Assembly: GCA_963713825.1 (NCBI GenBank)
Contig: CAVQNG010000025.1
Span: 96,001 to 160,000 of the forward strand
Direction: 5' to 3'
Origin: an uncultured Acidobacteriota bacterium
GTDB taxonomy: Bacteria; Acidobacteriota; Thermoanaerobaculia; Multivoradales; JAHEKO01
DNA length: 64,000 nt
The translations under genes and the position numbers were made by a program. Every line of letters begins with the position of its first letter. The stretch's first letter is position 1. This document shows, in pieces, positions 1-64,000 of this stretch. The notes beneath the pieces were generated by a model, which saw only the letters and a list, made by a program, of their open reading frames with translations, made no database searches and was not told the origin of the DNA.

Positions 1-1
1 C

Positions 2-286
2 GGAATCCCCGTCTTGCCGGTCGTGGAGCCCGATGGTCGCAGCACCGCTCGTCAGATGATGCTGTACGGTGCGGCACTTCTTCCCGTGAGTCTGCTGCCG
101 ACGGTACTGGGATTGACTGGCGGCACCTACTTCATCGGGACGCTGGCTCTGGGATGTTTCTTCCTCGCGGTCTGCGTGTCGTTCGCGCTGTCATTCTCGA
201 CCGGTGCAGCTCGCAGAGTGCTGCTGGTATCGGTGCTGTATCTTCCGGCTGTACTGGTGGTCATGGTTCTCGACCGGGTCGCCTGA
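2..286 (+). CDS. ctaB: Protoheme IX farnesyltransferase (heme o synthase), 3' part, truncated by window edge
   Basis: Frame open from base 2 (GIPVLPVVEPDG...). C-terminal TM helices with ARRVLLVSVLYL are typical of CtaB/CyoE. Lies upstream of SCO. Confidence 0.85.
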   Translation, partial: GIPVLPVVEPDGRSTARQMMLYGAALLPVSLLPTVLGLTGGTYFIGTLALGCFFLAVCVSFALSFSTGAARRVLLVSVLYLPAVLVVMVLDRVA

Positions 287-290
287 TTCC

Positions 291-1250
291 ATGTCCCGAG
301 CGCCCGAATCCGAGCCGACCCGTTTACCAGCGGTCGTGGCTCGGGATTTGAGCTTCTCCTACGGTCAAAGGCTGGCCCTGGACAGGGTCGGATTCGAAGT
401 CCGGGTCGGTGAGATCTATGGCTTTCTGGGCCCCAATGGGGGTGGGAAAACGACCCTCTTTCGAATTCTGGCCACCTTGCTCGAGCCGGACCAGGGCACG
501 ATTGCTGTTTTCGGCGACGACATCGCCACGGCGGCGGCGCTCGTTCGTCTCCAGCTCGGAGTGGTATTCCAGTCACCCAGCGTGGATGAGCAGCTAACGG
601 TTGGCGAGAACCTGATCCACCAGGGTCACCTCTATGGACTCCGTGGCACGAAGCTGAGCGGAAGGATTGCCTCTCTTCTGGAGAGGTTCTCGATCGCCGA
701 CCGTCGGGACGACAGGGTCAAGGCTCTGTCTGGAGGGCTCCGGCGCAGAGTGGAGATTGCGAAGGCCCTGCTTCACCGCCCGCGGTTACTGTTACTGGAT
801 GAGCCGAGCACGGGGTTGGATCCAGGGGCCCGCCGGGACGTCTGGGAGGTTCTCGAGGAGCTGCGGTCTTCCCATGAGGTGACCATCATGCTCACCACCC
901 ACTTCATGGAGGAAGGTGATCGGTGTGATCGCCTGGCTCTCGTCGAGCGAGGAATGTTGGTGGCTGAGGGGACGCCGGAGGGCTTGAAGGGAGAGATCGG
1001 GGGCGAAGTTGTCCTGATCTCGACGGACGATCCCGAGGCTCTCTCGCGGGAGATCCAGGATCACATGAACCTGAAGGCCTCCGTTCAGGGCTCTCGGGTG
1101 CGGCTCGAGGACGATCGCGCCCACAGCTTCATCGCGCAGCTGGTCGAGTCCTTCCCTGATCGAATCGATTCGTTGAGTCTGTCGAAGCCCACTCTCGAGG
1201 ATGTCTTCCTTCATCGGACGGGCCGAGGTCTCTGGGAGGACGCGGAGTGA
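291..1250 (+). CDS. ABC-2 type transporter ATP-binding protein
   Basis: Walker A GPNGGGKT, signature LSGG, Walker B LLLLDEP. ATG at 291 follows the ctaB stop. Confidence 0.93.
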   Translation: MSRAPESEPTRLPAVVARDLSFSYGQRLALDRVGFEVRVGEIYGFLGPNGGGKTTLFRILATLLEPDQGTIAVFGDDIATAAALVRLQLGVVFQSPSVDEQLTVGENLIHQGHLYGLRGTKLSGRIASLLERFSIADRRDDRVKALSGGLRRRVEIAKALLHRPRLLLLDEPSTGLDPGARRDVWEVLEELRSSHEVTIMLTTHFMEEGDRCDRLALVERGMLVAEGTPEGLKGEIGGEVVLISTDDPEALSREIQDHMNLKASVQGSRVRLEDDRAHSFIAQLVESFPDRIDSLSLSKPTLEDVFLHRTGRGLWEDAE

Positions 1251-2029
1251 GCGATATTTTGGCAGCGACGACTCTCTGGCACCGCGAACTCGTGCGGTTT
1301 CACCGTCAGCCGGCTCGCGTGCTGGGCGCGATAGGCATGCCACTGTTGTTCTGGGCACTCATCGGGAGTGGTTTATCCAGCTCGTTCAGGCTCCCCGGCG
1401 GACCGGAGGATCTGGACTACCTGGAGTACTTCTTCCCGGGAACGATCGTGATGCTGGTTCTGTTCGCCGCCATCTTCTCGACGTTCTCGGTGATCGACGA
1501 TCGAAACGAGGGATTCCTTCAGGGGGTTCTGGTGGCGCCCGTGCGGCGCTCGGCGCTGGTTGCGGGAAAGGTCCTAGGAGGGGCAACCCTGGCCTGGATC
1601 CAGGGGATGTTGTTTCTGTTGCTCGCGCCAGTCGCTGGCATCCGTATGACTCTACGCTCGGTGCTCGGGGTTGGGGTCGTGGTGGCGGTAATGGCCATCG
1701 CTCTGACCGCCTTCGGGTTCGCCTTTGCCTGGCGCATGAACTCAACCCAGGGCTTTCATGCCGTGATGAACCTGGTTCTGATGCCCATGTGGTTCCTGTC
1801 TGGCGCCATCTTCCCGTTGTCTGGAGCCCCGACTTGGCTCGAGTGGGTGATGCGCCTCAACCCGCTGACCTACGGCACCGCAGCCTTGCGCCAGGTGCTC
1901 TACGGTGATCTGCTACAAGCTGGGCCGAGCTTGCCATCTATGGGACTCTGTCTAGCTGTCATGCTGGTCTGGGCTGCTGCGGCCCTCGCCGTAGACGTGT
2001 GGTTGGTGAGGAGGACGGGATCGAAATGA
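1247..2029 (+). CDS. ABC-2 type transporter permease
   Basis: About 6 TM segments, FLSGAIFP and NPLTY motifs. GTGA overlap with the ATPase gene. Confidence 0.92.
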   Translation: MSDILAATTLWHRELVRFHRQPARVLGAIGMPLLFWALIGSGLSSSFRLPGGPEDLDYLEYFFPGTIVMLVLFAAIFSTFSVIDDRNEGFLQGVLVAPVRRSALVAGKVLGGATLAWIQGMLFLLLAPVAGIRMTLRSVLGVGVVVAVMAIALTAFGFAFAWRMNSTQGFHAVMNLVLMPMWFLSGAIFPLSGAPTWLEWVMRLNPLTYGTAALRQVLYGDLLQAGPSLPSMGLCLAVMLVWAAAALAVDVWLVRRTGSK

Positions 2030-2667
2030 GCCAGACAGAAGGCACCCCCATGCGAAGGACACTGCTCTGGGGCCTCCTTGTTGCCGTGATCCTGGCAGTT
2101 CTCGTCACCACCCTGATGGCTCCCCGGTGGCGAGGCGTCGGTAGTCCCGAGCCGCCTCCCGTCCTCGGCCCGGCACCGGAGTTTCAATTGACCAACCGTG
2201 ACGGCAGAGTCGTCGATAGCTCGGAGCTGCAGGGATCTCCCTGGGTGGCCGATTTCATCTTCACCCGTTGTGCCCTGAGCTGCCCTCGCATGACGGAGCG
2301 CATGCTGAGTCTAGAGACGATGCAGCCGAGCGGCTTGCGAAGGGTTTCATTCAGTGTCGACCCGGACTACGACTCGCCGCAGGTGTTGCAGCTCTACGCC
2401 GACTCTTGGGGCATCGCCGACTCCGATTGGTTGTTTCTGACCGGTGAGAAGGAATCCATCCGCCAACTGGTCACCGCAGGTTTCAAGCTCGGCTTGGACG
2501 ATGAACCACCAGTTGGTGCTGCAAGTCCTGAGGAGCCTATTCTGCACAGTACGCGTTTCGTCCTGGTGGACGGCGCTGGTGCCATCCGTGGGTACTATGA
2601 CGCCTTCCGCCCCGCAGAGCTGAGCCGGTTGGCCCTGGACTACCAGGCAATCGCCGCTGAGTATTGA
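2026..2667 (+). CDS. SCO1/SenC family copper chaperone
   Basis: N-terminal TM, FTRCALSCP (CxxxC), SVDPDYD, ILHSTRFVLVD. ATGA overlap. Confidence 0.93.
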   Translation: MSQTEGTPMRRTLLWGLLVAVILAVLVTTLMAPRWRGVGSPEPPPVLGPAPEFQLTNRDGRVVDSSELQGSPWVADFIFTRCALSCPRMTERMLSLETMQPSGLRRVSFSVDPDYDSPQVLQLYADSWGIADSDWLFLTGEKESIRQLVTAGFKLGLDDEPPVGAASPEEPILHSTRFVLVDGAGAIRGYYDAFRPAELSRLALDYQAIAAEY

Positions 2668-2738
2668 GAGCTGAACTCTTGGCCGGAGCGGCAATGAATC
2701 GCGACGATGAGGGACTGTGTTTGGGAGCGTAGTGAGAA

Positions 2739-3284
2739 ATGTCTACGACTCGATCGAGTGGCGGCGGGCAGTCTTGGGTAGTGGAGGTGCGAAGCATGAG
2801 GGTGGGAGCCGTCTTGTCGCTTCTGACGCTGCTCCTGGGCTTCAGCCTGGGTGGGATCTTCGGATTGTTCGAGGACTCTCTCAAAGCGGGGTTCGAGAAG
2901 ACGGCCCTGCAGACCTTGGCTTCCGAGCCCGACCCCGAGGCTGCCGCAGAGAGGCTCTCGGGGCGCTCGTGGAGCTGCATGAAACGATCCCATCTGCATG
3001 CCAACGGCCTGGGTACATCGGCCCTGGTGCTGATGCTTCTGACGACTGGAATGACCAGTGGAGCCGGCCTGAAACGCCTGGCAGGCTACTTGCTGGGCAT
3101 AGGTGCGCTTGGCTATTCCCTCTTCTGGATGCTGGCAGCCTTTCGAGCCCCGGCACTTGGCAGCACGGACCTGGCCAAGGAGTCGCTGAACTGGTTGGCA
3201 ATGCCCACTGCGGCGTGCTGCCTGCTCGGTCTTGTCCTGGTGCTGGTGATGGTGGTGAGAACGCTCTTCAGAGCCGCCGAGTGA
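2739..3284 (+). CDS. Hypothetical 4-TM membrane protein with HLH motif
   Basis: Four hydrophobic segments, RSHLHANG. Co-oriented after SCO. Confidence 0.7.
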   Translation: MSTTRSSGGGQSWVVEVRSMRVGAVLSLLTLLLGFSLGGIFGLFEDSLKAGFEKTALQTLASEPDPEAAAERLSGRSWSCMKRSHLHANGLGTSALVLMLLTTGMTSGAGLKRLAGYLLGIGALGYSLFWMLAAFRAPALGSTDLAKESLNWLAMPTAACCLLGLVLVLVMVVRTLFRAAE

Positions 3285-3315
3285 GGTGGCAGGCCGGCTT
3301 CAGCCCGGTAGGCCT

Positions 3316-5616
3316 CTAGTTGACATAGCCGAGGGCCTCCAATTGCTCCTCGATCTCGGCGTCCAGTTCCTCGATTTTTTCGGGGGCCGAGTCTCCCAGT
3401 AGCAACTCCTGGTTGAAGATCGCCTGACGCTGCACTGCCTGGCGCAGGTACAGCGCGCGCATTGGAAGCTCACCTGAAAGGTCCGTGTTCTCACCAGGAT
3501 CGCTGTCGATCTGGAAGAGACGGCTCTTACCTTTGAGGGGATCGAAGAGGATCTTCCACCCTCCTGTCTGGAGCATTTGTAGAGGTCGTGGCGGCTTCTG
3601 GTAGCTGTCCACTCGTCGCGTCGTCGCCCACAGTGGCCCGTGGCGGTCGGCCGACTCGAAGACGACAGGAAGGAGGCTGCGGCCCTGGTAGCCAGCTTGC
3701 TGGGTTGGAACGGCCAGACCATCGACCAGCGTGGGCAGGACGTCGACGAGACTGATCGGCTGGTCCACCTGTGCCATGAAACCGCGGGCCTCCCGAGGCC
3801 ACTTGATGACCAAGGGAACATGCAGGAACTCTCGGAAGAGCATTCGAGAGTGGAGGAACCGGTCGTGCTCCAGGAAGGCCTCACCATGATCGGACAGCAG
3901 AATCACCAGGGTGTCCTCGTAGCGATCCGCAGCGTCGAGTATCGATAGCAAGGCGCCGACCTGGGAATCGGCGAAAGCGACATTCTCGTCATATCGATCC
4001 CGAATGAACCGTCGGTCCTCCTCGGATAGCACCTCGAGATTTCGCCGCTGCGGGAACTCGCCGAGAAAGTTCGCCTGCGGAACAACAGTGCCCGTATACC
4101 AGGAGCTGTAGAGACCTCGGTAGGGCAGAGGTGGTGTATAGGGGGCGTGTGGCGGGATCAGATGTACGAATGCGAATGTCGGCTGCTTCTCAGAGAGTAA
4201 CTCCTGTCGGGATGGAAGAGCCCCATAGTCCCGGAACTCGGAGCGATAGAACTCCTGAAAGCCCCGTTTCAAGTCTCGCTGGTAGTCATAGAAAGGGTGT
4301 TGAGTCCAGAGCACGGTGCGGTATCCGACTCGAGACAGCAGCTCGGCCATGGTGTTGACTTTGGAAGGCAGAGGACTTCCCCAAGGCCCAACCCGCAGCG
4401 TATCGGGATAGAGCCCGGTAAAGACCGACGGAATCGATTGTCCGGTCCAGGATGAAGCGGCCATCGCCTCTTGGAAGACTGTGCCTTCTGCAGCGAGCCG
4501 TGCAGTGTTCGGAGTCGGACGCTCGCCACCGAAGGGGGAGAAGGCGTCGGCTCGTGCCGCGTCGAGTAGGACGATGAGTACATCCGGGCGACCCAATCGG
4601 CCCGACGATGGCGCCGGAAGGCTCCGAATCAGATCGATGTCAGCTGGTCGGGGCTGTCCAGGCTGGCCTTCCACGACAGCCCAGCTCCAAGAGACCACAG
4701 CGTTGCCGGGTCCTCCAACGCCGAGTCGCAACTGAACCGGCTGACCTTGCCACCGCCCGAGGTCGACGGCGAAGTCATGTTCGCCGGAAGAATCCGTGAC
4801 CCGTTCTTGCGCCAGATGGTGCTCTTCGAGCCCTTGATCCACGAGCTTCGCGTAGACCAGGACAGGTTCGACGTCTGCCCCTGGAGGACGAAGAACCTTG
4901 AAACGAGCCCTGAGGCGAGGCCGCTCGGGCAGCTCGGTAACGACTTCGAGCCAACCCGGAGATGGAATCTGGAAGGTGTCTCGACCCGATGCCTCCTCAG
5001 CGTCGTTGGCGAGCTGGATGCTGCTTGGTCGCTGCGGCCACACTCCTCGTTCGTTGGCAGCAACCAGGCGGAGGCGGCGCATTTTTGGTCTGAGCCTGTG
5101 GCGCAACTTCTGGAACTTCGGGGGGTGCGGAATCCGGAATTCCAATCGGTTGCGTCCTTCGCGGATCACACCGCTGGGAATCTCTACTCGATGTCGCTCC
5201 CACTGCCGGGTCAGGGGCAGATCGACGAGAGCTCGATCGTTCAAGGTCAATACCAAAGGAGTCTTCTTGAGTCGCCCTTTGCCGACGACCGAGACTTCGA
5301 TTTCGAATGCCACCGTGTCGCCGTCGGCTGAGAAGAAGAAGAGCCGAGCGGTCGGTACCTCCATCTCGAAGGCCGCTCGATCCGGGTCGTTGGCGTGCAC
5401 GTGGCGCCACCCGTAGCCCAGGTTGTCCAGGCCGGATTGTCGTGGGGCGGAGATCAGATCGGTAGAGAAATTACCCGATTGGTGCCAAATCTCGTCAGCG
5501 AAATCCAGCCAGACCCTGTCCGGTGTTGGTGGTCGGTCACGACAGCCGGCCAGGGTCAGCGCCAGGCAGACGAGGCAGATCCCAAAACGTGCTTGCCTTT
5601 GAGCGAGTGGAAACAT
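3316..5616 (-). CDS. Sulfatase-like hydrolase/transferase (alkaline phosphatase superfamily), probable lipoprotein
   Basis: Lipobox LAGC, LLDAARAD, SDHGE, C-terminal LEALGY. Confidence 0.85.
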   Translation of the reverse strand: MFPLAQRQARFGICLVCLALTLAGCRDRPPTPDRVWLDFADEIWHQSGNFSTDLISAPRQSGLDNLGYGWRHVHANDPDRAAFEMEVPTARLFFFSADGDTVAFEIEVSVVGKGRLKKTPLVLTLNDRALVDLPLTRQWERHRVEIPSGVIREGRNRLEFRIPHPPKFQKLRHRLRPKMRRLRLVAANERGVWPQRPSSIQLANDAEEASGRDTFQIPSPGWLEVVTELPERPRLRARFKVLRPPGADVEPVLVYAKLVDQGLEEHHLAQERVTDSSGEHDFAVDLGRWQGQPVQLRLGVGGPGNAVVSWSWAVVEGQPGQPRPADIDLIRSLPAPSSGRLGRPDVLIVLLDAARADAFSPFGGERPTPNTARLAAEGTVFQEAMAASSWTGQSIPSVFTGLYPDTLRVGPWGSPLPSKVNTMAELLSRVGYRTVLWTQHPFYDYQRDLKRGFQEFYRSEFRDYGALPSRQELLSEKQPTFAFVHLIPPHAPYTPPLPYRGLYSSWYTGTVVPQANFLGEFPQRRNLEVLSEEDRRFIRDRYDENVAFADSQVGALLSILDAADRYEDTLVILLSDHGEAFLEHDRFLHSRMLFREFLHVPLVIKWPREARGFMAQVDQPISLVDVLPTLVDGLAVPTQQAGYQGRSLLPVVFESADRHGPLWATTRRVDSYQKPPRPLQMLQTGGWKILFDPLKGKSRLFQIDSDPGENTDLSGELPMRALYLRQAVQRQAIFNQELLLGDSAPEKIEELDAEIEEQLEALGYVN

Positions 5617-5769
5617 GGCCTGAGTGGTCGCGTAGGCGAAAGAGGCGCCTGGTTGCGGCAGCCGAGCGGCGCGATGCTAGCACGCGTGCGAAGGTGTTTG
5701 GCGGGTGGTAGCCTCTGGCTCTCCGCCCGCTTCGCAGCGGCGACATGATTTCGATACGGGGACTGATTG

Positions 5770-6942
5770 ATGGCCGACTACTCACTGCGATTCAAGACAC
5801 TCGACACCAACCTGGTCCACGCGGGTCGACCCCATCCCTCCATCGAGGGCGCCGTGGTGACCCCGATTTTCCAATCGGCGAACTATGAGATGGGCGACGA
5901 AGCCACCTACGACGCTGTGCGCTACATTCGGCTGAGTAACTCGCCGAACCATCACGCCCTGCAGGCACGTCTGGCAGTCGCCGAATCAGCCGAGGCTGCA
6001 CTGGTGACAGCCAGTGGAATGGCAGCGATCTCGACTGCGATCTTGTCCCATGTGCAGTCCGGCGAGCACGTCTTGACCCAGCGCACGCTCTACGGCGGGA
6101 CCCAGAGCTTTCTCCATCAAGATGCCTCGAGACTCGGAATCTCTCACACCGCGATCGACATTGCAGACCCGGCAGGTGCTCGCTCTTGGGAACTCGCCCT
6201 GACTTCGCAGACTCGACTGATCTACGTAGAGTCCATATCGAATCCTTTGATGGAAGTCGGCGATCTGGAAGCGGTGGTGGCCTTTGCCCGGGAGCGCGGA
6301 TTGGTCACCGTAATCGACAACACGTTCGCCACGCCCGTCAACTTTCGACCGCTCGAGCTGGGGTTCGATCTGGTGGTCCACAGTGCGACCAAGTACTTGA
6401 ATGGTCACAGTGATCTGGTTGCAGGAGCCGTAATCGGTTCGATGACTGCAGTGGATCGGGTGCGCCACGTGTTGCTCCATCTGGGCGGCTCGCTCGACCC
6501 CAATACGTGTTTTCTTTTGGAGAGAGGTCTGAAGACCCTCGCTTTGCGGGTCCAAAGGCAAAATGAGACGGCTGCGAGGCTAGCGCGGTTTCTCGAACAA
6601 CAGCCGGCAGTGCGTCATGTGAACTACCCCGGTCTGGTGTCGAATCCAGGCCATCGCTACGCTGCCCGGCTCTTTTCGGGTTTCGGTGGGATGCTCTCGA
6701 TCTACCTCCAGGACGCCAGGCTGGCCGAGCGCTTCTTGGAGCGACTGACTCTGCCGATTCACGCTGCAAGCTTGGGAGGTGTCGAGTCCCTGGTAGTTCG
6801 CCCGGCGCGCAGCTCGCACCTCGGTCTCGAGCCGGCAGAGCGAGAGCGATTGGGCATCACCGATGATCTGATCCGGGTCTCGGTAGGTATCGAGGATGCC
6901 GAGGAGTTGATGGCTGACTTCGAGCAGGCGCTGGCCGATTGA
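5770..6942 (+). CDS. Cys/Met metabolism PLP-dependent enzyme (cystathionine gamma-synthase/lyase family)
   Basis: ASGMAAI, DNTFATP, HSATKYLNGHSD (PLP Lys), SLGGVESL, IRVSVGIED. Confidence 0.93.
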   Translation: MADYSLRFKTLDTNLVHAGRPHPSIEGAVVTPIFQSANYEMGDEATYDAVRYIRLSNSPNHHALQARLAVAESAEAALVTASGMAAISTAILSHVQSGEHVLTQRTLYGGTQSFLHQDASRLGISHTAIDIADPAGARSWELALTSQTRLIYVESISNPLMEVGDLEAVVAFARERGLVTVIDNTFATPVNFRPLELGFDLVVHSATKYLNGHSDLVAGAVIGSMTAVDRVRHVLLHLGGSLDPNTCFLLERGLKTLALRVQRQNETAARLARFLEQQPAVRHVNYPGLVSNPGHRYAARLFSGFGGMLSIYLQDARLAERFLERLTLPIHAASLGGVESLVVRPARSSHLGLEPAERERLGITDDLIRVSVGIEDAEELMADFEQALAD

Positions 6943-6981
6943 TGGGCACCGATCCTTCCGACCAAAACTGAGGACGAGCGA

Positions 6982-7554
6982 TTGACGAATCGATGTGATT
7001 GGGCCGGCAGCGATCCTCTGATGATCGAGTATCACGACCATGAGTGGGGTGTACCGGTACATGACGACAGGAAGCACTTCGAGTTCCTGGTCCTGGACGG
7101 TGCCCAAGCAGGGCTCTCCTGGTCCACGGTCCTGAAGAAGAGGGCTCGCTACAGAGAGGTCTTCGACGGATTTCGTCCGGAGATCGTGGCCACCTACGGC
7201 GAAGAGAGGGTCGAGGCGCTGCTGGCTGATCCGGGCATCATTCGCAACAAGCTCAAAGTCAATTCGGCGATTCGAAATGCGCGAGCGTTTCTGAAGATCC
7301 AGGAGGAGTTCGATGGCTTCGACGCCTACATCTGGCGGTTCGTGGGCGGTGAAACTCGAGTCAACAGCTGGGAGCGGATGGATCAGATCCCCGCCAGCAC
7401 CCCACAGTCCGATGCGATGAGCAAAGATCTCAAGCAGCGGGGGTTCAACTTCGTGGGGAGTACCATCTCCTACGCCTATATGCAGGCAGCCGGAATGGTG
7501 AACGATCACGTGGTGAGCTGCTTCAGATATACGGCGCTGACCTCAGAAGGCTGA
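6982..7554 (+). CDS. tag: DNA-3-methyladenine glycosylase I
   Basis: RCDWA, YHDHEWG, QAGLSW, GIIRNKLK, GMVNDH..C. Confidence 0.95.
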   Translation: MTNRCDWAGSDPLMIEYHDHEWGVPVHDDRKHFEFLVLDGAQAGLSWSTVLKKRARYREVFDGFRPEIVATYGEERVEALLADPGIIRNKLKVNSAIRNARAFLKIQEEFDGFDAYIWRFVGGETRVNSWERMDQIPASTPQSDAMSKDLKQRGFNFVGSTISYAYMQAAGMVNDHVVSCFRYTALTSEG

Positions 7555-7593
7555 AGGCCTGGACGAGATGAGGATCTCTCGAAGAGAAGAACC

Positions 7594-8220
7594 TTGACCA
7601 CCGCTGGCTGCATCTACGTCGATATCGACGATTGTCTCGCCCAGACGGCCCGGATGTTTGCAGAAGTCTTCGAGCAAGAGCACGGCAGAAGGGTCGATCT
7701 GGAGGAGATCGAGTCATTCGATCTGGGGGTCTCGCTGGGCCTGACGCCTGAGAGCCTCGACGACTTTATGAAATCTGTGCACCGCCCAGAAGTGCTGGCT
7801 GAGATCGAGCCCATGGAAGGGGCGATCGAAGCCTTGGCAGCATGGGTGGATCGGGGGTACGAGGTGGCGGTGGTGACGGGGCGACCACCAGCGACGGAGG
7901 CGGTCTCACGTCGGTGGCTGACCGAACAACGGGTGCCCCACCACTCCCTGACCTTTCTCGACAAGTACTCCTGGTCGGAAGACCTGTTCAGCGGCTCGCA
8001 GGCAATCAGCATGGATGAGCTTTCCCGCCGCTCCTTCAGCCTGGTCGTCGAGGATTCTGCCGAGGTGGCTCGGCGTCTCGCCGGCGTCCTGGAGGCGCCA
8101 GTGGCCCTGTTCGATCGGCCCTGGAATCGGAGCGCTCCGAAACCCGAAGACGAGTGGAAAGGACGGATATTTCGATGTCGGGATTGGCAGGACATCGGCG
8201 AGCGCTTCTCCCGGCCCTGA
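7594..8220 (+). CDS. HAD-superfamily 5'(3')-nucleotidase (NT5C-like)
   Basis: YVDIDD, VVTGR, VED, DRPWN. Confidence 0.75.
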   Translation: MTTAGCIYVDIDDCLAQTARMFAEVFEQEHGRRVDLEEIESFDLGVSLGLTPESLDDFMKSVHRPEVLAEIEPMEGAIEALAAWVDRGYEVAVVTGRPPATEAVSRRWLTEQRVPHHSLTFLDKYSWSEDLFSGSQAISMDELSRRSFSLVVEDSAEVARRLAGVLEAPVALFDRPWNRSAPKPEDEWKGRIFRCRDWQDIGERFSRP

Positions 8221-8876
8221 GCATCGGCTCGGTGGTCCTGTTGGCCGCGTCGATGGCACCCGGAGCCAGCTGGGCGGCCGATTCGCCAGAAACTGTCTCC
8301 TTTTCCACGGCGGACGGAGGGGAGATCCATGCTCACCTATACGGCGGGGGAGGGCACGCAGTCGTGCTCGCCCACGGCAAGGTGTTTGACAAGGAGAGCT
8401 GGCAGCCACTGGCGAGCTACTTGAGCGGCAGGGGACTCCAGGTCCTGGCCCTGGACTTCAGGGGTTACGGTGACTCGACTCCGGGTGAAGAGGAGGGGGC
8501 ACTCTGGCTGGACGTGGTGGCGGCGGCGGGTTTTCTTCGCCACCGCGGTGCCCAACGAATCTCGGCACTGGGCGCGAGCATGGGAGGTGGCGCCGTGGCT
8601 CGAGCGAGCGTCGAAGCTCCCACGGGCACCTTCTTCAAAGTGATTCTTCTGGCCGCGGCGCCAATCGCCGCGGCCGATCGAATGAAGGCGAACTCCTTCT
8701 TGTTTGTCGTCAGTCGCGAGGAGCCCCTGTTGCCGCGGGTGAGAGAACAGTTCGAGCAGGCTCCGGAGCCCAAGCGCCTCGAGATCCTCGAAAGCAGTGC
8801 CCACGCCCAGCATGTCTTCCGCACAGACCAGGCCGACGTCCTGACACAACTGATCGTCGACATGTTGGCTGATTGA
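8175..8876 (+). CDS. Secreted alpha/beta hydrolase
   Basis: Signal-like N-terminus, LAHG, DFRGYGDS, GASMGG. Start uncertain. Confidence 0.8.
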   Translation: MSGLAGHRRALLPALSIGSVVLLAASMAPGASWAADSPETVSFSTADGGEIHAHLYGGGGHAVVLAHGKVFDKESWQPLASYLSGRGLQVLALDFRGYGDSTPGEEEGALWLDVVAAAGFLRHRGAQRISALGASMGGGAVARASVEAPTGTFFKVILLAAAPIAAADRMKANSFLFVVSREEPLLPRVREQFEQAPEPKRLEILESSAHAQHVFRTDQADVLTQLIVDMLAD

Positions 8877-9149
8877 TTCACCGCACCTTGAGGTAGAACT
8901 CCTGGGTAAGAGTCCAGGATCTCTTGGAGGCCCGTCCGGGGTAGTCCGCAGGTGCTGGGCCCATGCCCATCTGGCCGTTGTCGAGGGGTCCGACGCGGGG
9001 CCCCCAGGGGGCTATCCTCCCTATCCACAGCAACCAACCCCCTGGAGGTCCCCACGCCGAACCCTGGATGTCCCTGGATCACGGGTCCCTCTAGGCCCTT
9101 ACGCCTCTGAGCCCTCATTGCTCCACTGCCTTACTGCCACAGAGGTGCC

Positions 9150-9356
9150 AGAGGTTCGTCCGGGTGGTTCGACAGGGGGTGCCGAGTCGAGCGCGGCGCA
9201 AGGACCACGAACGAGCACGACAGATGAGGCGCGATGACGAGACAAGGTGGCGACCCCCTGAATGTAGGGGAGGGGCTTGCCCCCTCCCGCGGGAGCCCGC
9301 AAGGGGCTCCTACATAGCCGACACCGTCCCGCTGCGAACCACCCGGACGAACCTCT
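9150..9356. mobile_element. MITE-like or structured cassette M bounded by perfect 22-bp inverted repeats
   Basis: AGAGGTTCGTCCGGGTGGTTCG (9150-9171) and CGAACCACCCGGACGAACCTCT (9335-9356). Homolog at 42108-42269. Mobility is inferred. Confidence 0.6.
9262..9315. repeat. Inverted GTAG-type REP doublet (REPIN-like)
   Basis: Plus strand GTAG-GGGAGGGG-CTTGC-CCCCTCCC; minus strand GTAG-GAGCCC-CTTGC-GGGCTC. Outer ATGTAGG/CCTACAT inverted. Confidence 0.75.
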
Positions 9357-9638
9357 ACGAGAAGAGGGTCATCTGCCCCGGGGTCCAGAGCCTTGGTGCC
9401 CCAAGCCCTCAAAGACCGGCTGACACGAAGTGCTGCCGGCTCAACCCCCAAGCCCCAGAGACCGGCCGGGAGGTACGACCGGGCGCCTCAACCCTGTCTG
9501 CTTGCAGGCAGTGAATGCATTGTCATACACTCCGGCCACCAAAACTCGATCCAGTCCGTTGGGCAGAACCGACGGTTGAGGGCCGAAGGTCGGTGGATGG
9601 GTGTCGTCCGTCGCGGTCAGTCAGACAAGGAGTCGCTG

Positions 9639-11405
9639 ATGAGTGCTAGCGAAGCGCAGGCTGTCGGGGTGGAAGAACCCGGAGCCGAGCACCACGAGCT
9701 GCCGTTCTGGCAGCGCTACATCTTCTCGCAGGACCACAAGGTCATCGGGCTCCAGTACGGGTTCACCGCTCTTTGCTTCTTGCTGTTTGGCTTCAGCCTG
9801 ATGCTGATGATGCGTTGGCAGCTGGCCTATCCAGGTCGGCCTGTGCCGATCATCGGCGGTCTACTCGGCAGCGCCAATGCTCCCGGTGGCATCATGCTGC
9901 CCGAGTTCTACAACCAGCTGGGAGCGATGCACGGCACTGTCATGGTGTTCCTGGCGGTCGTTCCCCTGCTGGTGGGTGCCTACGGCAACTACCTCGTCCC
10001 CCTTCAGATTGGTGCTCCCGACATGGCGTTTCCGAAGCTGAACATGGCCAGCTACTGGTGCTACCTGCCAGGTGGCCTCATCATGCTGGCCAGCTTCTTC
10101 GTACCAGGTGGAGCCGCCAATTCGGGTTGGACCTCGTATCCGCCGCTTTCCAATATCGCCACCTCGGGTCAAACATGGTGGTTGGTGGGGATGATCTTCC
10201 TGATCACCTCGTCGCTGCTGGGCTCGGTGAATTTCATCGTCACCATCTTCCAGTTGCGCGCCGAAGGACTGGACTTCATGCGGCTGCCGATGTTCGTCTG
10301 GTCGCAGCTGGTGACGTCATTTCTGTTGCTGCTGGCCTTTCCACCCTTGGAAGCGGCGGGCATTCTCCAACTGATGGATCGGGTGGCGGGTACCAGCTTC
10401 TTCATGCCCAGCGGTCTGGTCGTCAGTGGTGAGGTCCTGGAGATAGCCGGCGGTGGCAACCCATTGCTGTGGCAGCATCTCTTCTGGTTCCTGGCGCATC
10501 CAGAGGTCTACGTTCTGATTCTGCCGGCAATGGGAATCGTCGCGGAGGTGATAGCCAACAACACCCGCAAACCGCTTTGGGGCTACAAGGCGATGGTCTA
10601 CTCAGCCGTCTTCCTGGGCTTCATGTCGTTCATCGTCTGGGCGCATCACATGTTCCTGACCGGCATGGGTACGGCGATCAGTTCGTTCTTCCAGACCACC
10701 ACCATGATCATCTCCGTTCCGTCGGTGGTCATTCTTTCAGCGCTATTGATCTCCCTCTGGGGCGGTTCCATACGGTTCAACACCCCAATGCTCTTTGCGT
10801 TGGCTTTCCTGCCGATGTTCGGTGTCGGCGGGCTCACCGGCCTCCCTCTCGGGCTGGCTCCGAGCGATATCCACCTGCATGACACCTACTACGTCATTGG
10901 GCATTTTCACTACGTCGTGGCCCCCGGCACGATCTTCGCGATCTTCGCTGGAATCTACTACTGGTTCCCGAAGATCACCGGCAGAATGATGAGTGAGCGC
11001 CTGGGCAAGCTCCACTTCTGGCCATCCCTGATATTCATGAATGGGATCTTCATGCCGATGTTCGTCCAGGGACTGGCCGGAGTGTCCAGGAGACTGTACG
11101 ACGGCGGAGCCCAGTATTCCCACGCCCAGGGCGTGCTGCACTGGAATCTCTTCATGTCGGTGTCGGCGTTCGGTCTTCTCATCGCCCAGATCCCCTTCAT
11201 CATCAACCTCTTCGTGAGCATCAAGAAGGGCGTCAAGGTCGGTTCAAATCCCTGGGACGCCACGACGCTGGAATGGGTCGCCGCGCCTTCGCCGCCTGTC
11301 GCTCATGGCAACTTCCCGGAGCTGCCGGTCGTTACCCGCGGACCCTACGAATACAGCCCACCAGAATCGGACGAGGGCTATCTGCCCCAGAACGCCGTGG
11401 CTTGA
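9639..11405 (+). CDS. ctaD: Cytochrome c oxidase subunit I (heme-copper oxidase, A family)
   Basis: RBS AAGGAG before ATG 9639. MHG, GAPDMAFP, HPEVY, WAHH, HDTYYVIGHFH, SRR. Confidence 0.96.
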   Translation: MSASEAQAVGVEEPGAEHHELPFWQRYIFSQDHKVIGLQYGFTALCFLLFGFSLMLMMRWQLAYPGRPVPIIGGLLGSANAPGGIMLPEFYNQLGAMHGTVMVFLAVVPLLVGAYGNYLVPLQIGAPDMAFPKLNMASYWCYLPGGLIMLASFFVPGGAANSGWTSYPPLSNIATSGQTWWLVGMIFLITSSLLGSVNFIVTIFQLRAEGLDFMRLPMFVWSQLVTSFLLLLAFPPLEAAGILQLMDRVAGTSFFMPSGLVVSGEVLEIAGGGNPLLWQHLFWFLAHPEVYVLILPAMGIVAEVIANNTRKPLWGYKAMVYSAVFLGFMSFIVWAHHMFLTGMGTAISSFFQTTTMIISVPSVVILSALLISLWGGSIRFNTPMLFALAFLPMFGVGGLTGLPLGLAPSDIHLHDTYYVIGHFHYVVAPGTIFAIFAGIYYWFPKITGRMMSERLGKLHFWPSLIFMNGIFMPMFVQGLAGVSRRLYDGGAQYSHAQGVLHWNLFMSVSAFGLLIAQIPFIINLFVSIKKGVKVGSNPWDATTLEWVAAPSPPVAHGNFPELPVVTRGPYEYSPPESDEGYLPQNAVA

Positions 11406-11423
11406 GGAGAACAGAGGAAAGTC

Positions 11424-12014
11424 ATGCAGATCCCCTACACCGTCGAGCAGCGCCCTGATACAGGCCTTTACAACGCCAAGCTGGGCGTGTGGCTCTTCCT
11501 GGCCTCTGAAGTCATGTTGTTTGGGGCTTTGTTCTCGGCCCTCATTCTCCTGCGAACGGGTGCAACCACCTGGCCACATGGCTATGAAGTGCTGAATGTC
11601 CCGTTGGCGACGATGAACACCATGGTGCTCATCACCTCGTCCGTCTCGATGGTCATGTCATGGGCGGCGCTGCGCCTCGGCGACTTCGGCCGATACCGCA
11701 AGTGGATGGGCCTGACTTTTGTGCTCGGACTCGTGTTCATGGTCATCAAGAGCATCGAGTACGCCGCCAAGTTCGAGCACCATCTGTATCCGTCTCACGA
11801 CAATTTCATGGCCACCTATTTCACCCTGACTGGTCTGCATGGTCTGCATGTTCTGGGCGGCATGATCGTTATTGGCTATCTGCTCGGGCCGGGAAGCAAG
11901 ATGTGGAAGTCGGAGCCCGAGCGGTTTACCAATCGAGTCGAGGTGGTCGGGCTGTACTGGCATTTCGTGGATCTGGTCTGGATCTTTCTTTTCCCCACCC
12001 TTTACCTGCTGTAG
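11424..12014 (+). CDS. ctaE: Cytochrome c oxidase subunit III
   Basis: WLFLASEVMLF, TGLHGLHV, YWHFVDLVW. Confidence 0.95.
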   Translation: MQIPYTVEQRPDTGLYNAKLGVWLFLASEVMLFGALFSALILLRTGATTWPHGYEVLNVPLATMNTMVLITSSVSMVMSWAALRLGDFGRYRKWMGLTFVLGLVFMVIKSIEYAAKFEHHLYPSHDNFMATYFTLTGLHGLHVLGGMIVIGYLLGPGSKMWKSEPERFTNRVEVVGLYWHFVDLVWIFLFPTLYLL

Positions 12015-12033
12015 TGGGTAGGAGGAGGCGTCG

Positions 12034-12333
12034 ATGAGTGGACACAGTGTCGAGGAGATCAGAAAGGAAACCAGGGTCTACGTTCTGGTCTTCGTAGCCC
12101 TTGCAGTGTTGACGCTCGTCACGGTGGGCGTCAGCTACCTGCACCTGAGCTTCGGCGCCGCGGTGGCCCTGGCTCTGTTCATTGCTTCGATCAAGGGCAC
12201 CCTCGTGGCCGCCTTCTTCATGCATCTGATCTCGGAGAGGAAGCTAGTCGTCGCGGTGCTGGTTCTGACCGCGATCTTCTTTGTCGCTTTGATGCTTCTG
12301 CCCCTGGGTGGCTACGTCGACAGGCTGCGCTGA
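12034..12333 (+). CDS. Cytochrome c oxidase subunit IV (prokaryotic)
   Basis: 3 TM, IASIKGTLVAAFFMHL. RBS GGAGG. Confidence 0.88.
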   Translation: MSGHSVEEIRKETRVYVLVFVALAVLTLVTVGVSYLHLSFGAAVALALFIASIKGTLVAAFFMHLISERKLVVAVLVLTAIFFVALMLLPLGGYVDRLR

Positions 12334-12335
12334 TC

Positions 12336-12539
12336 ATGTTGTCTCTGCGGAGCTTTCACGTTGTCTTCATCGTGGCCTCGATTCTCCTGTCTCTGGGGGT
12401 CGGAGCTTGGGGCGCACAGCAGTACCTGCAGCGATCGAGCACTCAGGGCTTGGCAATGGCGGTGATCTTCTTCCTGACGGCGATACTGCTGGCGCTGTAT
12501 GCCCTGCGGTACTTCGGCAAACTGAGGAGGCTCGAGTAG
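12336..12539 (+). CDS. Small 2-TM membrane protein in the oxidase operon
   Basis: SLRSFHVVFI, two TMs, 2-3 nt spacing from its neighbours. Confidence 0.7.
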   Translation: MLSLRSFHVVFIVASILLSLGVGAWGAQQYLQRSSTQGLAMAVIFFLTAILLALYALRYFGKLRRLE

Positions 12540-12542
12540 GAA

Positions 12543-12851
12543 ATGCGGCGCACCGATTCGACCTCGACTCGCAAGAACAAGGGATCAGCCGCGGCAAGAT
12601 GGATCGCGGTACCCATGGCTCTACTCGCGGCGCTGGCCTTGTCGCAGTCCGCCGCCGCCTGTGCTGTTTGCTATGGCGCCGAAGATTCGGCCATGACAGC
12701 TGGAGTGAATAACGCGATTCTCCTGCTACTGGGAGTGGTGGCCTTGGTCCAAGGTAGCTTTGCGGCGCTGTTCCTGTCTCTTCGTCAGCGTGCCCGTCGA
12801 GCACGGAGCCAGGCCAAGGGACAGCGACCGTCGATTGGAGGGACCCTCTAG
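12543..12851 (+). CDS. Small exported/membrane protein with CxxC motif
   Basis: Signal peptide ending AAA, then CAVCYG, then a TM helix. Stop abuts the coxB ATG. Confidence 0.7.
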   Translation: MRRTDSTSTRKNKGSAAARWIAVPMALLAALALSQSAAACAVCYGAEDSAMTAGVNNAILLLLGVVALVQGSFAALFLSLRQRARRARSQAKGQRPSIGGTL

Positions 12852-13652
12852 ATGCACTCGATACTGAGCCGATGGCTTCCCGAGAACGCCGCCGCACACG
12901 GTGCGGAGATCGACCGCATCATGGTCATGGTGCATTGGCTGATGCTCTTACTCTTCGTCGGGTGGAGTCTCTACTTCATCTACGTCCTGTTTCGGTTTCG
13001 GGCCGGTAGAAACCCCAAGGCGAGCTATACCGGGGTCAAGAGCCACTTCTCTTCGTACTTGGAAGGAGGCGTCGTCCTGGCGGAGGCCATCCTTCTGATC
13101 GGCTTCGCCATTCCGGCCTGGGCACGATGGGTAACCCCCCATGCGCCGGAAGCAGATGCCCTGCAGGTCAGGGTTGTTGCTGAGCAATTTGCCTGGAACG
13201 TTCACTACCCGGGTCCCGATGGCGTCTTTGGGAGTGCCGATATCAATCTCATCGATGCGGCCAACCCCTTGGGTTTGGATCGGCAGGATCCCTTTGCCAA
13301 GGACGACGTGACGACGATCAATCAACTCCATTTGCCTGTCAATCGAGCCGTCACGGTTCTGCTGTCCAGCAAGGATGTGATTCACAGTTTCTTCCTCCCG
13401 GTCATGCGGGTCAAACAGGACACGATCCCGGGAATGGAGATACCGGTTCGCTTCGTACCTGTGGCCACGACGCCAGAGGAGGCACAGCTGCCTGGCTGCG
13501 CGGCCAACGTTTCCTGTTGGGAGATCGCTTGTGCTCAGTTGTGTGGTCTCGGCCACTACCGGATGCGAGGTTTCTTCCAGGTGCACTCACAGGCCGACTT
13601 CGACCTTTGGATGGATCAGCAGGTCAAGAAGCTGGCACCGGCCACGAGCTGA
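12852..13652 (+). CDS. ctaC: Cytochrome c oxidase subunit II (CuA)
   Basis: 2 TM, QFAW, DVIHSF, CAQLCGLGHYRM. No c-type heme domain. Confidence 0.94.
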   Translation: MHSILSRWLPENAAAHGAEIDRIMVMVHWLMLLLFVGWSLYFIYVLFRFRAGRNPKASYTGVKSHFSSYLEGGVVLAEAILLIGFAIPAWARWVTPHAPEADALQVRVVAEQFAWNVHYPGPDGVFGSADINLIDAANPLGLDRQDPFAKDDVTTINQLHLPVNRAVTVLLSSKDVIHSFFLPVMRVKQDTIPGMEIPVRFVPVATTPEEAQLPGCAANVSCWEIACAQLCGLGHYRMRGFFQVHSQADFDLWMDQQVKKLAPATS

Positions 13653-13727
13653 TCGGCTTTTCTGCTGACGGCGACCTTCTCGCAGCTGCTGCAGAGCGGG
13701 AGACCTGGGGGCAGGTATGATCGGCGC

Positions 13728-14150
13728 ATGCCTGATCTATCGACGCTGCCCACTGTCAATGCGTTGCTGAATGGTCTGAGCGGCACCTTTCTGGTGGCTG
13801 GCTACTGGCTGATCCGGCAACGCAAGATCGGAGCTCACAAGGCCAGTATGCTGGCTGCCTTCGCCTGCTCCATCCTGTTTCTCGTCAGCTACCTCTTCTA
13901 CCATTCGCAGGTGGGTTCCGTTCGATTCCAGGGAACGGGAATGCTGAGGACGTTCTACCTGGGGGTCCTGTTGACCCATTCGGTGCTGGCGGCTGCCGTA
14001 CCGATCCTGGCGGTGATTACGCTGACTCGGGCGCTACGGGGTCGATTCGACAAGCACGCGGAGATTGCTCGCTGGACGTTGCCGATCTGGCTCTATGTGT
14101 CCGTCACCGGCGTCCTCGTGTACTGGATGCTCTACCACCTGTCGATCTGA
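13728..14150 (+). CDS. DUF420 family membrane protein
   Basis: LPTVNALLN, FLVSYL.YH, THSVLA, IWLYVSVTG. Confidence 0.9.
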   Translation: MPDLSTLPTVNALLNGLSGTFLVAGYWLIRQRKIGAHKASMLAAFACSILFLVSYLFYHSQVGSVRFQGTGMLRTFYLGVLLTHSVLAAAVPILAVITLTRALRGRFDKHAEIARWTLPIWLYVSVTGVLVYWMLYHLSI

Positions 14151-14157
14151 CGAGATC

Positions 14158-15327
14158 TTACAGGTCCTGCGTGTCTCCAGATTGGAGTCGGAGTGTGAGG
14201 AACCTCGCCAACTCATCGGCAGCCAGTGCATGACCGGCTCGGGTCCAGTGCCGATCGAGTCGAAAGTACAACTCCTCGCCCCGGGACAGACCCGTGACGA
14301 AGGGTGGTCCGAGGTCGAGAGTCGGAATCTCGTGGCGGTCGAGCAATTCCTGGAAGATCCGAGTTGGAGTCGAAGGGTCGTAGTCGGCTGGGTCGACGGC
14401 CAAACTGGTGAGACTCATCTGCCAACGTTCGGGCTCGAGTTGGATCTCGCTCGGGATCAGAACGGCGACGAGCTCGAAACCGAGCTCCTCGGATAGCTCC
14501 GTGAATCTTCCGAGAGCTTCATCCGTGGCGTCGATCGCCGGGCGTAGCTCCTGTTCGGCCGACTTCCTGTAGACGCCGAGCTCCTCCCTGAGCGTCCTGG
14601 TTTTCCATGGCTCTCCCAGACCCAGCTTGTCACGGAGAGGCTGGAAGCCGGGCTGGTCGAGCAAGCTCTTGGCAGCCACAAAAAGATGGGAGTGGCGGTG
14701 CAGCCAAGCTTTGATGCCACCAGCGGACTGGCTGGGGACCAGCAACCCGTCGACGAGCAGAATCTCCTCGCGGTCTGGTGACGCGTCCACCAGATCGTTG
14801 CCCAGGAAGATCGCCAGAACGACGATGTCCGGCTCCAACGCGACACCATGTCGTCGGAGCCAGCTCTCCGCGTCGGGCACACCGAAGGCCGGGGTGCCGG
14901 CGTTCAGACCCTCAGCTGCGGTTCGGTCGTGTCGCGCGAGTCGGGCTGGAAGCAGGGCGGTGAACGTCTCTGTATCCTCGACTCCGACGCCGAAAACGAA
15001 CGAGTCTCCGACGACCAGTACTCTCAGGATCTCGTCGGACGAGGAACCGACCTCAGGGCCTCGAAGCCCGGCCTGGTTGATCCGGATCTCGTTCGAGTAC
15101 TCCGCGCGGTTGTAGATGTTGCCGCGATACCCCGGTGACAGTCGGTAGCGCCCTGGTGGATCGGGAATGTAGAAGCCACCAGGCTCGATGACCAACCTGG
15201 GCTGCGGCCGCGCCAGTCGAACCAGGATCTCGGCGGCAGCCAGGCTCAGAACCAGAGATACGGCAAGCGTGATCGCCGGCACGAGGAGCGTCTTCAGCAG
15301 GCTCTGGCGTCGCGTTGGGAGAGGCAT
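14158..15327 (-). CDS. SGNH/GDSL hydrolase family protein
   Basis: N-terminal TM, GDSFVFG, GND, DRHWTRAGH. Confidence 0.85.
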   Translation of the reverse strand: MPLPTRRQSLLKTLLVPAITLAVSLVLSLAAAEILVRLARPQPRLVIEPGGFYIPDPPGRYRLSPGYRGNIYNRAEYSNEIRINQAGLRGPEVGSSSDEILRVLVVGDSFVFGVGVEDTETFTALLPARLARHDRTAAEGLNAGTPAFGVPDAESWLRRHGVALEPDIVVLAIFLGNDLVDASPDREEILLVDGLLVPSQSAGGIKAWLHRHSHLFVAAKSLLDQPGFQPLRDKLGLGEPWKTRTLREELGVYRKSAEQELRPAIDATDEALGRFTELSEELGFELVAVLIPSEIQLEPERWQMSLTSLAVDPADYDPSTPTRIFQELLDRHEIPTLDLGPPFVTGLSRGEELYFRLDRHWTRAGHALAADELARFLTLRLQSGDTQDL

Positions 15328-15366
15328 GGCGTCGAAGCGAGGGGACCGGCCCTATTCGGTCGATGC

Positions 15367-16107
15367 TCAATCGAGATAGCCGAGCGCCCTGAACTCCTCG
15401 ACGAGCTCGGCGTCGATGTCTGAAGCCGTAGTGCTGCCCTGCCGGGCCTTGCCCCACGTCGGAATGGTCTTCAAGGGGTTGGCCGCGCGGAACTCGGGAG
15501 TGAAGAGGCCGACACGCGTCTTGCCGTCGAAGTCCTCCGCGATTGGCAGATTCAAGGAGTACAGCAGAGTTGGTGTGATGTCGAAAGTGTGGACCACTGG
15601 GGTCGAGAACGTCGGATCGATGTCGGGGCCTACGGCGATGAAGATCCCCTTCGTCTTTGCAGAGTGGGTGGCGGTGAGCTCTTCGACAGACTGCATGACC
15701 CCTGGGATCTCTTGGTCGTGGAAGAAGACTTCGCTCGGACGCTTGCGTTTGTGGACGACGACCGTCAGGTCGGCACCTTTCTCCAGCTGATCGCTAGTAG
15801 GCTGCCGAATGCCGAACAGCGGGGCACCGTTCTCGTGCACGACCGATCTCAAGTCTGTCGCCAACTCCTCGCGCAGGGCGTCCGGATCTCCGGGACTGAC
15901 CGGGCCCGCGTCGACAAGCCGGCCGAGGATTCGGTCGAAGGCCTCGTAGGCAGCTGGCACGATCTCCGCCCGCAGCGGATCGTCCGTCGCGGTGAGAGGG
16001 TCACCGGAGTCGCCCCTCTGACCACATCCCAAGGCGAGTCCAGCGCCGGCTACGCCGAGTGGCTGCAGCACCTCACGTCGGCTGATTCCTGGCAGCGGAT
16101 TGGGCAT
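15367..16107 (-). CDS. Tat lipoprotein resembling a truncated nucleotide pyrophosphatase/alkaline phosphatase family protein
   Basis: SRREVL and LALGC. GIFIAVGP, DITPTLL, FDGK, FRALGYL. Catalytic core apparently absent. Confidence 0.6.
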   Translation of the reverse strand: MPNPLPGISRREVLQPLGVAGAGLALGCGQRGDSGDPLTATDDPLRAEIVPAAYEAFDRILGRLVDAGPVSPGDPDALREELATDLRSVVHENGAPLFGIRQPTSDQLEKGADLTVVVHKRKRPSEVFFHDQEIPGVMQSVEELTATHSAKTKGIFIAVGPDIDPTFSTPVVHTFDITPTLLYSLNLPIAEDFDGKTRVGLFTPEFRAANPLKTIPTWGKARQGSTTASDIDAELVEEFRALGYLD

Positions 16108-16192
16108 TGGATCTAGTCGGGTTCCGTGCTGTGGGCTGGCCGGGCTTGCAGGGCTCGTCAGTATATTCCAAAGGAGTTGCGTGGCGATCCGT

Positions 16193-17230
16193 TCAGTCGA
16201 GATCGAGTGTCGGTTGTGCAAGGTCTGCGTCAGGGTCGGGTTCCTCGGAGCCCTCTTCTGCCACACCTTCCTGCCGAGGGGTGAAACCGGTATAGAGGAA
16301 GCGGCTGAAGCCGGTCAGATACTGAAGCGGTGGATCCTTCTCGCTCGCCTCCCGCAGCTGCGCCAGCTTGGAGTCCAGATCGTCGATGAAATGCAACGCG
16401 ATCGCTTCCGGTGTCATCGGCTGCACAGGAGAGCCGAACTCGAGTCGCCCCTGGTGGGAGAGGACCAGGTGCTCGAGGTGCAGCTGCAGCTCGGTCGGAA
16501 AATCGGCGATCGCCTGACAGCGTTCGCGCAACAGATCACGGCCCATCACCACGTGACCCACCAGACGCCCTTCCAGGGTGTAATCGTTGTTCGGCATCGC
16601 GCCCAATTCGAGGGTCTTGCCCAGGTCGTGAAAGAGCACGCCCAGTAGGACTGCGTCACGATTCAATTCCGGATAGTGACGGCAGACTCCCAATGCCAGC
16701 TCGGCCATGGAGACCACATGCTCGAGAAGGCCACCCCGGAACGCGTGGTGGATCATCTTGGCGGCTGGGTGCTCTCGAAGCTTCTCCCCATGACTCTCCA
16801 ATGTTTCGTTGGCGAGACGCTTCAGAAGCGGGTCTTCGATCTCCTGGGACATGATTTCGGAGAGGCGCTGCTCGAGCTCGTCGATGCTGAGTCGCGTCGA
16901 AGGGATGAGGGTCGATTCGTCGAAGCCATGTTGGCGGTCGTCGCTAGTGGCCTGTCGGCACTCACGCACGTTGAGCTGGAGTTGATCCCGGTAGCTTTGT
17001 ACCGTTCCCTTGTAGGCCACAAAATCGTGCAGCTCGTAGGTGCCGTTCAAAGCGGGGCTGTCGGACCAGGCTTTGCCGGTAATCGAGCTGCTGGCGTCCT
17101 TGAGCACCAGATCGAGGAAGTCGCGACCGTTCTTGTCCTGACGACGTTCCATTTTGGCGAGATAGGCGAATCCGGAGACGCTGTCCCCATCCTCGAAAGT
17201 GCAAATCGGTTCGTTGCTGCGACGTGTCAT
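16193..17230 (-). CDS. YhaM-like 3'-5' exoribonuclease (OB fold + HD domain)
   Basis: HHAFRGGLLEH, HDLGK, GHVV, SHQG, DDLDSK. Confidence 0.9.
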   Translation of the reverse strand: MTRRSNEPICTFEDGDSVSGFAYLAKMERRQDKNGRDFLDLVLKDASSSITGKAWSDSPALNGTYELHDFVAYKGTVQSYRDQLQLNVRECRQATSDDRQHGFDESTLIPSTRLSIDELEQRLSEIMSQEIEDPLLKRLANETLESHGEKLREHPAAKMIHHAFRGGLLEHVVSMAELALGVCRHYPELNRDAVLLGVLFHDLGKTLELGAMPNNDYTLEGRLVGHVVMGRDLLRERCQAIADFPTELQLHLEHLVLSHQGRLEFGSPVQPMTPEAIALHFIDDLDSKLAQLREASEKDPPLQYLTGFSRFLYTGFTPRQEGVAEEGSEEPDPDADLAQPTLDLD

Positions 17231-17391
17231 GATCTTCGGGCTCCGGAATCTGCAAGCTTCCACATCGTCGGGTCCGTATGACCCAGAGAAGCGCCTGCGT
17301 GGTGAGGCTATTGTATGGCGCATCATGGCCTGCGGTAGTCTTCGACCTCGGGTACCGGTCAATGGCAGTCTTATTGCAGAGGTTACGCACC

Positions 17392-19917
17392 ATGTTCAGA
17401 CAGTTTGCCTTGATCAGCTTGTCGATTCTCGGCCTGGCGACAGTGGGCCTGGCTCAGGATTGGGATGAAATCGTCCTCTGGCCGGAGCATCAGCGGTCCT
17501 TCCTGCAGGACGTACCGGCGTTGTTGCTCACCGATGAGCAGCGGCAGGTGTACCTCGACGCCTCCTCCGAGGAGCGCGAGTCGATGATCGAGGCCTTCCT
17601 GGCCGATGATCCCGTGCCAGAGACGCCCCAGAATGAGCTCCTGGAAGCGATCAAGGCGCGCTACCGTCTGGTGCACTCGGAGTTTCTCGCACTGGAGGAT
17701 CAGCGGGCCGCCGCTCTGTTTCTGCATGGCAGGCCGAATCAGCGGTTGGCAATCGAGTGCGCGATGGCCTTCAAACCCGTCGAGATCTGGGTCTATGGCG
17801 AAGCGGAAGCCGCTGTCAGCTTGGTCTTCTACGAGACGATTCCCGACGGCCCGTACCGCATCTGGTTACCCGTCGATTCCAAGCGACTGCTCTACAACGA
17901 TGAGATGCAGTACTGGCTGGAGCAATGGGAGGAGCTGGGCGGGAAGAAGATCGCCAAGCGATTCGACCTCCAGATCTGTAAGCAGGCGCGGATCGTGGAT
18001 CAGGCCACAGGGATCGAGGGTCTGCGTGGCTTTCAGCCTGGAAGGCCTCACAAAGACGACATTCTCCGGTACTTCGGGCCGCCTCCAGATATCGCCGAGT
18101 GGGCCCGGCAGGCGGTCGCCAGCGAGAGGACGGAAGCCGTCAAAGAGCTGGAGACTCTCGACCTGGAAGTCTTCTTCCCCGACAAGGTCCGTCAGCGAAC
18201 GGTGGCACGGTTTGTCGTGCCCATCCCTTCGGCAGCCGAGTTGGAGATCGCCGAAGAGGACGAAGAAAAGGGTCTCATCCTCGCTATGGAAGGCGTCATC
18301 GAGCAGGATGGGAAGGTGTTCGACGAGTTCAGGGTGCGGTTCAAGATCGAGCCGCCGGCGGAGGACGTGCCGATTGTTCTGGCGATGGACCAGTTGCTAC
18401 GCCCCAATCGGACTTTTCTCGTTCGATTGCGTGTGCGCGACGAAGTCGGGGGCGCGGAAGCGTACCTGACGAGGGGTTTCGTCGTGCCTGAAGAGCCCCA
18501 ACCCATGGACATCCCACCTGTGCCCGAGGGAACGATCCTCGCCATGGGGCAGGATCTGGCAAAGTCCGAGATCCAGGGCCAGGACAGCCTCCTGCTGGTG
18601 CCGCCGCCAACAGAGGTTGTTCTGGGGCTCTGGAGGGCCGAGGCTCTCGTCACCGGTGGCCGCATTGCCAAGGTGCGGTTTCTGGTCGATGGCAAGCCAC
18701 AAATGACCCGCTCGACCCGTCCGTTTGCGGCTGAGCTTCGATTGGCCAAGTTTCCGGTGGAGCAGGTTGTCAGGGCCGAGGGCATCGATGCGGCCAACGA
18801 GATCGTTGCTACGGACGAAGTCGTGCTCAACCAACCCCGCGGTGCGCTGCGGGTACGAATTATCGATCCAGCCAGAGGAGCCGCCGTTTCCGGCCCGACG
18901 CTCGCCCGGGCCGAGGTGGTAGTGCCAGAAGAGCGCCGGGTCGAGAAGGTGGAGTTCAGGGTCAATGAAGACCTTGTAGCGGAGCTCCAGAATCCCCCTT
19001 GGGAGGCAGAGATCAACGTCCCGCCGGCTGAAGGCATGGCCTATCTGAGCGTGGTGGCGATTCTCGACGATCAGAGCCGCTCGGAGGAGGTGCGGTTCCT
19101 CAATTCTCCCCAGTTCTTGGAGGAGGTCGAGGTCAAGCTGGTCGAGCTCTTCACAACGGTCACGGATCGCAGTGGCAGGCCAGTCAAGGGCCTCACGCAG
19201 GGTGATTTCGTGGTCAAGGAGGATGGGAGGCAGCAGCAGATCACCAAGTTCGAGCTGGTCGAGGATCTGCCCCTGACTCTCGGCTTCGTGATCGACACCT
19301 CGGGCTCGATGACGGAATCCCTGCCGGAAGCCAAGGCAGCAGCCATGGGCTTCCTGGAGAACATCATCACCCTGCGAGACAAGGTCTTCGCGGTCTCCTT
19401 CAGCGACCAGCCCAGATTGCTCATCGCACCCACCGATGACGTCAGTGCTGTTCAGGGCTCTCTCGAAGATCTTCAAGCGGTTGGCTGGACTACGTTGCAC
19501 GACGCGGTGGTCACAGGTCTCTATTACTTCAGGGCGATGCGCGGCCGACGTGCCTTGATTCTGCTTTCGGACGGGGATGACACCGCCAGTGCCATGCCGT
19601 TTCGAGATTCCCTCGAGTTCGCCCGCCGCAGCGGTGTGACCATCTACTCGATTGGCCTCGATGTGGGTGCCCTGGAGAGAGGTGTTCGCAACAAACTGAC
19701 GAACCTGGCCGAAGAATCCGGCGGCCGGGTGTTCTTCATCTCCAAGGCGCAGGAGCTGGCCGACGTCTACCGCGAGATCGAGGAAGAGCTGAGGAGTCAG
19801 TACCTGGTGGCCTATGCGTCGGACAACCCGGAGCCCGATGGCCAGTTTCGCGAGGTCGAGGTCGACGTCAAGAGCGGCAAGTTGAAGGCCAGGACCATCC
19901 GGGGCTACTATCCGTGA
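17392..19917 (+). CDS. Secreted VWA-domain protein with GWxTD-like N-terminus and Ig-like domains
   Basis: Signal peptide, DPVPETPQNE, MIDAS DTSGSM, LSDGDD, ELRSQYLVAY, RGYY end. Confidence 0.85.
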   Translation: MFRQFALISLSILGLATVGLAQDWDEIVLWPEHQRSFLQDVPALLLTDEQRQVYLDASSEERESMIEAFLADDPVPETPQNELLEAIKARYRLVHSEFLALEDQRAAALFLHGRPNQRLAIECAMAFKPVEIWVYGEAEAAVSLVFYETIPDGPYRIWLPVDSKRLLYNDEMQYWLEQWEELGGKKIAKRFDLQICKQARIVDQATGIEGLRGFQPGRPHKDDILRYFGPPPDIAEWARQAVASERTEAVKELETLDLEVFFPDKVRQRTVARFVVPIPSAAELEIAEEDEEKGLILAMEGVIEQDGKVFDEFRVRFKIEPPAEDVPIVLAMDQLLRPNRTFLVRLRVRDEVGGAEAYLTRGFVVPEEPQPMDIPPVPEGTILAMGQDLAKSEIQGQDSLLLVPPPTEVVLGLWRAEALVTGGRIAKVRFLVDGKPQMTRSTRPFAAELRLAKFPVEQVVRAEGIDAANEIVATDEVVLNQPRGALRVRIIDPARGAAVSGPTLARAEVVVPEERRVEKVEFRVNEDLVAELQNPPWEAEINVPPAEGMAYLSVVAILDDQSRSEEVRFLNSPQFLEEVEVKLVELFTTVTDRSGRPVKGLTQGDFVVKEDGRQQQITKFELVEDLPLTLGFVIDTSGSMTESLPEAKAAAMGFLENIITLRDKVFAVSFSDQPRLLIAPTDDVSAVQGSLEDLQAVGWTTLHDAVVTGLYYFRAMRGRRALILLSDGDDTASAMPFRDSLEFARRSGVTIYSIGLDVGALERGVRNKLTNLAEESGGRVFFISKAQELADVYREIEEELRSQYLVAYASDNPEPDGQFREVEVDVKSGKLKARTIRGYYP

Positions 19918-19935
19918 TCCGGAGCTAGTCTGGAA

Positions 19936-20673
19936 ATGGTGATCGATCGAGTCATGGAACCAAGTCCATCGGGGAAGGTCTGCCGATGGCGAGCGGCGAA
20001 GAGTCGTGCTCTCCTGGTGGTCTGGATGATGCTAGCGCCGATTCTGTCACTGCCGTTGAGCGCGGCGGAGGCGAATCTGCCCGAGAATTCCGAGGTGCTC
20101 CAGTCGGATCGGGTCGATGGGGTTCACCGGGACCTGGCGACCGAGATTGCTCCGATCGAGCAGGGTGCCATCGTCATTCAGTTGTACTCGGAAAATCCCG
20201 TGCTGGAAGTGGTGAGCCACGAGCTCCTTCTGTGGCCCTTGGAGGGCAACTCCCACGGCGCCAGACTGACGGCCCTGTTCCAGGGTGAAGCAGATGTTCA
20301 GGCGGACCTCGAGGTCGCTGGGCTGCCGGCGCAGATGGCCGACTTCGTCGAGTTGCCGGAGCAGGAGACTTCGATCGAAGGGCGATTCGAGATTGCGCAG
20401 GAGGAGTCGGGTTATCGAGTTGTCGCCGAGGAGCTGCCGCGCTTCATCGAGATCCGGGTCAAGAGCCGGCTTGCGGGGCAGTTGGTCACGCTTTGTCGAG
20501 GTCTGGCGCTATTCGCGCCGGGGAGCGGCGCCGAGTGTGAGGGACTCGATCGGTTGCTCTCCGTGGTGCGCCTGCCCATGCCGGAGGCGGGCGAGACGTA
20601 TTTCATCGAACAGTCGAGATTGACCGACTTCGAGAGAGAGCAGCTCGACAGCTACCTCAGTCGCAGCCGATGA
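19936..20673 (+). CDS. Hypothetical exported protein
   Basis: Signal-like segment. Fills the gap between flanking genes. Confidence 0.6.
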   Translation: MVIDRVMEPSPSGKVCRWRAAKSRALLVVWMMLAPILSLPLSAAEANLPENSEVLQSDRVDGVHRDLATEIAPIEQGAIVIQLYSENPVLEVVSHELLLWPLEGNSHGARLTALFQGEADVQADLEVAGLPAQMADFVELPEQETSIEGRFEIAQEESGYRVVAEELPRFIEIRVKSRLAGQLVTLCRGLALFAPGSGAECEGLDRLLSVVRLPMPEAGETYFIEQSRLTDFEREQLDSYLSRSR

Positions 20674-20684
20674 GCTCCAGTCTC

Positions 20685-23600
20685 TCAGGAGAGATCTTGA
20701 TCGAGGGGTAGGCCTGCTCGGGTGGCAGCTTCGAGGATCTCTCGATGCTCGGCAATTTGAAACAGGAAATCATGGCGTAGCTGAGGCTCCAGGTGCGAGG
20801 CCTTGCGAAGAATCTCCCGGTAGGCGGCCTGGAGGTGAGGGAGCGGGTCTGCCGCCGTTTCACCCTGCTCGCGAAGCCAGGTCAGTCCCCGGTACAGGCC
20901 GAATCGAATCTCTTCCAGCAGCTCGGCTCTGGGTAGCTCCTGCAGGTGCTCCAGCAGCTGGTCGGACCATCGGCGGGCATCGTCGATCTCTTCGATGTTG
21001 ACCGCCAGCCGAATCAACATGGCCAGGTCGAAGCCGACTGCCTCGTCGTCTCCCACTTCTCGATGGGCCTTGAGGGCCGCGGCGAGGTGGTCCCGGACCG
21101 ACTCGAATCTGCGTTGCTGCAGCCCGATTCGACCGAGCAACAGCTCGGCGTCCGCCAGCAGGGATTTGCGCGAGATCACGTTCAGTTTGAAGTGGGCTTC
21201 GATGGCCTCTTGGAGTGCCTTTTCGTGCTGACCCAGAAATAGGTGGTTCTCTGCAACGGCGAGTCGCGCGACTGCCTCCCCGGCTACCTCGTCCTTGCCT
21301 TGCCGGAGGGAGAGGGCCCTCTTCAGGGGTCCAGAGGCGGCCGTGTAGTCGCCCAATCGGATGAGTGCCTTGCCGAGCCCCAACAGTGGAAATCCGACAT
21401 CCTCTTCGGCTCCGTGCTCTTCGAGTATCTCCTGCGCCTCGCGGTAGCTTTCGAGGGCCAGCGGATAGTTGCCGAGAGCCAGGTAGACCGCGCCGAGAGC
21501 GGTCAGAGAATTGCCCGAGGCACGCTGGATCCCCTGCTTGCGCCGCTCTGCCAGCGCTTCCTGGTGGAACCTCAAGGCATCTTCGAGTCGGTTCTCCTGG
21601 GCCGCTATGTTGCCGAGGTGGTAGCTGCAGGCGGCACAGAGGGCGGTGGCGCCACGCTGCTCCAGTGTGACACTCAGCTTCTCGAAGAGTTGTTTGGCCT
21701 CTTCGAAGCGCTCCTGATCGAGATGCAGGCGACCAAGCTGAATCAGGAGCAGCGCCTGGCGCCGCTCGTCGGCACCCTGTGCCGCTGACAGCGCCAGACG
21801 AATCGTCGTTTCGGCGTCCTGATAGCGACCAGCTTCTCGATCCATCTCGCCTTTGAGCCCGGCCAGAGCGAGCAGGCGACTCGGATGACCCGAGGCCATC
21901 TCGACCGCTCGAGCCAGCTCGCCTTCGTACTCGTGCAGGCGCCCGTGCTTGCGGGCGAGCGGCAGAAGCCTCCACAGAATCTCGAGCTCGGTATCGGGGC
22001 TGCCGCGGCGCTTTCTGACCGATCGCAGCTCGGCGTCGAGGGTGGCCAGCATCTGGGCCGGAGGAACGCTCGCCGCGTGAGGTGTCTTGAGGGCCTGAAT
22101 CAGTGACTTGAGTCCTTCACCGGTGCCCTGAAGGAGATTGTAGGACTCCCAGTGCGCCTCTCCGCTGCGACTGCCATCGGCCAACACCTTGCCCATGAGC
22201 TGTCGGGCCAGGTCGGTGGTTTCCAGCGCCAGGCTCTGTCGAAGAGCCATGGAGAAGGCTTTGGACGTGAGTTCTACTCCCGGTCCCCAAGCCGTGGTGA
22301 CGGAATGAAGGAGTCCGGCAGCCAGCGGGGAGGATTCCCAGCTCACAGGTGGCGAAGTCCCGAGCTTCGTGGCAGCCGCCTCCAGACTCTCTGGTGGAAC
22401 TGCTCCACCCACTGCCGATAGGAGTTGAAGGGGAAGGAGCGCCTCGAGTCGCGCCGCCTCGGCGACAAGATGGCAGATCAGTCGCGGAGACGGCTGGAAA
22501 TCGGTCGATTCAGCGCCGGCAAAGAAGAAGCTGCCGTAGACCCGTCGCAGGTTCTTTTCTCGGATCAGAGCCGCCATACCTTCTTCCAGAGCAAACGGAT
22601 AGCCCAGGGTCGCTTCCTGCAAGCGTTCTTCGACAGTGGTGGGGAGCGACAGTCCGTCGAACAGACGCTCGGCGAGCACCTCCATCTCGGAGCGATCGAA
22701 GGGATGGAAAGGCAGGGTAGGCAGTTGATGCATGGTCGGTGGCAGAGCCGGGCCACCTCGGCCAACGAGCAGCAGGTGGAATCCGCGGCCGAGCTCGGGG
22801 TGATCCAACAAGTGGCGAACGAAATCGGAATCGTCACCGTCGATCTGTTCCACATCGTCGACGACGATGTAGAGAGGACTCGAGAGACCCTTGGAAATTC
22901 GTGCCAGGATAGCTGGGATCTGTTCTGTCAGCGCCTGCTCGCCGTCGGCGTCATCGGTCGACAGCAGGGCATGAATCTCGTCCTGTAGCTGGACGTCGCG
23001 AATCTTGGGTAGCAGCGGTAGTGCCGAAGAGGGTGAAGGCGGAGCCAACAACTGCTCTGCCATTTGACGCACGAGTGATCGGCCTCGGCGTCGACTGGGC
23101 TGGGCCCGCAGCCACAAGGCCGGGGTTCCCGTGTGCAGCAGAACCTCGAAAACCAGGCGGCTCTTGCCGCACCCCAAAGCTCCTTCGACACGCCATGCCG
23201 GGACTGTCAAGTGGTCCTTGACGGAGTTGAACAGGGCCGTCCGGGGTACCGGTTTGAGTCGGCGGTTGAGCAGTTCGGGATTCCGCCAGGGAGCCGCGAC
23301 GCGCTGTGCGGGGCCCACTTCGAAGACGGGGATGGAACCACCCAGCAGCTCGGCGGTAACAGAGCTCGGCGAAAGCTCTCGAGGTTCCTCGAGCATGCTG
23401 GCAGCCCATCCGGTGACGTGAACTCGCCCCGGTCGAAGATTGCCGGACCAGGCCTCGACATGCTCTCCGACCGGGTCGACCGCTAGCGATGGAATACCCT
23501 GGCGAAACACGACCTCTCCGGGAGAAACGAGTATCCTGAGACCTGCTGCCCCAGCGGGGGTCTGTCTTCTCTGCAGGCTGTCGACTAGCGACATTCCGAG

Positions 23601-23825
23601 GTGGATCGCGGTGTCTACCGGAGCCGGATCGGGTGCTTCTGGAGTGATGACAGCGATACCCGAATCGAGGCGGTGCAGGCCCGGCAAGTGGGGAAGCAGA
23701 TCATCGATCCGGGTCGTTTCAGAGGCTGCCGAAGAACCGCGCTCGGGCCACAATCTGAGCACAGCGCCTGGCAATCGCAGGTCGAAGGGCTGCTTCTTCT
23801 TCTTTCTGGATCGGGCTGCGGTCAT
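20685..23825 (-). CDS. AAA ATPase / tetratricopeptide repeat protein (STAND-like) with degenerate cyclase-like N-terminus
   Basis: Walker A GALGCGKS, Walker B YIVVDD, C-terminal TPR array. Confidence 0.8.
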   Translation of the reverse strand: MTAARSRKKKKQPFDLRLPGAVLRLWPERGSSAASETTRIDDLLPHLPGLHRLDSGIAVITPEAPDPAPVDTAIHLGMSLVDSLQRRQTPAGAAGLRILVSPGEVVFRQGIPSLAVDPVGEHVEAWSGNLRPGRVHVTGWAASMLEEPRELSPSSVTAELLGGSIPVFEVGPAQRVAAPWRNPELLNRRLKPVPRTALFNSVKDHLTVPAWRVEGALGCGKSRLVFEVLLHTGTPALWLRAQPSRRRGRSLVRQMAEQLLAPPSPSSALPLLPKIRDVQLQDEIHALLSTDDADGEQALTEQIPAILARISKGLSSPLYIVVDDVEQIDGDDSDFVRHLLDHPELGRGFHLLLVGRGGPALPPTMHQLPTLPFHPFDRSEMEVLAERLFDGLSLPTTVEERLQEATLGYPFALEEGMAALIREKNLRRVYGSFFFAGAESTDFQPSPRLICHLVAEAARLEALLPLQLLSAVGGAVPPESLEAAATKLGTSPPVSWESSPLAAGLLHSVTTAWGPGVELTSKAFSMALRQSLALETTDLARQLMGKVLADGSRSGEAHWESYNLLQGTGEGLKSLIQALKTPHAASVPPAQMLATLDAELRSVRKRRGSPDTELEILWRLLPLARKHGRLHEYEGELARAVEMASGHPSRLLALAGLKGEMDREAGRYQDAETTIRLALSAAQGADERRQALLLIQLGRLHLDQERFEEAKQLFEKLSVTLEQRGATALCAACSYHLGNIAAQENRLEDALRFHQEALAERRKQGIQRASGNSLTALGAVYLALGNYPLALESYREAQEILEEHGAEEDVGFPLLGLGKALIRLGDYTAASGPLKRALSLRQGKDEVAGEAVARLAVAENHLFLGQHEKALQEAIEAHFKLNVISRKSLLADAELLLGRIGLQQRRFESVRDHLAAALKAHREVGDDEAVGFDLAMLIRLAVNIEEIDDARRWSDQLLEHLQELPRAELLEEIRFGLYRGLTWLREQGETAADPLPHLQAAYREILRKASHLEPQLRHDFLFQIAEHREILEAATRAGLPLDQDLS

Positions 23826-23918
23826 GGGAGCAAATCCACCAGGCTCTTTGCTGGCAGAGCGGCCGTGAAAGGCTGTAAGCACCCGGTTCGGGCGAGGAGA
23901 ACCTCCCAGAGATAGCTC

Positions 23919-23927
23919 TGGTATAGT
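23919..23927 (+). promoter_or_regulatory. Putative extended -10 promoter element
   Basis: TG-G-TATAGT in the divergent intergenic region upstream of 24049. Confidence 0.4.
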
Positions 23928-24048
23928 GGGAGGTCGGTCTTTCGGGGCCGATTCGACACGTCTAGCTGACTCTACCGGTGTTCAAGCACTCCTTGAAGAG
24001 GCGGTAAACCAGCACCTGACCGGTGCTCTCGAAGGAGATGAAATCCAA

Positions 24049-24597
24049 ATGACGACTCGCCGACTGATCAACAGTCTGTACTATTTTACGATTGAAGACG
24101 AAAGCATGCTGGCGGAAGCCTTCACGGAGATCGATGATGATGTTTTTGCCATTACCTACAAGGTCACCGGTACCGAGGATGTCTTCGTGACCACCGAAGA
24201 GACCCGCGAGGCGATGGATCGCACCGATGTACCGTACAACCTCCTGGCCGAAGAGGATGCGACTCGCGTGGCGATCTACCATACCCCATTGTCGCGCGAG
24301 GAGTTGGTGGACTACGAAGACGCCCTCAAGGCGCTGGCTCTGGCCTACAGGGCAATTGCCATTGCCTGCGTCGGTGTGAATGGCGAGACGGACCTCGGAT
24401 TCGAGCTCACGGAGAGTGCCAAGCGATACACCTACTTCACAGCGCCTGCCGGGCACACGTTCCTTTGGCGACTCTTCCACGAGCGCCAAGAAGCCGAAGA
24501 GTTCCTCAGCAAGCTCACGCTCGGTGAGAAGGAAGCGGTCGCCTGGGCCCAGACGATTCCTCTCGAGTCCTCGGAAGATCTCGTGAGTTACCACTGA
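24049..24597 (+). CDS. Hypothetical acidic cytoplasmic protein
   Basis: AAGGAG upstream of ATG 24049; typical codon usage. Confidence 0.7.
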   Translation: MTTRRLINSLYYFTIEDESMLAEAFTEIDDDVFAITYKVTGTEDVFVTTEETREAMDRTDVPYNLLAEEDATRVAIYHTPLSREELVDYEDALKALALAYRAIAIACVGVNGETDLGFELTESAKRYTYFTAPAGHTFLWRLFHERQEAEEFLSKLTLGEKEAVAWAQTIPLESSEDLVSYH

Positions 24598-24637
24598 TGA
24601 GGGTGGACCCTGGGTTGCTCGACGGAGAGAGTGCGTC

Positions 24638-26005
24638 CTGAGCCTGCCATTCCAGGAAGAGACCTATGGGGTCTCCCAGCTGTGTACAGACCTGCGGGAC
24701 TTTCTTCGAGAGGCCTTCGCGGAAGTCTGGGTGGCTGGAGAAGTCAATCGGGTGAGGGTCAGCCAGAGAGGGCATCTCTACTTCGAGCTCATCGAAAAGG
24801 GTGACAACGATCAGATCGAGGGCAAGCTGGAGGCTGTCGCTTGGCGCACCGATCACCAGCGCATTCGTCAACAGTTGGCCGCGGCTGGTCTCGAGATCGG
24901 CGAAGGTCAGACCATTCGCTGCCGCGGAGGCGTGGACTTCTATCCGCCTTTTGGTCGATTGCAGCTTGTTGTCAGAGAGGTGGATCCTGTCTTTATGGCT
25001 GGCCTTCTGGCTCGCCTCCGGCAGGAGGTCCTCGACAGCCTGGTCGCACGAGGCCTGATCGAGCGCAATCGCCAGAAGACCCTGTCCGAGCTGCCGCTAC
25101 GCATAGCCTTGATTACTTCCGATGGTAGCGCCGCCTACCACGATTTCCTGAGCTCGCTCGAGGAGAGCGGCTACGGATTCCAGGTGTACTTCATTCATGC
25201 CGCTGTGCAGGGCAAAGAGGCGGAGAGGGAGCTGACTTCGGCTCTCGAAATGCTCTCATCGCTCACCGTTGACTGTGCCGTGCTGATTCGGGGAGGAGGG
25301 TCTCGGGCCGATCTGGCCGTGTTCGATAGCCAGGCGGTTGCCGAAGCGGTGGCTGTGACTCCCGTCCCGGTGCTTACAGGGCTGGGCCACGAAATCGACC
25401 AGGCGGTCGCCGATCTGGTCGCCAACGCGGCCTTCAAGACGCCCACCAAGGTGGCGGAGTTCCTGGTCGAACGGGTGGCTACGGAGGAACGGAGATTGGT
25501 GGAGCTCAGAGCGGCGCTGGTACGGCAGTCGTTGGGGCTGTTGCGACAGGGTCGGGAATCGCTGGGCAGGGCGCAGAGAAGCCTCGGCCTGGTAAGACTC
25601 CGACTGACAAGCGCGACAGTCCGACTGGGTCAACTGTCGGAGGTCCTCCCCCGGGTCGCTCAATGGAGCGTGGAGAAACAGAGTCACAGGCTGGGAGCCC
25701 TGCATCGGCGGCTTGCCGAGGCCGGTCCGCGTCGGCTCGCTCGAGCTCGCCGGGAGTCCGATCGCGTGGTCGAGCGAATGGCCGTGCGGGCCGAGGCCAG
25801 CTGGCGCGAGAAGTGGGCTGTGATCGAGGGCTGGCAACGCCTTTGTCGGCAGCTGTCGCCCGAGCGAACCCTCGAGCGGGGCTTTTCTGTGACCCGCGAC
25901 TCCAAGGGCAAGCTGTTGCGCCGGCCCGCAGACGCGGTCGCAGGTGAGAGAATCACGAGCCAGCTTGCGGGAGGCATGCTCGCAAGCCGAGTGGAGGAAT
26001 CATGA
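24638..26005 (+). CDS. xseA: Exodeoxyribonuclease VII large subunit (probable CTG start)
   Basis: VSQL..WVAGEV, GHLYF, RGGGS, GLGHEID, TPT, LERGFS. Followed by xseB. Confidence 0.93.
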   Translation: MSLPFQEETYGVSQLCTDLRDFLREAFAEVWVAGEVNRVRVSQRGHLYFELIEKGDNDQIEGKLEAVAWRTDHQRIRQQLAAAGLEIGEGQTIRCRGGVDFYPPFGRLQLVVREVDPVFMAGLLARLRQEVLDSLVARGLIERNRQKTLSELPLRIALITSDGSAAYHDFLSSLEESGYGFQVYFIHAAVQGKEAERELTSALEMLSSLTVDCAVLIRGGGSRADLAVFDSQAVAEAVAVTPVPVLTGLGHEIDQAVADLVANAAFKTPTKVAEFLVERVATEERRLVELRAALVRQSLGLLRQGRESLGRAQRSLGLVRLRLTSATVRLGQLSEVLPRVAQWSVEKQSHRLGALHRRLAEAGPRRLARARRESDRVVERMAVRAEASWREKWAVIEGWQRLCRQLSPERTLERGFSVTRDSKGKLLRRPADAVAGERITSQLAGGMLASRVEES

Positions 26006-26250
26006 GCGCGAAGAAGAAGGCCACAGAGGATCTCCGCTTTGGCGAGGCCATCGAGGAGTTGGAGAGTATCCTGAACCAGGTCGAAGCCGAAGAGATCGAT
26101 ATCGACGAATTGGCGGATCAGCTGAAGGTGGCAGCCGAGTTGTTGGAGTTGTGCCGCAGCAAGATTCGTCGTGCCGAGGTCGAGGTAACCCAGATCGTTC
26201 AAGCTCTGGAGGAGGCCGAGACAGAGGCCGAACAGGAGGAGGACTCTTGA
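26002..26250 (+). CDS. xseB: Exodeoxyribonuclease VII small subunit
   Basis: FGEAIEELESI pattern. ATGA overlap with xseA. Confidence 0.9.
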   Translation: MSAKKKATEDLRFGEAIEELESILNQVEAEEIDIDELADQLKVAAELLELCRSKIRRAEVEVTQIVQALEEAETEAEQEEDS

Positions 26251-26272
26251 GGCGCCAGCAGAGGTCCGAGCT

Positions 26273-27130
26273 GTGTTGAATCGACAGACCAGCGGCTCGG
26301 TGGTTTGTCCTTCTTGCGGTCGACTGGTCGGGGTTCAACAGGAGAAGTGCCCGCATTGCGGACGCGGCAATCCTGGTCTGTGGGGCTATACCCGGTTCTT
26401 TCAGAGCCTGGGCGATGACTTTGGCTTCGTCCGCCTGATCATCGGGGCCTGCATCGTGCTGTATGTCCTGACCCTGTTGGTCAATCCGTCGGGGATCGGC
26501 ATGGGGAGTCTGTTTTCGATGCTGTCACCGAGCATGGAGGGGCTTTTCCTCTTCGGCGCCAGCGGCGCAGTGCCGGTCTTCGCCTACGACCGATGGTGGA
26601 CGGTGCTGTCGGCCTCTTGGCTGCATGGTGGCTTGATTCACATCCTGTTCAACATGTTGTGGGTGCGTCAGCTGGCGCCGGCTACCAGCCGGATCTTCGG
26701 CGCCGGGCGAATGGTGATCATCTACCTGGTGGCGGGAGCAGCAGGCTTTGTTCTCAGTAGCTTCGCTGGGGCCTATCTGGGCTTCTTGCCGTCCTTTCTG
26801 AGGGGCGCCAAGTTCACAATCGGCGCCTCGGCAGCCATCTTTGGCCTTCTCGGCGCCCTAGTGCTCTACGGCAGGAGGGGAGGGAGCTCGGCCGTTGGAC
26901 GACAGGCATGGACATGGGCGATCTTCCTGGGTGTCTTTGGATTCATCATGCCGGGGATCGACAACTTCGCCCATCTGGGAGGTTTCTTGGGGGGCTACGC
27001 CGCTGCTCACTGGCTCGATCCCAGGCGTCCGGAGCGCGTCGAGCATCTCATGGCGGCGGTGATCGGCCTGGGTCTGTCCCTACTGGCTGTCCTCTTCTCG
27101 GTCCTGAAAGGCCTGGCGCTTCTCGGTTGA
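26273..27130 (+). CDS. Rhomboid family intramembrane serine protease with N-terminal zinc ribbon
   Basis: CPSC..CPHC, HILFNM, GASAA, AHLGG. Confidence 0.92.
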   Translation: MLNRQTSGSVVCPSCGRLVGVQQEKCPHCGRGNPGLWGYTRFFQSLGDDFGFVRLIIGACIVLYVLTLLVNPSGIGMGSLFSMLSPSMEGLFLFGASGAVPVFAYDRWWTVLSASWLHGGLIHILFNMLWVRQLAPATSRIFGAGRMVIIYLVAGAAGFVLSSFAGAYLGFLPSFLRGAKFTIGASAAIFGLLGALVLYGRRGGSSAVGRQAWTWAIFLGVFGFIMPGIDNFAHLGGFLGGYAAAHWLDPRRPERVEHLMAAVIGLGLSLLAVLFSVLKGLALLG

Positions 27131-27161
27131 AGCTCTCGAGGAAGAGACCCCTTTCGAGGCT

Positions 27162-27611
27162 TTGCCGGTGTCTGAGAAGAGCCAGTTGCGGATCCCGACC
27201 CCTTTACTGGAGCTCCTGGAGAGGGAGGCCCTGGAGGCCTACCCGGAAGAGTGCTGTGGCATTCTCCTGGGTCGCGGGTCTTCGCCGGGAGAGCCGATCG
27301 CTGCAGTCAGCGAGGTGGCCGTAGCCCCGAACAGCGCCGGCGATCGGCGCGAAGAGCGTTATGCGATCGATCCGAAGCTCGTTTTGCAGGTCCAGCAAGA
27401 GGCCAGGGCGCGACAGGTGGAGGTTCTCGGGTACTACCACTCGCATCCCTGCCGGAGTGCGACCCCCAGCCAGTCCGACCTCGAGTCCGCCTGGCCGGAG
27501 GTGCGCTATCTCATCCTGGCGGTAGAAGCGGAGCGAGTGACCGGGGTGAAGTGCTGGCGCTTGAGTGAGGTTGGGGAGACCTTCGAAGAGGTAGACATCG
27601 GGTATTCTTGA
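27162..27611 (+). CDS. JAB/MPN+ (JAMM) metalloprotease, Mec-like
   Basis: EECCG, YHSHP, PSQSD. Confidence 0.9.
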   Translation: MPVSEKSQLRIPTPLLELLEREALEAYPEECCGILLGRGSSPGEPIAAVSEVAVAPNSAGDRREERYAIDPKLVLQVQQEARARQVEVLGYYHSHPCRSATPSQSDLESAWPEVRYLILAVEAERVTGVKCWRLSEVGETFEEVDIGYS

Positions 27612-27648
27612 TCTCCTGTCGAATCACTGTCAGGAAGCGTGGAGCCAT

Positions 27649-28821
27649 ATGGCGGCGACAATCGGGATCGACTCGAATTCTGGCAACAGGCTGACCGCGC
27701 GGGAGAGCCGCCGATACAGCCGCCATCTCGTCATTCCAGAGGTGGGTATCCAGGGCCAGAACCGGCTGAAGGAGGCCAGGGTCCTGGTCGTTGGAGCGGG
27801 CGGCCTGGGATCGCCTGTATCGATGTACCTGGCCGCGGTCGGAGTCGGAAAGCTGGGGCTGGTGGAGTTCGACGATGTGGACGAGTCGAATCTCCAACGC
27901 CAAGTTCTCTACGGCGAATCCGATATTGGCAAGCCGAAGCTGCAAGTCGCGCTCGGCCGATTGCGGGAGATCAACCCCCTGATCGAGTTGGTGCCGCATG
28001 CCGAGAGGATCGACGCCTCGAATGCCATGGCGCTGCTGGCTGGTTACGACATCGTGGTCGATGGCAGCGACAACTTCCCGACTCGGTATCTTGTCAATGA
28101 CGCCTGTGTTCTGGCAGGAAAGCCCAACGTCTACGGCTCCATCTTCCGGTTCGAAGGTCAGTCGTCGGTCTTCTGGGGGGCTCGCGGTCCTTGCTATCGG
28201 TGCCTGTTTCCTGAGCCACCACCGCCGGGCCTCGTGCCATCGTGTGCTGAGGGAGGCGTCCTGGGAATCCTGCCGGCGATCATTGGCAGCCTGCAGGCCA
28301 ATGAAGTCGTCAAACTGATTCTCGAAGTCGGGGAGCCACTGATCGGTCGCCTGGTTCTCTTCGACGCCTTGCAGACGCGGTTTCGAGAGGTGAAACTGAA
28401 GAAGAACCCCGAGTGTCCTGTCTGCTCGGTGAACCCGACCCTGACAGAGCTCATCGACTACGAGAAGTTCTGTGGTTTGACGCCGGATGAGCCCTTGGCC
28501 GAGTCGGTCAATGTGACCCCTGAAGGACTGAAGGAAAGTTTGGAGGCGGGTCGCGAGCTGCTGTTGCTGGATGTGCGGACGCCGCTCGAGCATCAAACTT
28601 CCCGTCTCGAGAATTCGCTGCTCATGCCGCTGCAGACGCTACCGCGGCGGTTCGAAGAGTTGGACAAGGATGCCGAGATCGTCGTCTATTGTCATCACGG
28701 CCACCGTTCGGCCCACGCCGTGGATTTCCTGAGGCGCATGGGGTTTGCCAACACGTTCAATCTGGTTGGGGGGATCGATGCCTGGAGCAAGCGGATCGAT
28801 CCGTCGGTTCCTCAATACTGA
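27649..28821 (+). CDS. moeB: MoeB/ThiF adenylyltransferase fused to rhodanese (MoeZ-like)
   Basis: RYSRH, GAGGLG, SNLQRQ, CYRC, CPVC, rhodanese YCHHGHRS. Confidence 0.94.
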   Translation: MAATIGIDSNSGNRLTARESRRYSRHLVIPEVGIQGQNRLKEARVLVVGAGGLGSPVSMYLAAVGVGKLGLVEFDDVDESNLQRQVLYGESDIGKPKLQVALGRLREINPLIELVPHAERIDASNAMALLAGYDIVVDGSDNFPTRYLVNDACVLAGKPNVYGSIFRFEGQSSVFWGARGPCYRCLFPEPPPPGLVPSCAEGGVLGILPAIIGSLQANEVVKLILEVGEPLIGRLVLFDALQTRFREVKLKKNPECPVCSVNPTLTELIDYEKFCGLTPDEPLAESVNVTPEGLKESLEAGRELLLLDVRTPLEHQTSRLENSLLMPLQTLPRRFEELDKDAEIVVYCHHGHRSAHAVDFLRRMGFANTFNLVGGIDAWSKRIDPSVPQY

Positions 28822-28868
28822 GGGAGCCGGCGATAAGACGAGGTCTGCGTTCCGGAGGAGGAGCACCA

Positions 28869-30398
28869 GTGGATAGGAGAACGTTGGGTTTGTTGTTCGT
28901 GCTCGGGGTGGGGATGTTCGGCCCTGCAGCGGTTTGGGCTGAGGAGGAGATCGAAACCGGTCAGGCTGAAAGGCAGGCCGAGCCGTGGACGGTCCAAGAG
29001 CTGAAGTCGGAGTCCTCGCACAGGGTGACGGTCGGAGGGCGGAACCTGAGCTACAAGGCAACCGCGGGTACCCTGATCCTGAAGGACGAGGACGGCACCC
29101 AGAAGGCTTCCGTCTTCTTCATGGCCTATACCTTGGACGGGGTCAGCGATCCCGGCCAGCGGCCGGTGACCTTTTCGTTCAACGGCGGGCCGGGCTCGTC
29201 TTCGGTCTGGCTCCACCTGGGGCTTCTCGGGCCGCGTCGGGTCCTGATGACCGATGACGGTCACGCCTTGCCGCCACCCTATGAGCTGGTGGACAACGAG
29301 TACTCCCTTCTGGATGTCACCGACCTTGTCTTCATCGACCCGGTCACGACTGGCTACAGCCGAGCCGTCCCCGACGAAGACCCACAGCAGTTTCATGGTG
29401 TCGAGGAAGACGTCGAGGCGGTCGGTGAGTTCATCCGCCTCTATACGAGTCGATTCGAGCGCTGGGCGTCACCGAAGTTCCTGATCGGTGAGAGCTACGG
29501 CACGACCCGTGCTGCCGGGCTGTCGGGATACCTCCAGGGCCGACATGGCATGTACTTGAACGGCATCATGCTGATCTCGTCGATCCTCAACTTCCAGACG
29601 GCCCGTTTCGATGTCGGCAACGACTTGCCCTACATTCTCTTCTTGCCGACCTATACCGCCACGGCCTGGTACCACCAGAAGTTGGACGACGACCTGCAGG
29701 CCGATCTCAGGGCGACGCTGGACGAGGTCGAGGCGTTTGCTCTGGGTGACTATGCTCAGGCGCTGATACGGGGAGACACCCTCGAGGATGGAGATAGAGA
29801 GCTGATCGCGGATCGACTAGCCCGCTATACGGGATTGAGTCGCGAGTATGTGCTGCAGACGAATCTGCGCCTGGGGATTCACCGATTTGTCAAACAGCTG
29901 CGCCGCGACGAGAGACTCACCGTCGGCCGGCTCGACAGTCGTTTCACGGGGATCGACCGGGATGCCGCGGCTGAGAACTACGAGTTCGACCCCAGCTACG
30001 CCGCGATTCAAGGTCCTTACACGGCGACCCTCAATGACTACGTGAGGCGGGAATTGGGATTCGAGATCGATCTGCCGTACGAGATTCTCAGTGGCCGAGT
30101 GCGGCCCTGGAGCTTCGGTGACTACGAGAACCGGTATGTCAACGTGGCGGAGACTCTGCGCACGGCCATGACCAGGAACCCCAGCCTCAAGGTGTTCGTG
30201 GCGAACGGCTACTACGATCTGGCGACACCCTATTTCGCGACGCAATACACATTCGACCACCTGGGACTGGACTCTTCGCTGCGGCACAACATCTCCATGG
30301 GCTACTACGAGTCGGGGCACATGATGTACATCCACATGCCGTCCTTGCGACAGCTGAAACAGGATCTGCACGAATTCGTTTTGTCGGCGCTGCCCTAG
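28869..30398 (+). CDS. Serine carboxypeptidase (peptidase S10), secreted
   Basis: FNGGPGSSS, GESYG, YDLATP, GHMMY. RBS GGAGGAG. Confidence 0.92.
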   Translation: MDRRTLGLLFVLGVGMFGPAAVWAEEEIETGQAERQAEPWTVQELKSESSHRVTVGGRNLSYKATAGTLILKDEDGTQKASVFFMAYTLDGVSDPGQRPVTFSFNGGPGSSSVWLHLGLLGPRRVLMTDDGHALPPPYELVDNEYSLLDVTDLVFIDPVTTGYSRAVPDEDPQQFHGVEEDVEAVGEFIRLYTSRFERWASPKFLIGESYGTTRAAGLSGYLQGRHGMYLNGIMLISSILNFQTARFDVGNDLPYILFLPTYTATAWYHQKLDDDLQADLRATLDEVEAFALGDYAQALIRGDTLEDGDRELIADRLARYTGLSREYVLQTNLRLGIHRFVKQLRRDERLTVGRLDSRFTGIDRDAAAENYEFDPSYAAIQGPYTATLNDYVRRELGFEIDLPYEILSGRVRPWSFGDYENRYVNVAETLRTAMTRNPSLKVFVANGYYDLATPYFATQYTFDHLGLDSSLRHNISMGYYESGHMMYIHMPSLRQLKQDLHEFVLSALP

Positions 30399-30438
30399 AA
30401 GCAGCCCGGAATCGGCAACCCCCTCTTCGAACCGTCGA

Positions 30439-31845
30439 ATGCGCCGCTTGTTCTCCGCCGATCCGAGACTGGTTCTCCTACTGGCGGTGACGGTGTTCGG
30501 GGCCTTTGCCTGGCTGAGTCGAAACCCCGAGTCGGACTTGGTGCGCCGGGCCGAAGAGTGGCCTCTTGTCGGGACGCTGGCGTCTCGGTTTCGAGCCGCC
30601 TACTCGGCTCCCCTTGGGAACAGGGAGAAGCTCGACGGTGGGCAGCGCTCGGCAGGCGAGATCGATCGGGGGGAGATTCTGGCCGAGGCGGTGGTTTCCG
30701 ACCGGGTGAGTTCCCGTCCGCAAGTGTGGGTGGAGCCTGGTACTCGTGTGCAGGTCTCACCGAATCTCGACAGCGATGTGCTTGCTACCGTCGAGCTTCT
30801 CGGTAACTACTCGGTCAGCGAACGGCGCGGAGACTGGTTCCACATCTATCGATACTCCATGGATCAGGGAGGCCTGGAGGGGTGGATCAGGCTGGAAGGC
30901 TACGAGGATCCATCCAGTGAACGCCTGCAGCAACCAGAGCCCGTTCTACCACTGGCCGCAGTCGAACCGAGCCCGGAGAAGGTGGCGCGAGCTCGGTCCT
31001 TCATGGCGGGCGGGGGAGTCGAGACTCCTTGTGGCCCCTACACCCTCTACACGGATGTCGACGGTGCTTCTGTGTCCGAGTCGTGCTGCCTGATGGCCAG
31101 GAGTCTCGAGGCAACCTACCGAGAGCGATTCGGTCTGACCCCGGTCGGCGAGGCCGCCGAGTCGATTTTCCTGTTTGCGTCGCAAGGCTCGTACGAGGCG
31201 TTCGTCTCCGATGACGAGAGGATTCCGGCCGAAAAGGGTGGGCATGCTGCGCCTGCCCATGGCTACGTGGCCTTGTACTCCGAAGACCTACCGCATGAGG
31301 CAGTAGCGTCGACACTGGCACACGAGCTGACGCACCTGATCAACCGTCGGGCACTGGGACCAGCCTTGCCACCCTGGTTGAGCGAAGGCCTGGCGGACGA
31401 TCTGGCCGAATCGCGAATTGACGACTCGGGTCGATTGGTGCCAGGAGAGCTTGGAGGCTACAGCGTGGTGTCCGGAACCGAGATTCGGCACTTTGGAGGG
31501 CTGGTTTCGGCCAGCCGGTTGATCAAAGCTCTCGATGGGTCTGGACTCCCAGATCTGTCTGATCTGGTGCAAATGGGCACCGAAGAATTCCACGCCGCGC
31601 AGCGGGAATCTCTCCTCTATGCTCTGAGCTCCTTCTGGATTCGATTCCTCTTGAGTGATGCGCCAGGCGCTGACCCGGACGGTTTTCGCGCCTTTCTGGA
31701 GGCGGTTGCTTCTGGTGAGGGTCTCACGCCAGATCTTCTGGCACAGAGTCTGGACGCCGACGAAGTCGAATTGGATGCGAGCTTCAAGACCTGGTTGCGA
31801 TTCCAGGCCGCTCCGCTGCCGCAAGCTAGCGCCTTCGATCGCTAG
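30439..31845 (+). CDS. Membrane-anchored gluzincin-like metallopeptidase with SH3-like domain
   Basis: N-terminal TM, HELTH, WLSEGLA. Confidence 0.7.
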   Translation: MRRLFSADPRLVLLLAVTVFGAFAWLSRNPESDLVRRAEEWPLVGTLASRFRAAYSAPLGNREKLDGGQRSAGEIDRGEILAEAVVSDRVSSRPQVWVEPGTRVQVSPNLDSDVLATVELLGNYSVSERRGDWFHIYRYSMDQGGLEGWIRLEGYEDPSSERLQQPEPVLPLAAVEPSPEKVARARSFMAGGGVETPCGPYTLYTDVDGASVSESCCLMARSLEATYRERFGLTPVGEAAESIFLFASQGSYEAFVSDDERIPAEKGGHAAPAHGYVALYSEDLPHEAVASTLAHELTHLINRRALGPALPPWLSEGLADDLAESRIDDSGRLVPGELGGYSVVSGTEIRHFGGLVSASRLIKALDGSGLPDLSDLVQMGTEEFHAAQRESLLYALSSFWIRFLLSDAPGADPDGFRAFLEAVASGEGLTPDLLAQSLDADEVELDASFKTWLRFQAAPLPQASAFDR

Positions 31846-32531
31846 TCATCGGAAGAGGGTGGTCCGAGGGGCTCTTCTTCTCGCCAGGCCGCTTCGCCGT
31901 CGGAGTACCACTCGCGCTTCCAGATGGGAGCTTCGCGCTTGAGGCGTTCGAGGGCTGTGCGGCTGGCCTCGTAGGCCGCCGCGCGGTGAGCGGCTGCGGT
32001 GGCGATCACCACGCTGCTCTCGCCGACCGTGAGGTCGCCGAGTCGATGGACGATGCGCACCCGGAGGCCCTCGGTAGCAGCCTCCAGCTCGCCAGCAATT
32101 CTCTCCAGAGCGGACTCGGCCATGGGCCTGTAGGCCTGGTACGTGAGACGCTCGACTTCCCGGCCTGCATGATGATTGCGGACGGTTCCGACGAACAGAA
32201 CGGTTGCACCGCAGTCCGGGGGGCTGGCTTCCTTCATCAGCGCTGCAAGGTCGATCGGCGCCTCCGCGATCTGCGCTCGGCCAGGGCGGCCGCCGGAAAC
32301 GGGAGGCAGCAGGGCCACTTCCGCTCCGTCGTGCAAGATCGCGTCGGAGCCCACCAGCTCACCATCGATCGCCAACGCCAACCGATCCCATATCGGCACC
32401 AGATCTGGATAGTCCCCTGACAGGGTCTTCTGTAGAGCCTCGAGGTTGCTTCCTGCCGGTAGGTCGACCTCGAATTCGCTGCTGCCAACAGCGGTTGCGG
32501 CACTGGCAAAGGCAAGCACTCGGATCTTCAC
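31842..32531 (-). CDS. moaE: Fused molybdopterin synthase MoaD-MoaE
   Basis: MoaD domain ending PPVSGG, then MoaE motifs FVGTVR, HRLG, LKREAPIWKRE. Confidence 0.93.
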   Translation of the reverse strand: MKIRVLAFASAATAVGSSEFEVDLPAGSNLEALQKTLSGDYPDLVPIWDRLALAIDGELVGSDAILHDGAEVALLPPVSGGRPGRAQIAEAPIDLAALMKEASPPDCGATVLFVGTVRNHHAGREVERLTYQAYRPMAESALERIAGELEAATEGLRVRIVHRLGDLTVGESSVVIATAAAHRAAAYEASRTALERLKREAPIWKREWYSDGEAAWREEEPLGPPSSDD

Positions 32532-32589
32532 AGGCGGAATGGTAACACCCAGCCAGGAGGGGCGCGGCGATGGCGATGGCAGTCGGGCT

Positions 32590-32595
32590 TATAAT
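32590..32595 (+). promoter_or_regulatory. Putative sigma-70 -10 box
   Basis: Perfect TATAAT about 25 nt before TTG 32620, in GC-rich DNA. Confidence 0.5.
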
Positions 32596-32619
32596 GGCGG
32601 ACTCTGCAAGGAGATCGAA

Positions 32620-34284
32620 TTGACAATCCTGGAGAGCAAACTCAAACAGGACGATGAGTACCAGCGCCGTCTGGATCACTGGCGCAATACCCTCAAGGAT
32701 CTCCGGAGCCAGGAGGCCGAGCTGCGACTCGGAGGCGGTGTGAAGGCCCTCAAGCGCCAGCAGGACAAGGGCAAGATGTCGGCGAGAGAGCGGGTAGCCG
32801 AGCTTTGTGATCCTGGTTCCGAGTTCATTGAGCTGGGTCTGTGGGCAGCCCATGGTCTCTACAAGGAGTACGGCGGAGCCCCGGCGGCTGGTGTGGTGAC
32901 CGGCATTGGCACGATTCACAACCGCGATGTCGTCGTCGTGTCCAACGATGCAACCGTCAAGGCGGGCGCCTGGTTTCCCATGACCTGTAAGAAGGTCTTG
33001 CGTGCGCAGGAGATTGCGCTCGAGAATCGACTTCCCATCGTCTACCTGGTGGACTCGGCTGGTGTCTTCCTGCCGCTGCAGGACGAGATCTTCCCAGACA
33101 AAGAGCACTTTGGAAGGGCCTTCTTCAACAACGCCCGCCTGTCAGCCCAAGGTGTTTTTCAAATGGCTGCCATCATGGGGCCCTGCGTTGCCGGGGGGGC
33201 TTACCTGCCGATCATGAGCGACGAGGCCCACATCGTCGAAGGTGAGGGGTCGATCTTTCTAGCGGGCCCCCATCTGGTCAAGGCCGCGATCGGTGAAGAG
33301 ATCGGTAACGAGGCGCTCGGGGGAGCGCTGGTGCAGTGCGACATCTCGGGAGTTGTCGATCACCGTCACCCCGATGATGCGAGTTGCCTGGCCAAGATCC
33401 GGAGCCAGTTCGAGCAGCTGGCCAGCGGCGAGACAGCACCCTTTGCGCGCCGAGAAGAGCGGGATCCTCTGTATTCGGCCGAGGAGATCTACGGCATTGT
33501 TCCAGACGATCACTCTCGTCCCTACGACATGCACGAGCTACTGGCCCGCCTGGTCGATGGCAGTGAGTTCGACGAGTACAAGGCGACCTATGGCAAGACA
33601 CTCGTCTGCGGCACCGCCTGGATCAAGGGGTGGCCGGTGGGCATCGTGGCGAATCAGCGATCCATCGTGGCTCGAAAGACAGGCACCGACAGCCAGGATA
33701 GGGAGCTGCAGATCGGTGGGGTTCTGTACTCCGATTCGGCAGACAAGGGAGCACGATTCGTCGAGCTCTGCAACCAGAAGCGGATTCCGTTGGTCTTTCT
33801 ACAGGACGTGACGGGCTTCATGGTGGGCAGCCGTGCCGAGCAGGGCGGCATCATCAAGAGTGGCGCCAAGATGGTCAACGCCGTCGCCAACTCGGTGGTA
33901 CCCAAGATCACGCTCATTGTCGGCAACTCGTTCGGAGCAGGCAACTACGCCATGTGTGGCAAAGCCTACGGCCCCAGGTTCTTGTATGCCTGGCCCTCGG
34001 CCGCGATTGCGGTCATGGGTGGCGAGCAGGCCTCGAAGACCCTGTTGGCTATTCAACTCAAAGGGCGTGGCGAGAACGTGTGGGAAGAGGAGAAGAGCGA
34101 GCTCCTGGCCAGGATTCAACAGCGCTATGCCGAGGCAGCCGATCCTCGCTATGCCGCCGCCCGACTCTGGGTGGACGCCATCATCGACCCCAGAGAGACG
34201 CGACAGATCCTGGCGCGGTCCATCGCCTGCGCGGCGCAGAACCCGCAGATCGACGACTTCAAGACCGGGGTCCTGCAGACCTGA
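32620..34284 (+). CDS. Acyl-CoA carboxylase carboxyltransferase subunit (methylcrotonyl-CoA carboxylase beta-like)
   Basis: NDATVKAG, CVAGGAY, GFMVG, SFGAGNY, AAARLWVD. RBS AAGGAG before TTG. Confidence 0.92.
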   Translation: MTILESKLKQDDEYQRRLDHWRNTLKDLRSQEAELRLGGGVKALKRQQDKGKMSARERVAELCDPGSEFIELGLWAAHGLYKEYGGAPAAGVVTGIGTIHNRDVVVVSNDATVKAGAWFPMTCKKVLRAQEIALENRLPIVYLVDSAGVFLPLQDEIFPDKEHFGRAFFNNARLSAQGVFQMAAIMGPCVAGGAYLPIMSDEAHIVEGEGSIFLAGPHLVKAAIGEEIGNEALGGALVQCDISGVVDHRHPDDASCLAKIRSQFEQLASGETAPFARREERDPLYSAEEIYGIVPDDHSRPYDMHELLARLVDGSEFDEYKATYGKTLVCGTAWIKGWPVGIVANQRSIVARKTGTDSQDRELQIGGVLYSDSADKGARFVELCNQKRIPLVFLQDVTGFMVGSRAEQGGIIKSGAKMVNAVANSVVPKITLIVGNSFGAGNYAMCGKAYGPRFLYAWPSAAIAVMGGEQASKTLLAIQLKGRGENVWEEEKSELLARIQQRYAEAADPRYAAARLWVDAIIDPRETRQILARSIACAAQNPQIDDFKTGVLQT

Positions 34285-34307
34285 GGAGGCCGGCCGGGGC
34301 ACAAGCC

Positions 34308-35105
34308 ATGAGTCACGACTTTCTCGAAACGAAGCAGGATGGGGATCTCCTCTGGGTGACGTTGAGTGACCCAGCTCGGGCCAACGCTCTGTCGCCGGCC
34401 CTGGTGGAGTCGCTGACCGAGCTCTATGGGAGTGACCTCAGAGGCAAGGGGATCAGGGCTGTCCTCTTGGGCGCGGCCGGGAAGCACTTCTCGGCCGGGG
34501 CCGATCTGGGACACCTTGGAAGCCTCCTGGAAGCTGGGTCCGAGGAGAACCGTCTGGATTCCGAGCGCCTTCGGGGCCTCTTCGAATCGATCTTGCGGCA
34601 GGAGGCCCTGACGGTGGCGATGGTTCAGGGAGCCTGCGTGGCCGGAGGCTGTGGCCTCGCAACGGCGCACGACTTCGTGGTGGCCGCGGAGGGTTCGCGG
34701 TTTCTCTACAGCGAAGCGCGAATCGGTTTTGTGGCTGCGCTGGTCGCGACCTATCTGCCCTTGCGAATGCGAGGTGCGGATATTCGCGAGATGTTGCTCA
34801 ATCCAGAGTTCGTATCGGCGCAGCAGGCTCTCGGAACCGGTCTCGTCAACCGGGTCGTGGACGAGGACGAGCTGCGGCGAGCCGGCGAACAGCTGGCGAT
34901 CGGGATTCTGGAGCGGGCGAGCTCGGAGTCGATTGCGCGCACCAAGCGGATCCTGTTGCAGATCCTGGGCGTGCCTCTGGATGAAGCGTTACAGAGGGCC
35001 GCCATTGCCAATGCCGAAGCCAGGGCAACAGCGGACTGCAAGCACGGTATTGCGACCTTCCTTGCGACCAAAGCTCCGCCCACATGGCGAGAGTCTGGTG
35101 ACTAG
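34308..35105 (+). CDS. Enoyl-CoA hydratase/isomerase (methylglutaconyl-CoA hydratase-like)
   Basis: FSAGADL, AGGCGL, SEARIG. Adjacent to the carboxyltransferase. Confidence 0.88.
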   Translation: MSHDFLETKQDGDLLWVTLSDPARANALSPALVESLTELYGSDLRGKGIRAVLLGAAGKHFSAGADLGHLGSLLEAGSEENRLDSERLRGLFESILRQEALTVAMVQGACVAGGCGLATAHDFVVAAEGSRFLYSEARIGFVAALVATYLPLRMRGADIREMLLNPEFVSAQQALGTGLVNRVVDEDELRRAGEQLAIGILERASSESIARTKRILLQILGVPLDEALQRAAIANAEARATADCKHGIATFLATKAPPTWRESGD

Positions 35106-35135
35106 CCCTTCCGGTCTCTGAGTAGGGCCCGCGCC

Positions 35136-35834
35136 ATGGAATCGTTTCGTCCTCGGCTGATCCTCTTCGATATCGATGGCACCCTTCTCAAAGGGGGTCG
35201 CCGTCTGCGCCAGTGGTTCGGCGAGTCTCTGGAGAGCGTCTATGGCCAGGCCGGGGATATCGACGGCCTCAGCTTTTCAGGCAAGACAGATCCACAGATC
35301 GTCACCGAGTTGATGCTGGGCGCAGGACTCCCCAGCGAGCGGATTCTGGGCCTGTTGCCAGATCTCAAGGAGGTCTACCTCGGTCGAATGCGAGACCAGC
35401 TCACCGCCGATGACATGACGCTCTTGCCAGAGGTGGTACCTGTGCTGTCGAGGCTCGAACAGGTTGCTGACGTGACGCTCGGGCTGCTGACGGGAAATTG
35501 GGAGGGGGGTGCCCGGAGCAAGCTCGCTTGCTTCGACCTCAATCGTTTCTTTCAGTTTGGCGCTTTCGGAGACGATCGAGCCGATCGCACCGAGCTGCCT
35601 CCCGTGGCTCTGGAAAGAGCCATGCAGGACAGAGGTAGCCCGTTCAGCCCGCAGGAGACCCTCATCATCGGGGATAGCTCGAGGGATGTTGCCTGCGCCC
35701 GGGCCCATGGCATCAAGGCGGCAGCTGTGGCCACGGGTTACACGCCACGCGATCGTCTCGAGGCAGCTGGAGCGGACTGGGTCCTGACCGAGCTTGTAGA
35801 GGCTGAACGAATCCACTCGATCTTCAGAGCCTGA
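35136..35834 (+). CDS. HAD-family phosphatase
   Basis: FDIDGTL, LTGN, IGDS..D. Confidence 0.9.
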   Translation: MESFRPRLILFDIDGTLLKGGRRLRQWFGESLESVYGQAGDIDGLSFSGKTDPQIVTELMLGAGLPSERILGLLPDLKEVYLGRMRDQLTADDMTLLPEVVPVLSRLEQVADVTLGLLTGNWEGGARSKLACFDLNRFFQFGAFGDDRADRTELPPVALERAMQDRGSPFSPQETLIIGDSSRDVACARAHGIKAAAVATGYTPRDRLEAAGADWVLTELVEAERIHSIFRA

Positions 35835-35875
35835 GATCTTCCCGGCCGACTGCTCAGCAACTAGCGGTTGGCGGC

Positions 35876-36721
35876 TCAGCCGAGATGGTTCCGAAACCAC
35901 TCCTGGGTGGCGTTGAGAGCCTCTACCAGTTGCGGTGTCGGGCCGTTGAAGGGGTGCTTGACGCCCAGTGTATGGTCGCCGTCGTGAATCAGCCTCAGTT
36001 GGCAAGGCGCAGCCGCATGGGCAGCGAGTAGACGGGCCTCACTGACGGGCACGGTCTCGTCTTGGTCGCCATGCAGGATCAACCAGGGCGCCCGTCTGGC
36101 CGAGCCCGCTGTCCGCGGATCGAGATGATCCTGGAATCTCTCCAGATCCTCGAGGACCATGGCGTCGACAGTCAACTGCTGGCCGGTGCGGCTGTTGACC
36201 ACGGGGACGAATCCACGCCGTCGCCAGATCGCCTTCTCATCCAGCGTGAGACGGTCGAAGGTGCTGACCGCCGCCCAGGTGACCAGGGCTCGAATCTTGC
36301 CGCGCCAGGATTCCTGAGCGGCCGCCAGGGTAGCGATTCCACCACCGCGGCTATGCCCGAAAAGACCGATCCTTTGCGGATCGACCAAGCCCTCTCCGAT
36401 TTCTCCCCCCAGCGCTTCCAGTACTTTGGTGAGGTCAATTACGTCCTGGCTGAAGGTAGCGCGCCGGAAGGCCTCTGTGTCGGTGACCAGGACGTCTCCG
36501 GGCCTCATGCCAGAGCCCGTGAAGTTGAAGCGGATCACGGCGAAGCCACGCTCAGTCAAGAGCTCTCCCAGAAACGGAAAGAACCCCCAATCCATGAAGC
36601 CCTTGAAGCCGTGACACACAACGACGGTTGGTCGTGGGCCAGGCTGCTCCGGGGCATGAACAACCCCCAGTAGCTCTCTACCATCGGCCAACTGCAGGCG
36701 AAAGGGTTCCATTGCGGGCAT
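35876..36721 (-). CDS. Alpha/beta hydrolase
   Basis: HGFKG, GHSRGG, HGDQD, GDH. Confidence 0.88.
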   Translation of the reverse strand: MPAMEPFRLQLADGRELLGVVHAPEQPGPRPTVVVCHGFKGFMDWGFFPFLGELLTERGFAVIRFNFTGSGMRPGDVLVTDTEAFRRATFSQDVIDLTKVLEALGGEIGEGLVDPQRIGLFGHSRGGGIATLAAAQESWRGKIRALVTWAAVSTFDRLTLDEKAIWRRRGFVPVVNSRTGQQLTVDAMVLEDLERFQDHLDPRTAGSARRAPWLILHGDQDETVPVSEARLLAAHAAAPCQLRLIHDGDHTLGVKHPFNGPTPQLVEALNATQEWFRNHLG

Positions 36722-36784
36722 CGGTCCATTGTACCTATCGAGTCCGATCGAGGGGCGAGAAGGGTCGATTGGTAGACTCCTGGC

Positions 36785-37882
36785 GTGACGGAATCACCTC
36801 GCGTTCCAGCCAACAGTGAAGCCATCCCGACGTTTCTTCGGACTCTCGGCGCAGAGCCCCGGCGCCTCGGTGAGGACACCGAGATCGTCGCTCACTACGG
36901 CTCCGTCGAGGCCGAGTACGAGGCTCTGGTGAGCGGCGTCGGCGTCATGGTTCGCAATTGGCCCGATCATCTTCGCATTGGGGGTGAGGATCGGGTGGCG
37001 TTCCTGAACGGAAAGGTGACTTGTGAGCTCGCCGGGATCGAGCCTGGCGCGGGCGCCTACGGTTTTCTTCTCGATGCAAAAGGCCATATCCGGGCCGATG
37101 CCACCATCAGGGTGTTCGAGGATTCTGTTTGGCTCGAGCTCCCCGCCGGCTTGGGACCTCGGGTTGTCGAGCATCTGAGCCGTTACATCGTCGTCGACCG
37201 AGTGGAGATCGAGCCGTTACTGGGCCTCTTGCCGCTGACGCTCGTCGGGCCTCGGTTGGAGGCCATGCTGACCTCGCTGTCGGGGCTCGGTGCGCTGCCG
37301 GATCACCCGTGGCAGACTCGTCGCACCGAAGTTGACACTGCCGGCGAGATGTTGGTCTCCGCGGACGGGCGTTGGGGCATGCCCGCGTTGACGTTCTGGC
37401 CCTCGGCCGCCAATGCCGAGGCACTGATCCGGCACCTGCTGGAGGCAGGTCGACCATTCGGTGCGAAGCTGGTTGGCCTCCAGGCGCTGGATCGGGCGCG
37501 TATCGAGGCAGGGATTCCCTGGTTCGGGCAGGATTTCGGAGAGTCCAATCTGCCGCAGGAAACGGGCCTGGAAGAAGCGGTCAGTTACACAAAGGGCTGC
37601 TATCTGGGGCAGGAAGTAGTGGCCCGTCTGCACTACAGAGGGCAGGTCAGCAGAGTCCTATGTGGACTGACTCTCGATGTGGCCGAAGTTCCGGAGACGG
37701 GAACGTGTCTCGTTCTCGAGGGCAGGCAGGCAGGCTCGCTCACCAGTGTCACCCGATCGAATCGGCTGGGCTCGGTCCTGGGGCTGGCGATCTTGCAGCG
37801 CCGGGCGGCTGAGGTGGGGACTCGGTTGGAAGTCGAGGGCGGGGGGCACGCTCAGGTCGTGACGTCACCCTTGAAGACCTAG
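36785..37882 (+). CDS. ygfZ: Folate-binding YgfZ/GcvT family protein
   Basis: KGCYLGQE signature. Confidence 0.88.
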   Translation: MTESPRVPANSEAIPTFLRTLGAEPRRLGEDTEIVAHYGSVEAEYEALVSGVGVMVRNWPDHLRIGGEDRVAFLNGKVTCELAGIEPGAGAYGFLLDAKGHIRADATIRVFEDSVWLELPAGLGPRVVEHLSRYIVVDRVEIEPLLGLLPLTLVGPRLEAMLTSLSGLGALPDHPWQTRRTEVDTAGEMLVSADGRWGMPALTFWPSAANAEALIRHLLEAGRPFGAKLVGLQALDRARIEAGIPWFGQDFGESNLPQETGLEEAVSYTKGCYLGQEVVARLHYRGQVSRVLCGLTLDVAEVPETGTCLVLEGRQAGSLTSVTRSNRLGSVLGLAILQRRAAEVGTRLEVEGGGHAQVVTSPLKT

Positions 37883-37905
37883 ACCGCTCGAGCCGCCAGA
37901 GCGTC

Positions 37906-38289
37906 TCAAACGGAAAACGACGACCCGCAGCCGCAACTACCCGAGGCATTGGGATTGTTGAATTTGAACCCTGCCCCGGTGCTGCCCAGAACGTAGTCGA
38001 TCTCGGTGCCCTGAAGATATCGGGCGCTGACGGCGTCGACGTAGACCTGCAAGTCATCGTAGCCGATGACGAAGTCGTTCTCTCGCGGCTCGCGCTCGAA
38101 GTCGAGGGCATACTCCATGCCGCTGCAACCGCCGCCGCGGACGGCGACCCTGAGGCCGAAAGCTGCCTCGATACCCTCCTGCTCCCGAGTGATCTTGATC
38201 ATCTGAATCGCTTTGTCGGTGAGCGTGATCGGGCGCGCGTCTGCAGGGCCGGACGATTCCTGGCTCGGGGTCTGTGTGGTGTGTTCCAT
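37906..38289 (-). CDS. A-type Fe-S cluster carrier (IscA/ErpA/HesB)
   Basis: GGGCSG, NPNA, CGCGSSF. Confidence 0.94.
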   Translation of the reverse strand: MEHTTQTPSQESSGPADARPITLTDKAIQMIKITREQEGIEAAFGLRVAVRGGGCSGMEYALDFEREPRENDFVIGYDDLQVYVDAVSARYLQGTEIDYVLGSTGAGFKFNNPNASGSCGCGSSFSV

Positions 38290-38454
38290 GGATGTTGCTC
38301 CTCTTCGATTTTCGATCTCGTCGACACCCTGTTTGACGCTATGTTGCTGCAGCGGGCGATGATTTCTGGAGTCAGGTTTGAAAACAGGGCGTTGCCGTGC
38401 AGAATTCCCGTATCGGCTCGTCGTTTCTATGTTGCAGACCCTTGTCTCGAGGCC

Positions 38455-38799
38455 TCAGTTGATCGGCATGCGACCGTCGAACCCATCGTCGTAGCCGTGG
38501 AAGTGACCGATCGAGGCCTCGGGGTAGCGCCAGCAGTAGTAACCATTGCCACAGTCCCAATCGACCAGCCACAGCCCCTTGACCAGGCAGCCAATGGAAG
38601 ACACTTCTTCGGTCCAGACCTCGATCACCTCAGAGGTGGCGGCCTCCAGCTCGTTCTGCCGCCGCTCCATCTCGTCGCGGCTCTGAATGCCGTTGTAGAG
38701 CGCCCGAATCTGATGGATGGCGCGATCCGTCAGATCCCGGATAGCGGGGAACGTATCCAGCGCCTCCTCATAAGTGAAGATCCTCTCGTCCGGTTCCAT
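38455..38799 (-). CDS. DUF2203 family protein
   Basis: FTYEEA, LVKG..LVD, YYCW, HGYDDGFDGR. Confidence 0.8.
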   Translation of the reverse strand: MEPDERIFTYEEALDTFPAIRDLTDRAIHQIRALYNGIQSRDEMERRQNELEAATSEVIEVWTEEVSSIGCLVKGLWLVDWDCGNGYYCWRYPEASIGHFHGYDDGFDGRMPIN

Positions 38800-38879
38800 G
38801 GGGGCGCAGCTTAGCAGTGTTTGGTGGTCCGGCGTCGCGGATGACAGAGCTGCGAGGGCGCGATACCATCCCCGGTGCC

Positions 38880-39458
38880 ATGCCATCCGACGCCAAAATT
38901 CAAGAGGGCCGCCCGGGCCGCCTCGAGGTCGTCACCGGCGGCATGTTCTCGGGCAAGAGCGAGGAGCTGGTGCGTCGTCTGCGCCGGGCTCTCATCGCGC
39001 GACAGACGATCCAGGTGTTCAAGCCCCGCATGGATTCCAGGCATGCACCTGAGGTTCTCGTAACGCGAGACAACCGGACCGTCGATGCCTCCACGGTGGC
39101 CGATGCGGCGGAATTGCTGCGCCGAGTCGAGCCGGACGTAGAGGTGATCGGCATCGACGAAGCCCAGTTCTTCGACATGGGGCTGGTGGGGGTGGTCAGC
39201 CAGCTGGCCGACCGCGGAATTCGGGTCATCGTGGCAGGTCTCGATCAGGACTACCAGCGCCGACCTTTCGGTCCGATGCCGCAGATCCTGGCTCTGGCTG
39301 AGTTCGTCGACAAGGTGCACGCGGTGTGCGTCTGCTGTGGCGGACTGGCGCATTACAGCCAGCGCATCGCGGGCGGTCAGGAACAGGTTCAGGTCGGCGA
39401 TACCGAGGCCTATGAAGCGCGCTGCCGCAACTGCTACGAGCCGTTCGTAGCAGAGTAG
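38880..39458 (+). CDS. tdk: Thymidine kinase
   Basis: GGMFSGKSEEL, IDEAQF, AGLD, Zn-binding Cys pairs, YEARCRNC. Confidence 0.95.
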   Translation: MPSDAKIQEGRPGRLEVVTGGMFSGKSEELVRRLRRALIARQTIQVFKPRMDSRHAPEVLVTRDNRTVDASTVADAAELLRRVEPDVEVIGIDEAQFFDMGLVGVVSQLADRGIRVIVAGLDQDYQRRPFGPMPQILALAEFVDKVHAVCVCCGGLAHYSQRIAGGQEQVQVGDTEAYEARCRNCYEPFVAE

Positions 39459-39490
39459 TTCCCCAATCGGGTAGGGGGTGTGCGAACCGC

Positions 39491-39901
39491 CTAGGACTTC
39501 GTCGGCACCAGAGGCATGGGGCGATTGTCCCTGTCCACATGCACATAGACCACTTCGGCTTGGGTCACCAGGACCCGCTCACCACCGCTGGTGCGGCGTT
39601 CGGCCTCGACCACGACTTTGACCGTGATCGAGGTCTTGCCGAGGCGAATGGCGTCGGCATACAGACTCACCAGGTCGCCAACAAAGACCGGTTCGTGAAA
39701 CTCGACTTCGCGCATCGCGACGGTGACCAGACGGCCCCTGGCGTGACGGTGTGCTTCCACGGCCCCCGCCTGATCGATGTAGGACAGGATGATGCCGCCA
39801 AAGATCGTCCCCAGGGCGTTGGTGTCCCGCGGCATCATCATGACTCGAATGGCGGGTTGGCGGGCCCCTTCCGGCCGTGTGCTGGTCTCGATTGCGGTCA
39901 T
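39491..39901 (-). CDS. Acyl-CoA thioesterase (hotdog fold)
   Basis: [15 protein letters not shown]. Confidence 0.9.
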
Positions 39902-40392
39902 TTTCGAGGCACCTCGTTCGCCGCTCGCAAGGCCGTTTCGACAGCTTCAGCCGGGCTCGAGGCGCAGTGGAGAAGTGGTTCTGCTTTGCCGTCGGGAGGC
40001 TCGAGGCGCCAACTGTCGAGCAGGACTACCGGGATCCCGTGTCGAATCGACAGACCTATCTCGGTCAAGGTACCCCAGCTACCTCCTATGCCGATTACTG
40101 CCTCACCCGAGAGCACCAGGACCTGGTTGCGGGCTTGTCCGATGCCAGTGAAGATGGGTAGTCCGATATAGGCATTGGGAGGGCTGTCAGCAGGTCCGGT
40201 GCCAGGCAGGATCCCCACGGTAGTGCCGCCTTCCGATTGAGCACCCTGGGCGGCGGCCTCCATGACTCCGCCCCGTCCGCCACAGAGCAGAGTTGCTCCA
40301 GCCCTGGCGATCTCTCGGCCGGTTTCCAGCGCCAGCCGGCGCTGCTCCGCTGTGCAGTTCGCACCTCCGATAACGGTCACTCGACGAGCCAT
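39898..40392 (-). CDS. LOG-family Rossmann-fold protein (TIGR00725-like)
   Basis: [24 protein letters not shown]. Confidence 0.85.
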
Positions 40393-40450
40393 GGGAACCT
40401 CGACTGCATGCTATCCTACCGGGGCTTTTCGACAGGCCCGACACTTCGAG

Positions 40451-41059
40451 ATGCCGTCTCCCGACACCTCTTCTGACACAGCTTCCGGCAGTCCGTCACG
40501 GACCGACGACAAGGAGCTGGTCCGTGCCATCGTGGAGCGGAAGCAGGAGGCCGTCGCGGAGCTGTACGACCGATTTTCGAGCCTGCTGATGGCGCTGGCT
40601 TATCGCGTGTTGGGCAACGCCCAGGATGCAGAGGAGATTCTGCAGGAGACGTTCCTGCAGGTGTGGAATCAGGCCGCCAGATACGACCCTTCGAGGTCCT
40701 CGGTCTCCACCTGGTTGGTGCTGATCACCCGCAGTCGGGCCATCGATCGGTTGAGAAGTAGGCAGGTTCAGCAGCGTACCGTAACCGCGGCTCAACAGGA
40801 GAAACCCACCTCGCATACATCCCCGACCGGGGTTGGCGACGTACTACTCCAAGAGAGACAGAAGCGGCTCGGCGAGGAGATGTCGCAGCTTCCCCCCGAG
40901 CAGCGTCAGGTGTTGGAGTTGGCCTTTTTCGGTGGATCTACGCAAAGCGAGATCGCCGAGCAGACCGGCATCCCGCTGGGGACTGTCAAGACTCGTACTC
41001 TGCTGGCCATGAAGAAGCTTCGAGCTGCCTTGCGGGAAGAGATTGGAGACCTGTTGTGA
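40451..41059 (+). CDS. ECF RNA polymerase sigma factor (SigK-like)
   Basis: DAEEILQETF, TQSEIA, GTVKTR. Confidence 0.92.
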   Translation: MPSPDTSSDTASGSPSRTDDKELVRAIVERKQEAVAELYDRFSSLLMALAYRVLGNAQDAEEILQETFLQVWNQAARYDPSRSSVSTWLVLITRSRAIDRLRSRQVQQRTVTAAQQEKPTSHTSPTGVGDVLLQERQKRLGEEMSQLPPEQRQVLELAFFGGSTQSEIAEQTGIPLGTVKTRTLLAMKKLRAALREEIGDLL

Positions 41060-41913
41060 GTCAGGACCAGAAGGCTACCGTGACTCCGGAAGATCGACTG
41101 GCGGTCGATCTTCTGGATCGCCTGAATCAGTGTGTCGTGCCAGCGTCGGACGCCTCGGAGGACGCTGGGGCAGTGGCTCTGCGGAGCTCTCTCGAAGTCA
41201 TCGGCCTGTTGCCGTACGAGCTCGATCCGATGGCACCTTCGCCGTCTGCCAAAGAGCGGCTCATGGCGAGCCTGAGCGGTGAGGGCACGAGTCGGCATGC
41301 GGTGGAGGAGGGTCAGTTCGCTGCGCCTGCAGCGCCGACAGGTGTCGGCGATTGGACTCGGTGGGCTCTGCCGCTGGCAGCCGGGCTTGTCCTGGCGTTG
41401 CTGGGTCTTTCTGGGTGGCAGCGCCTCCATATGGAGCGCCAGCGAGGGGAGATTGCACAGCTTTCGGGTCATCTGAGAGAAGTGAATCTCGAATCCGGGG
41501 AGCTGGCGCGCTATCGACAGGAGCTCGCAGAGGCTCAGGCAAAGCTCTCTGTCTTGGCCGCGTCTGGAGTGGAAGTCTGTAGCCTCCATCCCATGGAAGA
41601 CCGTCTGGCAGCCGCCCCACCGACGGTGACTCTGTTCGTGGCTCCCGATCACCAGCATTGGTACCTGCGTGTCGATGGGCTCGAGCCGAGCCCAAAGGAT
41701 CGGGCCTACCAACTTTGGTTCATCACTGACGAGGGCTCCCAGGTCAGCGCTGGGACGTTCGATTCGAGACTGGGGTCCCGAACCGAGCTCACATCCGCGA
41801 CCATGCCTGGCGGCACCGTTGCCGTCAGTGTCACCGTGGAGCCCCTCGGAGGCTCCCCCGAACCCTCGGGCCCGCCCCTGCTCTACGGCGACGAAGTGAT
41901 GCGGATTCTCTAG
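41056..41913 (+). CDS. Anti-sigma factor (RskA-like)
   Basis: Central TM, YQLW, SAG.F, VTVEP.GGSP.PSG. Confidence 0.88.
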   Translation: MSQDQKATVTPEDRLAVDLLDRLNQCVVPASDASEDAGAVALRSSLEVIGLLPYELDPMAPSPSAKERLMASLSGEGTSRHAVEEGQFAAPAAPTGVGDWTRWALPLAAGLVLALLGLSGWQRLHMERQRGEIAQLSGHLREVNLESGELARYRQELAEAQAKLSVLAASGVEVCSLHPMEDRLAAAPPTVTLFVAPDHQHWYLRVDGLEPSPKDRAYQLWFITDEGSQVSAGTFDSRLGSRTELTSATMPGGTVAVSVTVEPLGGSPEPSGPPLLYGDEVMRIL

Positions 41914-41926
41914 CCCCGCAGGAATA

Positions 41927-42310
41927 CAGGGTTGAGGCAGCCGATCGGACCAGGGATCTCCCTCGTCTGCGGCCTCACCCGACCATGCCCCTCCGACGAG
42001 GGAGACCCATGGCCCGATCTACCACCGTCGAGACATATCAAGAATCGGTCTGCTGACTCTCCCCTTACGCCCCAAGCCCCTACACCCCTAGACCTCTCCG
42101 ATGCCAAAGGTTCGTTCGGGTGGTTCGACAGGGGGCGCCGAGTCGAGCGCGGCGCAAGGACCTTGATAGAGCACAGGAGACGGGGCGCGATGACGAGACG
42201 AGGCGGCGGCCAGTCCGTCATAGTCTGAGTAGCCGACGCCGTCCCCCGGCGGACCACCCGAAGGAACCTCCAACAGAAGAGGGTCAGCTGCCGGGGGCCC
42301 AGGCCCCGGG
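41927..42310. repeat. Composite modular intergenic repeat, copy B (hairpin L, ladder, cassette M, tail)
   Basis: 41941-42030 matches 56392-56481 at 87/90. 42117-42162 matches 9161-9206. Imperfect IRs at 42108-42127 and 42250-42269. Confidence 0.88.
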
Positions 42311-42317
42311 CCTGTCG

Positions 42318-43043
42318 CTACCGCTTTGGCGGGTTGCTGGGGCGAATCTCTACCAGGCTGGGAAGCGAACGGCTCCCGTGGTGCAGGAGGTCGAGCACGG
42401 TGCGGGCGACATCCTCGGGTGCCAGCTTCCAATCATCTCTGGCTCCTGGCTTCGGGTGACTGAACTCGGTTTGCACGCTGCCTGGCAGGATGGCCGCGAC
42501 GCGGATTCCGAACGGTCGGAGATCCAGCATGCTGGCTTCGGACAGGCCGACCAGGCCGAACTTGCTGGCGTTGTAGGCCGCGCCTCCGGCGAAGGGATTC
42601 TTGCCGGCGAGTGAGGCGATGTTGATGATCCAGCCACTGCCTTGGCTCTTCATCCAGGGTGTCACGGCTCGCGTCGCATAGAAGGAGCCATTGAGGTTGG
42701 TGCGAATCAGCTGCCTCCAGGCCTCCCCTGAGATCTCGTCCACCGGACCGAAATGGCCGATGCCAGCGTTGTTGACGAGGCAATCGATTCGCCCTGCCTG
42801 GCTCCCTACCCAGGCGACCAGATCATCGACTTCCCTTTGCTGACCCACGTCGCAGGCCCTGCCCTTGATGGTCTCAGGAAAGGTCTCGGCAAGCTCCCTG
42901 GAGGCGCTCTCCGCGCTGTCGGCAGTCTGTGAGCAGAAGAAGACCTGCCAACCCTCCTGGGCGAGGCCTTCGACGATGGCTCGACCGATGCCACGGCTGC
43001 CACCGGTGACGAGGGCTACGGGCTTCGACGTGTCGGCTTGCAT
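42318..43043 (-). CDS. Short-chain dehydrogenase/reductase
   Basis: TGGSRGIG, NNAG, YNASK. Confidence 0.94.
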   Translation of the reverse strand: MQADTSKPVALVTGGSRGIGRAIVEGLAQEGWQVFFCSQTADSAESASRELAETFPETIKGRACDVGQQREVDDLVAWVGSQAGRIDCLVNNAGIGHFGPVDEISGEAWRQLIRTNLNGSFYATRAVTPWMKSQGSGWIINIASLAGKNPFAGGAAYNASKFGLVGLSEASMLDLRPFGIRVAAILPGSVQTEFSHPKPGARDDWKLAPEDVARTVLDLLHHGSRSLPSLVEIRPSNPPKR

Positions 43044-43147
43044 GGGTCAGACCTCCTGATGGGGGATTGTGGCACAAGGTATGTCGTCGGATCTGGAATA
43101 ATGTCCCGCGACGAGCGGTTAGGGCAGCTGAGAAGGAGGAATGAACC

Positions 43148-43840
43148 GTGGTATTCGACCCCCTGTATTTCGTATTCCTGGCGCCGGCCCTGCTTTTGTC
43201 GTTGTGGGCCAGTTTCAAGACCAAATCCGCCTTCAACAAGTACTCGAAGGTGAGGACCATGAATGGCATGACCGGCGCTGACGCGGCCAAGGTCATGTTG
43301 GATCGGGCTGGGATCCACGACGTGGAGATCACGCGGGTTCCGGGCAAGCTGACGGACCACTACAATCCGATGAACAAGACCCTGGCCCTGTCGATGGCGG
43401 TCCATGGCACTCCTTCGATCGCCGCCGTTGGTGTGGCTTGTCACGAAGCGGGACACGCCATTCAGCACGCCCAGGCATACAAACCAATGTGGCTACGGTC
43501 GATTCTGGTCAAGCCGGCCAAGTTCGGCTCGATGCTCGGTTTTTACGGCATGATGATCGGCCTGATGATGTCGTCGATGCAGCTCTTCATGGTGGGCGTG
43601 ATTCTCTTCTCTGGCCTGTTGGCTTTCCAGTTGGTGACGCTACCAGTTGAGTTCGATGCTTCGAACCGGGCCAAGAAGCTCGCCGTGGAGTACGGCATCG
43701 TCTCCGCTCAGGAGCGATCGGGAATGGACAAGGTTCTGAATGCGGCCGCCCTGACCTACGTGGCTGCCGCTGCTGCGAGCATCATGCAGTTGTTGTATTT
43801 CCTGATGCGGGCCGGAATGCTGGGTGGCAGTCGCGACTAG
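43148..43840 (+). CDS. Zinc metallopeptidase, YugP-like membrane family
   Basis: LTDHYNP, HEAGHAIQ, TLPVEFDAS, AALTYV. Confidence 0.92.
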   Translation: MVFDPLYFVFLAPALLLSLWASFKTKSAFNKYSKVRTMNGMTGADAAKVMLDRAGIHDVEITRVPGKLTDHYNPMNKTLALSMAVHGTPSIAAVGVACHEAGHAIQHAQAYKPMWLRSILVKPAKFGSMLGFYGMMIGLMMSSMQLFMVGVILFSGLLAFQLVTLPVEFDASNRAKKLAVEYGIVSAQERSGMDKVLNAAALTYVAAAAASIMQLLYFLMRAGMLGGSRD

Positions 43841-45192
43841 TCGGCAGGTGTCCCGAGCAAGCCGAAGAGCTCTTCCCGCCGCCGAGCCAGCTCTTGCTCG
43901 GTGGTTGCTTCCATGACCAGCCTCAGGTAGGGCTCGGTGTTCGAAGGCCGGACGTTGAACCACCAATCGTCATACTGCACGGTGATCCCGTCCAGATAGT
44001 CGATCTGGCCATCGGCGAACCGCTCGGCGAGCTCCTGGATCGTTCCTTGCTTGTCTTCCACGACGAAGTTGATCTCGGGAGTCTTGGCATACCGGGCGAT
44101 CGGAGCCACCAGCTGGGAGAGGCTGCTGCCCTCTTTGCGCAGGAGATTGATGATCTCGACGACTGCCAGCAGCGCGCAGTCCGCGTAGTAGTTGTCTCGA
44201 AAATAATAGTGCCCAGCCAGCTCGCCACCGAAGATCCCATCCTTTTGCCGCAAGGTGGCCTTCATGAAGGAGTGCCCCACCCGTTCTCGCACGGGTATGC
44301 CGCCGCGCTCGCGAATGTACTCGCTGACGGCCCGCGACGAGCGCAGGTCGTAGAGCACGGGTTGTCCAGGGTCTCGCGCCAGCAGCTCACCGGCGATGAG
44401 GGCCGTTGAGAGGTCACTTCCAACGGGTTCTCCGGTCTCGTCGACAAAGGCTGCCCGATCGGCGTCGCCGTCGAAGCAGACCCCGAGATCGGCACCGGTT
44501 TCGCGCACTCGATCCGAAAGGTCTCGCAGGTTCTCCAGCTTCAAGGGATTGGCTTCGTGGTTTGGAAAGCTGCCGTCCAACTCGAAATAGAGGGGGTCGA
44601 GGTCCAGGTTCATGCGCTCCAGCAGAGGCCGATAGATCGATCCCATGCCGTTGGCGGCGTCGACGACGACCTTGAGTCGCCGTTCTGCGCCTGGATTCAG
44701 GAACGCGAGCACGTGCTCCCCGTAGCTATTGAAGACATCCCCGTGACTGCGGCTTCCCCGGTGATCGGCGGGGGGCAGCTCCTGGGTTTCGACTCTCGCC
44801 TCCAATAGGGGAATCCCGTGGTCTCCCGAAACCGGTCGCGCCTCACTGTGACTGAACTTGAGACCGTTGTACTCGGCCGGATTGTGGCTGGCGGTGACCT
44901 GGATGCCGCCGGCAGCTCTCAGGTGACCGACCGCAAAGTAGTTCATCGGTGTCGTCGCGAGGCCGATGTCGATGACGTCGAGGCCGCCGCTCAGCAGACC
45001 ATCGACCAGTGCCTCGCACAGTGGCTCGCTGTGGACGCGCATGTCGCGGCTCACCACGACGCTATTGCCGTGGGCTCGGTCCTCGTCGTCCAGCAGGAAC
45101 CGAAAAGCGAGCCCCACATCGCGGGCGACCTGCTCGTTCAGCTGTGACGGATACAGGCCCCGGACATCGTATGCTTTGAAGATTCCACCCAT
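43837..45192 (-). CDS. Phosphomannomutase/phosphoglucomutase
   Basis: FKAYDVRG, TASHNP, DGDADR, RPSNTEP. Confidence 0.95.
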   Translation of the reverse strand: MGGIFKAYDVRGLYPSQLNEQVARDVGLAFRFLLDDEDRAHGNSVVVSRDMRVHSEPLCEALVDGLLSGGLDVIDIGLATTPMNYFAVGHLRAAGGIQVTASHNPAEYNGLKFSHSEARPVSGDHGIPLLEARVETQELPPADHRGSRSHGDVFNSYGEHVLAFLNPGAERRLKVVVDAANGMGSIYRPLLERMNLDLDPLYFELDGSFPNHEANPLKLENLRDLSDRVRETGADLGVCFDGDADRAAFVDETGEPVGSDLSTALIAGELLARDPGQPVLYDLRSSRAVSEYIRERGGIPVRERVGHSFMKATLRQKDGIFGGELAGHYYFRDNYYADCALLAVVEIINLLRKEGSSLSQLVAPIARYAKTPEINFVVEDKQGTIQELAERFADGQIDYLDGITVQYDDWWFNVRPSNTEPYLRLVMEATTEQELARRREELFGLLGTPAD

Positions 45193-45212
45193 TCTCGAGG
45201 GTTCCCTTCTAC

Positions 45213-48200
45213 TCAGTTTGTAGTTCGATGGATGGCGAAGCTGAACTCCATCTCTTCCACCGGCTTGGGCTTCAGGTCGGTGGTGTCCTCGCTTGTTGCG
45301 CTCAGCTCCAACGCGAGGGTCTCGCGGCAGATCCACTCTCGGAACCGGTCGATGGCGGCTGCCAGCACCGTATCGGCCCGGTATGTCACATCGATGCGGT
45401 CGGAGTAGTCGAGGTCCGCCTCTTTGCGGGCTGTCTGAATCCGGTGAATGACCTCACGGGCCCATCCTTCGGCAATGAGGTCTTCCGAGAGGTGGATGTC
45501 CAGGACGACGAGTAGCTCGCGGTCTCCCTGCGATGCGGTCTCCTCCTGTTCCACCATCCGGATCTCGACCTCTTCTGTGGAGAGCTCGACCGTCTCGCCG
45601 TCGAGCTCGACGGTGACGCGCCCGATGTCCTCGATTGCCGCGGCCAGCTGATCGCCGTTCGCCGCCTCCAACGCCTTCTTCAGAGCCGACATCTGCTTGC
45701 CGAATCGCGGCCCGCAGAGCGGGTAGTTGGGGCGCACTTCGTGATGCACATAGGACGATCGATCGCTGGCCCACAGCACCTCGCGGACATTGAGCTCCTC
45801 GCACAGGACATGCAAGTGCGGCTCGACCAGTTCGGGTAGGTGGCCCTCGGTTGTCACCAGGGTGACCGACGCCAGGGGTTGTCTGGTCTTCAGGCTGTGC
45901 GAGTTGCGTGCCGCGTGCCCGAGGCGGACGATTCTCTGCACCGCGGCCATGCCGGCCTCCAGCTTGTTGTCGGCTCGTTGTGTCACCGGCTTTGGCCACG
46001 CTTCGAGATGGACACTCTCGATGCCGTACCCGGGCTGGGTGCGGAGCAGGTGCCGATGAATCACCTCGGCGATGAAGGGCGTAAAGGGTGCGATCACTCT
46101 GGCGAGAACGCAGAGCACCTCGTAGAGAGTCTGGTAGGCGCTCTCTTTAGTCTCTCCACCTTCGGCCGCAGGAGCCCAGAAGCGGTCCCGGCTCCGACGG
46201 ATGTACCAGTTGGTCAGATCGTCGACGAAGTCTTCGATGAGGCGGGCCGAGTCGAGGACCCGGTAGGCCTCCAGGTTCCGAGTCGTGTCTTCAACGAGGC
46301 GATCGAGCCTGAGAAGGATCCAGCGATCCAGTGCGGGTCGGCGCTCGAAAGGCACAGGCCCGGCGCCTGGAGTCCATTCGTCCAGATTGGCGTAGATCGT
46401 GAAGAATGAGAGAGCGTTCCACAGAGGCAGCAGGAAGTTCTGTGCCGCCTCGCGGACCAGCCGGGCCGAAAATCGGGAGTTGATCTCCGGATTGTTGATG
46501 CAGAAGTACCAGCGAAGAGCGTCGGCCCCGGTCTCTGGGATGACTTCCATGGGGTCGGTCACATTGCCCAATCGCTTCGACATCTTACGGCCCTGCTCGT
46601 CGTTGATGTGTCCCAGGACGATGCATGTCCGGTAGGCCACCGAGTCGAAGAGCAGCGCCGCCAGTACGTGCAGGGTGTAGAACCAGCCTCGAGTCTGATC
46701 GACGGCTTCGGCGATGAAGTCGGCAGGGAACTGAATGTGGTCGTCGACTAGTTCGGCGTTCTCGAACGGGTAATGGTGCTGGGCGAAGGGCATGGAGCCC
46801 GAGTCGAACCAGGCATCGATGACCTCCTCGACACGTCCCATGTTTCCTTGTCCGCACTCGCCACAGGTCCAGACGAAAGCCTCCGCGGCATCCCGGTCCA
46901 CGAATGGGCGATGCGGGTCGAACTGCTGGCGGTCGTACACATCCTGGGGCAGTGGCCTACCAGCGGCAGCGTAGAGCTCGGCGAAAGAGCCCACGACCTG
47001 TTGATGGGAACAGGCATCGCATCCCCACACCGGAAGCGGCGTGCCCCAGTAGCGCTTACGGGACAGCGCCCAGTCGACCATGTTCTCCAGCCATTTTCCG
47101 AAGCGTCCATCCCTGACGTGCTCCGGGTGCCAATCGATCTCCTGATTCAGGCTCAGTAGATCGTCCTTGCGTGAGGTGGTTTTGACGAACCAGCTCTTGC
47201 TAGCGAGATAGAGCAGGGGCTGGTCACAACGCCAGCAGAAAGGGTAACTGTGCCGATACTGGTCCTGGTGCAGCAGGCGGCCCCGGTGCTTGAGATCGCG
47301 TGTGATGGACTTGTCGGCGTCTTTGACCCAGATGCCGGCGAAGGCCTCGGTACCCTGGCGTTCGACAATCTTGCCTTCCATATCCACGGTCAGGAAGAAG
47401 GGGAGACCAAACTTCACTCCGCTCTGGTAGTCGTCCTCACCGAAAGCGGGAGCCGTGTGCACCAACCCGGTGCCTTCACTTGCTGTTACGTAGTCCGCCG
47501 TGAAGACCCGCCAGCCATCGCCGTCGGAAGGTGGCGGCTCGAATGGGGAGTCGTCTGGCACCCGGTCTGCGGGCTCAGTAGCGAAGGGCCTGTCGTAGCG
47601 CAACCCCTTCAGATCGGCGCCGAGGATCCGGGCCTGTGGCTCGAGCTCACGCAGATCGGTGCGTACCCGCTTGTCGTCGTCCAGGGTCTCCAGTGGCACC
47701 GGCGTCTCCAGGCCCTCAGCAAAGAGGAGCGTCTCGCCAGGCCTCCCTGGATGCTCGACTACCTGATAGACCAGGTCCGGACTCACTGCCAGGCCAGAAT
47801 GGCCCAGCAGAGTCCATGGTGTCGTCGTCCATGCCACGAGGCTGAGCCGCTCGGGAACCTGCCACTCGTTTCCCTCCACGGTGGAGACCGCCTGACCTTC
47901 CCGTGCCGGAAATAGGACCCAGATCGACGGGTCATCGGTGTCCTTGTAGTTCTGCGCCACCTCGTGGCTCGACAGGGTGGTGCCGCATCGACAGCAGTAG
48001 GGCTGGATCTTGTAGTCCTCCTTCAGAAGACCCTTGTCCCAGAGTTGTCGCAGGGCCCACCAGACCGACTCGATGTATCGATTCGAGTAGGTGAAGTAGG
48101 CACTGTCGAGGTCGATCCAGAAGCCGATGCGCTCGGTCATCTCCCGCCACTGCTGTTCGTAGGAGTGGACGCTGTCCAGGCAGGCCTGATTGAACGCGAC

Positions 48201-48551
48201 GACGCCGTACTTCTCGATGTCTTCCTTGCCTGAAAAGCCCAGGTGCTTCTCGACCTCGATCTCGACGGCCAGCCCATGGGTGTCCCAGCCCGCCTTGCGG
48301 GCCACATGACGTCCCTGCATGGTCCTGAATCGTGGGAACAGGTCCTTGACGACCCGAGTCACGACATGGCCTACGTGGGGCTTGTTGTTGGCGGTGGGAG
48401 GACCCTCGAAGAAGACGAAGTCCTCACCGTCACGGGTCTTTTCCAGGGTCTTTTCGAAGATCCGGTTCTGCCGCCACTCGAGAAGGACCCCTTGTTCGAG
48501 TGCGGGAAAGGGATAGCCTGAGGGTAGATGGGGGAAGCGTCGGTGGTTCAT
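45213..48551 (-). CDS. ileS: Isoleucine--tRNA ligase (type 2-like)
   Basis: GPPTAN..HVGH, GWDTHGL, WTTTPWT, GTGLVH, DQTRGWF, KMSKR. Confidence 0.96.
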   Translation of the reverse strand: MNHRRFPHLPSGYPFPALEQGVLLEWRQNRIFEKTLEKTRDGEDFVFFEGPPTANNKPHVGHVVTRVVKDLFPRFRTMQGRHVARKAGWDTHGLAVEIEVEKHLGFSGKEDIEKYGVVAFNQACLDSVHSYEQQWREMTERIGFWIDLDSAYFTYSNRYIESVWWALRQLWDKGLLKEDYKIQPYCCRCGTTLSSHEVAQNYKDTDDPSIWVLFPAREGQAVSTVEGNEWQVPERLSLVAWTTTPWTLLGHSGLAVSPDLVYQVVEHPGRPGETLLFAEGLETPVPLETLDDDKRVRTDLRELEPQARILGADLKGLRYDRPFATEPADRVPDDSPFEPPPSDGDGWRVFTADYVTASEGTGLVHTAPAFGEDDYQSGVKFGLPFFLTVDMEGKIVERQGTEAFAGIWVKDADKSITRDLKHRGRLLHQDQYRHSYPFCWRCDQPLLYLASKSWFVKTTSRKDDLLSLNQEIDWHPEHVRDGRFGKWLENMVDWALSRKRYWGTPLPVWGCDACSHQQVVGSFAELYAAAGRPLPQDVYDRQQFDPHRPFVDRDAAEAFVWTCGECGQGNMGRVEEVIDAWFDSGSMPFAQHHYPFENAELVDDHIQFPADFIAEAVDQTRGWFYTLHVLAALLFDSVAYRTCIVLGHINDEQGRKMSKRLGNVTDPMEVIPETGADALRWYFCINNPEINSRFSARLVREAAQNFLLPLWNALSFFTIYANLDEWTPGAGPVPFERRPALDRWILLRLDRLVEDTTRNLEAYRVLDSARLIEDFVDDLTNWYIRRSRDRFWAPAAEGGETKESAYQTLYEVLCVLARVIAPFTPFIAEVIHRHLLRTQPGYGIESVHLEAWPKPVTQRADNKLEAGMAAVQRIVRLGHAARNSHSLKTRQPLASVTLVTTEGHLPELVEPHLHVLCEELNVREVLWASDRSSYVHHEVRPNYPLCGPRFGKQMSALKKALEAANGDQLAAAIEDIGRVTVELDGETVELSTEEVEIRMVEQEETASQGDRELLVVLDIHLSEDLIAEGWAREVIHRIQTARKEADLDYSDRIDVTYRADTVLAAAIDRFREWICRETLALELSATSEDTTDLKPKPVEEMEFSFAIHRTTN

Positions 48552-48620
48552 GGAGTTCTCGCTTACATCGCAGTTGCGGCGCACATTCTAACCTGCCCAT
48601 CCCGCGCAATGGGTGGCAAC

Positions 48621-49616
48621 TCAGCCGGAGAATCTGGCGAGGAATGACGCGAGGCGCTGGCTGAAGCTGGAGCCGGCCTCGAGGTGAGGATGGTTCCCGC
48701 AGTCTTCGAACACGTCCAGTTCGGCCGCCGGGGCCTGCTGAAGCCACAGATCGGCTCTGTCGATTGGCGGGTTCTTGGCGTGACGTCCCCAGGCAAGCCA
48801 CAATGGGGTTCTGAGGCGCGAAACCGTCTCTGCAATGCTGTGATTGAGGTAGCCGCTCAGATAGGCGGCCAGGGGCGCATGAGCACCCGGTTGATGGCTG
48901 GATCGATAGTAGTAGTCGAGCCTTGCGGCATCGACCTTCTCAGGAGACTGGAAGACCTCTCTGCGCAGGTACTGGCTGAGGGCCGGTCGGCTGGTGAACA
49001 GGTTGAGGCCCGATTTGCCGAGGACGGGGAAGCGCAGCAGTCGATGGAACAGAGCGTCCTTGATATCGGGTTCGTCGCGACGACCCTCGATACCAGACGG
49101 CACCACGAGGCCCAGATGGCTGACCAGTTCTGGGTGATCTACTGCGACTTGAACGGCGTAGGCCGCCGGCAGCCCTGCGGCGACGAGTACGCAGCGCTCT
49201 GCGACGACATTTTGCAGGAAGTCGACCAAGAGCCGAATGTACAGCTCCCCGTCATAGGTGATCGTTGGTTTGTCGGACCTGCCCCAGCCCAGGAAGTCGG
49301 GAGCGTAGACCCTGAAGCTCCGAGCCAGGTGCTCACTGGCTGGCCTCCACTCTTCCGAGTCGTGCCCGGGGCCGAAACTGTGGAGAAGGACGAGAGGGGA
49401 GCCCAAACCAAAGCGCTGAAAGGAGATCTCACCGTCCTGCCAGGCGAATCTCTCCTGGCGCCCCCAGGTTGGGTAACCCAGTCTTTCGCTGCGTCGAGCG
49501 ATCAAGGCGTTGGCGAGAGCTGGCAGGCCAACAGCCGCACCGCCGAGAAGGAGACCCTTGACGAGTCGCTTGCGGCGGCTAGAACTCCCTTTTGCACTGG
49601 AGCTCTCGTTAGCCAT
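48621..49616 (-). CDS. Alpha/beta-fold hydrolase-like protein
   Basis: LLHSFG, PDFLGWGRS, HPHLE. No GxSxG. Confidence 0.8.
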   Translation of the reverse strand: MANESSSAKGSSSRRKRLVKGLLLGGAAVGLPALANALIARRSERLGYPTWGRQERFAWQDGEISFQRFGLGSPLVLLHSFGPGHDSEEWRPASEHLARSFRVYAPDFLGWGRSDKPTITYDGELYIRLLVDFLQNVVAERCVLVAAGLPAAYAVQVAVDHPELVSHLGLVVPSGIEGRRDEPDIKDALFHRLLRFPVLGKSGLNLFTSRPALSQYLRREVFQSPEKVDAARLDYYYRSSHQPGAHAPLAAYLSGYLNHSIAETVSRLRTPLWLAWGRHAKNPPIDRADLWLQQAPAAELDVFEDCGNHPHLEAGSSFSQRLASFLARFSG

Positions 49617-49731
49617 GACCGGTGAGAATAGCATGCACGGGCTGGCCAGATTGGATCGATGGTCTCTGCTTGCCAGAGCGCAGTCCGAGTAGAATGGGTG
49701 CCCTTATCACCATGACGGGAGAGCCCTGACG

Positions 49732-50265
49732 ATGAAACGAAGTATTGTCCGGCTTGGCCACCCAGCCCTGCGCCTGCAAGCCGAGCCCGTTGCCCCGGAG
49801 ACGCTCGAGTCCGACGAGATGCAGACTCTGATTCGAGAGTTGATCGAGACTCTGGAGTCCGAGTCGGGCAGTGGGCTGGCCGCCAGCCAGGTGGGCGCCG
49901 GTCACCAGATCCTGGTGCTCTCAGGCGCCGAGAGCGGCGGCGAGAAGAGTGGCTCGGAGCTTGTGATCATCAACCCATTGTTGGAACCCGAGCATGCCGA
50001 CCTGGTCTATGACTGGGAAGACTGCTTGTCGGTGCCAGGTCTCAAGGGTCTGGTGCCCCGATACCCGAAGGTGCGTCTCCGGGGGCTGGATGCTCGGGGT
50101 GACCCGCTGGATCTGACGCTGGACGGACGTCTGGCTCGGTTGGTCCAGCACGCCTACGATCACCTCAACGGTGTCGTATTTCTCGACCGCATGAGGGATC
50201 TCAAGTCGCTCTCCTTCTCCGAGGAATGGGAGATCTATCTAGCCGATTCGAGTGACCGTTCCTGA
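49732..50265 (+). CDS. def: Peptide deformylase homolog with degenerate active site
   Basis: GHPALR, GSGLAASQVG, INP, EDCLSVPG, QHAYDHLNG. Confidence 0.85.
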   Translation: MKRSIVRLGHPALRLQAEPVAPETLESDEMQTLIRELIETLESESGSGLAASQVGAGHQILVLSGAESGGEKSGSELVIINPLLEPEHADLVYDWEDCLSVPGLKGLVPRYPKVRLRGLDARGDPLDLTLDGRLARLVQHAYDHLNGVVFLDRMRDLKSLSFSEEWEIYLADSSDRS

Positions 50266-50274
50266 GCGCTTCGG

Positions 50275-50751
50275 ATGTCTCGCGACCTGGTAGTTCTGTG
50301 GGCAGGGCGACACCATCGAAGCGAATGGGAGAAGCTCTGCGCGCCATTCAAACAGAGGATTTCTCGGCACATTCGTGTCCGCGAGGTAGCTGTGCGGGCG
50401 AAAGCCACCCAAGGCGATCTGGAGCGTCTGAAGGCTGAGGGGGAGGCTCTGCTGGCTGCGGTACCCGAGGGGGCCTGGACGGTGGCGCTCGACCGCCGCG
50501 GCAAGATGCGGAGCTCGCTCGAACTAGCGGCATGGCTTCGGGCGAGAATCGACGACTGGCCGGGTCCTTTGGTGTTTCTCATCGGATCCGATCTGGGACT
50601 GGCGGAGGGCGCCTTGGACCAGATGCGAGAGCGCCTGTCGTTTGGAGCTCTGACCCTGCCCCACGAGCTGGCCAGGCTCGTTCTCCTAGAGCAGCTGTAT
50701 AGGGGGCTGGCCATCAACGCCGGAATAAAGTACCATCGCGAGCCGTTGTAA
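50275..50751 (+). CDS. rlmH: 23S rRNA pseudouridine-1915 N3-methyltransferase
   Basis: LDRRGK, LTLPHELAR, EQLYR, YHR. Confidence 0.92.
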   Translation: MSRDLVVLWAGRHHRSEWEKLCAPFKQRISRHIRVREVAVRAKATQGDLERLKAEGEALLAAVPEGAWTVALDRRGKMRSSLELAAWLRARIDDWPGPLVFLIGSDLGLAEGALDQMRERLSFGALTLPHELARLVLLEQLYRGLAINAGIKYHREPL

Positions 50752-50796
50752 TTGGCCTGAACTTCAGTCGAGTCTCGTGTGAAAGGAGTGCGGTAG

Positions 50797-51195
50797 GTGG
50801 CTAGAACGTCTGGAGCCAAGAAAGCTACGAAGAAGAAGCAAAATTCCACCGAGGTCTTTCGCCGGAAGCTCGAGGATCACCAGAAGGTGATCCTCAGCCT
50901 CTACGAGCGGGACCTGAAGGTGGGACAGGAAGCCAGCGACGATGGCACCGAGGACATCGTCGATCGAGCGAACAATTCCTACAATCGAGAGTTCATGTTC
51001 GCTCTGTCGGACTCCGAGAGGCAGCTGTTGCTGGAGATCGAGGGCGCCCTGGAACGACTGGACGGTGGCGGGTATGGTACCTGCCTCAACTGTTCCGACG
51101 ACATCCCCAAGGCCCGGCTGCGAGCGGTTCCGTGGACTCGCTACTGCATCGATTGTCAGGAGCAAGCCGAGCAGGGTATCGTTCTGGAGGCCTGA
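50797..51195 (+). CDS. DksA/TraR C4 zinc-finger protein
   Basis: DIVDRA tip, YGTCLNC, RLRAVP, CIDC. Confidence 0.92.
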   Translation: MARTSGAKKATKKKQNSTEVFRRKLEDHQKVILSLYERDLKVGQEASDDGTEDIVDRANNSYNREFMFALSDSERQLLLEIEGALERLDGGGYGTCLNCSDDIPKARLRAVPWTRYCIDCQEQAEQGIVLEA

Positions 51196-51222
51196 GGTTA
51201 GGTTGGCCAGTGTGAGCTGCTG

Positions 51223-52632
51223 ATGCGAATTCGGACGGTCATCGGCACCCTTGTCGCGCTGGTCCTTGTCGTTCTCGTCGCCTATCTCACGCAACAGAAC
51301 AGCGGACTGCTGAACGAGTCGTTCGCGTTGACGGACCGGCACGCAGTGCCGGTCTACGTTGTGATGGTGGCAGTGTTCCTGGTCGGGTTTCTGCCCGTTG
51401 TGTCGATCTTGGTGGTTCAGGCCCTGAAACGGGACCTGGCCGAGCGCCGGGACCGACGATTCGATCGAGAGGCCGACAGCGCTCGCAGCAGCTTCCGTCG
51501 CGCCCTGGACTACCGGGCCGATGGCCAGTGGCGGCGAGCGGCTGAGAATTTCGAGGCGGCTCTGGCCACACAGCCGGAGGATTTCGCAGGTCTGCTCCAC
51601 CTCGGCGAGGTGCTGCGTCGGCAAGGGCGCACCGAAGAGGCCTTGGAGCTGCACCGGCGGGCCTCGGTTCTGTATCCGCAAAGTGTCGCCGTTCTGTACG
51701 AGCTGGCTGAAGACTATAGCGCCCTGGGGTCGGCAGAAGTCGCTAGAGAGCTGCATGATCGGATCCTGCGGGATTTCCCGGCAAGCGGTCTGCGAATCCT
51801 CAGGCAACGGCGAGGCTTGGCCCTCGAGAGGGCAGACTGGCAGGACGCGCAGCGCCTGCAGGACGGGATCGTCGCGCTGATCGGGGAAGCCGAGAAGACG
51901 ACGGATCGCGAGTCCGAAGAGGCAACCGTGCGCGGCCTGGCCTACGAGCTCGCCGTTCAGGCCCTGGACGCCGAGCATTTCGACGACGCCAAGAGCGCCT
52001 TTGAGAGGATTCTGTCGGAGGAACCCGCGTTCGTCCCGGCTCGCATCATGCTGGGCGAAGCCCTACTGCTGGAAGGGGACGAGACGGGGGCGGTAGCCCA
52101 GTGGCGCCGGGGATTCGAGATCACTGGTAGCCCGACGTTTCTGCAACGGATCGAGGACCATTTCATCGAGCGAGGCGATCCACTACGAGCGATCGAAACG
52201 CTGCACGCTGTTATCAGCGGGGCGGAGAACGACCTACTGCCGCGGTTCTTTCTCGGGCGACTCTACAAACGTGTCGAGATGAACGACGAGGCTCTTCGGA
52301 TTCTGCAGGCGGTTCGCGAGAGAGTCCGCCGGTCTCCTACCTTCTACTATCTCCTGGCTCGTCTCTATGAGAGGCGGGGTGAGCTGGACAAGTCGACGTC
52401 GGCCTACTCGACCTGCATCGAGCAGGCCGGTATCCCGACCTCGGAGTACGTCTGCCGCTTCTGTGGTGCCACGGCTTCCTCTTGGGAGGCGCATTGCGAC
52501 CCGTGCGGCGCCTGGAATTCGATCGAGCTCGATCTGGAGGAAGATCGTACCTACGATTCAGATCTCGGTCTCAAGGAGCGCCCCGTCTGGAGTGCTTGGC
52601 AGGAGAGGACCAAGGGAGTCAACCGGCGGTAG
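51223..52632 (+). CDS. LapA-LapB-like fusion (2 TM + TPR + rubredoxin-like domain)
   Basis: TM-QQN-TM N-terminus, TPRs, C-terminal CRFCG..CDPCGAWNS. Confidence 0.75.
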   Translation: MRIRTVIGTLVALVLVVLVAYLTQQNSGLLNESFALTDRHAVPVYVVMVAVFLVGFLPVVSILVVQALKRDLAERRDRRFDREADSARSSFRRALDYRADGQWRRAAENFEAALATQPEDFAGLLHLGEVLRRQGRTEEALELHRRASVLYPQSVAVLYELAEDYSALGSAEVARELHDRILRDFPASGLRILRQRRGLALERADWQDAQRLQDGIVALIGEAEKTTDRESEEATVRGLAYELAVQALDAEHFDDAKSAFERILSEEPAFVPARIMLGEALLLEGDETGAVAQWRRGFEITGSPTFLQRIEDHFIERGDPLRAIETLHAVISGAENDLLPRFFLGRLYKRVEMNDEALRILQAVRERVRRSPTFYYLLARLYERRGELDKSTSAYSTCIEQAGIPTSEYVCRFCGATASSWEAHCDPCGAWNSIELDLEEDRTYDSDLGLKERPVWSAWQERTKGVNRR

Positions 52633-52678
52633 TTGTGCGGACCTCCAACTCGCCAGCATCTGAAACAGGGCCTGTACG

Positions 52679-54142
52679 ATGTCCGAATCTACCGAGGCAG
52701 TTCTGGAATCGATCGAGGCAGGTCGGATCAGGCCTCTGTACCTGGTGACCGGAGACAGAGTCCTGGCCGAGCCGGCCGCCATTCAGATCGGCCAGGCTCT
52801 CGGCAGATCCGTCGGTTGTGAGGCGGAGGTCCACCGTCGCCCGGCCGACCTCGATCTTCTCCTGGCCGATCTGAAAACCTATTCTCTTTTCGCTCCCGCC
52901 AAAGTCGTAGTGGTGATCGAGTCCTCGGTGCTAGCCGACTCCGGTGCAGCCGCCGAGCTGCTGGACGAGACCGTCGAGGCGCTGCCCATCAGTGCGGATC
53001 CGGGAGATCTGTCAGGGGTGGAACGAAGAGCCGCGGGTCGGTTGTTGCAGACCCTGCGACTCTTCCAGATCGACCCCGAGGCAGGCGCTCCAGAGGAGGT
53101 CCTTGCCAATCTACCGCCATGGGCTTTCAAAGGAGGCATTCACTACAGGAAGGGTCACAGCAATCGACCCCGGGGTCCACGACAGGTCGAGGACCTCAAG
53201 GCGCAACTGATCGAGCTCTTGAATGCAGCCTTGGCCAGCGGGTTGCTCGGCTGGGCCGAGACGGATGTCGGCGAGCTCGCCGAGGCGGCTGAAAAGGGAC
53301 TGCCGGAGGGCCACACGTTGGTTCTGGCTGAAAGCGCCGTAGCGAAGCAGCATCCCCTGGTGGAGACCCTGGAGGCACAACGTGCTTTCGTGGAGGTTGG
53401 GCGGGTCGAAGCAGCAAAGGGGGGTGGTTGGACAGGGCTGGAGTTGCTGGCAGGTGAGCTTCGGCGAGAGACAGGAGTCGATATAGCGGCGGACGCTCTG
53501 CAGGAGTTGTCTCGCCGGACAATCATGCGCAGCACGGCCAGAGGGGCCGCTGCGGATGCCGTTGACGCCGACTCCACTTCGCGCTTCGCCGCCGAGTATC
53601 GAAAGTTGGCGACGATGGTTCCGGGTGGCGCCATTGACCGGCAGCTCGTCGAGAGCACTGTCGAGGACAGAGGTGATGAGGACGCCTGGAAGATCCTCGA
53701 CGCGATTGGGGCTGGTGACATGAAAGACGCCCTCTTCCGCGTCCGACGTCTCCTGGGCTCTGCTGAGGATCCGATGGCAGCTCGTTTGTCGTTCTTCTCG
53801 CTGGTTGCCTCGTTTGGTCGCCAGCTCGCAGCCGTTGCGGCTCTTGTGGACTCCACGGGGGTGTCGAGGAGCGAGGCGAACTACCAGCGTTTCAAGACAA
53901 CTATTGCTCCAGCTCTGCAGTCGGACAGTGCCGAAGGCTTGAAGAGTCCCGTGGCCAAGCTCCACCCGTATCGCATGTTCCGCGTCTACCAGACTGCCTG
54001 CAGGATTCCGCCCGCCGCGCTTGCCGACATGCCTTCTCGGATCCTGCAAACGGAGCTCAGGCTCAAAGGTGAGAGCACCGAGCCGGACGCCGCCCTGACT
54101 GCCCTGATCTGTGATCTAGCCTCCGTCTCCCGTCGTGCCTGA
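52679..54142 (+). CDS. DNA polymerase III delta subunit-like protein
   Basis: RPLYLVTGD, SLFAPAKVVVV, AWKILDAI, ELRLKG near C-terminus. Confidence 0.7.
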   Translation: MSESTEAVLESIEAGRIRPLYLVTGDRVLAEPAAIQIGQALGRSVGCEAEVHRRPADLDLLLADLKTYSLFAPAKVVVVIESSVLADSGAAAELLDETVEALPISADPGDLSGVERRAAGRLLQTLRLFQIDPEAGAPEEVLANLPPWAFKGGIHYRKGHSNRPRGPRQVEDLKAQLIELLNAALASGLLGWAETDVGELAEAAEKGLPEGHTLVLAESAVAKQHPLVETLEAQRAFVEVGRVEAAKGGGWTGLELLAGELRRETGVDIAADALQELSRRTIMRSTARGAAADAVDADSTSRFAAEYRKLATMVPGGAIDRQLVESTVEDRGDEDAWKILDAIGAGDMKDALFRVRRLLGSAEDPMAARLSFFSLVASFGRQLAAVAALVDSTGVSRSEANYQRFKTTIAPALQSDSAEGLKSPVAKLHPYRMFRVYQTACRIPPAALADMPSRILQTELRLKGESTEPDAALTALICDLASVSRRA

Positions 54143-54959
54143 GCTGCCGGAGGTCGAGGTATTGCGCCGCAGCCTCGAACCGCGAATCCGCGGCGAGCGG
54201 ATCGAGGGCATCCGAGTCTGGAACGGCGCCCTGCGTGAGCCCGTGAGGGGGCGGACTCTTCGTCGGAGGCTGGTGGGGCGCCAGATTCTCGAGAGCGGCC
54301 GTCGGGCAAAGTACCTTTTGCTCCATGTCGAAGGGGACTCGAGTCTCGTAGTGCATTTGGGGATGAGTGGTCGATTGACTCTCGTGGAAGCGGGCCAGCC
54401 ACGCCAGAGACACGAACACGTCGTGGTCTTCCTCGCTTCCGGGGGCGAGTTGCGATTTCGCGATCCCAGGCGATTCGGCCTGGTCTTCGCTCTGCCTACC
54501 GAGCGACTGCAGTCCGATCGGCACTTCAGGCATCTTGGCGTCGAGCCCTTGGAGTCGTCGTTCTCGGGTCAATTTCTGGCGGCGCAGGCCAGGGGCCGTC
54601 GGGGGCCCGTCAAGAACTTCCTCATGAACGCTCACGTCGCGGTGGGAGTCGGCAATATCTATGCCTCGGAAGCCCTTTTCGATGCTGGCATTCATCCGCA
54701 ACGGTCGGTCAGTCGCATCTCCAGAGTGAGTTGGGAGAGACTTGCCGACTCCGTTCGGCAGACGCTCGAGCGGGCCATCGATCAGGGGGGTACGACGCTG
54801 AATGACTTTGCCGATGCCGGCGGGAATCAGGGGTACTTTCAGGTCTGCCTCTCGGTCTACGATCGTTCTGGAGAAGCCTGCTGTCGCTGTGGCGCGATGA
54901 TTCGGCGGATCGTGCAGGCGGGAAGGAGCACCTACTACTGTCCGCGGTGTCAGCGATGA
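54135..54959 (+). CDS. mutM: Formamidopyrimidine-DNA glycosylase
   Basis: MPELPEVE, RRAKYL, HLGMSG, GNIYASE, C-terminal Zn finger. Confidence 0.96.
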   Translation: MPELPEVEVLRRSLEPRIRGERIEGIRVWNGALREPVRGRTLRRRLVGRQILESGRRAKYLLLHVEGDSSLVVHLGMSGRLTLVEAGQPRQRHEHVVVFLASGGELRFRDPRRFGLVFALPTERLQSDRHFRHLGVEPLESSFSGQFLAAQARGRRGPVKNFLMNAHVAVGVGNIYASEALFDAGIHPQRSVSRISRVSWERLADSVRQTLERAIDQGGTTLNDFADAGGNQGYFQVCLSVYDRSGEACCRCGAMIRRIVQAGRSTYYCPRCQR

Positions 54960-55702
54960 AGGGAGGAGACGGCGCATTGAAACTGCAAGGAGTGCTGCTC
55001 GACATGGGTGGAGTCATCCTGGAGATGGCCGGTACTCGGGGCTTTCCCATCGAACGATTGGATTGGCGGGGTCGCGAGGCGGTGACTCGGCTCATCCGAG
55101 CCGAAGGCGGAAGACTGTCCCCGGATGATCTCGAAGATCTACTGTTTACTCCCTGGCATCTCGACTATCTGCGGCGTGTCGAAATGGGCTGTGAAGCGGC
55201 CTGGGAGCCGCACCTGGAGAGACTGCGCCAAGCTGCCGGGATCGCGACGCCGGATCTGCAACTGCTGGAAGCGTGGTTTCGTCCCTATGGAGAGCAGCTG
55301 AGACCCATTGCCGGTGCCGTCGAGGCTGTTGACCGGATGAGAGCGAGTGGCCTCAAACTGGCCCTGGTCTCCAATGTTCCCCTGCCTGGTGCACTCTACG
55401 ACCAGATTCTGAGTCGCTACGGTCTACTCGACTGCTTCCGCGTTCGCCGGTTCAGCTACGATTGCGGGACGCGCAAGCCCTCTCCAGCACTACTGAGAGC
55501 CGCTCTCGACGACTTGAAGATCGACCGGCAAGCGGCAATCATGGTCGGAGATCGAAGCAATCGCGACATCGCTGCTGGTCGAGCGGCCGGCATGCGGACA
55601 GTTTGGATCCGAGGCGAGTTCGATGAGGGGCCCGTGGCTGATCAGGAAATCGGGTCGCTCGAGGAACTGCCCGACTTGCTGCGATCCTGGGGCAATGGAT
55701 GA
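54956..55702 (+). CDS. HAD-family hydrolase
   Basis: LLDMGGV, VSN, KPSP, VGD...DI. Start could be TTG 54977. Confidence 0.87.
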   Translation: MKGGDGALKLQGVLLDMGGVILEMAGTRGFPIERLDWRGREAVTRLIRAEGGRLSPDDLEDLLFTPWHLDYLRRVEMGCEAAWEPHLERLRQAAGIATPDLQLLEAWFRPYGEQLRPIAGAVEAVDRMRASGLKLALVSNVPLPGALYDQILSRYGLLDCFRVRRFSYDCGTRKPSPALLRAALDDLKIDRQAAIMVGDRSNRDIAAGRAAGMRTVWIRGEFDEGPVADQEIGSLEELPDLLRSWGNG

Positions 55703-56376
55703 GCCCCGAGAAGGGTTTCCAGCAGGATAAGATCGGCTCGATGACCGAGATGGACTCGATGAGACCTGTCGCCCTCGGAGTGGCCGGGGGCACGGGCTCC
55801 GGCAAGACGACGGTAGCGCAGGCCATCCTGCGATCTGTTGGCCCAGGCAGGATTGCGTCCCTGGCCCAGGACAGCTACTACAAAGACCTCGAGTGGAGCT
55901 CGGATGAGGAGTTGCTGCGGCACAATTTCGATCATCCTGAAGCAGTCGATACCGACCTCCTCGTGAACCACCTTCTGGCTCTCAAGGCCGGGCAGGAGGT
56001 CGAGGTGCCGATCTACGACTTCGTGGCCCATGTCCGTACCGAACGCCGTGAGAGGGTAGAGTCTCGCCCCGTAATCCTGCTAGAGGGAATCCTGCTCCTG
56101 GCCGAGCCTCGAATTCGGGAGTTGCTCGACTTCAAGATCTATGTCGATACCGATGCGGATGTCCGTTTGATTCGACGCCTTCGTCGGGACATGAATGAAC
56201 GAGGTCGCAGCCTGGAAGATATTCTGCGTCAGTACGTGACTACGGTCCGACCAATGCACCAGGAGTTCGTCGAGCCGTCCAAGCGGTGGGCCGATGTCAT
56301 CGTGCCCGAAGGTGGTGAGAACCGGGTCGCGCTCGAAATGGTCATCGCTCGCATCGAGCAGCTTCTGACCGAATAG
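55699..56376 (+). CDS. udk: Uridine kinase
   Basis: GGTGSGKTT, QDSYY, NFDHP, EGIL, EPSKRWAD. Confidence 0.95.
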   Translation: MSPEKGFQQDKIGSMTEMDSMRPVALGVAGGTGSGKTTVAQAILRSVGPGRIASLAQDSYYKDLEWSSDEELLRHNFDHPEAVDTDLLVNHLLALKAGQEVEVPIYDFVAHVRTERRERVESRPVILLEGILLLAEPRIRELLDFKIYVDTDADVRLIRRLRRDMNERGRSLEDILRQYVTTVRPMHQEFVEPSKRWADVIVPEGGENRVALEMVIARIEQLLTE

Positions 56377-56378
56377 CC

Positions 56379-56762
56379 GGGGTTGAGAGGGCCGATCGGA
56401 CCAGGGGTCTCCCTCGTCTACGGCCTCACCCGACCATGCCCCTCCGACGAGGGAGACCCCTGGCCCGATCTACCACCGTCGCGACAGATGAAGAATCCGC
56501 TTGCAGATTCGCCCCTTCGCCCTTAAGCCCCTATTGCCTTCAATGGTGCCGGAGGTTCGTTGGGGAGGTCCGACCTGCCAACCGAACCAAGGTGTCAACT
56601 AGGTCCTGAGGTCGAACTGTCACCTATGTCCTGATACAGAACACCTAGTGGCCTCCCGCGGGAGGGGGCCCCACTGCCTCAAAGGCCGCTCGGCGAAGTC
56701 GCCGAGCGCCTCAACCCCAAGCCCTCGAAGACCGGCCGAAGGTACGCCAGCCGCCTCGACCC
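56379..56762. repeat. Composite modular intergenic repeat, copy C (hairpin L, ladder, collapsed M, IS-end remnant, array H)
   Basis: Starts GGGGTTGAG and ends CTCGACCC (inverted). Shares modules with copies A, B and D. Confidence 0.88.
56593..56643. mobile_element. Isolated IS481-like terminal remnant
   Basis: Two 17-mers TGTCAACTAGGTCCTGA and TGTCACCTATGTCCTGA at 25-nt spacing, ending ACA. Family assignment from recalled end pattern. Confidence 0.5.
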
Positions 56763-56782
56763 TCAGGGTGGGTGGGCGGGCG

Positions 56783-58573
56783 TCAGGGGTGGAAGGGCCA
56801 GAAGACGGGAATCAGGACGGAGGCCAGTACCCAGAAGATCAGAGTCAGTGGAGCGCCGGCCTTGAGATAGTCGGTGAATCGATAGTTCCCTGGGCTGAAG
56901 ACCATGGCGTTGGTCTGGTAGCCCATCGGGGTCATGAAGCTGGCCGAAGCCGCATACGCGACGGCCATGAGAAATGGCTTCACATCCACTTGCAGTGCGG
57001 CGGCAGCGCTGAAGGAGATAGGAACCATGAGCACGGCGGTGGCATTGTTCGAGAAGACCGAGGTCAGCAGCGACGTTGCCAGGTAGAGCACAGACAACAT
57101 GACAATGGCGCCGTAGGACTCGCCGACCCAACCCAATCCGTCTCCGATCATCGTCGCCAAGCCGGTGTTCTCCATGGCGATGCCCAGCGGCAGAATCGCC
57201 GCCAGCAGGAAGATCACCGTCCAATCGATGGCCCGATAGGCCTGTTGGATCGTAATTCGACGAGTGATCAGTAGAACGATGGCTCCCAGGATGGCGGCCT
57301 TGAGAATCGGCATCAATCCGGTCGCCGCCAGGAGCACCACTGCCACGATCGTCAGGATGCTGATCCACCATCGAGAAGCGAGCTGGATCTTCAAGTCGCG
57401 CTCGCCCAGAGGTACGAAATCATCCATTTCGTAGAGCGCCTCGACCCTCGACCGCGGACCGAAGATGAGCAGCGTGTCCCACGGTACCAACGGAATGCGA
57501 GCCAGCTTGTCTCGAATCAGCTCACTCGTCCGCCGCAGAGCCAGAACAAAGCAGCCGAAACGGCGGCGAAAATCGATCTCTTTCAGGGTCGAGCCGATCA
57601 ACTGCGAGGAGGGATCCAGTTGCACCTCGGCGAGGATCGTGTGCTCGTCGCTCAGGTCGGTGTCGCTGAGCTTGATGTCGGTGAGCAAGAGGAGGCCGAA
57701 GGTCTCCTTGAGTGTCAGGATGTTCTCCATGGGTCCGCGGACCAGGAGGATGTCGTCGGCTCGGAGCGGGGTGGCTCGCAGGTTCGTCGAGATCTTCTCC
57801 TGACCGCGGATGATTTCGATGACGTTGATCTGATACCGCTCGCTGATCTGTTCTCGCACTACGGTGCTGCCTTCGAGCTTCGAGCCCGGCGGCAGCCTGA
57901 GCTCGGTCAGGTAGCCGGCGAGGTGGTACTTGCGCGTCAGGCTCGACAGCACGACCCTCGAGGGCAGCAGTCGCATCGGACCCAGAATGTTGTAGACGGT
58001 TCCTACCGCAACGAAGACGATGCCGAGCATGAAGAACTCGAAGACCCCGAAATCACCACGGCCCCGTTCGGCGGACAGGGAGCTGACCAGTAGGTTGGTG
58101 GACGTTCCCAGAAGGGTGCAGGTGCCCCCGATGATGGCCATGTAGGACAGCGGTAGCAGGATCTTCGATGGGCTGAATCGGTAGTGTCGTGCCAGGTGGA
58201 TCGCCACCGGCATGAACACTCCAACCGCGGCGGTGTTATTGATGAAGGCGGAGATGAAGCCGACCAGTAGTAGTAGCAGGATCGAGGCCCCGATCGCCGA
58301 CTTGCCGGTGCGCTCAGCGATCCTGTAGCCGAGTTTTGTTATCAGGCCGCTGTGCACGAGCCCCGAACTCAGGATGAACATCATCATGACGGTGATGACT
58401 GCCGGGTTGGAGAAACCGGAGACCGCTTCCTCCGGTGTGACGAGATTGAACAGCAAGAGCAGACCGAGGCAGGTCAGGGCAATGACGTCCATGCTCATCC
58501 ATTCCCGCACGAATGCGAAGATGGTGAACAGGATGATCCCCAGTAGAAGGGCGATTTCCAGATTAAAAGTCAT
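56783..58573 (-). CDS. SLC13/DASS family permease with TrkA-C domains
   Basis: AFINNTA, GTSTNL, two cytoplasmic RCK-C-like repeats, SNNAT, TPMGYQTN. Confidence 0.92.
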   Translation of the reverse strand: MTFNLEIALLLGIILFTIFAFVREWMSMDVIALTCLGLLLLFNLVTPEEAVSGFSNPAVITVMMMFILSSGLVHSGLITKLGYRIAERTGKSAIGASILLLLLVGFISAFINNTAAVGVFMPVAIHLARHYRFSPSKILLPLSYMAIIGGTCTLLGTSTNLLVSSLSAERGRGDFGVFEFFMLGIVFVAVGTVYNILGPMRLLPSRVVLSSLTRKYHLAGYLTELRLPPGSKLEGSTVVREQISERYQINVIEIIRGQEKISTNLRATPLRADDILLVRGPMENILTLKETFGLLLLTDIKLSDTDLSDEHTILAEVQLDPSSQLIGSTLKEIDFRRRFGCFVLALRRTSELIRDKLARIPLVPWDTLLIFGPRSRVEALYEMDDFVPLGERDLKIQLASRWWISILTIVAVVLLAATGLMPILKAAILGAIVLLITRRITIQQAYRAIDWTVIFLLAAILPLGIAMENTGLATMIGDGLGWVGESYGAIVMLSVLYLATSLLTSVFSNNATAVLMVPISFSAAAALQVDVKPFLMAVAYAASASFMTPMGYQTNAMVFSPGNYRFTDYLKAGAPLTLIFWVLASVLIPVFWPFHP

Positions 58574-58639
58574 TGCTTTGTGTCAGGCTGTCCTGTGCAG
58601 CCCGAGTTTAGCAACGTGGGCGATTCTCGGCAGTGGTGT

Positions 58640-58669
58640 TTGATAGCGAGGACGGTGGGCTCATAGAAT
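58640..58669 (+). promoter_or_regulatory. Putative sigma-70 promoter
   Basis: TTGATA-18 nt-TAGAAT upstream of RBS AAGGA and ATG 58694. Confidence 0.5.
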
Positions 58670-58693
58670 GGGCCTACAGGAAGGACTCCCACG

Positions 58694-59584
58694 ATGAATA
58701 CGAAGACACCGAAGGCTCTCTTCTTCTGCCTGGCGCCCATCCTCGGCCTGGTTGCATGCGGGCCGTCCGAACCTCCCGTGGCCAGCCTGCTGGTCGAGCC
58801 CGCTGGACTGCAGTTGCCTTTTCCCGGTGTCGTCGATCTCCAGTTGAGCTGGTCGATGGAGCTGCCGTTGGACGGCTTGGAGGGCGAGCCTCTCGTCTTC
58901 GTGCACCTTGTCGATGAGCAGGGTGAAGTTCTCAGGACCTTCGACCACGCACTGGACTTCGAGTGGCAGCCCGGAGAAAGTCAGCAGTACGGGATCCACA
59001 TTTATCAATCTGCTCTCGCTCCTCCACTAGAGCCTGGGTCCTATGGACTGACCATGGGCCTCTATGATTCCGGCGGCCAGCGGTGGCCGCTTCGCGTCGA
59101 GGGCCGAGAGGCAGGTAGCAACGAGTATCGGGTGGCCGAGGTCGAGGTTGGCGCTGACTTGGGAGACGCTCCGATGTTCTTCTTTTCTCCGGCCTGGCTG
59201 CCTCTGGAGAGTGGTCTGGATGCGCAAGTCGTGGCCCGCAGGTGGCTCGGCGACGGAGAGGGGACCATTCGAGTGACGGACTGCCCCGAAAGCGGCAGGA
59301 TCTGGATGTTGATCCGGATTCCGAGCGACGAGGCGGGAGCCTCGCGGGTAGTTCTCAATGACGAAGCGTCCACACCGGAGGTCCGCATCACCAGCACCTG
59401 CGGCTTGGAGGAGATATGCGTCTCCGGGCCTGGTTTCCACGAGATCGAGATTTCGTTCCGACAGGCGGACAAAGACCTGGTGGAGGAATGCGAGCTGCGA
59501 CTCCAGCCCAACTTCAAGATGACCGACGACAGCTCCATGACGCAGCGGTCAATGGCTCTCGAGGTTCTCGCCTGGGCCGAGTAG
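58694..59584 (+). CDS. Hypothetical lipoprotein
   Basis: Lipobox LVAC; VFVHLVD..RTFDH beta-sandwich-like segment. Confidence 0.72.
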   Translation: MNTKTPKALFFCLAPILGLVACGPSEPPVASLLVEPAGLQLPFPGVVDLQLSWSMELPLDGLEGEPLVFVHLVDEQGEVLRTFDHALDFEWQPGESQQYGIHIYQSALAPPLEPGSYGLTMGLYDSGGQRWPLRVEGREAGSNEYRVAEVEVGADLGDAPMFFFSPAWLPLESGLDAQVVARRWLGDGEGTIRVTDCPESGRIWMLIRIPSDEAGASRVVLNDEASTPEVRITSTCGLEEICVSGPGFHEIEISFRQADKDLVEECELRLQPNFKMTDDSSMTQRSMALEVLAWAE

Positions 59585-59599
59585 GACGACTGGTCTGGG

Positions 59600-60124
59600 C
59601 TATTGGCTCATTGAGAGCGGGAGTGTCTTGCTGACCGGCAGACCTTCGACAGGACCGAGGGGCTGCCAGATTTCTACGTCCGCCTCGACCTTGATCTCCA
59701 TCCACTGAGCTGCAGCCAGAGTGACCTCGAGGTCGAGCTTGCCATCCGTGGGTGCAGGCCTCGAAGTCTCAGTGCTCCAGAAGTTGTAGAGCGGGATATC
59801 GACCGTCTCTCCTGCCGGTACGGGAAACATGAAGAGCTGGTTGCCGTAGACGGGCAGCTCCTGACCGTTGATCGTGACCTTGAAATCGAGTTGCGAAGCT
59901 GTGCGCTGACCGCTGTTCGCGAGCTTGACTGTCAGCTTGCAGAGGGTGTCGGGTCCCGGTGAGGCGGGCTCGACGGAGACAGTCTCGATGGTAATCGAAG
60001 GGGCCTCCTGGGCGACGGTGGCCCCACTGAGCGCCAGGCCACCGATGCTGATGGCGAGGATCAGGAGATGGGTACAAAGGTTGCGGCGCGAGAAGGTTCG
60101 GGTGCTGCGAATGAACGACTCCAT
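59600..60124 (-). CDS. Hypothetical secreted beta-sandwich protein
   Basis: Signal peptide ending TVA; beta-rich pattern. Confidence 0.68.
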   Translation of the reverse strand: MESFIRSTRTFSRRNLCTHLLILAISIGGLALSGATVAQEAPSITIETVSVEPASPGPDTLCKLTVKLANSGQRTASQLDFKVTINGQELPVYGNQLFMFPVPAGETVDIPLYNFWSTETSRPAPTDGKLDLEVTLAAAQWMEIKVEADVEIWQPLGPVEGLPVSKTLPLSMSQ

Positions 60125-60277
60125 GATCCGACGATCTTATCGAAGTCTATTGCGGGGGTCTTGTCGCCGGAATCGTCCAGGGTTGCCGCAGTGGGAGGGG
60201 CCGATGATTTTTTCGGTCAGACGGCAGCGGAATAGAAGTGTCCGATGAAGGGGTTGGTTTGATAGGAGAGGAATCTG

Positions 60278-61156
60278 ATGACTGTCGAAACAGATCGAGG
60301 CGAGCGACCGGGCAAGGCGAAGGGCCTGGTGCTGTCGGCAATGGTCTTGGGTGCTGGAGTGGCTGCCACACGATTCTTGCTCGATCGTCTTCATCACTCC
60401 AGGATCTTCCTCCCAGATCGCTATCCCAACGGCATTTGGAACCCGGGGGCATATGGCTTGCCCGCAGAGGATGTCTGGTTCTCGACCGAGGATGGCATGC
60501 GACTGCACGGATGGTGGGTGCCTCACCGCAAGGCTCGAGGGACCATTCTCTATTGCCACGGCAACACTGGAAGCATCGCGCATCGAATCGGAGTCCTCAG
60601 CAAGCTGTGGAGTCTGGAGGTCAATCTGCTTGCCTTCGACTATCGGGGCTATGGGCGCAGCACGGGGCAGCCGACCGAGGATGGGCTCTATCTGGACGTG
60701 CGGGCTGCGCATGAGCACCTGATTCGAGAGGCCGGATGTCGAGCCGACGAAATCCTGCTCTTCGGACACTCGCTGGGGGGTGCAGTGGCAATCGACTGTG
60801 CCCTGGATCGGAAAGTGGCAGGTCTTGTCGCTCAGTCCACCTTTACGCACATCCGGGACGCGGCGCGGGCAGTCTTTCCGACGCTACCGATTCACTTGGC
60901 GGCGCGGCGCCAATTTCGCAGCATCGACAAGGTGGCTGAGCTCGAGATTCCCAAGCTCTTCATCCATGGTGAGTCCGATGAGACCGTTCCCTTGGAACTG
61001 GGAAAGAGACTCTATGAGTCGGCCAGTGAGCCGAAGGACTTCTATCTCGTGCGCCGCGGTGGGCACAACGACCTGCATCTCTATGGCGGTCGGCAGTATC
61101 TTCGCCGTCTCTCCCGCTTTCGCGACCGATGTCTGAAGATGGCCCGCAAGGGGTGA
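60278..61156 (+). CDS. Alpha/beta hydrolase (ABHD13/17-like)
   Basis: HGNTG, DYRGYG, GHSLGG, HGESD, GGHND. Confidence 0.9.
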   Translation: MTVETDRGERPGKAKGLVLSAMVLGAGVAATRFLLDRLHHSRIFLPDRYPNGIWNPGAYGLPAEDVWFSTEDGMRLHGWWVPHRKARGTILYCHGNTGSIAHRIGVLSKLWSLEVNLLAFDYRGYGRSTGQPTEDGLYLDVRAAHEHLIREAGCRADEILLFGHSLGGAVAIDCALDRKVAGLVAQSTFTHIRDAARAVFPTLPIHLAARRQFRSIDKVAELEIPKLFIHGESDETVPLELGKRLYESASEPKDFYLVRRGGHNDLHLYGGRQYLRRLSRFRDRCLKMARKG

Positions 61157-61305
61157 GGCGCCCGGCTCACCGCCGGGCGTTCTTTGAGGGCTTGGGGTTG
61201 AGTCGGCTGTCGCTTGCTCCAGCCGATCTTTGGGGCAGTGGGCCCACCACCCATTCCCCTAGGCCCTTACGCCCGTAAGCCCCTTTTGCCTTCAATGGTG
61301 CCGGA
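61151..61305. repeat. Composite modular intergenic repeat, copy D (inverted array H + ladder)
   Basis: Minus-strand linker CTCAACCCCAAGCCCTCAAAGA between two perfect stems. 61276-61305 matches 56524-56553 at 29/30. Confidence 0.85.
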
Positions 61306-61328
61306 CGGACCCCATCTAGACAACTGGC

Positions 61329-62411
61329 TCAAGCGTAGCCGAGGTCTTGGTAGATCGCGGTTGTTATGGCCCTCATGCGGCGCAGGTGGGAATTCTCGTC
61401 TGGGGTGCCGTTGAGGAGAATGGCGATAGCAACGTCTCTCTCGGGGTCGGCGAAGGCGGTCGAAGATCGGTATCCACTGTGACCAAAGGCCCGGGCTGAA
61501 GCGCTCGGCCAATGACCATAGCCCGACCTGCTGTCCTCGTTGGAGCCGTTGATCACGAACCCGAGTCCCCAGTCGAGAATCTGTCGGAAGGTCTTGTCGA
61601 AAATCCCCGATCGATGACGAGCCGTCAGGGCCTCCACGGTCTGGGGCAGGAGAATCTGCACACCCTGCCAGGTGCCACCCGTCAAGAGCATCTCGTAGAA
61701 ACGCCCCAGCTCCCGGGCCGGTCCCCAGCCGTTGGCACCGGGCGAGCAGCGGGTCACCCGTTTCTCGGAGCTCCAATTGAGCTCGACGGGCACCCCCGGC
61801 TGCGTATCGAAGAGAGGTGCCAGGCGCTCTGCATTCTGGGTGAAGGTCTCGACAGGCATTCCGATCCAGGAGTCGCGCATCTCTAGAGGCTCGAAGACCT
61901 CCTGCCGGACATATTGGTCGAAGGACCGACCATCCGCTCGGTGGACGATCTCTCCCAGGATGAACCAACTCGTCGTCCGGTGGTAGCCGGCGGTCTGACC
62001 AGGCACCCAGCGGGGCTCGAGCCGGCCGTGGCAGATCTTGGCAATGATCTCCTCCCAGGGCGCTTTGGGCCAGCCGACATCCAGCATTCGAATGCCCCCC
62101 GTGTGGGTCAAGAGATGTCGAATCGTGATGCTCTCCTTGCCCCGGGTCCCGAACTCCGGGATGTGATCCGCGACGCGATCGTCCAGGGCGAGGAGGCCGC
62201 GTTCCCACAGTTGCGCGATGGCGACCGCAGCCACCGGCTTGGAGGAGGACATCCAGGGCAGAAGATGGCCGGTCGTCATCGACTCGGATGGCCTCACCTC
62301 TCCGAAGGCCTCCTCGAACACGGGCCGGCCATTTTCGGACACGTAAATTTGGCCACCCGATTGAAGACCTGCGGAAAGGCCCTCCAAGAAGGCTCTCTTG
62401 GTCTGCCTCAT
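61329..62411 (-). CDS. Serine hydrolase, beta-lactamase/EstA family
   Basis: SSSK (SxxK), LLTHTGG, GYH, FGHSG. Confidence 0.9.
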   Translation of the reverse strand: MRQTKRAFLEGLSAGLQSGGQIYVSENGRPVFEEAFGEVRPSESMTTGHLLPWMSSSKPVAAVAIAQLWERGLLALDDRVADHIPEFGTRGKESITIRHLLTHTGGIRMLDVGWPKAPWEEIIAKICHGRLEPRWVPGQTAGYHRTTSWFILGEIVHRADGRSFDQYVRQEVFEPLEMRDSWIGMPVETFTQNAERLAPLFDTQPGVPVELNWSSEKRVTRCSPGANGWGPARELGRFYEMLLTGGTWQGVQILLPQTVEALTARHRSGIFDKTFRQILDWGLGFVINGSNEDSRSGYGHWPSASARAFGHSGYRSSTAFADPERDVAIAILLNGTPDENSHLRRMRAITTAIYQDLGYA

Positions 62412-62515
62412 GTTTGGTTTGGTCCGGTTGCCTCGGGTTTCATCGCCCTGCGATCCGCCGGTCAGCTACGTCTCACTTCTCAGGTAGGCAAAACTCCTGA
62501 TAGATTCCGGCAACT

Positions 62516-63427
62516 ATGACGACTTTACGCCGGAAATTCGACATCTCGAAGTCAATTCTACTGCTCTGCCTGGTGCCTACGATCAGCTTGATTTCTTCAC
62601 CTTCCTGGGCCCAAGTAGAGGTCGAGGAAGGCGAGGATCTGGGTTGGAGCAACTCCACCGACCTGAGCCTCGTCGTCACCGAGGGTAACTCGAGTACCAG
62701 TACTCTCGGCTTCAATAACTACCTGCAGCGACTGTGGAGCAACGCGCGTTATTCCCTACGAGTCGAGGCTGTGCGCTCGGATACCGCAGACGATCCATTT
62801 GCCATCGTCATCCCTGACACGGATGGTGGTTTCTATGTCGAGTATCCGGACAAGGCGCTCGACGTCGAGCGGTACTACATCGAGAATCGCTACGATCGAA
62901 ATATCACGGAGCGGTTTTTCTGGAACGCGGGAGTTAGCTGGGAGCGTAACAAGACTGCCGGAATCCTGAACCGCTACATCGGCTTTGCAGGAGTTGGAAA
63001 CCTCTGGTGGAGCCGCGAGGATCTCAAGTTCTCCACCACCTACGGACTCAGTTACACGGACCGCGAGGACGATGTCCAGGATCCGTTCCAAGACGACACG
63101 TTCGTCGGTTTTCGGTTCGGTTGGGAGTATCTGAACCAGTGGGGCAAGGTAACGACCTACCGTAACACCTGGAACTACACCAACAGCCTGAGCGACTCCT
63201 CCGACTACTACTCGGACATGATGAACTCGATCACGGTCGCGATCAACGATCGCCTGGCGCTCAGAGTGAGCTTGCAGTGGCTCTACAACAGTATTCCTGG
63301 TCTCGAGGAGGTGCCTCTCTTCGTGCTCGATCCTGATACCGGGCTCAAGGTTGAGGTTGGCGAGGTGGAAATTCGCAAGGACCAGTTGGATACGATCTTC
63401 AGCACCTCGTTGGTCGTCAATTTCTAG
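62516..63427 (+). CDS. DUF481-like outer membrane beta-barrel protein
   Basis: Signal peptide, EGNS..ST motif, alternating beta strands, C-terminal Phe. Confidence 0.78.
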   Translation: MTTLRRKFDISKSILLLCLVPTISLISSPSWAQVEVEEGEDLGWSNSTDLSLVVTEGNSSTSTLGFNNYLQRLWSNARYSLRVEAVRSDTADDPFAIVIPDTDGGFYVEYPDKALDVERYYIENRYDRNITERFFWNAGVSWERNKTAGILNRYIGFAGVGNLWWSREDLKFSTTYGLSYTDREDDVQDPFQDDTFVGFRFGWEYLNQWGKVTTYRNTWNYTNSLSDSSDYYSDMMNSITVAINDRLALRVSLQWLYNSIPGLEEVPLFVLDPDTGLKVEVGEVEIRKDQLDTIFSTSLVVNF

Positions 63428-63454
63428 GTCTGGGTTCCCAAGCTGCCAGCAGGC

Positions 63455-63485
63455 AAAGAAAAAGGCCGCGCTCGACGCGCGGCCT
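63455..63485 (-). terminator. Rho-independent terminator for the minus-strand LPXTG gene
   Basis: 9-bp stem AGGCCGCGC/GCGCGGCCT with a 5-nt loop, then a U-rich tract on the minus strand. Confidence 0.75.
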
Positions 63486-63527
63486 GCACCGGCATGAGCT
63501 TGCCGGAGATGGTTCTGTCGTCGAACC

Positions 63528-63998
63528 TCAGAACCTACGAATCACCGTCAACGTGAGGCCGACGGCCAAAAAGGCCACGGCGAGCACCAGAATCAGTGGC
63601 AGATGACTGCCGGTCGAGGGCAGCGCGGCCGGCGCTGGTGCCGGGGCGGGCGCCGGACGGGAAGCTGGAGCCGGAGCTGGAGCCGGAGCTGGAGCCGGAG
63701 CTGGAGCCGGAGTTGGTGTTGATACCTGGACAGCTTCTTGGAGCTCCACGACCTCGTCCATGGTGATGGTCACAGGCGGTGCCGCAGCTTTCTCTGCATA
63801 AGCGGTAACCTGGTCATCCTTCTTGAGGTCTTGGGGCTGGATCTCCTTGCCGTACTTGTAAAATTTGAGGTGTCTGAGCTCGGCGAGGTTGAATCTCTGC
63901 ATTCCGAGGTGGGTGCCCTTGGCGACATCCACGATCAGGGTATTTCCGGAGCGATGCACTACCCGACCCTCGCCGATCTCCACCTCGGGTCCTTCTTG
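63528..63998 (-). CDS. LPXTG-motif protein, 3' part (5' end beyond window)
   Basis: Frame open to the edge. Pro-Ala linker, LPSTG, hydrophobic helix, RR tail. Confidence 0.8.
   Translation of the reverse strand, partial: QEGPEVEIGEGRVVHRSGNTLIVDVAKGTHLGMQRFNLAELRHLKFYKYGKEIQPQDLKKDDQVTAYAEKAAAPPVTITMDEVVELQEAVQVSTPTPAPAPAPAPAPAPAPASRPAPAPAPAPAALPSTGSHLPLILVLAVAFLAVGLTLTVIRRF
63664..63711. repeat. 12-bp tandem repeat x4 encoding a Pro-Ala linker
   Basis: (GCTGGAGCCGGA)4. Confidence 0.9.
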
Positions 63999-64000
63999 CG

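Follow-up and report, generated by a model that had tools for sequence, protein, structure and literature searches.

A mosaic family of hairpin-rich intergenic repeats in a clade of uncultured Thermoanaerobaculia

Four loci (A–D) in a 64,000-nucleotide stretch of DNA from an uncultured Acidobacteriota bacterium, hereafter the window, are copies of a mosaic, hairpin-rich repeat family, not described before, that fills the gaps after genes. The host group of this family is a clade of uncultured Thermoanaerobaculia (Acidobacteriota). We consider it probable, at roughly two chances in three, that the loci are lineage-specific mosaic repeats, small, non-coding and of the same kind as REP, BIME and BOX, that are probably transcribed at the 3' ends of genes.

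Modules of the window loci and extent of the family

Comparing loci A–D by blastn, we found common modules well above chance (E down to 6e-43; Table 1), as a first-pass annotation of the window had claimed, and alignments of L, M, ladder and H agree. The L hairpins of B and C are 94% identical over the full intervals in Table 1 (E 6e-43), cassette M of A matches that of B in two blocks (9146-9252 with 42102-42208, 87%; 9315-9377 with 42230-42292, 84%), the ladder of C (56518-56553) matches that of D (61270-61305) at 94%, and the H unit is present in A, C and D. The 20-mer CCCCAAGCCCTCRAAGAMCG occurs three times in the window versus 0.03 expected in a shuffle-controlled count, and the right end of A, GCCTCAACCCTG, is indeed the exact reverse complement of the left end of B. 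Open reading frames that overlap the elements (9131-9451 and 41910-42257 on the - strand, 9164-9514 and 42120-42614 on the + strand) contain no Pfam domain.

Several details of that annotation required correction. The hairpin of A that had been assigned to L belongs to a non-homologous family, AL, which occupies the same slot as L of B and C; the middle of C, which had been assigned to M, is unique, and at most about 21 nt of it (56552-56572, four mismatches) resemble the M left arm. The H array of D is inverted relative to its ladder. The boundaries also move: for A, a decayed M arm and tail, in inverted orientation, place the start at about 8927, and C extends to about 56790 through a G-tract cap.

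Table 1. Modules of loci A–D, with positions in the window
Locus	Module	Positions	Strand	Basis
A	Decayed M right arm and tail, inverted	8927..8965	+	module comparison with L025
A	AL hairpin; covarying outer stem, nearly invariant loop of ~26 nt	8978..9070	+	
A	C-rich ladder, 8-nt period	9085..9145	+	
A	Cassette M (long subtype), enclosed by 22-bp arms that form a perfect inverted repeat (9150-9171, 9335-9356); twin-hairpin insert 9262-9315	9146..9372	+	
A	Tail joining M to H	9373..9398	+	
A	H array, two hairpin units; end = GCCTCAACCCTG	9399..9496	+	
B	Remnant of inverted H outer end (CAGGGTTGAGGC)	41927..41938	+	
B	L hairpin; arms 41943-41972, 41990-42019	41940..42046	+	blastn, nhmmer
B	C-rich ladder	42047..42101	+	
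B	Cassette M, short subtype (arms 42107-42127, 42250-42270), and tail	42102..42297	+	
C	Remnant of inverted H outer end (GGGGTTGAGAGG)	56379..56390	+	
C	L hairpin; arms 56394-56418, 56446-56470, complementarity 96%	56391..56497	+	
C	C-rich ladder	56498..56553	+	
C	Unique middle, not M	56554..56659	+	nhmmer: one match in everything sampled, itself
C	H array, two units	56660..56763	+	
C	G-tract cap (runs of at least 3 G), just beyond H outer end	56764..56790	+	
D	H array, two units, inverted; outer end at the upstream gene's stop codon	61149..61252	-	
D	C-rich ladder, no M following	61253..61305	+	

An exact-pattern genome scan returned 58 loci, 39 of which come from five Thermoanaerobaculia/Acidobacteriota MAGs; the 19 loci of other taxa (Nonomuraea, Actinoplanes, cyanobacteria and others) hold the 20-mer alone, with no module by blastn or nhmmer, and were rejected as chance matches. 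Copies were gathered with iterated nhmmer module profiles, and the profile matches are confined to the 39 clade loci and the window (H 102, M 26, AL 24, ladder 16, L 9); within the sampled DNA, the family is restricted to one clade. All 102 H matches, in about 0.6 Mb, are intergenic. In total, the repeats occupy 70 distinct intergenic regions (72 in the list, two of them duplicated through overlapping loci). Outside the regions ascertained by the scan we counted 26 regions in 529 kb (4.9 per 100 kb), the window has four in 64 kb, and the overall estimate of about 5–6 regions per 100 kb agrees with the high density that had been predicted.

One MAG shows synteny with the window, at about 84% identity. 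That the loci are artefacts or chance, either low-complexity GC-rich hairpins or metagenome misassembly, deserves almost no credence: spurious hairpins are plentiful in GC-rich genomes and the 19 out-of-clade loci prove that short chance matches occur, but alignments of 100–230 nt at 80–95% identity connect six independent assemblies, the repeats have orthologous placement beside the same genes, and shuffle controls back the signal. Rfam 15 gave no match to the elements at gathering score; sub-threshold matches (animal and plant miRNA hairpin models; DUF3800-IV at 28.9 bits, with 60.7 needed) were discarded as generic GC-rich hairpins. With no account of such repeats found for the lineage in a literature search, the annotated status as an uncatalogued, multicopy modular family was upheld. 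Phage collections held no match for locus C, and the sole match of locus A in plasmid collections was 52 nt of the twin-hairpin insert, in Vescimonas fastidiosa.

The H unit (~48 nt) consists of C-rich 8-mers (CCCCAAGC CCTCAAAG), a 7–9 bp hairpin that is free in sequence and maintained in pairing, and CCTCAACCC; in an alignment of 53 H arrays, the hairpin feet are flanked by AAAGR and CCTCAAC. What had been described as element ends, GGGTTGAG and CTCAACCC, are the outer ends of H units. H arrays have one to three units and are usually solo or arranged as inverted pairs, which set their outer ends against flanking gene ends and can enclose an AL or L hairpin, a C-rich ladder and cassette M. These modules and the tail are optional, lying between or beside H arrays, as is the G-tract cap (12 of 72 outer ends). 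Cassette M is an inverted-repeat module of 185–230 nt, with or without the twin-hairpin insert, which starts GTAG and finishes CTAC; AL measures about 85 nt.

Where modules co-occur, the order is mostly H(-), AL or L, ladder, M, tail, H(+), and in most full copies the ladder directly adjoins the M left arm in the same orientation. The order is broken in several regions (L050, L051 and L008:2315), so that its description as fixed holds for most co-occurrences and not for all. An H(-) start and H(+) finish were found in 13 of the 70 regions, including L042 (9567-10048), the mirrored ends of which have complementarity extending into the flanks. Conversely, 29 of the 70 start and finish with same-orientation H arrays, mostly solo arrays, and the form met most often is a solo H array lacking both M and AL. 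These ends, and module sets that differ at orthologous sites, are incompatible with the single 400–500 nt element with fixed ends that had been proposed. Given the solo modules, the order breaks and the differing orthologous sets, the contrary scenario set out in the same annotation, of independent modules with no conserved order, is half true: modules do occur alone, but order is mostly kept when they co-occur.

Genomic position, pairing and transcript-end signals

All 70 distinct regions are intergenic (35 convergent, 15 tandem, 10 divergent and 10 at contig ends), whereas gaps overall comprise 94 convergent, 283 tandem and 84 divergent. Convergent gaps are thus enriched (35 of 60 regions versus 94 of 461 gaps; odds ratio 8, p about 2e-12), the counts being based on gene calls by our own simple codon-score caller, and in the anchored sample about a third of gaps between convergent genes hold repeats. 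The outer end of H points at the 3' end of a gene in 55 cases and at a 5' end in 21, mostly 0–50 nt from the stop, and three H arrays come after tRNA-Ser 3' ends. Within the window, the genes on either side of B, C and D converge, as annotated, and A is flanked by two + strand genes. The orientation of M relative to neighbouring genes was also considered as a signal and found uninformative, because convergent neighbours make any orientation look downstream of a co-oriented gene; tandem gaps split 3 versus 1.

Folding is more favourable than in shuffled sequences, with z = -6.1 and -4.0 for M, -2.9 for the whole of A and -3.4 for the whole of C. In alignments of 15–53 rows, in which counts are inflated by shared descent, 97.4% of cells in the H hairpins are paired and both sides have changed in 11 of 14 pairs, AL has double changes in 5 of 10 pairs with a nearly invariant loop, and M has 95.1% of cells paired with double changes in 4 of 40 pairs. 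None of 500 shuffles was as good as H, and the covariation that the first-pass annotation had asked to see is present in the H and AL hairpins. On the strand read as ladder, M and H(+), G:U cells outnumber A:C cells in M (63 versus 5; 16 versus 5 for wobble columns) and in H (42 versus 7), and several M pairs form stepwise CG/UG/UA series. In the L hairpin, the strand that carries G:U in M shows A:C mismatches, and the strand evidence is thus non-uniform. The conserved AL loops, the conserved M blocks and the 95% identity of AL compared with about 84% for genes point to a function beyond that of a passive repeat.

It is possible, if unlikely, that M (185–230 nt) and AL (about 85 nt) are functional RNA genes or cis-acting 3'-UTR domains under selection, that H arrays and ladders are terminators, Rho-loading or processing signals, and that the copies represent a duplicated useful regulatory cassette, not selfish spread. 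The wobble bias and stepwise series in M would fit this account, as would the covarying stems and nearly invariant loop of AL, the AL of locus A and its L025 ortholog being 95% identical, compared with about 84% for the flanking genes. So would the uneven conservation of M (arms and core blocks 0.88–0.95, variable segment 0.76, tail 0.58), the old, star-like M copies with no recent bursts, and a C-rich, G-poor composition on the same strand (unpaired H segments C 50%, G 9%; ladder C 42%, G 19%) that might suit Rho loading. However, a promoter consensus scan of A, B and D found no site, either in or ahead of A or B, Rfam has no match, and just 4 of 40 M pairs have double changes; moreover, most of the wobble in M reflects fixed left-arm versus right-arm differences that the copies share by descent, and therefore represents few independent events. 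Also contrary to it are the loss, inversion and replacement of M at orthologous sites of 95% identical genomes, the different M subtype at the site orthologous to B, and the prevalence of solo H arrays.

Applying the hairpin-plus-U-tract criterion for intrinsic terminators, we found no site in A, B or D; the 8 nt beyond each H hairpin, read from outside, contain 2.7 T on average. Positions 1–20000 of the window have 10 terminator-like sites versus 13.1 expected, and a terminator scan therefore says little in this genome.

Turnover and candidate movers

Modules at fixed sites undergo rapid gain, loss, inversion and replacement. Sampled loci L001 and L026 are colinear and 95–96% identical, and their element content differs at two of three sites; L019 and L054 have both H arrays in common at 95%, with a 1.6 kb gene between them in one versus cassette M in the other. 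At the site of A, M is present and H(-) absent, whereas L025, at the orthologous site, carries the inverted arm and tail of M in intact form, with two H(-) units ahead of them, both missing from the window. The L008 site beside the SDR gene, orthologous to B, also has M, but of the long subtype. Whole genes were noted as slot content in two comparisons (L019 versus L054, L007 versus L038).

From this turnover we infer that the family is mobile. The M tree is star-like and mixed across genomes, with no grouping by genome or orthologous site, and therefore gives no donor and no date. M copies have a mean pairwise identity of 75% (maximum 84%), and as no genome contains a near-identical pair, the turnover could be due to recombination alone.

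In agreement with the first-pass annotation, the called window genes encode no transposase domain. Y1_Tnp/RAYT (PF01797) was absent from 112 neighbour proteins (E<=1e-8), 246 further locus proteins (E<=1e-7, 1e-8) and the window genes, in a search of about 0.55 Mb from five fragmented MAGs that omitted L026, L041 and non-neighbour genes of <90 or >520 aa. As for genes flanked by the ends, for which HUH/RAYT and IS110 had been named, the single transposase in this sample is an IS110 in L022 (410-1375), which ends ~30 nt from a ladder and H(+) array; the repeat is possibly its target, not something that the IS mobilises. Target-site duplications, envisaged at the element ends, were not visible by eye at nine complete inverted-pair composites.

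It is very improbable, in our judgement, that the modules are classical MITEs, i.e., nested, cut-down derivatives of DDE-type insertion sequences moved via the 21–22 bp M inverted repeats or the inverted H ends. The terminal inverted repeats of M (21–22 nt, perfect over 22 bp in A), its size of 185–230 nt, its multiple and truncated copies, and the twin hairpin, an insertion-like extra piece inside some copies, do resemble such elements. However, the 41 M-arm matches all sit inside repeat regions, either as two arms of one M or alone, and bound neither an element-sized segment nor any segment over 1 kb; no DDE transposase occurs among the 358 locus proteins, a partial sample, or the window genes; and the composite ends lack visible target duplications. 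Furthermore, conservation passes both arms into the ladder and tail, and the arms stay paired through compensatory and wobble changes, which is unnecessary for a transposase-binding repeat. Because genes sit between inverted H arrays, an integron-like arrangement with H as attC-type sites was considered as well, and was rejected: no Pfam search detected an integrase domain, and most arrays flank no gene.

Under the preferred reading, of REP/BIME/BOX-like mosaic repeats, a trans-acting enzyme acting on the hairpin and flanking motif would spread and reshuffle the family (an HUH/Y1-type enzyme is the obvious candidate; none was found), and/or reshuffling would take place by recombination among the many inverted and direct copies. 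Copies would persist where they are harmless or useful, would probably be transcribed as the 3' ends of the genes next to them, and may make transcripts more stable or terminate them. The choice offered earlier between a mobile element and an RNA family is probably a false one: the loci are probably a REP/BIME-type mosaic repeat, the pieces of which bear strand-biased RNA-like pairing. More speculatively, and with a distinctly low chance of being right, the family may propagate itself as a "gene-end cassette": inverted H arrays would be portable two-way transcript-end signals and fixed slot borders, slot content (M, AL, whole genes) would be exchanged, M and AL would be new strand-selected structured RNA classes, and movement would depend on some enzyme that is not a GTAG-dependent RAYT.

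If REP/BIME/BOX-like repeats are indeed what these loci represent, little-known soil and sediment Acidobacteria give a sizeable intergenic share to one mosaic repeat system. The repeats break short-read assemblies, since contigs end inside them (MAG contigs break within repeats, and L052 begins and finishes in M arms), and automatic scans can mistake them for RNA genes or mobile elements. They would be a ready strain-typing marker for the clade, would mark places of gene gain and loss between close relatives, and would provide a test case for REP-like repeats arising outside proteobacteria without the GTAG tag, with M and AL as candidate structured RNAs at gene 3' ends.

Comparison with known repeat systems

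We compared the family with the REP, BIME and REPIN doublets of enterobacteria and pseudomonads (PMC3333891, PMC3733652, PMC2817692, PMC3116915). The H hairpins are short, imperfect, highly repeated extragenic palindromes, as REPs are; inverted doublets able to form one long hairpin, as in REPINs, occur in 13 of 70 regions (e.g., L042); and the 70 region maps have the alternating units and recurrent linkers of BIMEs, with make-up varying by locus and strain. A further hallmark of BIMEs is that they are bound by IHF, gyrase or Pol I. Like REP and BIME elements, the units are short, GC-rich and present in high copy; they are single, paired in inverse orientation or clustered, with conserved linker motifs; their number and make-up vary by locus and strain; they are intergenic, mostly behind genes and between convergent genes; and their stems contain G:T pairs.

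There are also differences. TnpA-REP needs a GTAG (or CGTC) tetranucleotide at one hairpin foot (PMC3333891, PMC3733652), whereas the H hairpin foot in the 53 aligned arrays lacks the conserved GTAG/CGTC of the two large REP superfamilies; among the modules, GTAG stands only at the start of the optional twin-hairpin insert of M. Conservation here falls on the run of C-rich 8-mers next to the hairpin and not on the stem, the "linkers" are much larger and structured (AL, L, and M of 185–230 nt), and a RAYT was not found in the sample. Insertion sequences land on REP repeats, and those that target them include IS110-family members (PMC1525189, PMC3733652); the L022 gene beside its ladder and H(+) array is similar, although it is a single case and the only copy in the sample.

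BOX of Streptococcus pneumoniae, boxA-boxB(n)-boxC, and SPRITE were compared as well (PMC3049150). BOX and RUP are reported there to have inverted terminal repeats and to duplicate their target; such duplication was not seen here at composite ends. Unlike BOX, the present family is unrelated in sequence, has a GC-rich host and comprises more module types, and unlike BOX and SPRITE its H hairpins fail the canonical terminator test. Like BOX, however, it is a composite of separately modelled modules with a variable number of internal units and stem-loops predicted upon transcription, and it shares with BOX and SPRITE a significant excess between convergent genes and a terminator-like member near 3' ends.

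Modules of the repeat loci and their extents

The four repeat loci of the window (A to D; see table) belong to a mosaic repeat family that is real, dense and specific to one lineage; it is assembled from arrays of a hairpin unit of about 48 nt (H), the long hairpins AL and L, a C-rich ladder with an 8-nt period, an inverted-repeat cassette (M) and a tail. That these loci share modules, as the first-pass annotation held, was borne out by pairwise blastn inside the window: the L hairpins of B and C are 94% identical over 107 nt (E 6e-43), the M cassettes of A and B are 87% identical over 107 nt and 84% over 63 nt, the ladders of C and D are 94% identical over 36 nt, and the H-unit core is present in A, C and, inverted, D. 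The 20-letter H motif occurs three times in the window versus 0.03 times in shuffled sequences, and the right end of A is indeed the exact reverse complement of the left end of B. Folding is more stable than in shuffled controls, with z-scores of -6.1 and -4.0 for M, -2.9 for whole A and -3.4 for whole C; the inverted repeat that closes M of locus A is perfect over its 22 bp.

Other parts of that annotation required revision. The long hairpin of A, which had been equated with L of B and C, is a member of another family (AL); the middle piece of C, which had been read as M, is unique, and its nhmmer profile retrieves only the seed itself. GGGTTGAG and CTCAACCC, regarded as the ends of the element, are both outer ends of H units. 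The orientation of D was corrected, its H array being inverted, and the start of A and the end of C were redrawn (see table).

Iterated nhmmer searches seeded from the window produced 102 matches to H, 26 to M, 24 to AL, 16 to the ladder and 9 to L. Each H unit consists of C-rich 8-mers, a variable hairpin and CCTCAACCC, and arrays contain one to three units. Designating array orientation H(+) or H(-) relative to the strand that reads ladder, M, tail, H(+), we determined that the commonest region type (29 of 70 regions, mostly solo arrays) starts and finishes with H arrays of the same orientation, while 13 of 70 start with H(-) and finish with H(+). The module order proposed initially stands as the usual one where extra modules are present (H(-), AL or L, ladder, M, tail, H(+)); as a fixed order it does not hold, exceptions being found in the scanned loci L050, L051 and L008 (at 2315). 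In most full copies, the ladder directly adjoins the left arm of M in the same orientation.

M occurs in a short subtype of about 185 nt and a long one of about 230 nt that contains a twin-hairpin insert; each of the nine inserts found lies within M. The insert in the window is 86.5% identical over 52 nt to a sequence on the Vescimonas fastidiosa megaplasmid, three places of which carry this repeat. The latter looks like a GTAG-type REP doublet, and the match might be due to convergence or to a small hairpin element that is widespread.

An optional G-tract cap, with three or four tracts of the GGGTGGGTGGGCGGG type, lies immediately outside 12 of 72 H outer ends (17%), compared with a frequency of 0.11% in random 45-nt windows. 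Such a cap could make a G-quadruplex on one strand or a C-rich stretch on the other.

Coordinates of the features discussed. Handles such as L019 denote individual loci from MAGs or plasmid collections, each with its own coordinates
Feature	Location	Remarks
Locus A	window, near 8927 to 9496	intergenic, alpha/beta hydrolase gene (+) / COX1 (+)
Locus B	window 41927-42297	intergenic, RskA-type anti-sigma gene (+) / short-chain dehydrogenase gene (-)
Locus C	window, 56379 to about 56790	intergenic, uridine kinase (+) / CitMHS transporter (-)
Locus D	window 61149-61305	intergenic, hydrolase (+) / beta-lactamase-fold gene (-)
AL hairpin	window 8978-9070 and 15 other copies	CCTCC on one strand of the loop
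Twin-hairpin insert	window 9262-9315	GTAG at start, CTAC at finish
Match to twin-hairpin insert	L059 (NZ_AP023416.1 288926-288977)	Vescimonas fastidiosa megaplasmid
L hairpin, locus B	window 41943-42019	two A:C mismatches on + strand
L hairpin, locus C	window 56394-56470	one A:C mismatch on + strand
G-tract caps	window 56764-56790; L054 4819-4845; L042	in L042 on both sides
Terminator-like hairpin	window 63458-63542 (-)	after gene 63528-63998
H arrays directly 3' of tRNA-Ser genes	L023 9853-9944; L037 4023-4114; L034 16434-16781	
Segment between H arrays	L019 8386-10000	1.6 kb, FG-GAP_2 gene
Segment between H arrays	L054 4279-4723	445 nt, with M
Segment between H(-) and H(+)	L007 5957-6649	DUF309 gene
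Segment at the same place	L038 1502-1778	AL
IS110-family transposase gene	L022 410-1375 (+)	
H array beside transposase gene	L022 1413-1507	H(+)
Contig edges in M arms or H arrays	L052 1-29 and 14434-14454; ends of L003, L021, L043, L056	

Distribution and genomic position

A genome scan with the H motif as query, taking 10-kb flanks from a collection in which the window itself is absent, returned 58 loci. Five MAGs with a Thermoanaerobaculia or Acidobacteriota label contribute 39 of these (JBATEX01 18, CAMYLC01 8, JAUVRX01 6, JARFQS01 4, JAUWSP01 3); the remaining 19, from unrelated taxa, contain the 20-mer alone with no other module and were rejected as members. The closest relative of the window is the JBATEX01 MAG. 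One scanned locus, L025, aligns colinearly to window 1-16644 (about 84% identity) and covers the site of locus A, and another, L008, covers that of locus B, adjoining the dehydrogenase gene.

After removal of two duplicates from overlapping loci, the 72 listed regions left 70 distinct ones. Leaving out the scan-ascertained regions, density is 4.9 per 100 kb (26 regions in 529 kb), the window having four in 64 kb; by extrapolation, a genome of a few megabases would contain a few hundred. Some MAG contigs begin or end inside M arms or H arrays (see table), so the repeats evidently break short-read assemblies and MAG-derived copy numbers are therefore underestimates.

According to gene calls made with our own simple codon-score caller, on which the classification of regions is based, every region is intergenic, and 35 of 60 classifiable regions lie in convergent-gene gaps versus 94 of 461 gaps overall (odds ratio 8, p ~2e-12). 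Counting tRNA genes as neighbours changes the class of three regions, one of which becomes convergent (36/60). In 55 cases an H outer end faces a gene 3' end and in 21 a 5' end, mostly within 50 nt of the stop. Three of the nine tRNA genes found in the loci are tRNA-Ser genes directly followed by an H array; the window, which has a G+C content of 61.6% and in Pfam scans encodes cytochrome oxidase, IleRS, phosphoglucomutase, uridine kinase and other ordinary chromosomal genes, contains no tRNA gene.

Pairing, covariation and strand

Covariation of the H hairpin is strong: both partners have changed in 11 of 14 pairs and 97.4% of cells are paired, while none of 500 shuffles reached the observed covariation and slid controls paired at 19–46%. 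In AL, the loop is nearly invariant and the outer stems covary, with double changes in 5 of 10 pairs; the CCTCC of the loop implies a GGAGG Shine-Dalgarno-like run on the opposite strand. M pairs at 95.1%, yet has double changes in just 4 of 40 pairs (2/500 shuffles). On the strand reading ladder, M, tail, H(+), there are 63 G:U versus 5 A:C cells in M, many of these wobbles being fixed differences between left and right arms inherited by all copies, and 42 versus 7 in H, two columns supplying 26 of the 42. This is the pattern expected for pairing within one strand, be it RNA or single-stranded DNA; the bias of the L hairpin, from few copies, is opposite to that of M, its A:C mismatches on the + strand being G:U pairs on the - strand. 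The possibility that M and AL are primarily RNA genes, to be weighed with the one-strand pattern and covarying AL stems as well as with the scarce double changes in M, seems to us rather unlikely.

Read from outside, the H hairpin is followed by a weak T-rich stretch (mean 2.7 T per 8 nt) that falls short in a terminator scan. Read from inside, its unpaired parts are 50% C and 9% G, a composition that might resemble a Rho-loading site. A minus-strand stretch near the end of the window weakly matched SorX in Rfam (26 bits versus 46.6 needed), an identity we rejected: the stretch is a GC hairpin with five T behind it and resembles a canonical intrinsic terminator downstream of the adjacent gene. 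The host thus does possess ordinary terminators.

Turnover, putative mobilisation and comparison with known repeats

Although L001 (from JBATEX01) and L026 (from CAMYLC01) are colinear over 20 kb and 95–96% identical, just one element site out of three is conserved; at the other two the modules differ, with both flanks and the outer H(+) array in common. In L019 and L054, the H(-) and H(+) arrays match at 95%, and the content between them differs: L019 has a 1.6-kb segment with an FG-GAP gene of lower G+C (56% versus 64% in the left flank), and L054 has 445 nt with M. Two whole genes, this FG-GAP gene and the DUF309 gene of L007, thus sit between inverted H arrays in one MAG and are missing in a relative of about 95% identity, where repeat modules occupy the space; the repeats mark places of gene gain or loss. 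The window and L025 also differ at the locus A site: M is present and the left H arrays are absent in the window, and the reverse holds in L025. In the relative, the copy nearest to M of locus B is a non-orthologous one and not that of the orthologous site. The tree of M copies is star-shaped, its terminal branches measure about 0.12 and copies from the same genome do not group together; pairwise identity averages 75%. Together, these site differences and the divergence of M indicate that module content turns over faster than point substitution; neither the M tree nor the M pairwise identities suggest that identical copies arose in a recent burst.

Pfam scans covered 112 repeat-adjoining genes, 246 further locus genes of 90–520 aa and the window genes, setting aside shorter or longer non-neighbour genes and the near-duplicate or overlapping L026 and L041. 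Among the 358 locus proteins and the window genes scanned, the only transposase (DEDD_Tnp_IS110 plus Transposase_20) is encoded by an IS110-family gene that is present once in the sample, in L022, and ends about 30 nt short of a ladder and H(+) array. Neither the locus proteins nor the window genes yielded a Y1/HUH, DDE or integrase domain, no segments longer than 1 kb bounded by M arms were found, and no target duplication was visible at nine complete composites. For mobilisation and function, we infer that an HUH-type or other trans-acting enzyme, together with recombination between copies, would be the likeliest means of spread and reshuffling, and that transcription into gene 3' ends would be the likeliest reason for persistence.

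Full-text literature yielded no description of such repeats in Thermoanaerobaculia or Acidobacteria, subscription journals and ISfinder lying outside this search. As described in excerpts of PMC3733652, PMC3333891 and PMC3049150, REP/BIME, REPIN and pneumococcal BOX and SPRITE elements resemble the present family in their high copy number, in hairpin units that are single, inverted or clustered with linkers, in a make-up that differs per locus and strain, in a preference for convergent gaps, in G:T pairs and in the use of the repeats as targets by insertion sequences. However, TnpA-REP needs a GTAG tag, according to the portion of PMC3333891 that concerns it, and since H units lack this tag and no RAYT was seen in the sample, there is no support for placing the repeats within REP/RAYT. 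The family works like REP/BIME/BOX elements, with a unit design of its own and unusually large structured inserts.
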